From: Bispira polyomma
Taxonomy: Eukaryota
NCBI GenBank assembly: GCA_965649765.1
Contig: OZ287754.1
Span: forward strand, 37,386,001 to 37,450,000
Direction: 5' to 3'
Length of the DNA stretch: 64,000 nucleotides
The translations under genes were made by a program, and so were the position numbers. Below, one piece after another: positions 1 through 64,000 of the stretch; the first letter of the stretch is position 1; every line of letters begins with the position of its first letter. Below the pieces are notes generated by a model that saw nothing but the letters and a program-made list of their open reading frames with translations, did no database searches and was not told the DNA's origin.

Positions 1-280
1 CACAATCCAAATATAGGTCCAGTAGTGGATGGTGAGTTTGTTCCACAACATCCTTAGTATACCTGGAATGGGTCTTTACCAAGCGGCCTTGATTTCATGA
101 CCGGAACCCCCATTCACGATGGTGCAGGTGTTATCTTAACCAAACCAGATGGAGATCTAAACCCAACCGACAACATTGCTGAAAGCAAAGAGAGGCTAGA
201 CCAGGGCTTGCGATTTGCCACAAATCAGTTCCCTGGGTCTTATGAGGACAAGAAGGCTGCCATCATAAACCAGTACCCAG
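1..280 (+). pseudogene. Carboxylesterase exon (PVVDG motif and catalytic-acid motif)
   Basis: Frame 1 reads HNPNIGPVVDGEFVPQHP*YTW...DFMTGTPIHDG...NQYP; donor CAG|GTATGG at 280/281, phase 1. Confidence 0.85.
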
Positions 281-1053
281 GTATGGAAACAATAGGAGGG
301 TACAGTAGAACCTATAGGATAAGTACATGTTGTACACATTTTTTTGAAATCAGTAGAATTTCTGTTGTCTTAAGATGTTGAGACAAACATTTGTTCCCTA
401 TGTCGAGCCTCCAAACTAGAAATTCCATGGGAATCTGACTCCGATTGTAAGTTACCTATTAATAAATTTATTTTGTGTATTGACTAGGAAACAAGGCCTT
501 AAATCTTGCTTTAATAAATTACACAACACACACTCATAGAGTAGAACATGTATAAGATCAATTATATGTTCAGATAATAAGAGGTATTTCAATAGCCCAA
601 ATTAGCAATTGGTGTGTAAATATCAAGCGTGTACTTTCAGTCTGAGAAACAAACCATTAAAATAAATCTAAAACAGATGCCATTGTCATATTTGGTTAAA
701 TAGCTTCTTATATTAAGTACAAGTGTTGTATAAATGAAGTTAAAATTGAAAAGCTCTCATTTAACCTTAGCTACGAAGATTAATAATACCAGTGCTATAC
801 GCTATGTATTTGAATTGATTTTAACATTTGAAGTTAAAGGATGTTTGCAATCTTTTGCGAGGTTTCTGCTTTTATCGCTAAACAAAAGTTGTCTTTTAAA
901 AAAGAGACTGACTGACACCTCTCAGTTTAACCTAAATTGTATTTCAAAAAAGAGTGAAATAATAGATACTCTTTCTGCACTTGTTGGACCGGCACCCGGG
1001 TCCCACTAGGACATCAGAGACTATCCTCTACTTTCTTGCCTTTATCCACCTAG

Positions 1054-1159
1054 CTTTTGATGCTAATGACACCGACATTAGGACTAAAGCTGCTGTAGAT
1101 GTGAAGACAGACTACTGGTGTGACTCTGGAGCAAATTACGAAGTTCACCACCATGCAAT
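1054..1159 (+). pseudogene. Carboxylesterase exon
   Basis: Pyrimidine tract plus TAG acceptor; AFDANDTDIRTKAAVDVKTDYWCDSGANYEVHHHA; donor AT|GTGAGT; phase fits the previous exon. Confidence 0.8.
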
Positions 1160-1394
1160 GTGAGTTAATATGTTCCACTGAGCAGCTGCACTTTAGGCGA
1201 AAAATGCGCCATATTTGTTATGCACAAAGTAATGTGTTTTATAACTTAAGTAACATTTACTTGAAGCTTTATGTATCATTCTATCATGATCACACAACTG
1301 GTTAAGACATGAATCAGGCATTGTCATAGTTTTGTGCAAAGTTCACCCATATTTTTTGTATTGTATCACATAATCCCCTTATATTTGCAGTTAG

Positions 1395-1533
1395 AGTACC
1401 TGGAACCACTTACCTGTATGAATATGCCTATTTAAACTCCTTCCTGACCGTTCTGTACGAAGAGGAGTATAACTGGGTGGTAGCAGACCATTCTAATGAT
1501 CTGTGGAGTATCTTTGATGAAGAATATTCATGG
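1395..1533 (+). pseudogene. Carboxylesterase exon with catalytic His motif
   Basis: VPGTTYLYEYAYLNSFLTVLYEEEYNWVVADHSNDLWSIFDEEYSW. The in-frame acceptor is the second AG of CAGTTAG. Confidence 0.8.
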
Positions 1534-1567
1534 GTTTGTTTTACCAATACTTTTGCTTTGAAGTTAA

Positions 1568-1965
1568 AATGGAAAGTAAGATACATTCAGTATTGTTACT
1601 ACTACAACCTTTCTCTAAAAGGTGTTACGTGAGACTTCTGTTTAGATGGAAAGTAAAATACATTTAATTTAGCATAAACTATTACTACTACAGCCTTTCT
1701 CTTAAGGGTGTTACACGAGACTTTTGTTAAGATGGAAAGTATAATACATTCAATTTAGCATAAACTATTACTACTGAAGCATTTTTATAAAGGGTGTTAC
1801 ACAAGACTTCTGTTAAGATAAAAATTTAAAAAAAAATCAATTTAGTATAAACTACTACAACATTTTTCAAAAGGGTGTTACACAAAAATTCTGCGAAAAT
1901 AGAAAGTTAGATACATTCAATTTAGCATAAACTACTACTACTACTACAGCCTTTCCCCAAAGGGT
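1568..1965. repeat. Degenerate intronic tandem repeat, about 5 units of about 76-86 bp
   Basis: Recurring atggaaagt..atacatt.aatttagcataaacta..actac...agggtgttac. Confidence 0.85.
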
Positions 1966-2416
1966 ATGACGAAACATCTGCTGGCTATATAACAGTTATA
2001 GAAGTGAATTATATCATTTGGCAAGGTATACAGATCATCTTAATACCTTCATCAAGGAGAATGTGTTTACGCCCTTGTCTATTAATTTGTTTGGAATGGT
2101 TCTGAGTTGATGCCTTGGTATACACTTTACTAAGTAACCTTGCAGTTAATAGTAGTATCAAACATATACTAGCTTGCTTTTTAAAGACTAAGAATTAAAA
2201 CAAATGATGGTTGGGGAGCTCATACTACACCATATATTTTGCTATTGTACCATTGTGTACAGTACTGTATTTTTGGGAATAACAAAATGTCTGACCAATT
2301 TGAAATATTTAGATGTCCTGTCATGGTTTCGGCCAGGTCTGAGGGGCATGCTTTTGATATATTAGTGGATTGGGCGGCTCCAAAATTGTACATATCACAT
2401 TGAAAAAATATGGTGA

Positions 2417-2943
2417 ACAGTTCCTCAGGATGTGGGCAAATGATAGATGATTAACCAACAACACATAGTGAGAAAAGATTGCGGTTAAATACTTTTATTA
2501 TATATATGATTTCTACTGCTAACATATTTTTATATACAGTTTCTTTGTAGAATAGGTAATACTGTTGTGGGCATAAGGTCCCCTTAAGTCAAGTGAGTTT
2601 AAGGCCTTAAGCTTATACAAAGCTTGGGTTAAGGTGACCTCAGGTATAATGAGTTTAAGAGTATAAGTATGCCAAAGTTGAGTTTGAGTCCAAACTTAAA
2701 GGATTTGAGTTTAAGGTTGAGAGTTTAAGTTTGGTAGAAATTTTTATTTTAAGGGCAAACTTAAGCGATTAAACTTTAAATTTATGTTAGTCTAAAGTTT
2801 GACTCAGGGTTTTAAGTCGAACTGTAGAAACTTGAGTACAATATGTACTAATATAATGAAGGGGGGGACCTTATGCCCCAAAAAGGTATAATATTTAGTG
2901 TTATTTAGACATATCTTAAGCCTAAAATTTTAAGTTAGACCAC
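2417..2943 (-). repeat. Split direct repeat B2 of copy 1
   Basis: Near-identical to 4011-4536. Confidence 0.95.
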
Positions 2944-3856
2944 TTGTATGTCGTTGTATGTATATGTATATAACACTTCTCAAGTAACCATGGTACATGT
3001 AAGAACTGCAAGTACAAAGACTGCTAAAAGTTTAAAAAATTAACAAATGTATAAAAGTTACAGGAAAACCAGGTTCCCACTAAAATAAATTTATAAAACA
3101 GGCAAGCCTGACATCACAGTTTACTAAATATATAATGGACCATGTTTAAAAGAGTAATATATGATATAGCCTTTGAATCACGTAAACCCACTGGCCAGTC
3201 GCTATTCTGATATCGTTGTCAGTCGGCCATCTTGAAACCCAGATTCCATGCATATAAAATAGAATTGTATTTTTAAACTTCCCTACTAGCTCAGTCTGCA
3301 AGCACCTTACGTGATTGACCAATACGATCCCTTAACCTGTGAAAACAAGAAAAACCAAAAACAACCAAAACTCAGTTGGGAAGTTACAGTGACACAAATT
3401 ATTTAAGTAACAGTTATTTTAATATATGATATCAACATCTGCAGGAATCTTGGTCCAGAAATACTGGGACTCCATCGGGATACTGAGGCTCCATGAAATA
3501 CTGAGGCTCCGTGCAATACATTGAAGCATCTTGAAGACAATACTGAGGCTCCAATCATACTAAAGCTGGAGAGAAGCACCACCACAAAACAGAGAGGACC
3601 AGGCCCAGGCACAATCGTTTGCCATCACTGTTCATGAAACACAGATAGAAGACACACAACAAGAAGCACAGACAAACCGGCCAGGTCCCAGCGGGATGCC
3701 GCTCCAGCAAATACCACAGAGGTTAAACGCATCATGTACATCTACATGAGGAGCTTGCTTAACATCTGAAATGACACACACTTTTTTAAGCAGAAATCTG
3801 TAAGTCAGAGCTCCCAGTATATCATATACATTTATCACCAGGGGCAGCGGAGGGTG

Positions 3857-4012
3857 GGTATTTGAATTTTCCTAGTGCTCTGCTGACAAACGGTAAAAGG
3901 CGGGAGAATTTAAAAGGGGGATGGCCTATATACTCGCCCATCCATCCCATAGTAGTGAACAGCCTGGTACCCCAGAACTGAGGCCGTCAACGCTGGGGGC
4001 GTTAGCTTTCAC
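3857..4012 (-). repeat. Split direct repeat A2 of copy 1
   Basis: Near-identical to 11273-11427; abuts B1, sharing AC at 4011-4012. Confidence 0.95.
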
Positions 4013-4536
4013 AGTTCCTCAGGGTGTGGGCAAATGATACATGATCAACCAACAACACATAGTGAGAAAAGATTGGGTTAAATACTTTTATTATATATAT
4101 GATTTCTACTACTAGCATATTTTTATATACAGTTTCTTTGTAGAATAGGTAATACTGTTGTGGGCATAAGGTCCCCTTAACTCAAGTGAGTTTAAGGCCT
4201 TAAGCTTATACAAAGCTTGGGTTAAGGTGACCTCAGGTATAATGAGTTTAAGAGTATAAGTATGCCAAAGTCGAGTTTGAGTCCAAACTTAAAGGATTTG
4301 AGTTTAAGGTTGAGAGTTTAAGTTTGGTAGAAATTTTTATTTTAAGGGCAAACTTAAGCGATTAAACTTTAAATTTATGCTAGTCTAAAGTTTGACTTAG
4401 GGTTTTAAGTCGAACTGTAGAAACTTGAGTACAATATGTACTAATATAATGAAGGGGGGGACCTTATGCCCCAAAAAGGTATAATATTTAGTGTTATTTA
4501 GACATATCTTAAGCCTAAAATTTTAAGTTAGACCAC
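4011..4536 (-). repeat. Split direct repeat B1 of copy 1
   Basis: Near-identical to 2417-2943; begins 12 nt after the YR stop. Confidence 0.95.
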
Positions 4537-4547
4537 CAAGCCCCAAA

Positions 4548-5533
4548 CTAGTAGGTGTTTTGTAGGACATCTTTAAAAGAATCTACAACTTGAGTACCAG
4601 CATCAGCAGAGTCTGAGATGTAACGCCACACGCAATCCGACGTCCAGGTGCCATGTTTTTGAATATCCTGAATCTTGACATTATTGTTAAACGCAAAGGT
4701 GGCACCTGAACGTCGGAAGGCGTGAAAGGTCAAGCCAGAGTATTGAGTACCAAGTAAGGATAGTACATTTTTGAGGTGCCTTCGCACACGTGTGTCCGTT
4801 AGTGGAACCCACGAGCCTTGGAGTTTAAACTGAAATAATGGGAGATTTTTCCCTTTAGGTGAGATGGCTAACACAGCTTTCAAGGCCTGAACAGGACAAA
4901 GAGTTGAATTATTTATACTAGGGATGGTTAGCAAACGAACTGCATCATTTCTCTGCAGCGTCTTAGACCATTTAACCATTATGACTGCATACCCTGGCTT
5001 AAACAGAACATCAGCTCTAGCTAATTGCTTAAGAGGAGAGTAAGACCCCATTGAATGAGGACACAGATTGGATAAATGCAAGAAAGTAAAAAAACTTGTC
5101 AAATAAACAGCCTTGAAGATTTGGCCCATGTAAGTACTATCACATTTACTAATGAGAGCCCTAAGCAAGTGTACATCAAAAATTGACTTCAATTTTGCTT
5201 ATAAAGGTCTATGCATGGCCAAGGCTTTAGTGAAATAAGAAATTCTCTGATCAAAAAATACTTGAACATCTATATGACACATAACACATTTTGCCTTCAC
5301 AGCCGAGATGTGATTTACTACCTGAGAGGCCGAAACACCATTGAAATTTAGAAACTCTAAATACACTAGAATTTGCAACACAGTCACCTTGTGGGGAGGC
5401 CATGACATAAAGGCTCCAAAAGCTAGGCACTGTCGGAACATTCTGTCATATGCTTTATTAGTAGCAGGAGTGAGAGCTGAGTTCAGCCTATTACAAGCCC
5501 GTCGCATCAGAGCCAGACCCACAGGGTGATTGC
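4548..5533 (-). pseudogene. Tyrosine recombinase of copy 1 (frameshifted)
   Basis: ORFs 5199-5522 and 4548-5192: LCPV, HAFRRSGAT, HGTWTSD, WRYI. The catalytic Arg motif reads FLHLSNL (R to H). Confidence 0.93.
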
Positions 5534-5606
5534 CTGGAAAAGAAAAAGCTGAGACCTGCTATATAAGAGTATTCACATGAAGTAAATTTTCAGGGGTAGG
5601 AAGCCA

Positions 5607-6161
5607 TTAAATTGGTCCAGCCAGTTGGTTCAATAGTAGGTGGTTATTTTCTGTCTCAGCCCATCTGGAAAGTAAGTCAGCCACTTTGTTCTCTCTACCT
5701 AGAATGTGGACTACAACAATTTCAATGTCAAACTTACTGGCTAATATGAAAATGTTTCTGGTATAAGTGGCCAATATGGGGTCTCTAGTACGGCCTGTCT
5801 GTAAGACACTGACTACTGCCTGATTGTCACATCTTACTAAAATTCTCTGACCCTTCCATTTTTGGACCCACAACTTCATTGCTACCAAAATGTTTAACAT
5901 TTCAAGAGAAGCTATATTATACTCTGTCATACTTGTAGGAACTTTAATTTGGTATACTTGGTTTCCATAAATCCCCCCCATGCCTGTGAGGCAGGCATCC
6001 AATTGTATCTCGCCTGATATGGGTTTATGTAAGAAAAAGGAGACACCATTGAACTGCTCTGCAAAAGTTCTAAACCAATTTAAGTCACGTCTGAATGCAT
6101 CACTTATTACAATTTTACTTTTACTGTGATTATCTCGTAGCAGTTCCAACATTCTATTCAA
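5607..6161 (-). pseudogene. RNase H domain of copy 1 pol
   Basis: DACLTGMGG, IASLEMLNI, RCDNQAVV, HILGRENKVADLLSR: RNase HI type of DIRS-group elements. Confidence 0.92.
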
Positions 6162-7366
6162 GAAAACCGAGCATACTTAACACATTTAGAGATATATAGC
6201 GAAAGGCCCAGTAAAGACTGTAATTCTCTTTTGGTACAATAATTTTTTGAAGCCCAATCCCTGCACTTGCTCTGAATTTCTGCCATTTTTTCGGATGGGA
6301 TAGAAGTTGTGCATTTGACTGTGTCGATTATTATACCCAAGCATACTACCTCAGTGCTGGGTCGAACCAATTTTTTCTGACTAACTGTGAGGCCTAGTTC
6401 AGCAAGTAATTCTTGCAGTCTTATAAATGTTTTCTGAATTTTGCTGAGAAGTGATACACATAAAAAATCGTCGATATAATTGTGGACGTTATGATTTTCA
6501 GAGTGCATTATGAAACGTACTGCATCCGAAATTCGTTGAAAAATAGTGCTGCCATTCAAATAACCGAACGGCAGTGATTTATCAACATAGTAAGATTTCC
6601 ACTTCAGCCCTAAGAGATCAATGTCGCCAGGGGCAATGGGGACGTGGTGAAACGCCCTACTCATGTCTATTTTAAATATCAGACACCCCTTACCCAATTT
6701 AGACACTTCAGTAGTAAGATGATCAATGGAAGGGTAAGACAGTAAAAAATCGACACCCAGATACAAAGTCGACGAAGCACCTGCATTTACGGAAGCCCGT
6801 TGAGGCCAACTCAAATCCACAATCACACGTCGGTTAATCGAGTTGGGTTTATGTCGGGTCATTAAGGGGGAGCAATGCAAATTCTGAATTGGTGGAGTGT
6901 CGAAAGGACCAAGCATTGCCCCAAAGCCACATTCTTCCTTCATATAGGCGTCTACATGTTGAGGAAATTCCTTTGCCAACTTATGGTTATTTTCATTCGA
7001 CTCAGTGTGAATTTTTCGACACACATCAAGAGGGAATCCGTATTTTATAAGGAGAGGCAGTCGCCAATCCCAGTAAGTTTGTAAATACTTTCCCCACGTT
7101 TCAGCTTTTAATTGAGAATGGACAGGAATCTGGAGGCCAGTATAATTATGCCTGCCATCAAGACGTATTTTCTTGTGCATTTCTAATATGGATAGTTCGT
7201 GCCCTCCCCCACCAAGGTCGGCAATCTCACCGCCCAAAGCCGAGAGAGGAATAAATCCATAAGCATGACTACTCTGGTCCTGCCATTTTTTGTGTGTTTG
7301 ATTCGAGGCCGCCTTCTGCAGCAACTCCCTTTTGTTTTTCTTGTGCTTTAAAGCACACAAATACAC
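6158..7366 (-). pseudogene. Reverse transcriptase of copy 1 pol
   Basis: RRVIVDLSWP, SVN, KIDMSRAF, LPFG, NYIDDF, CLGIIID, LQSLLG; frameshifted relative to the RNase H part. Confidence 0.95.
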
Positions 7367-8013
7367 AAATACAAATACTCAGAAATTTCAACATTTTCAT
7401 TCACACGTTCTGCGCAAGTACTTGTCTCTTGGTGCTTTGCAAAGCCCCCATTGTTACCCGGCGTGTTACTAGAGCGAACGGTCCTCATAATGACTGCATT
7501 GTCCTCCACAGGTATCTGTGCCAACGCGGAAAACCGATTGCTGAGCTGAAGGCCACAGTTAGCTTCATTGACGCGGCTCTTTTTGCCCCCCCCCTTTGAA
7601 TCGATTTTCTAACACTTTTTGTCTCCACGCCCTGTTGCTTTGTGCATGGGGGTCGCTTCACAATAGGTGTCACTTTGTTAACCACTTGAATGGAGGTGCC
7701 AATTACAAGTGTTAACTTTTCAAGCCTTTGAATAGATGTGGCAGCAGAGATGTCAACATTATTCTTGAGTTCATCTCTGCCAGCCTTTTGTGGTTGGCAA
7801 AATCTGCCCTTTGTCACCTTTCCAGAGCTGAACCTGTCAACCCTACCCTTATGGCTCAGACTTTCTGTATGTCCAGTACTATATACAAACATTGATTTCC
7901 TGGCACTAGCAGTACTTTTTAAAGCATCACTATAACTAACATCAGGTCGTTTGACCTTCATATAGCTACACATTTTCTGATACACATTTTTTCCCAACAA
8001 ATGAAAATCTTTA

Positions 8014-10002
8014 GATAGATAGATAGATAGATAGATAGACTTTATTTCAGGCCCAAGGCCCATATTAAAATATAATTAGTACAAGATAAAATAGCATCAC
8101 ACAAAAACATGATAAATATGTACACTAGTAAAAAGGTTCTGTATGAAAGGCTTTAAAATATATGACATACAAGATAAAAGACATATCTGATCAAAATATA
8201 TCAGCTTGATGTATATAAGGCTTTTTGCCAGGATTTACTTATTGTGCCACTTTTCAAATAAAAATTATTGCACAAGGCCTTCACAATATTGTTATTGGAC
8301 GTTTCTATGCGCACTTTGAGACTGTATATACTTTTTCTCAGAATAACACGTAAGCAATCTACATCATTGTTTACAAACATATGGCTGGCACTGTCTCTGT
8401 ATCCATATCCCAGTAACCTACGAACAACATTGTTATATGCCACTCGAATTTTGTTAAAACTTGTTATGTTGTAACTTGTCCATAGAGGACAGCAATAAAA
8501 ACTAGTACGATAAGCCTGCAGTAATTCAATTTTGACATGGGTGGAGCACTGACTAAATTTTCTGAGAAGTGTGTTTCCACGAGCATAAATCCCCCTAGTT
8601 TGTTTCGTAATTTCCTCATCATCTTAAAAACTGTGAGTTAGAATAACGTTTAACAGGGGTGTATCAGCAAGAGACACTGTAGGGCAATTTAATTTATACC
8701 TTTTAGGTTTAAACACTACACAATGAGATTTTTTTGCATTAAACAGTATATCATGTTTTAAGCCATAGTCATAACACTGGTTCATAAGTAGCTGCAACCC
8801 CATCGCAGTAGGTGCTAGAAGACAGAGATCATCTGGCTAAAAGAGATGATTAACACAGGTAGTGACATGGCAACCGATGCCTGATTTAGTTAATAGACAG
8901 ATCATCTAGGTAAATATTAAACAGCTTAGGGGATAGAATCCCACCTTGCCTTACACCATTGCATGAACTAAAACTGTCAGACACACGAGTACCCCATCGT
9001 ACAAGTAATAGTGGTATCTTACGTTTGATTAGTTTATTAAACAATGTCCAATGATTGACACGATCAAAGGCCTTAGAGGCATCTAAAAAACAAGTAAAAA
9101 CAGGGCTATTTAATTTTCTGTAATAGTCAATGGTACTTTTAATTGCGTAAATACACATGTCAGTGGCATGGTTGCTCTTAAAGCCAAATTGGTTGTCAGT
9201 TGTCTGCAGATACATGTCTATATTGTCTAACAGGAATAACTCAAACAGCTTAGAACAAGTAGTGACCAGGGCAATAGGACGATAATTGTTTTCATCATGC
9301 ATGTAGCCAGATTTGTTTTTTACAATTGGTACTAATACAGTTTTCATAAAATCATCAGGGATAAAACCATGGCTAATGATACATGAAAATAACATAGACA
9401 AATAGATACAGATGCTGTGGTCAGCATGTTTAAAATGCTCAGCACTTATTCCATCATGACCACTAGATTTACCAAGTTTCAGACTTTTAATTGCCTTTTT
9501 AATTGCAGCAGGGGAGACAGAGATGCTTTTCTCATTTATCTGGTTGAGTTGGTTCATGACATGAGATTTACATGCATCAGTAGTAACACAGTTTAGCAGA
9601 GCTTTATAATGTTTCTTCCACATTATCACAATATTACTTGATCCACAGGCACCCTTTACTTTTTCCGGGAGTGGAGTATTTAACTTTGAGCTCTGTGAAA
9701 CACTCTTCCAGAAAGACTTCATGTCTTTTTCTTTTAGACTGTTTGCTAATTTATCAGCTTTTATTTGTTGTTCTTGTAACTTGCATTGCCTCAGAGCATA
9801 TTTAAAGCTTAACCTTGAGCATCTCATTTCTTCACAGCTGGGGCCAGATTTATGTTTGCCTAGATTACGCCACAGGACATAATCATTTCTCGCTTTGCTA
9901 TACAATTCTTTTACAAGATCACTCCACCCAGGAACTGAGTAGTCCATTTTGTGTTGATTTTTGCTTAGAGGAAGGCATGCCCTGCTAGCTTCAGAGAGAC
10001 AA
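8014..10002 (-). mobile_element. 5'-truncated non-LTR retrotransposon (LINE) nested in the pol N-terminal region of copy 1
   Basis: ORF 8886-9947 has NYRPIAL, QFGFK, LDASKAFDRV, GVRQGGILSP; decayed C-terminus to 8201; AATAAA plus (TCTA)n tail at 8014-8047; TTTA on both sides (8010-13, 10003-06). Clade not resolved by eye. Confidence 0.9.
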
Positions 10003-10139
10003 TTTATAATGTCATTATAGAATATTGAAATTTCTTCTCTATGAGATGTACTTTTACAGTTAAAATCTTCACTTTGAAGCCTGTGCCGTAGACAGTTCTA
10101 TTTACAACCTTAAAATTTTTCACCTTTTTAACCACTGCA

Positions 10140-11186
10140 TCAGAGCAGTGGCCCCTCAGTTTTTGCCTCTTTTTTGCTACACATACTGGTTTTATGACTA
10201 CCCCCACAAGTTTCACAACCATGCCTATATATCTGCCCCCCTGTGTTGTGTGAACTAGAGAACTTGCAAGTCCCTTCCTGGAAAAACCTGCAAGGTGTCG
10301 ACTTTTTAGTTTTACTGCTGCCAGTGCTAACAGCACGGCCATTCGCCCCATGCATAGATCTCGACACACCTACATGACGTTGGGCGTGTGCCCTGCGAAT
10401 CCGGTCGACCTTCTCGACATCCAACCACCCGAGCTTGTCCATTTCCATATTGGTCAGGACTACCGCGTGGCAGGCCTTCGCCGCCTCCCACTAAAAGTCT
10501 TGGGCGTCCTCCATGAGGCCACTCATATAATCTAGCATAGCGTTCTTAATTTCAGTCGACATCTCCTCCTGAGCGATCCGGGTGAAGCCACAAACCCATT
10601 GTACAAGGGTTAAGTCGTCGTAACTAGGGCGAGTCTTCGAGCTGCCCATCAGCACATAATTCTGGGGCCATTCGACCGCCTTTTTTACAATAACCTCGTT
10701 TCCCCCAGTTCTCTGAGACTAAATTTTACCTGAGGGGTTTTCATTAAAAGACCAGAGTTCCTTTAACCTCTGTTCGACTTGCAACTGAATGTGAGCATTC
10801 TGATTCAAGAATCGATACTCGGAACAACAGTATCCGGGCCAGTAGGTGGGCCTTTACCTTCGTCAGTGGAGACTAGCTCTTTAGAAACACTAGGAGTAAT
10901 GCTAGAAGGAACGGTACTTGCCTTATTACTGGTGAGGTTGGCTGCTAACGCTGCCTCTGTCTGCTGGACTCGCTGATCCATCCTCTCGACTAAGGGATTG
11001 TAACTGCTGTAGTATAGCGCTAGATACAGCCTCGTTCGGATGAACCAGCGAGTCCTCATGAGAGCCAGCGTCAACCTCCACCCCCTCACCTGAGATATCA
11101 GGCATATTAACCAAACAGATTCTTCCAACCGGCCTCTCATGCTTTTGCAGACATTTCGGACAAAACACAGTCTTTTTACCTGGCAT
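10140..11186 (-). pseudogene. Gag-like ORF of copy 1
   Basis: N-terminal CPKCLQKHERPVGRIC knuckle; central WPQNYVL/YDDL/W.AAKACHAVVL; C-terminal CRFFQEGTC..H..HGCETCGGSH..C zinc fingers; stops and frameshifts. Confidence 0.85.
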
Positions 11187-11272
11187 GACTTGAGTGTATA
11201 TTGAATTAAAATACTAAAACCACACAACAGTATATAACATAAACCATAAAACACTCTCTTTGTCACCCAAAC

Positions 11273-11427
11273 GGTATTTGAATTTTCCTAGTGCTCTGCT
11301 GACAAACGGTAAAAGGCGGGAGAATTTGAAAGGGGATGGCTTATATACTCGCCCATCCATCCCATAGTAGTGAACAGCCTGGTACCCCAGAACTGAGGCC
11401 GTCAACGCTGGGGGCGTTAGCTTTCAC
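11273..11427 (-). repeat. Split direct repeat A1 (5' end) of copy 1
   Basis: Matches 3857-4012; contains TATATAA on the minus strand. Confidence 0.95.
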
Positions 11428-11453
11428 TGGTGCCTCTGAGGCAATATTTACAC

Positions 11454-12191
11454 CAGTTCCTCAGTGTCCAGAACTTAGTATACTTGTGATATTTATTTAC
11501 ATTCAACACAGTAAAAGATTGCGGTATAATATTTTATTAGTGACTTTGTTAAAAGCTCTACCAATTCTATGTACAGTTTAAGTTGAGAGTGAGGGCATAA
11601 GGTCACCCTAAAATAAGATTGAATTCAAGTTTAAGGTTAACTTAAATGCAGAATTGAATTCATTAATTTAAGAAGGACTTAAAGTTGTATTTAAGTTTAA
11701 TAATTTAAGGTTAACTTAATTGAAGTTAAGTCTGAAGTTATCTGAATTTGAATTTGAATTTGGATATTTAACGTCCACTCTAGTACCTTTTAGTAGGTTA
11801 TATTGGGACGGGTAGTTAGAAACGCTGGAGGAAACACTGCATACAGTCGGTCAAGGTTCTGCAGAGAAACCAGCGGCCCACAGTAAGGAACTACCACCTT
11901 TCCCACATAGGCATCGACGGGATTCGAACTCACACCGCCCAGAGGTGAGAGACCAGTGATTGTAAAGCGCAATGCTTGCTAACTACTAGGCCACCGCGGC
12001 CCCTGAAGTTATCTAAAGGAGTACATAATGTATTTGTGAAAAAGGGGGACCTTATGCCCAGACAGTAATACTTGTTTTACTGTCAATTGAGAGTTATATG
12101 GTAACATTAATTTTTTATAATCTTTAGACTTTAGAATTAATTTTTTATAATCTTTACACTTTAGAATGTGCCAGACCGCCAAACACCAGAC
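11454..12191 (-). mobile_element. Isolated B-type 3' segment of a related YR retrotransposon
   Basis: Starts cagttcctcag like B; shares aaaagattgcggt and gggcataaggtc/gaccttatgccc; ends in ccaaacacca like the post-YR sequence at 31880; flanked by a 40-bp duplication. Confidence 0.7.
11744..12003 (-). mobile_element. tRNA-derived SINE (body resembles Meta/MESC-type SINEs)
   Basis: Minus strand: GGGGCCGCGG, A box TGGCCTAGTAG, B box GAGTTCGAATCC, (AAATTC)n tail; 11-bp TSD TGAAGTTATCT at 11733-11743 and 12004-12014. Confidence 0.9.
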
Positions 12192-12755
12192 AAAATATGG
12201 TGAACTGGTGCCTCTGAGGCAATATTTACACATGTGCGTAAAATTGAAGTTTGGTCAGCATTAGTCTATTTAACCACGCAGGTGGCTTTAAATGTTACAA
12301 TTTTGAATGGTGTAACCATTTTTATTTGCATACACAATTTATAACTGTATTACATTGCTATAAAACGGCCAAAATACCCATATTCTTGTATTGAGATGTC
12401 ATACAATGTAAAACGATGGTGGAACATCATGTTTATATACACAGAGTAGGCCTTTGGTTTTCACAAAATATGGGTATTGATTCATCAAAAATACAGAAAT
12501 TATACCTAACTCTAGAAAACATTTTTTTTAATGTTTGATAATATATATTTGCTACATCCTCCCTTATATGATTCTACATATTAATACAAATAAATATTTT
12601 ACTTCAGAGATATTCACTATTTTCACAGTTTTGCACTATGGTACCGGTATGTGTTCTACCAAGTGCCACTCTGGTAACAATTGTGTAATTTATTGTAATA
12701 TAATGTGCCTGAAAAATAAAAAGTTGGCCTTTTTACTCTTCCATATCTTTGACAG

Positions 12756-12853
12756 AGTTATGTAGAAAATGTATTGGGTGGGGAATTCAGTGCAGAGGAC
12801 ATACAAATGAGTGCAGAAATGATGACTTACTTCACTAATTGTGCCAAAACTGG
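12756..12853 (+). pseudogene. Carboxylesterase exon
   Basis: ttgacag|SYVENVLGGEFSAEDIQMSAEMMTYFTNCAKTG|gtaaaa; matches the MMxYWxNFAKTG motif; phase 0 in, phase 2 out. Confidence 0.85.
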
Positions 12854-13523
12854 GTAAAAAATCTGCTTCCGGGAATATACATATATTTAAATTAAAGAAA
12901 ACCCTAAACACAAGCTTTCTTGGTCTTTGAGTTGGGACCTCAAAATTGGTACTCAGCAAGTGTCGTCGTAGGAATTCCCTATAATTTTATATATAATGCA
13001 AATAAACATGTTGGTATGGTAGTAGCTAAATATAAATACTTATAGGTCATTGATCTTAAACTTTGAAATGTAACCATATATAATGTGCAAAAAAATATAA
13101 ATAAAAAATGTATTTGGTATAGTGATTCACAAGGATTACAAGTTCAGTAAAACAGTGTGAAATATAATGCAAAAATGAAGTTTAGCTGGTTTTAAGACGA
13201 ATGCATAAAATCTCTGTCTGTAAGCGGCATTTCACAAACACTAGTAATACTATTATTGTGTAGCTAATGTTGCTCTTATAAATAAACCCTATATCTAAGT
13301 ATTGTTATTCCCGGCTAAATAATGTAAACAATATGGCTGTTTCATAATGATGTTTTTGTTTCAAGGAATTTGATTTTCTGAGACTATGTGTATAGTAACA
13401 TTTCCCTTACAATGACCCTGTTTGCAAATTAAACTGGCCTATAATATAATGAATTTAATGAATCTGATTGCCGGAGACATGGTAGCATCCTTAATATGTG
13501 TATGATTACCTTTGCCCCTACAG

Positions 13524-13716
13524 GAATTCTAACGAGGGCAGGAGGTGCCTGTGATGTGGCCCGAGTACACCTGGGAATCCAGAGAGTATCTCCAGTTCTC
13601 TGGAGACACCACAGTCCTGACAGAGACTCCAGAACAACTGGACAACTACCAGTTCTGAATGGAGGATTTTGTAGATGTAGCCATCAAAGTGGATCCAGAG
13701 AAGGCGGTGAAAGGAG
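13524..13716 (+). pseudogene. Carboxylesterase C-terminal exon (frameshifted, premature stop)
   Basis: cccctacag|G-NSNEG then frameshift to QEVPVMWPEYTWESREYLQF...YQF*. The 3' boundary is uncertain (possible GC donor gcgagt). Confidence 0.75.
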
Positions 13717-14478
13717 GCGAGTGACCATGCTTTAATATCTAAACAGCATTAATGGCAACACAGTCACATCTCGGCTCGGCCATGTCTGTGTAAAAGTTGA
13801 TAGAAGACTTACTGAGTGCCAGCAAACCTCTTTTGATTTTAATCCACCAGTGAACCACTCGTCATCATATGACATGAGTTGTGTTAAAAGTTAAAAAAAC
13901 TTGTCAGTAATAATTGTCTACGGTAGAGTATGTAAATGTGGCCACGTATCTAAGGAGGATCACCTGGGAACACACAATTTATCTCTCAATTCTTAGTGTT
14001 ATGCTCAACATTTATGTCTAGACTACCTACTATTACGCTTAGTGTAAAAAACAAAGTCAACACTAATTCAAAATGAAAGACCAATATCTTAAGTTTAAGT
14101 CTAAGTGAATACAGCCTCAGAATATTGCAAATTTTACAGAAATAAAAATGTTTTTTATTTAAAAATATAACCAAGTGGAGAACAAAACAGCTGTTTGCTG
14201 GTCTAAAAATAGAAAATTGGCAAATTTCAACGAAGTATTATATTTGTATTTTTAGAACTTAAAGTAAAACCTTCTCAGGCAGATAAAGAAGAACGGAAAA
14301 TGCTAGGAAAAGCATTTCAACAAGGTAGATTCTGACAATTACTGCAAGACATGTGTTTATCTGTTGTTGAGTGTATCTGTTGTTGCAGACAAAATTAGAT
14401 GGATTTTTACAGTTTTAAATCAATTATGATATTGGGAGGTCCATACTATCTCCATATATAATAACTAACAGGTAGTCA

Positions 14479-14890
14479 GATCATAGGGTAAAGTATTAAT
14501 TGTGAAAGATATGTCAAATGTCATGTCCGTGTTCTTGCTTTTTTATTGTAGCACAAAGAATGCCAAGAAACGGGAGAAAATAAGATGTAATGAATGTGAT
14601 TGTCATCACTAACAATAGAGAAATATTCTAATAAAATAAATACGAAATAAAATGTGCTCATAAAAATATGTGTTCCTTGAAAGGATCATAGGGTAAAGTA
14701 TTAATTGTGAAAGATATGTCAAATGTCATGTCCGTGTTCTTACTTTTTTATTGTAGCACAAAGAATGCCAAGAAACGGGAGAAAATAAGATGTAATGAAT
14801 GTGATTGTCATCACTAACAATAGAGAAATATTCTAATAAAATAAATACGAAATAAAATGTGCTCATAAAAATATGTGTTCCTTGAAAGGA
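14479..14890. repeat. Recent tandem duplication, 2 x 205 bp
   Basis: gatcatagggtaaag...gttccttgaaag repeated almost exactly. Confidence 0.95.
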
Positions 14891-15060
14891 AAGTAAAAAA
14901 GGTCAACACCAATTTCATATCAAATCTTCATCGGTAACATCTAAAATCTGGGTGCTGCTGGTCATCTAATCACACTTGCTTTATATAGAGTGGAAATGGG
15001 TCAAAGGTTGTAATATTTGTTTTTCAGTTAGCATACGCTTCCTTTCAGCATGTTTTTCCC

Positions 15061-15715
15061 TGCCGACGTCAGCCATTTTTTTGCTCTTTACACAATACTA
15101 CCAAGTGCTTCCTTTCGTCATATTTGCAACAGATCAGATCAGACGTTGGCCAACGTCTGTTGGGCTTACGTATTCTATTTGTCAGGGAGAGGAAAAATCA
15201 GGAGGACTGTCGCATTTTTTTTTAATAAATATTGAGAAATACACTATCATAGGTATAGGTTTTATCTGTTATATACTTGATATTTATTGGACGTTGACGT
15301 TGAAAATGGCATGAGAAAGCTTATATTATTGTGATAACTGTGGTGTTTTCATCATCAAAATACGTTGAAAAACGGCTCAGATATTTAAGTTCATAGACGG
15401 GTACCCCACTTAACTTCCCTCTTACTTTGAATGGTACGTCACAGCAACGTCATAATGATGTCAGTTTTGCAGTTATGTCACAGCTTACAAATCAATAAGT
15501 CAATATGGATACCCTTATTTAATAATAAATATCTCAGCCATTTCTCAACGGATTTTTATGGAAAAATCCCACAGTAATTACAATAAAGTCAGCTTTTTCC
15601 TGCCATTTTTAAAGTCAACATCCGACGAATTTTGAGTATATATCCGATAAAAGGAAGCACAGCATCGGCCGACATTGGATGGGATCAGACACATTCAAAT
15701 CGGCCGACGTCGGAA
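15061..15715. mobile_element. Degenerate foldback/MITE-like long inverted repeat
   Basis: About 15290-15407 is an imperfect reverse complement of about 15506-15625; outer ccgacgtc.gcc motifs mirror each other at 15063 and 15702-15713. Confidence 0.6.
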
Positions 15716-18233
15716 TTATTATTATGAATTTTTAACTCGCTTTATTGATGCTAGGCATGTTCTAAAGTGCAACAGCAGAATCATTGATCCAATCATAAGT
15801 CCATGGACATAGCAAAGTTGTAATAAAGGAAGTAGGCGTGTGCACGATGGCAGTTAGGTGGGTAGGCAAGATAAAAATGATAGATTTTAAGCTTTTTCCT
15901 AAAACCAATTAGTGTGCAGTGGAGAACGCTCTGAATCCTGCCTTCCTGATGGGTCTGACCGAAGAGACGGAGAGTCTGTTGCCTCTCTTGCAGATACTGA
16001 AGGAGAGAAGGGAAGCAAGGTAGGGGGGCTGTTGAGTGACTACATCCTTAAAAGTGGTAACGTGAATGTGCTGAAAGGAAGCATAGACTTACAGATAGTT
16101 GTCAACCCTCTATGACTTACTTGTCTAAAGGAAATAAAAGCTTGTTTATGGAATTACTCAGGGGAAACACAACTATAAGGCCACCGGTCTACCTTGTAAG
16201 TTACAGCATATGAACAAATGGTCGAATCAACCTTTAGCTGAATACGTCATACCACTATCCTTTAGTGTATGATGAATGATGTGTAGTCTAATAGAGGGTG
16301 GATAAAGGCCTTGTTCTGACCTAGTTTAACCCCAGCAATTAATGGTTAATGGGATATTATTAGTCCCCACTCTATTATTAGGCCTTGTTTTGATGTCAGT
16401 GTAATGTTTGTGACATTGAATTCTGGGCTCTACCTTCGTACGAACAAATCATAGGATGTTCATATTGGTAAAATGTGTGCAGATGTAGAACATTGACCTT
16501 TGACTGTGATGCAATGACCTTTACTTGAAAATCTCTTCTGCACAATATACCATTTAATGAATGTCAAAAGAAGTATTTCCTAGCACCTGGGTTCAGTGGT
16601 AAAATATGACAGGTGGGTATTAAAACACTGCAAAACAAGACACTGTGTTGTACTAGTTCTGACTAGGGTTGGTTGTCCCTCTCTCTACATTGTTTATATT
16701 TCCATTATAAATGAAAAATGTAAACTGTCATCTGACAATCTAATGAAATATCAAATACTAATAATTAACAAGGGGTTTAACGAATGTTCATAACTAATAA
16801 AAAAAGCTATATATTTTGTCATTACTCATTATGCAATTTCCAATGGCAAGCCATTATTAAGGGTTCTGTTTCTAGAATCCCAAGTAGATCTGTACCTTTG
16901 GGGCAGTCTACTGGAAACATTAACTCAAACTTAAATCTGTGGTAAACCTAACAAGGACCGCTATCCAGAAGGGCTTGTGTGTAGAAGTAGCCATTACATC
17001 TGAACATTTAATTGGGTACAGGTTCCAGTGTTGAATGTGTATACAGGTTCAGTGTTTACATATATTTGCTGTCCCTAACAGGAAACATGCAGACCCAGAT
17101 TCTAGAAATAGGACATTTTAGAAGTAATCACATGAAAAGTTCACTCTAAAAAGCTTCCAGTTTACTGAAAAAGGCTTGTAGTTGCTGCACCATTACAAAT
17201 TTACATTGAAAGCCAGTTGCCATGACTCACCAGAAGCCACTTGTGAATAACTATTTACATAGACGTAGTTAACCCAATGTTACTTAACAATGTACTTAAA
17301 TAAGTGGAATCACAGTAACAATACATGGTAATGGCTTGTGTTGATACATGGCATCAATGGTCAAGGACGTGGTTTACAGAAATGGGTCAAGAGGAGATTA
17401 ATAGTAAGCTCTGACTGCTAGATCAACACTATCATTTGGTTTGTTTGTTTATCACCAGGATGGCACAGACTAAAACACATTTACTTAAAATTTGGTAGAG
17501 AAGGGGGCTTGGCTCTTGACATAATTCATAAATTTTGGATCCACAATTATTGTTACTTTTTGGTGCTGTGACCTTCTTGTTATAAATATTAATTTGTTTT
17601 TGGGTTTTGTTTCTGCATCTATATTACTTCAAAGAGCACTTTTTATATGTTTTACTGATTTTACTGTTTCATGTTGCAGTGTTATTTATCATTTAGGTAC
17701 TTCAGTGTCATCATACCTACAATGTATGGTTTGCATTACATGTGAGTTAATCTGGGCAGATGGGTATGCACTCAGATTTATATCAGCATTAAAATATATA
17801 TGCAGCAAAATGTCACTGTCCTCTGAATAATTTTTGTTCTTACTTTTCTTCTTATTCTGTCAAAATTGAGCCTTCATTTCTGTCATGTTTTTACAGATAA
17901 ATGACTAATGTATCATTTTGTAACATTTACATCTTTTCTGTTTTATATAGTAAAACAACTTCGTATTAGTCAAAATTTATAGCATATAGGTAGATTCATG
18001 AATTTTCTTTCACAGTTTGACATTTTGTTTTCTGTTGCAACCAGTGGGCGTACTTTGAAAATAATGTTGTAATTTTAACATACTTCTTGGGAACATATCA
18101 TGCTAGACATGTTAAATATGCTGAGATGCATAGGCTGTATATTTTACTTGATCTACACACACTATGCTCCTCTCTTCAGTGTCATTGTTTTTTCTTTTGC
18201 AAGTACAGAAACTTCTGCATTGTTCTTTGGCAA

Positions 18234-19227
18234 TGGCCTAGTCACACCTACACGTGCTGACGTTCGCCAACGTAGAAAAGCCACATAAACTGAAAATGTG
18301 GTAGTTTTGTGTCAAAGTTACGTCATTTTCATAGAGGGGAGTCGATTGTGACGCTTTGTGGCAATGTTTGTACTTATACACACAAAGCGAGGCAAAAATG
18401 GAACACGTTACTGGTAGAATATCACTACCTACTACTATGTAGAGCTAATGTACTCCTACTTACTGGTGCGCTCTGCGCAATGGCGTAGTCGGACCTACAC
18501 ATGCTAACGATCGCCAACATAGAAAAGCCACATAAACTGAAAACGTAGTAGTTTCGTGTCAAAGTTAGGTCATTTTCATAGAGGGGAGTCGATTGTGACG
18601 TTTTGTGGCAATGTTTGTACTTATACACACAAAGCGAGGCAAAAATGGAACACTTTACTGGTAGAATATCACTACCTACTACTATGTAGAGCTAATGTAC
18701 TCCTACTTACTGGTGCGCTCTGCGCAATGGCCTAGTCGGACCTACACATGCTAACATTCGCCAACATAAAAAAGCCACATAAACTGAAAACGTAGTAGTT
18801 TTGTGTCAAAGTGATGTCATTTTTATAGAGGGGAGTCGATTGTGACGTTTTGTGACGATGTTGGTACTAATATACACAAAGCGAAGCCAAAATGGAACAC
18901 TTTACTGGTAGAATATCACTACCTACTACTATGTAGAGCTAATGTACTCCTACTTACTGCTTCTTACTACTACAGTATGCTACTTATACAAACGAGTGGA
19001 GGCGTCCTTGAGAAACAGAGAGCTCTGTTACGTTTGTTTCAAACATTTTGAAACAATCGTCACAGGGGACCAAATGGAGACGTTTCTGAAACGATATAAT
19101 CCGTTAAGTAACGTCACAGAACGAACTAACCAGGGATCCTCACTTTAGCGTTACCTTCTACTATGTTTTAAAACTGTTAAAAACGTCACACACACGTAGC
19201 TCCAGCACGTGTAGGTATGACATGGCG
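18234..19227. mobile_element. Harbinger-type MITE with triplicated 247-bp left end
   Basis: TIR tggcctagtcacacctacacgtg ... cacgtgtaggtatgacatggcg; units start at 18234, 18481, 18728; homologous (inverted) to 38037-39737 and 52171-52500. Confidence 0.8.
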
Positions 19228-19566
19228 TAAAGCACTGGCTTCATTTCATACAATAAAATAGCTTCCAATCACCGATGACTTTGCAAGGGGTAAGCTACAT
19301 CAACATTCCCCTATACCATTCGGCACAGTCATTGTAAATAATTAGTTTAAGGTATTGACAAAATTTGATTCTCATTAAGTTAGAAGTGCCACAATGATAT
19401 TGCTATGATACTATAACTCAGAGCATCGAAATGAAGACTGCTGGTAAAAGGTTAAGAGGTGGTTTTGGCATGTCTGTCCCCCATTATGACGCAAACAGTT
19501 CCCTCACAATGTCTATATTTATAAGCTTAATTCAGGCATAGTTCAGGTGATTTGTAGCTTGTGGTA

Positions 19567-19835
19567 AATAATAATAATAATAATATATCAGACTTCTTTT
19601 AGCGCTTTGTTGTAACAAATTCTAAGGCGCATAAAACCACAGCCAGAGCCAAAAATCATTGGTGATAGACAGAACGAAATCATCATCAATGCGTCCACTG
19701 AGAACAGGAAAGAGACTATCGAGGGAATGCATCATTGAACAGATTGGTCTTTAAACTGCGCCGAAGGAATACAGGGAGGGAGCTGTCCTAATGTGTTGAG
19801 GTAACTATTCCATAGGGTAGGAGCATCAGCATATT
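19567..19835 (-). mobile_element. 3' end fragment of a CR1/L2-group LINE
   Basis: Minus strand gives decayed APTLWNS.PQHIRTAPSLYSF..SLKTNLF followed by an (ATT)n tail. Confidence 0.7.
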
Positions 19836-20054
19836 TTGGGGAGCAGCTCGCCTGCTATTAACATTACACTTGTAGTAACACAAGTGTGGAAAAATGACAA
19901 TAATCCTCATTGTGATAAATAATAGGGAATCTTGTAATCTACTGCATTTTCAAGATAATATTTGAACATTATTCGAAAACGTCCAGCAAGTAGCAGTGCC
20001 TAGTAACAATAATTGTAGCATGAGACACTGATTCTAATACACAGATATCACAGA

Positions 20055-20380
20055 TTATACATTAATATTGTTTCTCAAACAGGAATTTTCAAGCTTCAGT
20101 TGGTACTAACCATTCAACGTTTTCCGATTGTAATATTGTCTTCGTTTTTGTAATAATAATTGATTAAAGTTTAAAAAACCTCTCCCCTCCCCCCCAAAAA
20201 AAGGTATTGTTTTCCTAATTATTTTGTATTGATTAATATCATATGTCAAGGTGTCTATAATTTTTTTTTTATTGTTAAATATTTTTATTGTGTATTTGTC
20301 AGATGTATAATATTATTGTATACATAGATCTTTAATGTAAACTTTTTATTGGGAAAATAAACCATAAAAAAAAAAAAAAA
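20055..20380 (+). mobile_element. 5'-truncated poly(A) retroposed insertion
   Basis: AATAAA plus A-tail at 20366-20380; 12-bp TSD AGATATCACAGA at 20043-20054 and 20381-20392. Confidence 0.8.
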
Positions 20381-22259
20381 AGATATCACAGACGGATATA
20401 TAGCTTTTCTGATGTTCTTCTTTTATCAAAATGAGGATTATTGTCATTTTCCCATTTTTATTGAGACCTCCAAGACATATATTGTATAGGCCTTATGAAA
20501 CCCAACAAAATAAATATAAAAGCAGATTCGTAATAATCTTTAGCCTTTTAATCTGTAACATTATCAGTAAAGCATACATTTTTGTCACCTTGGGAAATAA
20601 CACGTCTCAGTTCTGTATCTTGACAAATTAGCAGTTACATAACTCCATATTGCCTTAATAGGGGAGGTAAACTATCTCAGGTTCGTGCTACATGTTCTGA
20701 GAGTCAGATAATTCTATACTTTTGGCATTATCTCTCCGACGTGCCTTTTTAAAGGCTATTCTTGTGTACCTGTATCTCGATTACTGTAAAATACACATTT
20801 GCTTAGGTTTTCTATGTTGTACAATCTGGCAGTGTTATTTATCATTTCAGTAGTCCAGTCTCATTATTCCTACAATGTATGGTTTGTGTTACATGTGAGT
20901 TAATCAAGGTAAGGGGTTATGCAATCAGATTTTACAGGCAATAGGATGAAATATGTCTTTTGAATATTTTTTTTTCTGTATTTTTTTTGAGAAAACTGAG
21001 CATTGAATTGGAGATAAGCAGTGATTTAAGTCACAAAAAATATAATTACATATATTTTAATAATGAAAGGTGCTGTAGTTATAACTTATAAGTTGAAGTG
21101 GATTAACATGTCACCTTGTACATTTCGCAATTGTACAAGACAAGAAGACTTTGAGACGCATTGGCTGTTTTTTATTTGACGTACCCAAGCAATGATTCCG
21201 CACTCGTTCCTGCAGTGTCATTTTGAATTTCGTAAGTGTGCCATGGTCAGCAATAACTTTAATTTCAGATAATTATTATGTTGCAGCCACCCATGACTTT
21301 GCAAGGGCTAAGCTAAATTTGCAGTTCTTGGGGTAAGCCAGAACACAACAGCATAATCCTCATTGTCACAAGGGGTTTTACTATTTAGCATAAATAGGGC
21401 ATATGTTTCTGTTATCATTTTACTCGCTGAGTGCTTGGTAAGTTGTGCTATGTGACTTGATGAACTTGTGACATTTAAAGAGAGGTATTGCATAAGCATT
21501 ATTAAACCCATCATAAAAGATAATGGCAGATTCATACCAATGTTCAGCCTTTTAATCTGTAGCATTATTAGTAAAGCAAAAATGTACAATTTGTTGTCTG
21601 GAGAAGTAATAATGCTCATCTTAGTAGCTTTAAAAATGCTTAGCTGGACATTTAGAACTCCTGTAAAGCACATTTATATTATGTAGCTTTAATATGAGCT
21701 TCTATAACTCTGTTGTAAAGCCACCGCGACACTATCAACTATAATCGTAATGGTTCACGAGTGGTGCAATAGGTTGGGAGCAAGGCCCGATAGATTGGGA
21801 CAGATTGGGAATTTTGCTCTTATGAACCCAAAAAATCCTATCGATTGACCAAGACAAGTCAGGATAAAATGATCATAAAGATAGGTCGCTGTCATCTTTG
21901 ATAGGTCAGTACCATGCTTCCGATAGGTTGGTACCTCGATCCCGATTAGTCACTACCTCAAAGACATAGATCTTGCAATTTTGCAATTCGGAGACATACG
22001 AAACCTCGTGATTCACCTCAAAACCATATACAAAGGGGCAGAGCACACAAAATCCAGACAGTTTTTATTGAGAAGTCAACTGAGCAACATGATACTCCAA
22101 AGGATTATAGATATTGGCCAAATTCTCTAAGCTTGGTTTGCATTTATGCGGATACAACAACTTACACTTAGACATTTTCAAGGTCAAAGAAGAAGACAAA
22201 ATCTCATACCGTCGCAGAATTAGAATCAGGATAATAATATCGGGATCAGGAGAGTCAGA

Positions 22260-23135
22260 CCACCAAGGAGGTTCTGGGTGAACCCATTACTCCGCTATAG
22301 GGAGGAGCACGGTCACTACTCGGCACTTCTACCACTGATGGAGGCACAAGATTCACAGTCGTTTAGGAACTTTTTAAGGATGACCCCGGAATTTTTCCAA
22401 GAAGTGGAGAGGAGGTTGGCCCCCAGGATTGCACGAAACACGACCTGGTACCGTAAGGCACTGTCAGCTGACTTTGGCGACTGGAGAGTCGTACACCACA
22501 CTTCAGTATGCACTCCAGGTGGGGAGGTCAACCATCACTACGTTTGTTCCCAAGGTTTGCCAGGCAATCATCAACAAATTCCAGGAGCCCCACCACCCAG
22601 AGAATTGGAAGAAGGTTGCAGCCGTTTACAGAGAAAACTGGAATGTCTCCAATGCCCTGGGGGCTATAGATGGCAAACACATAGCAATGAAATCTCCAAG
22701 AAAGGGGGGAGTGAGTTCTACAACTAAAAGGGATTCCACTTCATCGTTATGCTAGCCCTGGGGATGCTGAGTACCAGTACCAGAATTTCTACTTATCTGA
22801 ATTGAAGGAAAAGATTGAGGATCAGTCTATCAACTTTGCCCCACCTGAACCCACAAGCCCTGGTAGGCCCTCCACCCCCTACTTCATCATAGAAGATGGC
22901 GCATTTGCCTTAAAGACTTGTATTATGAAGCCCTTCTCCAGCAGAGGCCTGGACCCCAATGAACGGATGTTTAACTACAGGATATCCCAGGGCAGAAGGG
23001 TGGTGCAGAATGCCTTTGGTATATTAGTGGCCAGGTTTAAACTTTTACTCTGGACGATGCAGGAGGAACCATCTGTGGTAGCGACCTTAACCTTGGCCTG
23101 TGTAGTCGTTCACAACATGCTCAGAAGTGATATTA
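22260..23135 (+). pseudogene. Harbinger (HARBI1-like) DDE transposase, frameshifted
   Basis: FRNFLRMTPEFF, LATGESY, GAIDGKHI, IIEDGAFAL, FNYRISQGRRVVQNAFGILVARF, HNML. Confidence 0.9.
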
Positions 23136-23223
23136 TTAACCAGGGAGGAGACCAAATGAGGAAGCTGCCGAGGTATTCAGTATGTCACTGTTGTCCATTG
23201 ACATTGGGTTTTAGTAGGCTCCA

Positions 23224-23750
23224 CTAGTCGAGCTGCCTCCAGATATCACTTGGTGGCCCTGCTGAATACCACTCGTGCTGGCCAAGAATGGTAATGCTTG
23301 TGTTGTTTGTGTTGTAATCACATGTGGGCCGGGTTGTGGCTGTTGCTGCTGCTGTGGAGGAGGCTGTTGTCTTGGTGGTTGTTGATATAGTCTCTTGCAT
23401 CTTCCGAATGGAATCTGCTAAGTCAATGCACAAATGCTTATCCTGTCTCTCCTGGATAAGGGTAGAGGATCCAAAGGCTGAGGACTTTGGTGAGGCCAAG
23501 TTGGATGACTCCATCTTGCCCTGGTCTGTGGCGGAGTAGGATAACGTAGCCGGAGAATCTGGAGTAATTCTGGGCTAGCTTGCCCAGACTTGGACACATT
23601 CAACTTGCCAAAGATAGTCCTCTGGGATGTGAACCACTTCATGACTTCTACGTAGTCCAATCCCTTGGTTAAGCAGTACAACTCCCACAACATGTTCTTC
23701 CTCTGAGTGTCTTTATACAGTGGATCGCGCTTATTATAGAGCCACTCATG
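23224..23750 (-). pseudogene. Myb/SANT(MADF)-like DNA-binding ORF of the Harbinger element
   Basis: LWELYC...KWFTSQRTIFGKLNVSKSGQA; convergent with the transposase, as is typical for Harbinger. Confidence 0.65.
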
Positions 23751-26700
23751 TAAGAAAAAAATAAAAGCCTGTTATATTCCTCTATATTAAAAATTGCAAG
23801 CAGATGTTAACTCTCTGAAAACTGGGATGATTCTGATGAAACTGATGAAAAACAAGTGTGTCACCTTCTTTTTATATTGTCCACTACTGCTCCCATTGTT
23901 TTCTGAGTCATTGCTTTCACTCCCAAGTTATATTTTCTCCTGCCCGTCCTATCATTAATCCTCCCGACTTTTTTGCCACTTCTCCTGAGTTATCTTTACA
24001 ATTGGTAACTTTGTAACAACTTATCTTTGTGACATTCCCAAGTTATCTTTACACTCGGGGCATTTCTAAAGACTTATCCTTAACATTTGACTTGGGAGAA
24101 GTTGAAGATAACTTGTAATGCTTCCAACCAATCGGGAGGTTGCTCCTGACCAATCAAAAGTTATTGGACGATTAAACTTTTTCAAAATGGCTCATTTTAC
24201 TCCTGATTTAGATGCCTATTGGAAAGATAGGTCGTTATAAGGTTAAGACAACTCGTTAGCAGCTTACAATTGAAGCCTATCTTCACAGTCTGGGCTTCCT
24301 AATGACTTATCGGCCGATTCTCCCAAGTTATCTTTAAATTTAGGAAATTGATAATGACTTATCTTTACAGTCAGGGGTTCTTTGCAATTTATCGTGAGGG
24401 ATTGGAGGATTAATCCTTTTCAAAATGGCTAAAATATTCTCCTAATTTCGATGCCAATCAGAAAGATAGGTCATTATAAGGTTAAAATAACTCGTTAGCA
24501 GCTTACGATTGACCCCGATCGACCCCGATCAATCGGCCGCAGATCATCAAATTGCAGGTCTTCTAACATGTTAGTTATTTTTTATGAGTGACCCCGAGTG
24601 TCGGGATAATGAGACAGCCACTTAAGAAATGAAACTTGTAAAAGTCTGGCTCATCATCCATTAGTGAATGTTTAAGAAGAAATATGATTAATTTGTGTAT
24701 TCACCTCATCTGAACAAATTTTTGAATCAAAACGTTAAAATAAGATTTAAAACTATTTATTGATATTCTGGTCTTTATCTCTTAATTTCCTGTTCTGGTA
24801 AATGTATTTGAATATGAATATGCTACAGCATCTCTCTGTTTTTTCTTTGAATCAAGGTAAAAACTAAAAGTGAGCTCTCCAAATGCATTAAATACAAACT
24901 TCACTTAAATCCATGGCATAGTATGTTTTACCCTGGTGACAAACAACCACATAAACAAACTAACTGGACAAAAAGTTAACTTCCTTGGTGATTCTTTGAG
25001 GCATGTCATCACTCATACAATATTAATTATAAATATTAAATCTAGATAGGCACTTGGTAGAATGCATACCTCTATTATGGCTCCATAGGTACCAACAGGT
25101 GCACAGACCCTTTATCCAGCCTCCTACCCAAATCCAATCCAAAATGTAGAAAATTACCATTAAGCCAGTGCCCCATTACTCCACAAAATTTTATGTAAAC
25201 AACGAAATGTATAAATGTATGTCTTAGTAAAGGTAAATATATGTTATGGCAAAATACAAACACTTCTACGTGACTTATATAGTTGTGTATCATGATTTTA
25301 ACCCAGATATGTTTATAAAGGATAGGCAACCAGACTTTAATATTTGGCTCGTCAAAGATATTTTTAATACTTTATTACATATAATTCCCATTTAAAGAAC
25401 ACCAACACTAATGCACTTGACAGTAAAACATGGACATAACTTAATAGTAATTGTGTGGGATTTTGAAGGAAGTTCCACTGGCACTGTTTGAAAAGGATAC
25501 AAATGGGTAGGTCATCGTCTTGGATTGCAGGTGCTCACTTTAATGCATCAAGCATAAAATGTCTCAGATGTAACAAAAGGAGTCTGCTGCGGTCTAGAAG
25601 GAGTTGAAACATAATCCTAGCTACAAGTAATACAAAACAAACCTGGCTCAGTAATAAAAATTGGTGTGTTGACGCATGCTTAAAACTTTGTCATAAAAAC
25701 ACTGATTATTGTCATTAATACAACACACTGCTCTTTTTGTAATTGGAGTAAGAAATTCATTTCAGTAGCTTATAACGTTTTACTGCCGATATGAAGAAAA
25801 CTATTTTTAAAAGTTGACTGGTTTTATAGTTTATTATTGTTAAAAGATGCATCTAACTTTTATTTTCAGTGGGGATAAGTTTCACTTTTCCAGTCATTAA
25901 CAAAAAATAAATCTTAGTCAAAAGCTTTTATTAATACAGTATGTTAATGATGGATACAGCAGATAATGATTGTCACTGTGGAACAAAATAATTAATCTCA
26001 ACTAGGGTCATTATTATTTTAAAAAGCTGAGACTCAGACTCAACTCAAATGAAGGCTACAATTAAGTCAATATATACAGAAATAACCTATATTCTTGTCA
26101 ATTTTATCTTAAATAATAATATTTTACTTGTCACTCTAGTCAGAGATAGAGAGAAATCAGATTTTCAGATAAGAGTTCTGAAGAGTCATGGCCACTAGAT
26201 GGGGTTGCTGTTGGTTTATGGACTATCAAGCTGGCAACGAAAATATGAATGGCTTTATTTAAAGCTTGCTGGTGGTGAAAACCATCCAAATCTACAGGAA
26301 CGAACACATGAAGTAGTATAAATTGATCACCCACGTAATTCCATTGAATCGGTCTTATTTCTTTGTGAAGCTAGTAAAAGGTACAGTGAAGCAGACATAA
26401 TAAAAATACTGTCCAGGACATCTTGAGATTTAACATTTCTATAATAGGTAATGCTTGTCATTTTACCGGAAAAAAATTACCTCTGTAATTGATTGAGGGG
26501 AAAATGAGATTCCACCTGAGCACACAAAAGTTAAGTACCACCAGACTCATTTGGTAAATGATCCTCATGGCCTGATGCTGTAAAACCAAATGAATGAGAT
26601 GAGTTTTAGAGGCTGTTTTAATGACTCCATTAGTACCTTTGCTCTTAAGGTATTATTTGTTTTATGCAATTGAAACTAGCAGTTGGGAATATATATATAT

Positions 26701-27529
26701 ATTGTATTCTACTTTCTACATTTCTATACACACAATAAAATCTTTAATCATTTAGAATTTTTATGAACTTGAGTTGGAGGTTAACCTTATCAAACTTATG
26801 AACCTAAATCAAACTTATGAGTTTAAGTATCTAAGAATAGGATAACCATAACTTACAGTTTTAAAGTTTACAAGAGTTTAAGGTTACCATAAGTTAAACT
26901 TAAAAGTTTAACTATCCAATAATATAGTAACCTAATGTTTAAACTTTTAACGTAATGTCTTTGATCTTAAGTCAATCTTAAGTTAAAGTTATAGTAAGTT
27001 GAGATTACCAAATTTGAATTAAGGTGGCTTTAAAATTAGTTATATTTGAATAGTAAAATAACATGTATATTCGGAGGAAAAAAAGATCACCAAGACCTAG
27101 CGCATTTTCTGTTTCTCGCCAATAGCACTAGTAAGAATATATCTATGAAGATATCAATTTTTAGCCAGTGCCCCTGGTTTGGGTGCCTATGGAAGGGTAA
27201 TCAATATTAACAAAGACTTATTCCTTATAAATGCACAAGCAGTTCTAGTGTGATATTGTGTGCAACTCCATCGAGTTGGATTACGACTCAGTCATAATGG
27301 ACCAGATCAAATAATGAACCAGTCCGCTAGGGGACATTAGCCAATCACAGCAAGCGGCTGCCTATGTAAACAGCAGCACGGGCTGTTTGACTTCATTATT
27401 TCAAGTATTTTTAAGCGGGAAGCATTTCTCTCTATTTTTATAGTGATAATTTTAAACTGTCCGTCATACGCTTGTTAACTCCTTGCGGGGTAAAACATAG
27501 TAATGACTAGTGTGGACATTCATAGCACA

Positions 27530-29170
27530 GAAAAGTCAGTTTTTGTAAAAAATGCGAATGTGAGCATGAGAGGCCAGTGGGCTTGAATGTACCAGAAAGA
27601 ACATGGCTGCCGCAGGTAAACCCGCGGATATGAAGGAGGTGGGGAGACAAGATCTTGTCCACAAGAATGTAAATGAGACTGCAAAACAAAGTGATGTGGC
27701 CATGGCAACGTTTATGTCTACCATTCAAAGTTTTGATGAGCAGCTGGGAGCAATGGAAAAATGCATGGTCGATATGGCGGCGGGAGTGGACAAGCCTCGC
27801 AGGACTTCAGATAAGAGGCATAACGAGAGCACGGGGGAACATGGAGAGTCTGAAATTAAGGATAAAAAGAACAGACACAGACAATTAGTAGGGGATGTTG
27901 ACCAAGGTCAAGTCACAGAAGTACAGTCTGAGTTACAGATGAAACAGACTTTCATTGATACAGCTGTAGTATTCAAGGAACCCACACTCAAGGCTTGTAA
28001 GATGCAGACCCCCAAAGTAAAAAAAAACAAGGCAGGGGAGGAGTTGGTTTTCATAGACAGCAGTGAAATCTCGGTCATACAACCCGATGTCTCGCAAGAC
28101 GTGAGTTACAGGCAAGCAGGGGATACACAAAATACTTACATTAATGCCCCTGTTATGAAGCACAGTTACCAGCCGATACAACATAACGTGGCTTGGGGTG
28201 GAAGAACCCTAGCTCAGACGGGAATGCCTGTACAGTCCATGGGAGGCAAGAAGATACAACGGGATTTTAACTTTAACACAGTGATTTAGGGGCGCCAGTG
28301 CAGGTGCAAGGGATGGTCAATGCTACAGCAGCTGCTGCTAGCGCTCCAGTGGCACCCTGGAGAGGAACAGTCACTGACACAGTGACACCAGTACTAACTT
28401 TGGCAGGGACGTCCTGGGGTGACCAGGAACAGGGGCAGACCGGTGACTCTCTCTCTCTCTCTCTCTCGAGGCTTTGAGGAACAACCCGGATGTCCAAAAG
28501 CTTGTGGACGAAAAAATTGCTGTGCTAGAAACAAGGATGAGGCTGGAGCTTCAGCAAGGTACGAAAAGGAAGAAGAGTGGCCGTTTCAACACGACTGACA
28601 AGCCAAGCCATGTGGCACACCTCAGGTGGCCAAATGAAGCATGTTTAATAGGGCCAAATCGTAAACGAAACACCTACGACGAGTTATCTCTGGGTCAGTT
28701 TGTAATTGGGAGTATTAGAAATGCACTTAATACTACTGATGTGGCGATGGCTCGGCTCATGTTGAGGTAATTGCTTGAGACAGTACAATTGGCCGAAAAC
28801 CTATATTGGCCAATTGCAAAGGGAGCCCTTGCTGCGTCAATGCATCAGGAGAGGAGGAGAAGCTGGATTGGGAGAACACAAGGGCCTGGGGGGAGAATAA
28901 AATGACTTTTATGCAGAGTGTCGTCTTCAACGGCTCAGTTACCATGCAACCGAAATCGCACACCATGAGGGCTTCTAGCACCCAAGCAAAAGCAGAGAAA
29001 GTCAAGTGAAAGTATTACAACCAGACCTTGTGTGTACATCAATAAGATCATTCGGATCAGTCAGGGGCCACATTATTCACGTTAGTCACATTTGCAGCTA
29101 CTGTTTCAAGGCCCTGAGGCACGAGAACTCTCATCCCGAGAGCAGTTGTAATATATAATAGAAAACGGTG
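27530..29170 (+). pseudogene. Gag-like ORF of copy 2
   Basis: ORFs 27603-28289 and 28474-28770 are homologous to 53491-54831; N-terminal Cys/His knuckle. Confidence 0.75.
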
Positions 29171-29899
29171 AGCCATGACTAGGATTCAACAGGCTGCAGT
29201 GACATTGAACATAATATCCTATATTCAAATGGTGGTGGGCATTCATGGGTCAATGTCGGTCCTAGTAATTTTTCTTCTAAATTCGGTTCTGATAAAGTTG
29301 TGTCAGCAAACACCTGTTGCTTCAAAGACTTGGCTTCGCAGTGGTGTTGGAGGTGGGCCATTTCTTCATTACAGGCATTTCATGCCAGAGGTTCATTTAA
29401 AAATTCATATAATATTAAAGTGCAACGTTTTGTCGGGCTTCCCCTGTTTGGATGCCCATGTTTCCGGCAGGAAAGAACGACGCCTGTGACGAGGCCAGAT
29501 ATAGACTCCAGCATAAGTACCAGACTGTTTGATAGTAGTTCAGTATGTAATTTGGTTTATTTTCAGTTAAACAGAGATCAACAAGTACTTAAGCAACAGA
29601 CTGATCAGAACAAGGTAGGTAAGGTTTCGGAAAGTGTAAATAACCAGGCTTGTGACCTGGATGATGGCAAAATGGTCAAATGTTTTAGTAAAGATGTTTG
29701 AGTTTTGTCTCTGTATCAACAGTAGCCTCGAAAGGGATGGTTAATAAAGATTATGACTCTCCTGACCCTATGCAGTACAAGCAAATCATTGACAGAGTCA
29801 CTAGACTTTGACTAGCCAAATTATTTGGGTGAGAGCATTCTGTTGCACTCTGATTTTGACCTTCAGTTTTGGGCAGACAACATAGGGGGGGGGGGGGGG

Positions 29900-30830
29900 G
29901 TTTATGCCCAAGCTCTGTGGGATTACATTAGGTTTGGCTTTCCCCTTGGTATTGATTATGAGAAAGTTATTGCGACTCATAAGGGGGGATAATTATTCCG
30001 CTGCTAGGCAATATCCTGCAGCCGTGGACAAATACTTGACCACTGAAATGTCGCAAATGGCTATCATAGGCCCATTTGTAGACGTACCACATGAGAATTT
30101 CACATGTGGTACCCTTATGACTAGACCTAAGGACGTAGACCAACGAAGGGTGATCTTAGATTTGATATTTTGAGACAACTCAGTGAACAGTGAATTTTAG
30201 GATAGACAACACAAAGCTGGGTGAGATTTGGCAAGTATGTAACGACAGTATTCAGGTGACAAAAGTGTCTTTTGGCCAGTTACAGTCATTGCTTGGTAAT
30301 CTTTTGTATGTGTCTCGGTGTGTGCCAGGTTCACCAGTGTTTTTAAATAGGCTGCTTGGACTATTAAGGCAGCATAGACATGATAGGTATTTTGGGCCTA
30401 AACAGGAGTTTTTCTTGGATGTATCTCGTTTTGTGAGATTCTTGAAAAAATTTAATGGGGTTGTTTTTTTTCAAACGAGAACGGCAACAGGTCTTTGTAG
30501 ATTCAACTTTGAAGGGGATATGGGGAGTTTGGCCGGATCACGTTTACTCTGTGGAAATACCGCGAGGTTTGGTGAATACCCAGGCAATTTCTCAATTTGA
30601 ACTGTACAATTTGTTGGTGGCAGTGAGACTCTTGGCTCACAAATTGAAAGATCAAGTCATATGTATTAGGTGTGACAATGCTGCTGCACGTGATCCTTTC
30701 ATGAGTTTGTGTATACGGAATTTGTGGTGATGTGCTTCTATGCACAACATTAATATAACTGTGAAGCATATAGCTGGTTAACATAATGTGTTAGCGGACC
30801 AGTTGTCACGGTCCACCAATGAAAAAGTAA
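29900..30830 (+). pseudogene. RT (internally deleted near 30190) and RNase H remnants of copy 2
   Basis: GPF..P...LMTRPK...RRVILDL joined directly to QLQSLLGNLLYVSRC; ISQFELYNL, IRCDN, ADQLSR. Confidence 0.8.
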
Positions 30831-31014
30831 TCAGAGATTATTGTGATATGGTTGTTGAAACTATCACCAATGACAGAGTGTATATATAAAACAGTTTAGG
30901 ACGTTTTTACCATTTCTCTTCTAGAACGAGATCTCGTTTCCTGCAAATGGGGAGTGTTCTGATGTATTCAGAGTTCTCAACAGCACAGGCTATAACATAC
31001 CGATTAATTAATAT

Positions 31015-31328
31015 TTATGTTTCAGGTATCAGATTGTGTTTGAATATGTATGGTGTGGATATGCAAGTATGGGAACATGTGACTGCATTTCCTCAGCACC
31101 AGGCCAAGGGGTTCAAGGTCAGGAAGACAAGGTAGTTAAATGACAGAATGCGGTAAAACATTTATTTGTTATTATGTTTCAGGTATCAGATTGTGTTTGA
31201 ATATGTATGGTGTGGATATGCAAGTATGGGAACATGTGACTGCATTTCCTCAGCACCAGGCCAAGGGGTTCAAGGTCAGGAAGACAAGGTAGTTAAATGA
31301 CAGAATGCGGTAAAACATTTATTTGTTG
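31015..31328. repeat. Tandem duplication 2 x 157 bp spanning the copy 2/copy 3 junction
   Basis: ttatgtttcaggtatc...catttatttgtt repeated at 31015 and 31172. Confidence 0.95.
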
Positions 31329-31902
31329 TTATACTAAGATGTTAGACTACTACTAATGTATTACTACTATGTACAGGATGAACTTAAGGTTACCGTGAAC
31401 AATTAATTTTAAAAAGGTGACCTTAGGGCCACTTAAAGTGGTAAATGTTTTATTTTAGCATCAGATATAGAAATTTTAGGTAAGGTCACCTCAAACCGAA
31501 ATTAAAGTCCAAATTATTAAGATACTCAGCCAATGGCCGTTACATGAGTAAAGGTGACCTTAAATCCAAAGTTTAATATAGAAGTTACATTGATTTAAAG
31601 TTACTGTACTGTAACATTCAATTATATTTACTGGGTAATGAGTTTACACAAATTTGTTACTGTACTGTAACATTAATAGAATATTAATAACTGGCACAGT
31701 CTTGAAACCCACATAATTACAGCAATTTACAGTTGCAATTTAATTAGAGCAATTTACAGTTGCAATTTGTAATAACTTTAAGACAATTACTAAGTAATAT
31801 CATTAATTTACGTGGGATACTAAGACATAAACTTTAGGACAGAAAAGATGTATTAAGCCTCTGAATTGACTAGAATCAGCCAAACACCAAGACAGTAGGA
31901 AT

Positions 31903-32882
31903 TTAACTAGGAGTAGGGGGAGAGAGGTGAAGCCTGAAGGAGTCAGCTACTTGGTGGCCAGCATCCACCGTGTCCGTGACATACCTCCACACGCAGTCCG
32001 AAGTCCAGGTGCCATGTTTTTGTATGTTTTGAATACTAACATTATGGTTGAAGGCAAAGGTGGCACCTGAATGACGGAATGCATGGAAGGTAAGTCCTGA
32101 ATTTTGTAGTTCCAGTCAAGTTAATACATCTTTTAGGTGTCGACGCACTCTGGTGTCAGTGAGTGGAACCCAGATCTGATTGACTTTAATTTGAAATAGG
32201 GGTGAGTTAGGCTGAGGAGGAGTGAGGGACATAATGGCCTCCAGTGACCCTACAGGACATAATGGAGAACCCGGTAAGCGAGGTACAGTTAAAAGCTTGA
32301 TTTGTTTGTTGTTCTGCATTGTTTTTGACCACTTGATTAGAATAACTGCTTTGGAGGGGTGAATCATGACATCAGCCCTGGGTAGATGTTTCAAGGCAGA
32401 GAATTGGGAAGCAGAGTGTGGCACAAGATTTGATAGTCGCAAGAAAGAGAAATAACTGAGCAAGTATACTGTTTTGAAAATAAGACACATATAGGTTGTA
32501 TTTGTAACAGCAATAATGTCAGTAAGGGTCTTAATATCTATGACCTTTTTGAGTTGAATATTAAGGGGGGCAGCCATTTGTACAGCCTTCTGGTAATAGG
32601 CTATTCGAGGGTCACTGAAGGCCTGAACTTGGACATTATGCACAATGGATTCGGCTCTAATGGCACATAAATAGTTGGCCATATAACAGAATTAAAGTGT
32701 AACACCTCCAGGAAACATAAATGGTCAAACACAGTCACCTGATTTATGGGCCGTTCCATGAATGCAGCATAAGTCAAGTAGACTCTGTACATGGTTCTGT
32801 AGGATCTAGCAGTGGACCTACAGAAAGCCAGGTGCAGTTTCCTCACAGCATTGTCATATAGTACCTTTTGGACTGGGTTCGC
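31903..32882 (-). pseudogene. Tyrosine recombinase of copy 3
   Basis: FLRLSNLVP, LCPV, TDTRVRRHLK, HAFRHSGAT, HGTWTSD; stops and frameshifts. Confidence 0.92.
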
Positions 32883-32917
32883 CTGTGAAACACAATAGTT
32901 ACAAGAAGTATGGTGTG

Positions 32918-33520
32918 CTATATGTTTTTATTAATTAGTAAGTGTTGTTCGGTCACAGGACACCATTGGACTGGCCCTGCAAGATCATGTAAATGAATAT
33001 GATTTTCAGTGGTATCCTCCCATCTGGACAGCAGGTCGGCTGTTTTGTTTTGGTCACCTAGTATGTGTATGACTTTTAGTTCAACGTCATACTGACTGGC
33101 TAACATAGATATGTTCCGTGAATACAATGCAAGAACACAGTCCCTAGCTCTGCCATCGGTGAGAACGCTCACCACTGCTTGATTGTCGCACTTTATGAGC
33201 ACCTTATGACCCTGCCATTGTTCTGCCCACAACTTAAGAGCCACATAAATATTCAACATCTCCAAAGAAGCAATGTTTTGCTGTCGTAATTGAGCAGGTA
33301 TAGGTAATATATAAACTTTCTGTCAATAGATTCCCCCCATGCCTGTAAGACATGCATCTAATTCCACCAGATTAGTGGTGGGGTCATGGTGGAAAAAAAG
33401 AGACACCGTTAAATTGTTTGAGGAATGTTCGAAACCAAGTCAAATCTCTTTGGAACCCTTCAGTGACTTTGAAACGGCTGCTCTCATGATTACTTCTGAG
33501 GAGATGAAGCATTCTGTTTA
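32918..33520 (-). pseudogene. RNase H of copy 3
   Basis: DACLTGMGG, LEMLNI, KCDNQAVV, ADLLSRW. Confidence 0.9.
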
Positions 33521-34812
33521 AAAAAAAATCTTAAATATTTTACACATTTAGATATGTAAAGGAGGGACCCCATTAAACACTGGAGCTCCCTTTTTGTGCA
33601 GTATTTTTTGCCAGCCCAATTTTCGCACATGGCTTGGATATTTTGTAGTTTCTTCTCTGGGATCGAGGTGGTGTATTCCACCGTGTCTATTTCAATGCCA
33701 AGACATGTTACCCGTGTTGCAGGGGAAACTAGTTTTTTGTCACTTAGAGTCAAGCCTAGCTCAGCTAATAGGGCTTGAAGCCAGTGATATGTGTGGTATA
33801 TTTTTGACGGAATGGAGCAGCAAAGGAAGTTGTCTATGTAGTTGGTAATATAGTGGCCTTCCGTTTGCATTATGTACCTAATACCATCCGATAAACGCTG
33901 AAAAATAGCCGAGCCATGCTTGTACCCAAAGGGCAGTGAACCATCTACATAGTAACCGTTCCAGAGGAGCCATAGCAAGTTAAGATCCTTTGGATCCATG
34001 GTTACGTGCCTGAATGCACGGCAGACGTCAGCTTTAAAGATTAAAGAACCCCTACCCATGTTAATGACCTGAGAAGTTAGCACATCAATTGATGGGTAAG
34101 TGAGTAAAAACTCTTTGCCAAGGTAGGAAGTGGGGCATACAGCCGCGTTAACCGAGTGGCCTTCAGGCCAGCTCAGATCAATGATCACCCGACGGTTTGT
34201 TGAACTCAATTTTTCCCGGGTCATCAACGGGAAATTGTGCAAATTTAAAATTGGTGGCACCTCAAAGGGACCATACATGGCCCCTAACTTACATTCTTCC
34301 TTCAGGTAGTGACTCACGTTGGTGGGATGTTGTTCAGCAGAATTGTGGTTCTTAAGCTCAGACTTAAAGTCATGGTTTTCAACACAGTCAAGAGGGAATC
34401 CGTACTTAATTAATAAGGGGAGTTCCCAGTCCCAATAGTCTTTCAAGTAACTTTCCCATACAGGGGCATTAAGTTGAGAAACCATGGGAACCTGCAGGCC
34501 CCTGTAGTTAGGACGCCCATCGAGTTTAAGATATTTATGGAGTGTGAACACATACATTTTTACTGGTTGATTAGGTTTATCTGTTATGGGTTTTCCCCAA
34601 GACTCGAGTGGAATAAAACCAAATTTACCACAGTTTTGTATGTCCCACAGCTTATAGGTATCACATTGTCTTGCGTCATTAAGACATCGTCTTTTGTCAG
34701 CAGATTTTTGTACTGCCAAAGCATACTTGTCATCAGAGTCAATTAAACCAGTCTGTTTACTAGTCTTGGTCAACGTGTTAACCTCTTTTGTTATTTTGTT
34801 ATCCCCACACAA
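33490..34812 (-). pseudogene. Reverse transcriptase of copy 3
   Basis: RRVIIDLSWP, KADVCRAF, LPFG, NYIDNF (second catalytic Asp changed to Asn). Confidence 0.95.
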
Positions 34813-35399
34813 TAGTTGCTGTCACTTTCACTCACCACCTCCACCTCGGGTAAGTCCAGCAAAGCATATCTATTGTGGAGTTCTAATTGAAAGGGGGAAC
34901 ACCCAGTTCTTTTGTTGGCACTCGCCGCCTGAACCCCCCAGAGGGGGACAATTGGTCATCTCCTCCAGGAGATTTCTTTGTGGGGGGAGAGCGCCGACCA
35001 CATGTTAATTGATTTCTGACACCTTGTTTACTAGTGGTGCTAAGACCTTTGTTGTTGACCTTTTCCTGACTGGCAAGTTTGTTGGGGGAGAGCAAGGTTT
35101 TGTTTAAAGTTGTACTTTTCCTAACTTTATTAATTGCAACGCTTTTAACTTTGTAAACATTTTCTTTCTCGTTTTTTGCTGGGAAATTTGCTCCCCTTTT
35201 AACTCCCCCAATTTCGCTCACAGTCAAGCTTTTCCTGACAAGATTTGAACTACCTCGGTTCACTAACACGTCCTTATAGGACCTGTTTTTGTTTTTAGAA
35301 CATATATAGTGGTTAAAATACATTTTGTCACACAATTTAAACTCCTTAAACTCTAATTATATATGAATTATATACAACCCTGGAGAACACAGGATTTTC

Positions 35400-36160
35400 C
35401 ACTGCACTTCTGCAGTGGCTTACTAGTTTTTTGACACCCCCTTTTTGTACACAGTTTAGTCTGGTGAGAACCTTCACATGTTTCACAACAGTGTTTAAAC
35501 CATTGGCCGGAAGTCCGGTGACTGGCATTAAACTTGCAAATACCCTCCTGGTAAAAACGGCAATTTATCCCTGAGGTTTTCGCCTGAGATTTACTTTTAA
35601 TACAAGAACTATTCTTGGACATAGTTGTGCCATTAGAATTTTGAGAGATGTGACGCTGGGCGTGGGCCCTGCGTATGCGATCAACTTTATCCGTCCACTT
35701 GAGATGGTCTCATTCCATATTTGTCAAAAGTATGGCATGAGAAGCTTTGGCTGCGTCCCACGAAAAATCGTGGGCATCATCCAACAAATTCGCTAAATAT
35801 TCAAGCATAGCTTCCTTCACCTCGGGTACCTTTTGCTCTTGAACACATCGTATAAACCCAGAAGTAAACTGAACTAGGGACAAGTCATCATAAGTGAGAC
35901 GTACTTTCTTTGCACCTGATAATACAAAATTTTGTGGCCAATCCATGCAACGTTTAATGGAGGCCTCAGTACCACCTCTCTATGATTTCAATTTACCTCC
36001 AGTCAGCTCATTTAATTGTTGTAACTGGAGTAACCGCTGGTCTACTTGTGACTGCAAACTTTGGTTTGACCTTAGAAAATCTAGGTACGGTACAACTGAC
36101 TCTACTACGGGTTCTACCACATTGTTACAGACATTTAAAGCAACATTAGTATCATTACAC
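35400..36160 (-). pseudogene. 3' half of gag of copy 3
   Basis: WPQNFVL, YDDLSLVQF, WDAAKASHAILL, CRFYQEGIC..H..HCCETCEGSH..C. Confidence 0.85.
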
Positions 36161-36845
36161 CATTACACGTTTTCTAAGGGCTGTAAAAATCACAGGGGCT
36201 AGGAGTGTGAATAAGAAGGGATTCTTCTCTTTGGAAACTAATAGGCAGATTTCTGAGGCTTGTGCAGTTTTCGAGAGTTCAAAGGCCTATAGGGCAGCTT
36301 TCCTTGTAGCATTCTATGGGTTCCTCAGGATTTTGAATGTGGCCCCAGTGAGGGCAGTAGATTTTGATAAAGAGAGACATATTTCTAGGGGAGGATGTAC
36401 AGTTGGCCCCCCGGGGTTTATTTAACATTAAAGTGGGCGAAAAACATGCAAGAACAGGATCAGTCACTTGTCAATACTTGCCAAGGGTAAGGAATCCTTT
36501 ATGTGTCCTGTACAGGCATTGCAAGCTCTACTCTCGTCAACGAAACTTCCCCAGTCAGACCCTTTGTTTGTGGATGACAGTTATCATCTAAAAACCCAGT
36601 CAATGTTAAGAAGGCGTTTGGCTTCTATTCTTAGAATTATTGAAATACCATTACAATGCCATGGGTTTCACACCTTTAGGAGATCTGCTGCTACTTTGGC
36701 CTTTGATGCCAATATCCCAATGGACAATATTCGTTTGCATGGGGTTTGGAGAAGTAACCCGGTTTGGGCCCATATCAAACAAAATTCTCACCAAGTTCAA
36801 TTATTGCCAAACACCTTCTTTCACATTGTCAATTCTGGCTTTTAA
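36161..36845 (+). pseudogene. C-terminal part of the copy 2 tyrosine recombinase
   Basis: FYGFLRILNV, MCPVQAL, HGFHTFRRSAAT, HGVWRS; the catalytic Tyr position reads WAHI. Confidence 0.9.
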
Positions 36846-50638: not shown

Positions 50639-52170
50639 GCTTGAATAATCCAAAAATGTTTGTTTTAACTATTTATATATTTGGACATGCTTATTTCTAA
50701 GCTTTCTGATAAAAGACACCCAAATCATTGGTTAACATTTGACATTAATTTCTTTCTAATTGCTATTGTGGTGCAGACATACTTGGAATGCAATGTAGTC
50801 CTCACAATGCAAATAGATAGTTTTTAAGTCGACTATTCCTTTATATTGGATTAACTATAGTGGAATAACACTAGTTCATTGTGTTCAAGTAACTGTAGCA
50901 GTTGGATCATTACTTGAACTTTTAAAGTTACTAATAGCCAGAAAAAACTTTGCGTGTGGACATTGAGCCATGTAGAAATGCAATGCACATCCTAAATCTT
51001 CATTCTTTGATTCAAATTTGTTCTGTTCTATATCTATTTTGGTGAGAAACACCACTCAGAAAGATCCACAAGTGGTGAAGTTTCTAAACTACAAAACTAG
51101 CTATTGCCACTCCTTCTTTAATTGCTGTAATTGTGACACATTCCAAGGTAGGCCAAGTCACCAAATTAAGCTCGACTTCTCCACTTAGCCCCATCACTGT
51201 TAAGTCACTTCTCCAGCAATCTAGAATGTAGTCATTAGCACAGTGAAACAAAATAGACCCCTAGGGTGGGTTTGCTGCTATGTGCACCTGTGAAAGATGT
51301 GCTTGTACTGTATGTATATTATATGGATAACTACATTTAATGACTGCTACCTTGTCGTCACGTGTCTCTCACAGCACTGAAGGTCTGATTGTAATAAAGT
51401 AGAGAACCCCTATTATCTGGACAACTTGGGGGAGCAAAAATATGTCTTGATAATAGAATTTAGAAGATGTAGTTTAGTATAAATATATAGAAAATATATA
51501 AACATCATTTGGTAGAATAAAAATGTGCTCATAAAATGGAATATTCGGATATTATTAGTATTTTTTATTTAAGAGAAAATATTGTTGATATGAGAATGAC
51601 AACTAATACACATGTTGTTCTAGGTTTAGGTAATAATTTAGATCAGGTTAAGTAACGTTAAATGAACATGTAGAGTATACCATGTAGAGTATACCATGTA
51701 GAGTACCACTGTTGTTAATATTGTTGTAATGTAAAGTTGTCATTTGTACAGGTGGCACTATAATAAAAATGAAATCTCTCTGCTTAATCTTACTTGTCTG
51801 TGTTGCTCAGTAAACTTCTTTTGGTGCATTTAAAATTGTTTTTAGTGTGTATTGGTATTGTATATTTATTTACATTTATATCTACTCAACAAAATCATGG
51901 TATAATTTGTCAGTAATTTTTTTATATTAGGTAACCACATATGTATTATTTTAGTTTTAGTTAAGCACTTCTTACATAGTGTTAATGTTACCTTAACATT
52001 TAACGTTACATTTAAAAGTTTTTAGTGATTTTATGTGCAAATTCACAGTTAAGGATATTGGAAATCAAGAAGTAAGCAGCAAACCAAAGTTTACAAACGT
52101 TAAAAAGAAGGAGAATGAGACTAAAACAGGTTTAGAAGCGAGGCTAACATATTTCTAAAAATTTGGCTAA

Positions 52171-52500
52171 AAGCCTGGTCACACCTACACGTGCTGGATC
52201 TACGTGTGTGCGACGTTTCGAATTGTTCTAAAACCTAGTACAAACGTGGTAGAAGGTAATGCAAAAGTGAAGATCCCTGGTGTGTTCGTTCCGTGACGTT
52301 GGTTAACAGATGATATCATTCCGTATATATGATATCATTGTTATTTTGTGGCCCCCGCTTTGTGTGTTTAAGTACCAACATTGTCACAAAACATCACAAA
52401 ACTGGAAATGACGTCACTTTGATACAAAACTACCACGTTTTCAGTGTATATTGCTTAAGAACGTTGGGGGACATTAACAGCTGTAAGTGTGACCAGGCCA
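52171..52500. mobile_element. Short member of the same Harbinger-type MITE family
   Basis: gcctggtcacac ... gtgtgaccaggc TIRs with TAA/TTA flanks; internal deletion relative to the 38037 copy. Confidence 0.8.
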
Positions 52501-53490
52501 TTACGAGGGTAATATATTATTAAAACATGGCCAATAAGTAGACATAATTAAAACGGCTATTAAAATGTATTAAATGCGTGTGCAAACGTGTACAGATGCG
52601 TACAGAACGTGTGCAAAATGGCCCATACATAAATTTTTGCTATGTTTCCCGATTTTCCAACGGTTTCTCACTTCGTTTTCTCCCGTTTACGAAAAAAAAT
52701 CTTTATGCGAACATACTCAGTGTGACCACGGCATTAAACTCTAATACCAAACAAAGAGATTTCTTAATAACTGCAAAAAACCCTAGACAACATGTTACCA
52801 TTTATTTTTAATAGAACTCTCATATATATATATATATATATATAAAAACGAATTTAATTGTTTGATTTTGTAACATCAAGAACATAACATATATGAGGAA
52901 CCCTATTGGAAGGACTGTAAAATTAAATGTAGAGTAGATATATCAATGTTCAAGTAAAGAAAGTAAACGTGAAAGTTATATGGCAGAATGTACAGCAGTT
53001 TAATTCTACAATATAAATGGTATAAAGTATTCTGAACATCACAGCGTCTTAAAACTATTTGTTTAATTGATCCACCTAGGATGCTGCGTGCTGTATCTTA
53101 GTATTGTTTAGTGTGTTTGTTTCCTTGTATAATTGTGAAATGTTTTTTGTTTGTGTATTTTATTTTTTGTCAAAACTTAATAAATAAAAAAATATGTCGA
53201 GAAAATTAGATTTCCTGTCAAATTTGTCATGTATTTCAAATACACAGTAAACCCGTATTTGCATGTAATTCAATCACCCCTTAAGGGAATTACGGTTCAG
53301 TGAATAATGGACTAGCCCAGTAATGAACTTTCCCCACTCGGCTCTCAGACAATCAGAGCACGGCAGCTAGTATATAAAATGCCGCACAGCGCTGAATTCT
53401 TCAGTTGCCACAAAGTTTTAGTCTTTTTTAGAAACTTCTAAGGTGTTATATGCTAAGAATTTTAACTGATAAACATACACCTATTGTCCA

Positions 53491-55030
53491 ATGGTTATTA
53501 AGCGGTATGCCAACCAGGTTTTTTTGCAAAAAATTGCACACTGTGAAAGATGTGCTACAGATCACAAGAGACTGATCAATTCACACTGTTTATGGAAATT
53601 AGCGGCTGGTCCTGTAGAGGATAGAGCAGAAGTGGGGCATCAGGAGCACACTTCAGGGTCTCACGAGACGTCAAAGTTTAACATCTGGTCTGGGCAACCA
53701 GACGTGATGTCTACAGTTCTCACCACGATGCAGGCAATAGGAGAAAAGTTGGTTGTCATGGAAGGAAAAATGACCGACCTCTCAGCGAGAGTTGACAAGC
53801 CAAGATATGGCTCTTACGAAAGGCAGCACACGGACTTGCGTAGCATGGATAAATCAAACTCTGATAGGAAACGTCAGAAAAACAAATCACATGCGACTGT
53901 GGGGGGAAGCCCCCATTACATAGATTCACATGGATATCCAGTGAAGAAACCAGACACTAAGATTACCCAAGTGTTAAAGGATACTGCTGTTATGCCGAAG
54001 GACTCGACTAAGACTAGGCAAATACATACGCCCAAGGCAAAGAAAAGACCAGAGGCAACATTGTTGAAACCGATTCCAGATGAGTTACATTGTCCTTGTG
54101 GACGAGATACCACTACAGTCGTTGGAGCCAATTTTTGACCCAGTGGATACTATTGACAAACTAATGCCGGATATAAACTTTAACTTCATATACACTGACC
54201 AGTAGGGTAGTCCGGTGAGTGTCCATTACACGATCCCCACAGCATCGGTGTCTGTACATACCTCAATAAAACATGAGCCAATAACTTGGCTTGGCTGTCC
54301 AGGCTAATCAGACAAGATTGGCCACATCCCAGGGAATCTCACAGCAGCCAGCCATGCCTGGACTGGGGAATACAGCCATGATGCAGAATCCATTGCAGCT
54401 GATGCAACCAGCAGTGATGGGGCAGCAGCCTTACCGACACCGGCTCAGCCTTTTCCTATGAGTACGACAATGGGGACAGGAGTGCAACAGCCACCTGTGT
54501 ACACAGCCAGTGAAACCATAGATCACTACACAATAACCCAGTCATCCAACAGCTAGTCAATGAGAGAATGGCAGCATTGGAGTCAAAGATCCGCATCGAG
54601 CTCCAAGCAGGTACCATAGAAGGAAGAGTGGCCGATACAAACACTACAGACACTTCCAGTTCAAACCCAGCTTTGAGATGGCCTAATAAAGCCACCTTGG
54701 TAGGGTCCAACCATAAAAGAATGACATTTGACAAATTAACGCTAGGGCAGTTTGTTATAGGCAGTTTAAAGAACGCTCTTGATACAACTGACCCAATCAT
54801 GATGAAAAACATGCTTGGTGAACTTATGTAAAAGGTTATTATAGGCAAAAAAGATTATTTGCAGATACTTCAATGATGGCTCGTGTATCCATACTCAGGA
54901 TCACTAAGACTCAATGGGTGTAACATATTTTAAACATGTCTGCTCCTACTGTGCTAAACATCTCAAGCGAGATAACACACAAGCTGAGTCAGCATGTAAC
55001 AACAAAAAACAAACCAAAGGGACGGAGTAG
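53491..55030 (+). pseudogene. Gag-like ORF of copy 4
   Basis: CERCATDHKRLINSHC knuckle; LRWPNKA, FDKLTLGQF; terminal Cys/His cluster; homologous to copy 2. Confidence 0.75.
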
Positions 55031-55479
55031 GAGTCAGTGGGCCGCTGTTTTACACACACGAAATCTGAGGCAGACAGTTTCGACTCTCGTTTCTAATACA
55101 AGTCACGGTGGTGGGTCTCAGTCACTCCATAGCAGCGATGAAATTTTTCATGGCAGTCAGCCATTGCACAGCGAGTGTTTGTCAGTTGCAGCAGACATTC
55201 GGCAGACTATTCTTAAGTTACATAGTAAAGGCTGACATTCCTTTGATTAAAAGTTCAGTTATAGACTCTAGCATAAGTAATGGCTCTGTGAGCAATAGTA
55301 TAAGGAACAGTAACATTGACATCATTAACACTGTAGTTAAGTGTTCAGTAGAGGACAAGTCCACCACTATATTTAAGTGTAAAAAAGAAAAAAAAAAAAC
55401 TTTTGACAGAAATTTTACATATCCTTCTGGTGTGACCACATACAAGATTACCATGATAAAACCCTTCTGGATTTAATAA

Positions 55480-56800
55480 CTTTTGTGTTCCCATATGGTC
55501 TCATAGAAGGTCAGAAAATAGCATTGGCAAAAGTTAAAAATCATTCTTCAGCAGAAGAATTTCGACAAACCATACAACATCACCTTGAAACAGAGATTGG
55601 GCATAAGGCTATGCTGGGTCCTTGTGATTCCTTGCCCCATCCATAATTTACCTGGTCACCACTGATGACTAGGCCCAAGGGATCTTGGATCTCTCATACG
55701 GGGAGCACTCCGTTAACAAAGCTACAATAAAAAACTCTTACTTGGGCGAGCCATATACACTCACTCTCCCAAGCTTAGACCTCCTCATACCTCATTTAAC
55801 TAGTTTGGGTAAGGACGCTCGCCTCTTAAAAGTTGACATCTCGCGAGCTTTCAGAAACGTGCATATTGACCCCACAGATGCAGTGCACTTAGGTATGTTG
55901 AAAAGACAAATTTTACATCGATCAAACTCTGGCCTTTGGTCTTGTTCAAGGAACAGCTATATTCCAGCGAATATCAGATTTTATTAGATTTCTTATGGGC
56001 AAAAAAGGGTTCACTATGTACAACTACATAGATGATATTTATGCGTGTATCCACAAAGATCAGGCACAGGAAGCTTTTGACACATTGGTACAGATAATTG
56101 AGAATCTTGGACTGCCTATGAATCCAAGTAAGCTAGAACCTTCTACAACATACTTGCCCATATTTGGTATATCTATTGATGTCAACCAAGCCACCTTTAG
56201 CAAAGGTAGTGACAAACTTGTACAAATTCTGGACACCTGCAACCAGAGTATCCTATTGGAGCTAGTAACAATCACACAACTCCAGTCATTGCTAGGAAAA
56301 CTCTTGTATGTGACAAGCTGTGTCCCGGGATCTCACATATTCCTGAATAGACTTCTCGCACTCCTTAGAGCACATAGCAAAGATAAAAGTTTTTGTCCTG
56401 ACCAGGGCTAATATTTGGACATAGCATGGTTTATATGCTTTATTAGGCATCCCTGGGTGGGAGCTGGGGAAATCACTTTTATGCCGTATCCATACTGCAA
56501 GATCTCGTAGACACTGAAGCCATAAGCCAATATGAACTGTATAACATTTGGGTTGCAGTAAGGCTATGGGGCGAAGCATGGGAGGATAGATCTGTGTGGA
56601 TTAGGTGTAAAAATGAAGTAGCGGTCCACGTAGTAAATTCTGGGGCCACTAAAGACAATTTTATGAGTATGTGTATCAGGAACATTTGGGCACAGGTTGC
56701 CTGATGTAATATTGAGTTAAAAATTGCAGGTAAATTAAATGTAGTAGCTGATGTGTTGTCGCGTTATGATGAGGTAAAACAAGATTTTGGTCATTGTGTG
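55480..56800 (+). pseudogene. RT and RNase H of copy 4
   Basis: DLSYGEHSVN, KVDISRAFRNV, NYIDDI, QLQSLLGKLLYV, ADVLSR; several frameshifts. Confidence 0.9.
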
Positions 56801-56848
56801 CGAAAATACATCTTAGCTGATATGTCGTCATTATATGTCAATTTGTAG

Positions 56849-57762
56849 ATACCCCAGTGGCGTTGTGGCCAATGTTGGGTACAGTCATGCCGAGAACAAC
56901 TTCGGCAGTATGACCATCCACTAGCAAGGCTTACCTTCAACAGTATAAAGTATATTTGGCATTTATGATTCCGAACAGTATTCAGGACATTGCTAGGGTT
57001 ACAGCAGCATTGTTGTTTTTGGATTTTTTTGGGGGTACTATAGTACAAAGTTTCATCTGAATGAAAGTGTGTGGGATCACCCTTTGATTAAAAAGCTTAC
57101 CAGATCAATTATAATCAATGGTCCTAGAGTCATTAGACCCAGGAGTTTGTTTTCACTTTTACCATTGAAAGCTATCTCATCTGCTTGCTCAGTTTTTGAG
57201 AGCACAGCAGGTTATAGGGCAATTCTCAGGATTTCCAATGTAGCACCAGTGGCACACAAAGCTTTTGACACAACCAGACATTTATGCAGAAGGGATGTCA
57301 CCTTAGCCCACCCAGGTATACACATTCGAATAAAGTGGGCGAAAAATTTGCAAAATTCAGACCATTCTCATGTGGTTATTTTGCCCAAAGTAAATAACCC
57401 ACTTATATGCAAAGTACACTCCATTCAAACATTACTTCACAACACATTTCTCCCACCTGGGAACCCTCTATTCATAGATTCCCAATTTCACATTGTGACT
57501 CACTCGATGGTACGGAAAAGATTGGCTTCCATTCTCCGAGTGTGTGACATCCCTGTAACAGGACATGGGTTCCATACCTTCAGGTGATCAGGAGCAACTT
57601 TGGCTTTTGATGCCAATGTACCACTTGATAATATTAAATTATATGGAGCATGGAAAAGCAACGCTGTCTGGACTTACATTAAACAAGACACAGGACATCA
57701 TGTACCATCCACCTTTCAAACTTTAGTTAACGCTACCTTCGAAAATATTGCTGTTTGGCTTT
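56849..57762 (+). pseudogene. Tyrosine recombinase of copy 4
   Basis: TPVALW...PSTSKAY; LRISNVAP, KWAKN, GHGFHTFR*SGAT, GAWKS, WTYI. Confidence 0.9.
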
Positions 57763-57983
57763 AGGGGAATCTGTCAAAAATCAATCTTACGTATTTTTAA
57801 CACATAGTAAACTAATAAAAATACTCTCCCAAGCTCTTGCATTTTTATCACGAGATTTCACGACTCTCCAATTCATGTTTCCCGAGATTTGACTGTGCAG
57901 GTAATTCAATCACCCATTAAGTGAATTACGGTTCAGTCAACAATGGACTAGCCCAGTAATGAACTTTCCCCACCTGGCTCTCA

Positions 57984-58015
57984 GCCAATCAGAGTACGTC
58001 AGCTAGTATATAAAG
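57984..58015 (+). promoter_or_regulatory. CCAAT box and TATA box within the A repeat (also about 53349-53378 and 27340-27370)
   Basis: gccaatcag ... tatataaa in similar spacing in the A repeats of both family-2 copies. Confidence 0.55.
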
Positions 58016-61000
58016 CACCGCACAGCACTGAATTCTTCAGTTGCCACAAAGTCGCAGTCTTTTAAATGAAATATTTAAGGTCCCAACCACCCTGGGATCC
58101 CGTTATATATTGTATTATGTTATTTTATGTACATGCCCCTGTATGAGACGAGGCATCTGTTACAAATCAAATGTATTTTTAACACGTAGTAAACTAATAA
58201 AAATAGTCTCCCAAGCTCTTGCATTTTTATCACAAGATTTCACGACTCTCCCCTTTATGTGTCCCGAGATTTGACTGCTAAGGTTATTGTAAGTTTAAGT
58301 CATTTGATAAATAAAGCCCCAGAAAGCCTGGAAAACGTCCTTTAAATTATATTACTTTAATATTTCTGTATAAAGCAATTTATACATTTTTGTAAGTGGA
58401 TTTCATGGAAGTGACACAATTTTAAGTATCGACCCAACAATATATACAATGTGGAAACAAACATAGGTTTCACTTTCGTTTTAGTCTGGTGTCCATAATT
58501 TAGCATCATCTCCATAGTACATTTTTGGCTTAGGTGTGACAAAAAATGTTTGTTTGTTTTTTTGTCACAAATTGTGTTTTTCATTAACAGCCTTACATAA
58601 CCGGCCCAGAAAGTGTTCTTTGTTCTTAGAACTAATATCTCAAACTGACAGGGTGATAATAGTAATCAGTGCCAATATCTAAAAATATTACAAGAGATAG
58701 AGCTTGTTATATAGCCCTACATCCAAATAAGAGCACAAGAAAACCAGCTAAAAAGAAGCAGTAGTTACTGACGTTAGAATTAAGCCTATGAGTCACGTAA
58801 TTGGCTATCTCTACGATTTGTAAATCACCAGGATCACAACAAGACTGCCATTTACATGTAACTCGGTACAGGAATGGGGCACAGGATCAAAAAACAATCC
58901 TATAACACTTTCAAGTATATCCAGGTAATTCTATCCTCACTGTTTGGCACTGTGGTACCTTGGCTGAGGTATACTCTGTTCAGTGCTTATTGTCCAATTT
59001 AAACTGCAAATACCTGTAAATGCCTAAAATAGTATCTATGCTTGTTTTCTATAGACTATATGGAAGTTAGACTGTTTTACTGGAGGAGAGAATATTTAAG
59101 GTCATAAAAGCTCTCGTTTGAACTCAGTTTTTAGTAGATCTCTGCTCAAATCTTCAAATAGCCCTTAAAGATATAAAACCAAGACAAAAAGGTCATCATT
59201 GGAGCTAATTTGCCATCTTTCACTGCTTTTTTGCTCTAGTTTTTCTGTTTCATTTTTTTTTGCATCTTCTGCTTTTGGTATTTGGTACAGGAATAAAATG
59301 CGTTCATAGCAAGTTAAGATCTACCTTTAAAATCATTCTTACACAGTTAAACATTCCAACATTCCTTTAATTGATTTAGGCGTTCTGGCGCCTCTTTGGC
59401 TTCTAATTCAAATATAAAACTTTAACACATCTAATAGAGACTTAAGATTTATAAATTAACATCACAAACTGCATCTGACTTTTCACCTTTCAAGGTCATA
59501 CTCACCTTCACATTAGTTCACAGGTTAAACTTAGCTATTTGACCTTGACCTCAAAACTCATTGACCATAATTGGCTGTATTACATTTGCGTGTATTTACA
59601 TTCACCGACTGGAAAAATAGTTCAGTGTATTAACTTGTTAAATACAACAAACAGAACTGAAGGAAAATTGCATTACATCACTTAGATGTTACAATGTAAC
59701 CCAGATATAGGTGTGGCTTCATTCATTATATTTTTCCATTTTCCGATGTTCAACAACAATATTAATTAATAGTCCCTTGACACATAATGTAGTCATTTTG
59801 TGTTTCTGAATTCTCCCTTTCTTAAAAAACAAAGTTTTTAATATGTAATAATGACATACTGTGGAATGTGACATTTTCACATGATGAATGACAACATTTC
59901 TAGCCACGTATTTATAATAATCATGTAAATAACAGGTTGAGTAACATTTAACAGTATTAGTGCATGGTCCAAGTGGCAGGCTAATTTGTTGACTAACATT
60001 TTGTTGTAGCAGCTGCAGTCAGTTTTTAACACAAAATTTTCCCCGATTCCTGGTCACCATATCCTCTAAAATCTCAAGTTCAACTCCAATACAAACAGTT
60101 ATCTTTGGCCAGAATGTATAGAAATGTGCAATCTATTGGAATTGAACCATGAAAGCTCTTCTGAAATGAATTGTTAGATTATGTCGGTAGATGCATTTTA
60201 GCATAATCTTCACTTGAGTTTAGACTGAGTTTGAGCACCCGTAAACTAAGCTGTTGCTGCGATTACAGAGCAGAATTACTTATGTTAACATGTCAACAGG
60301 TTTGCCTCTTGCAGAACTTTGTTCAGCATATGAGAATATGTCTTATATGAAAATGAGTTGAAATGTTATCCACTGCTGTGGTCGGTTGTTTTAAACTGTT
60401 ATGCATGTATGTACACATTTAAGTGGTTGATTTTAGTTGAAAAATGCAATTCAGGACCTTTGGTGAAGGGTGGGGGATAAGATCCATGCAAAGGGGGGGT
60501 TTTGAGAATTGTTTTTCCAGTGGTGCCTTCGCGGATGTATAGACTCTGCTGAGTGTCCTTTTAATCCTTTCTGGGTTGGCTTGCAACATGACTTCCACTT
60601 TTAACACAAAAACAACTACTTGGTGCTTGTGGTATTACACCGTTTGTTTTAATGTTTTTGTGAAACATTTCGTGCCAAGCAATAATCGTGTATCAAGTCT
60701 CTTCATTTTATTCCCTATTAACTAAGCAAACACGGGCTGGTTAAGGTAGCGGGGCAAAAACTTGTTAGGAGGGTTAATAAAGCATGTAAGCCCTTGTCTG
60801 TCTCTTGATATGTACATAAACAGTTGGTGTGTAGCTTTTGGGGAGAGTGTATCAGTCATGTTGAAGAGTACTTGGCTTTAGATATAGATCAGCGGCTCCT
60901 GCAGGGATTATGGAAAGTGTAGATATCTGAACACACAAATGGAATGTCAAAGGGGTTGGCAAATGGCGGTTGGAAACCTGCCTTCCTTAGCTTTATGGAA

Positions 61001-61017
61001 TACTCCTTATTAAGTTA

Positions 61018-61388
61018 TGGCTCGGTCACACTGGACTTACTTTTCGATGACGCACCCAAAAAAAGCACGCATGAATAGAAATGTAGGAGAATGTAAATAT
61101 TTTTGTAATGAATGTATTATACGTATAGAAGGATATGCTTGCGTAATCAAAAATGGAAAAAAAATCTTCATTTCGAGCAGCATAAAAATATGCTATGTTT
61201 AAACCTTTTTTTTTTGCATACTCCAATAAAACATTTCTTCTGTTAAGGGCAAACGTATGATACATCATCACTGAATATATGAACGTAAAACATGGATGGA
61301 ATGTATAAAAAAAGCATGTGAAACATCACAAACGTAGTTCAAATGGCTACCAAAATGTGAACCCAAATGTACTAGTGTGACCGAGCCA
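61018..61388. mobile_element. Harbinger-type MITE (distinct internal sequence)
   Basis: Perfect 15-bp TIR TGGCTCGGTCACACT/AGTGTGACCGAGCCA; TTA TSD on both sides. Confidence 0.92.
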
Positions 61389-64000
61389 TTAGGTGTACCT
61401 TTTTTAAAAATACACATATTATGTTTTCTCAGACTGAGTAGGCTCATGCAAAAGATTATTTGAGACGAAATAGATTTATGAAACCAGGCTTTTTTTTATT
61501 CTATTTGTACATTTTTTCAACACCTTACTCTTTCCTGAAAGAACACTTTTTCCATTGCACACCTGTATGTGGACATAATCTAGTGGCATTATAGGTAATG
61601 GCTAGGTGGTGCTATATATATCATGACAGAATTTGATGGCCATACAAATGAATGCTATATAATTTTCATAACTGGGTAATTGTGACCAGGATATAAATAA
61701 ATAGCATTATTAGTGTCCGTCCACAGGGCCGAACTCAGAACAAGGTAAGATGAGTGAAGGCAATTAAAGACAGGTAAAACACCAGCATATAGCACTTTTG
61801 GGCATTTATTATAACACCTATAGTTGTTAATATATTAGTACAATCTGAAAACATTAATCTGCTATTTATCTACAAGAAAGAAAAAGAAGACAAAATATCA
61901 AAGTTACAGTCAATTTAAATTCATGTTAGTTTACCTTAAAATCTAAACACTAAGGGTGACTTAATTGAGTAAGGTCACCTTAAATTACACATTACACTTA
62001 ATCTTGAAATTTAATATAGGTTATCTTAAAGTGGGACCCAATTTAAGGTAAATTTAAACATCTACATTTTAATAGGAGTACCTTTTTGGAACTTACTGAC
62101 ATACTTAAATGGCTGTTGGGTACAAGGGCTAGGGGAATCCTTATCAATATTATAGGTACTCACTCTTCTGTGAGCTAGTCCTAGACATATTTGATGTGAA
62201 ATAAGTATTGCCAGTAACAATCCTCATGCTTAAGCAACTGTCTGCATGTTACTGAACATGTATCTGTAGGTCTAGGTCAATACAATTTTCTTGGAGATTT
62301 TTTTTGGCAGGAATTGCTAACTCCAAAACAATATGTAATCACCTGCAAACCCTGCTGTATAGAAATAGATCAACATATGATCGGTAAAAAGTAGTCATCT
62401 GGAAAGTTCACAAATAAATTTTATAACACTTATATACATATCTCCTATTGTCTCTCCCAGTCAAAGTGTGTTTGTGTAGAGAAGCTACTTGTCCACTTTG
62501 CCTTTACCCAGGTAAGCAGTCTTATCAAGTGGGCTCATTTCCTGCCTCAATGTCGTCTCCTGTTGGATTTCTACGCCATTATGTAGTTACATGACCAAAG
62601 TGGTGCAAAATCCACATAGAAACAGTGACGTAATTGGCAAGTAGTATTCCCCTTCATATAATTCTGCTTTAGAGGATGTTAATCTCTCACTCATTTTCGG
62701 CAGTTTAAATGTACATTTTTCCACTCTTCGTGAAATTTGGTGCACTGAATCGAATTTAAAGGTTTTACATCGCATTATGAAAGTGCATCACCTACTGCGA
62801 TCTAAAAACGCTCAATTAGGTTAAAATCAGGTGAAAATTAGGTAAATCCAATTTTCCTCAATTTCAGGGGGCTGTATCTCCCATTTTTAGCAACCTAGTT
62901 AATGTCTATATTAGGTGATCAATTATAGTCTATATTAAATGTATATATATTTTATAGTGCAGTGTTTTCTATTTTTTTATGTAGTCATCTTACAGGATGG
63001 TTTTCATCATGGCATATTAAAATGTCTAATTTTCAAGCAAAAAAAAAATAATTCCAGGCCAAATCATAATCTGTCAACAACATCAATGACGCCCAAAACT
63101 AAAGGTAGATTGATAAGAGACTATTTGTACAAAGTAAAACTTTATTACCAAGAGAAAAATAACAGTTTAATTAGAACATAAGTTAAAATTTGCAATTGAA
63201 CATGTCAGATCCTAATTCAAATATTTCTTTATACAATGTTTATGTAAACTGTATCTAAATTAAAGGCAAATACTTTATATTTTTTGGCCTTTGGAAATTT
63301 GGAAATAATGTATAAGCAGTAAAAGCATTAAAAGGAGGATTAAAGCAGAATAAGACCACATATAAACTTGGACTCATGCAGAAAAACAGTTAAGAGCCTT
63401 AGTAATCTTACAATATATCAACACTCTTTTTGCATCAGAAAAATGATCGTTAATGTTATTGACAATAATATCAATTTATTATTACACATCAATTTAACAC
63501 GAGAAAAGAAATAATATGAAAAAGAGAGCTATACAAAGCAACATCAAAGTCTACATTGTAAGGTAAGCATATGACAGTCTTATCAATGACCAGTAATGAT
63601 GTGGACAGGGTTTTCTGTCCTTGACAATGCTTTGATTTTTACTAATGTTACGCACAGCGAGGGACAGAGCTGTTACCATTAGCCAAATCATTAAAAAAAC
63701 AGACATGTCAGTTTACATTACAACAGGAAATATCGGAAATATTTTTAAAATAATGATATTTATAAAAATAAGTTTGTATAGGTTGGCCATAAGTTAAAAT
63801 ATTGTGTATGGCTATTGTATTAACCAATTATATAACCACAGACTAACTGAAAAGATGGTACTTTTATTTTGTAGGTGCCATGTCAGATTTGGAAACTTTT
63901 GCACATGGTCTAGTGTAGACTGAGTTCTTTACAGAGTTGTTTACTATACCAAATCGTTGTAAACGTGAAAAGGACATCCGTTGTGATATTTCCTTTATTT

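What the first reader, a model, noticed from the sequence alone, without database searches (positions are those of the whole stretch)
5520..10735. Conserved gag-to-recombinase splice in all four YR retrotransposons (predicted Gag-YR fusion mRNA)
Seen: every YR ORF is preceded by an acceptor-like site: ctttttcttttccag| (5534/5533, minus), tgtgtttcacag| (32883/32882, minus), catttctcttctag| (30924/5), caatttgtag| (56848/9). Every gag has a phase-1 G|GT donor at the same position, just after the V(D/E)xR/K helical segment: TCAG|GTAAAA (10730), GGAG|GTAAAT (35997), CAAG|GTACGA (28558), GCAG|GTACCA (54610). Joining is in frame in copy 1 (..NPS-G-NHPVGLAL) and copy 4 (..ELQA-D-TPVALW), which belong to different families. 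It is out of frame in copies 2 and 3, where local indels are plausible. Inference: the recombinase is made from a spliced subgenomic RNA that removes the rest of gag and all of pol and fuses the Gag N-terminal Cys/His knuckle to YR, like retroviral env splicing. I do not know of this being described for these elements, but could not check the literature.
Basis: partly seen in the sequence, partly recalled or inferred. Interest (0 to 1): 0.8.

Follow-up and report, generated by a model that had tools for sequence, protein, structure and literature searches.

The report
Splicing joins retrotransposon Gag to recombinase
A family of jumping genes in an animal-sized genome keeps matching splice signals that would cut out its reverse transcriptase and join the front of its structural protein to its otherwise start-less recombinase, a likely answer to how this enzyme is made, though not yet seen in RNA.

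Summary
The four elements are Ngaro-type tyrosine-recombinase (YR) retrotransposons. The splice idea holds up strongly by comparison but was not seen in RNA.

Across 80 genomic copies plus the window's four, the phase-1 gag donor is GT in 72 of 74 alignable copies (26 of 26 family representatives), at a glycine codon that is otherwise GGT only 31% of the time. A phase-1 AG opens the YR frame in 65 of 67 copies (19 of 19 families; YR identity 28-93%). For each motif, this was the only invariant site among 4,206 aligned positions. Four relatives from other assemblies keep the sites too.

Pol and YR frames do not overlap in 29 of 62 copies and YR has no conserved ATG, against the published frameshift idea.

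Both families join in frame.

No RNA junction or spliced genomic copy was found. Eight literature searches found no description; two key papers were unreadable. This scan noted similar splices in other genomes before.

The parts
11273..11427 (-). copy 1, split direct repeat A1 (5' end)
   Evidence: 98% identical to 3857-4012
10730..11186 (-). copy 1, predicted coding exon 1: gag ATG, CxxC-H-C knuckle, long helix, helix before the donor (frameshifted in this copy)
   Evidence: translation; family exon 1 is 155 aa; ATG position
10724..10733 (-). copy 1, phase-1 splice donor (exon ends 10730)
   Evidence: GT in 72 of 74 copies
8013..10071 (-). LINE insertion inside the predicted intron of copy 1
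   Evidence: gap against uninterrupted relative L037; RVT_1 hit
5534..10729 (-). copy 1, predicted intron (rest of gag, LINE, RT-RNase H); 2.8-3.4 kb in uninterrupted copies
5534..5548 (-). copy 1, T-rich phase-1 acceptor (exon starts 5533)
   Evidence: 30 of 30 family loci keep CAG; T-tract length varies
4548..5533 (-). copy 1, predicted exon 2: whole Cre-like tyrosine recombinase (one internal stop in this copy)
   Evidence: PF00589; model of a relative matches Cre/Tre, TM about 0.7
2417..4536 (-). copy 1, 3' repeats B1 (4011-4536), A2 (3857-4012), B2 (2417-2943), with about 0.9 kb between A2 and B2
   Evidence: self-alignment
35991..36000 (-). copy 2, phase-1 donor (exon ends 35997)
   Evidence: 14 of 14 relatives have in-frame YAG here
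31905..36200 (-). copy 2, decayed element (5'-truncated gag, RT-RNase H, YR) lying between the two halves of copy 3's YR
   Evidence: ends approximate
28555..28564 (+). copy 3, phase-1 donor (exon ends 28558)
   Evidence: alignment with L080, L082, L083
27256..36844 (+). copy 3, decayed element; YR split into 30889-31085 and 36207-36844
   Evidence: blastn to L080 and L082
54607..54616 (+). copy 4, phase-1 donor (exon ends 54610)
56839..56848 (+). copy 4, phase-1 acceptor (exon starts 56849); its TAG doubles as the pol stop in the closest family
53260..58288 (+). copy 4, decayed element with A1 53260-53444, B1 57766-57906, A2 57896-58081, B2 58152-58288

Best explanation
These Ngaro-type elements make two RNAs from one promoter in repeat A1 (promoter position inferred). 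The unspliced RNA is the genome and the message for Gag and Gag-Pol, with Pol reached by a -1 slip or stop readthrough at the gag end (inferred from conserved signals). A fraction is spliced by the major spliceosome from a phase-1 donor in the middle of gag to a phase-1 acceptor just past the pol stop, removing 2.8-3.4 kb. This gives a 478-694 aa protein: the Gag N-terminal part joined to the complete Cre-like recombinase. Shown: conservation of both sites, their phase, an open joined frame, and lack of a common alternative route. Inferred: that the splice happens, that these two sites are partners, and that the Gag part brings the recombinase into the particle or to its target.
For: Donor GT in 72 of 74 alignable copies; the exceptions are one point mutant and one deletion starting at the site. 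In 26 family representatives: G|GT 26 of 26, A at -2 in 25 of 26 (11.8 expected from codon usage), A at +3 in 24 of 26 while the next residue varies. Background GGT is 359 of 1159 Gly codons; 18 other conserved Gly columns reach at most 9 of 14 GGT. Acceptor AG in phase 1 at one column in 65 of 67 copies; 19 of 19 representatives have YAG with T at -5. Null scan: of 4,206 aligned positions per motif, only the donor (14 of 14 families) and the acceptor (19 of 19) are invariant; next best 75% and 80%. YR identity among representatives 28-93%, three deep clades. Relatives from other assemblies (L144-L147, YR 30-38% identical): 3 of 3 donors, 4 of 4 acceptors in phase. Joined frames open in 11 of 11 intact copies tested. 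Exon 2 is the whole Cre-like fold from its first helix; the donor falls in a loop after a helix of the Gag model. First Met after the acceptor is at residue 1-142, at 79 or 95 in three families, which would remove the N-terminal SAM-like domain (residues 18-83).
Against: No junction was observed in any transcript. No exact spliced genomic copy in three families, while the unspliced donor motif of one of them has 48 exact matches; this needs the extra assumption that spliced RNA is poorly copied. No Gag-YR fusion among 120 + 150 + 4 database proteins examined, though these look like plain ORF calls on DNA. In the other two clades pol and YR mostly overlap by 4-22 nt in the -1 frame, and 2 of 19 families have a slippery heptamer there. 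Families within one genome are related, so counts are not independent. Donor +5 is often not G (12 of 26), so many donors are weak. Loci were chosen for an intact YR.
Confidence: 0.85

Rival explanations
1. YR is reached from pol by programmed ribosomal frameshifting or readthrough, as proposed for Ngaro in a 2015 review, giving Gag-Pol-YR; the splice-like sites are secondary.
For: The proposal is quoted in PMC13003380. 33 of 62 copies have some overlap; two families have a canonical slippery heptamer in the right frame. One database ORF and two genomic copies (L048, L053) have pol and YR in one frame.
Against: 29 of 62 copies have no overlap, including all 10 scored copies of the youngest family; the relative frame is 0, +1 or -1 depending on family and even differs between sister copies; 17 of 19 families lack a slippery site in the -1 overlap. 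L048 and L053 are single deletion products. The idea does not explain the invariant gag donor.
Confidence: 0.05
2. Both sites are real splice signals but not partners: the acceptor takes another leader (or a trans-spliced leader) and YR starts at its own ATG, while the donor serves another product.
For: An ATG lies within 1-13 codons of the acceptor in many families. Earlier notes of this scan describe relatives with several acceptors (unchecked). L095 has a deletion from the donor to a site in pol.
Against: In several families the first Met is at 31-142. Both sites are phase 1 everywhere, which a non-coding leader would not need. No second invariant GTR or YAG was found in the gag, pol or YR alignments; untranslated regions were not scanned.
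Confidence: 0.08
3. The motifs are by-products of protein constraint (a Gln-Gly-Lys turn in Gag) and AT-rich spacer DNA; there is no splicing.
For: The Gly and the following K/N are largely kept at protein level in database gag homologues. The spacer before YR is AT-rich.
Against: The constraint is on synonymous positions (GGT only, A-ending codon before it) and on AG at a column where the residues vary; no other position of 4,206 behaves so.
Confidence: 0.02

Closest known systems
Ngaro retrotransposons (DIRS order; described in PMC9210276, PMC4157794, PMC3783388, PMC8547959, passages read)
   Same: A1 ... B1 A2 B2 split direct repeats; gag-like, RT/RNase H, YR order; no methyltransferase hit
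   Different: The passages read describe overlapping or frameshifted ORFs and, via a quoted review, ribosomal frameshifting into YR; none mentions splicing. Here YR often does not overlap pol and is bracketed by conserved splice sites.
Retroviral env and errantivirus env subgenomic mRNA (simple-retrovirus scheme stated in PMC10309623, passages; gypsy env recalled)
   Same: One splice skips gag/pol to express the 3' ORF while unspliced RNA is genome and Gag-Pol message
   Different: The product here is the integrating enzyme, and exon 1 carries 150-370 codons of Gag rather than a short leader.
CERV of C. elegans Cer1 (PMC10309623, passages read)
   Same: A spliced mRNA joins gag-frame exons to a downstream ORF, giving a protein that shares sequence with Gag
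   Different: Cer1 is an LTR element with a DDE integrase; CERV has five exons and acts in RNA export; no sequence similarity was tested or is implied.
Ty1/Copia spliced Gag RNA (PMC5580714, PMC3735527; search listing only)
   Same: Splicing balances structural and enzymatic proteins of a retrotransposon (mechanism recalled)
   Different: There the spliced RNA makes Gag alone; here it would make the recombinase.
Cre recombinase
   Same: Exon 2 folds as a full two-domain Cre-like enzyme (TM about 0.7, E about 1e-9)
   Different: About 15% identity; Cre has its own start and no Gag extension.

Membership tests
Ngaro retrotransposon | split direct repeats A1 ... B1 A2 B2 | tested here: met
   copies 1 and 4 and loci L075, L082, L090; definition from PMC9210276
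Ngaro retrotransposon | gag-like ORF, RT/RNase H ORF, YR ORF in that order | tested here: met
   ORF maps; Pfam RVT_1, RVT_3, Phage_integrase, SAM-like
Ngaro retrotransposon | no methyltransferase domain after RNase H | tested here: met
   no such Pfam hit in 4 of 4 intact pol ORFs at E 0.1; the YR frame follows RNase H directly
Ngaro retrotransposon | Cre-like tyrosine recombinase with conserved catalytic R, H-x-x-R, H/W, Y | tested here: met
   invariant columns; fold match; residue roles recalled
Ngaro retrotransposon | RT groups with reference Ngaro elements in a tree | not tested
   no named reference sequences were available from the tools
Ngaro retrotransposon | YR ORF overlaps RT/RH ORF in the -1 frame (descriptive statement of the 2015 review, not a strict criterion) | tested here: not met
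   no overlap in 29 of 62 copies; frames 0, +1 and -1 all occur
gag of retroelements | capsid-like fold | tested here: inconclusive
   best Z 5.0, no clear match; ORF1 is called gag by position and Cys/His motifs
U2-type spliceosomal intron | 5' site MAG|GTRA | tested here: met
   position table for 26 representatives; consensus recalled
U2-type spliceosomal intron | T-rich tract and YAG at the 3' site | tested here: met
   19 of 19 representatives; 14 of 14 copy-2 relatives
U2-type spliceosomal intron | branch point | not tested
   no dedicated search was run
U2-type spliceosomal intron | junction seen in RNA | not testable with these tools
   no run on record as RNA was offered

The most novel reading that the evidence does not exclude
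Splicing of a Gag N-terminal exon onto the recombinase is the general, ancient way Ngaro-type retrotransposons express YR, so that the real integrating enzyme is a Gag-YR chimera whose Gag part loads it into the particle or chooses the insertion site. This would replace the frameshift model and explain why ORF1 appears to set target preference in Cafeteria Ngaros (PMC8547959).
Probability: 0.5. Interest if true: 0.82.

Novelty: new variant of a known kind. Interest (0 to 1): 0.68.

Why it matters
How YR retrotransposons make their third protein is unresolved; the stated guess for Ngaro is ribosomal frameshifting. A conserved gag-to-YR intron gives an exact, testable junction and redefines the protein: about 480-690 aa with a Gag N-terminus, not the 330-aa ORF that is usually annotated. 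It suggests how the recombinase could reach the cDNA and its target, matters for anyone trying to assay these enzymes, and would be a case of convergence with retroviral subgenomic splicing in an integrase-free lineage.

Tried and rejected
RNA test: no RNA holder listed for L111. Three runs of unrecorded kind, kept as contigs, were laid on L111; cover is even, as for DNA; none of the 15 joints shown (177 not shown) joins a donor to an acceptor. This is no evidence either way.

Spliced genomic copies: 0 exact junction matches in three families.

Fusion proteins in databases: none among 120 listed of 398 YR hits, 150 listed of 269 gag exon-1 hits or 4 long YR hits; the exon-1 'longer' search gave nothing. 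The pol profile failed to build, so its 'pol' rows repeat the YR rows and were ignored.

A conserved acceptor for pol: suggested by L095, rejected; no invariant YAG in pol.

L048 as a template switch on spliced RNA: rejected, it keeps the genomic acceptor bases.

Deletion ends: 3 of about 30 deletions (33 rows, some repeats of one event) end within 4 nt of the donor or acceptor; post hoc, kept only as a hint.

No relatives in viral contigs or phages. Gag fold search gave no clear match. Row L144x in the tree was translated in the wrong frame and is disregarded. Goodwin and Poulter 2004 is not held; Poulter and Butler 2015 was seen only as a quotation. No supplements were read.
Full report
OBSERVATION. 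The four elements have gag-like, RT/RNase H and tyrosine-recombinase (YR) regions. Copies 1 and 4 have split direct repeats A1 ... B1 A2 B2, the Ngaro plan as given in PMC9210276 (passages). All four are decayed. Copy 1 has a LINE at 8013-10071 inside the predicted intron and a stop in YR; copy 2 lies between the two halves of copy 3's YR; copy 4 has a stop about 21 codons past the junction.

COMPARATIVE SET. The window lies in a 1.035-Gb genome with many such elements. I fetched 80 loci chosen from YR hits. With the window copies they fall into about 26 families. YR identity among 19 representatives is 28-93%, median 39%, in three deep clades (one metagenome row was mis-framed and is disregarded).

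DONOR. Ten of the 84 sequences had no alignable gag block. In the other 74 the same glycine carries G|GT in 72; L083 is a point mutant and L095 has a deletion starting at the site. In 26 family representatives (intact copies, chosen by me) G|GT is 26 of 26. The base at -2, a synonymous position, is A in 25 of 26 against 11.8 expected, and +3 is A in 24 of 26 although the next residue varies. GGT is 359 of 1159 Gly codons overall, and 18 other conserved Gly columns reach at most 9 of 14. In the column count the donor column was 14 of 15; leaving out the frameshifted L072 ORF gave 14 of 14.

ACCEPTOR. Of the 80 loci, 67 had a YR frame of 300 aa or more. In 65 of these an AG sits in phase 1 at one alignment column; L054 and L084 are mutants, and L053's AG is a deletion junction. 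All 19 representatives have YAG with T at -5. In the copy 1 family 30 of 30 loci keep CAG while the T-tract changes length. A scan of 4,206 aligned positions in gag, pol and YR, in all three phases, found one invariant GTR (the donor) and one invariant YAG (the acceptor); the next best were 75% and 80%. Four relatives from two metagenome assemblies (L144-L147, YR 30-38% identical) have the donor in 3 of 3 with gag and the acceptor in 4 of 4. Joining gives an open frame in 11 of 11 intact copies tested, 478-694 aa, intron 2.8-3.4 kb.

Copy 2's family acceptor is 2 nt upstream of the one named; 14 of 14 relatives have it in frame, and the window copy has lost it. Copy 3's named site is YR coding sequence; a deletion of about 100 nt removed the real one, which L134 shows in phase (1 of 5 close loci matched the anchor used). 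The N-terminal knuckle is missing in the L097-L110 clade.

ALTERNATIVE ROUTES. PMC13003380 (section 3.4 read) quotes Poulter and Butler 2015: YR overlaps RT/RH in the -1 frame and is probably reached by ribosomal frameshifting. Here 29 of 62 scorable copies have no overlap, the relative frame is 0, +1 or -1, and only 2 of 19 families have a slippery heptamer in a -1 overlap. Those two, and the short -1 overlaps of the other two clades, leave frameshifting possible for some families. The first Met after the acceptor lies at residue 1-142. A model of exon 2 from a family whose first Met is at 79 (pLDDT 91.5) matches Cre/Tre over its whole length (TM about 0.7), with a SAM-like domain at 18-83, so internal initiation would truncate the enzyme. 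In a Gag model the donor falls in a loop after helix 139-157, before the helical core. By contrast the gag-pol junction does carry recoding signals: an A-AAA-AAC heptamer with a hairpin in clade I (9 of 9 gag ends listed plus L063; hairpin z -3.0 to -4.9 in 3 of 3 folded) and TAG-G in most of the others (interpretation from established knowledge).

WHAT WAS NOT FOUND. No transcript evidence could be obtained (see Tried and rejected). No exact spliced genomic copy was found in three families (48 unspliced matches for one of them). No Gag-YR fusion was seen in the database proteins examined. Three of about 30 deletions end within 4 nt of a splice site, a post hoc hint only.

MECHANISM. Most likely (0.85) an unspliced RNA serves as genome and Gag/Gag-Pol message and a singly spliced RNA makes a Gag-N/YR protein. 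Shown: conserved sites, phase, open frame, no common alternative. Inferred: the splice itself, the pairing of the sites, and the role of the Gag part. PMC8547959 (passages) reports that loss of ORF1 goes with changed target preference in Cafeteria Ngaros; a Gag-YR chimera would be one explanation (my inference).

LITERATURE AND PRIOR NOTES. Eight searches and term look-ups in PMC7192593, PMC4157794, PMC13003380, PMC9210276, PMC3783388, PMC9341512, PMC6681497, PMC8547959, PMC12477816, PMC2632668 and bioRxiv 10.64898/2026.05.21.726589 (passages only) found no description of natural gag-to-YR splicing. PMC10309623 (passages) gives the closest analogue, CERV. The founding Ngaro paper is not held and the 2015 review was seen only in quotation, so an earlier mention cannot be excluded. 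This scan has four unchecked notes of splicing in YR retrotransposons of other genomes, one of the same gag-to-YR kind; none on this genome. They were consulted after my reading was formed and are not counted as support.

VERDICT. A real, strongly conserved feature of a known element family; an expression route that I could not find in print; awaiting RNA proof. New variant of a known kind; interest 0.68.

Noticed in passing
gag ends of L031-L067 and L080-L109: Gag-pol recoding differs by clade: slippery A-AAA-AAC, stop and a conserved hairpin in clade I; in-frame TAG-G (readthrough-like) in most others.
   Followed up: partly
window 27256-36844; L111, L112, L113, L116: These elements often lie inside or directly beside one another (copy 2 within copy 3's YR; other nested or adjacent family pairs), hinting at a target preference for relatives.
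   Followed up: partly
L095, L053, L048: Three internal deletions end at or within 4 nt of the donor or acceptor; L053 and L048 leave pol and YR in one frame.
   Followed up: partly
L046 around 2473-2566 (oriented): A 94-nt duplicate of the gag segment beginning just before the donor is inserted in pol.
   Followed up: no
L146: A 5.9-kb metagenome contig is circularly permuted (starts and ends within YR), as a circular intermediate or a collapsed tandem would be.
   Followed up: no
L072, L075, L077, L081, L082, L083: The pol stop codon TAG is itself the acceptor.
   Followed up: partly
window 8013-10071 and 38527-39483: Two LINE-type reverse-transcriptase segments; the first ends in a TATC repeat.
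   Followed up: partly
window 22224-23224: Decayed DDE_Tnp_4 (Harbinger-like) transposase.
   Followed up: no
window 48490-49317 (-): Rhodopsin-family GPCR ORF, 7tm_1 E 2e-18.
   Followed up: no
window 45006-45736, 18230-18970, 1596-1934, 14479-14888, 31003-31316: Tandem arrays with periods of about 43, 247, 86, 205 and 157 nt.
   Followed up: no
window 2944-3856: About 0.9 kb of extra DNA between repeats A2 and B2 of copy 1.
   Followed up: no
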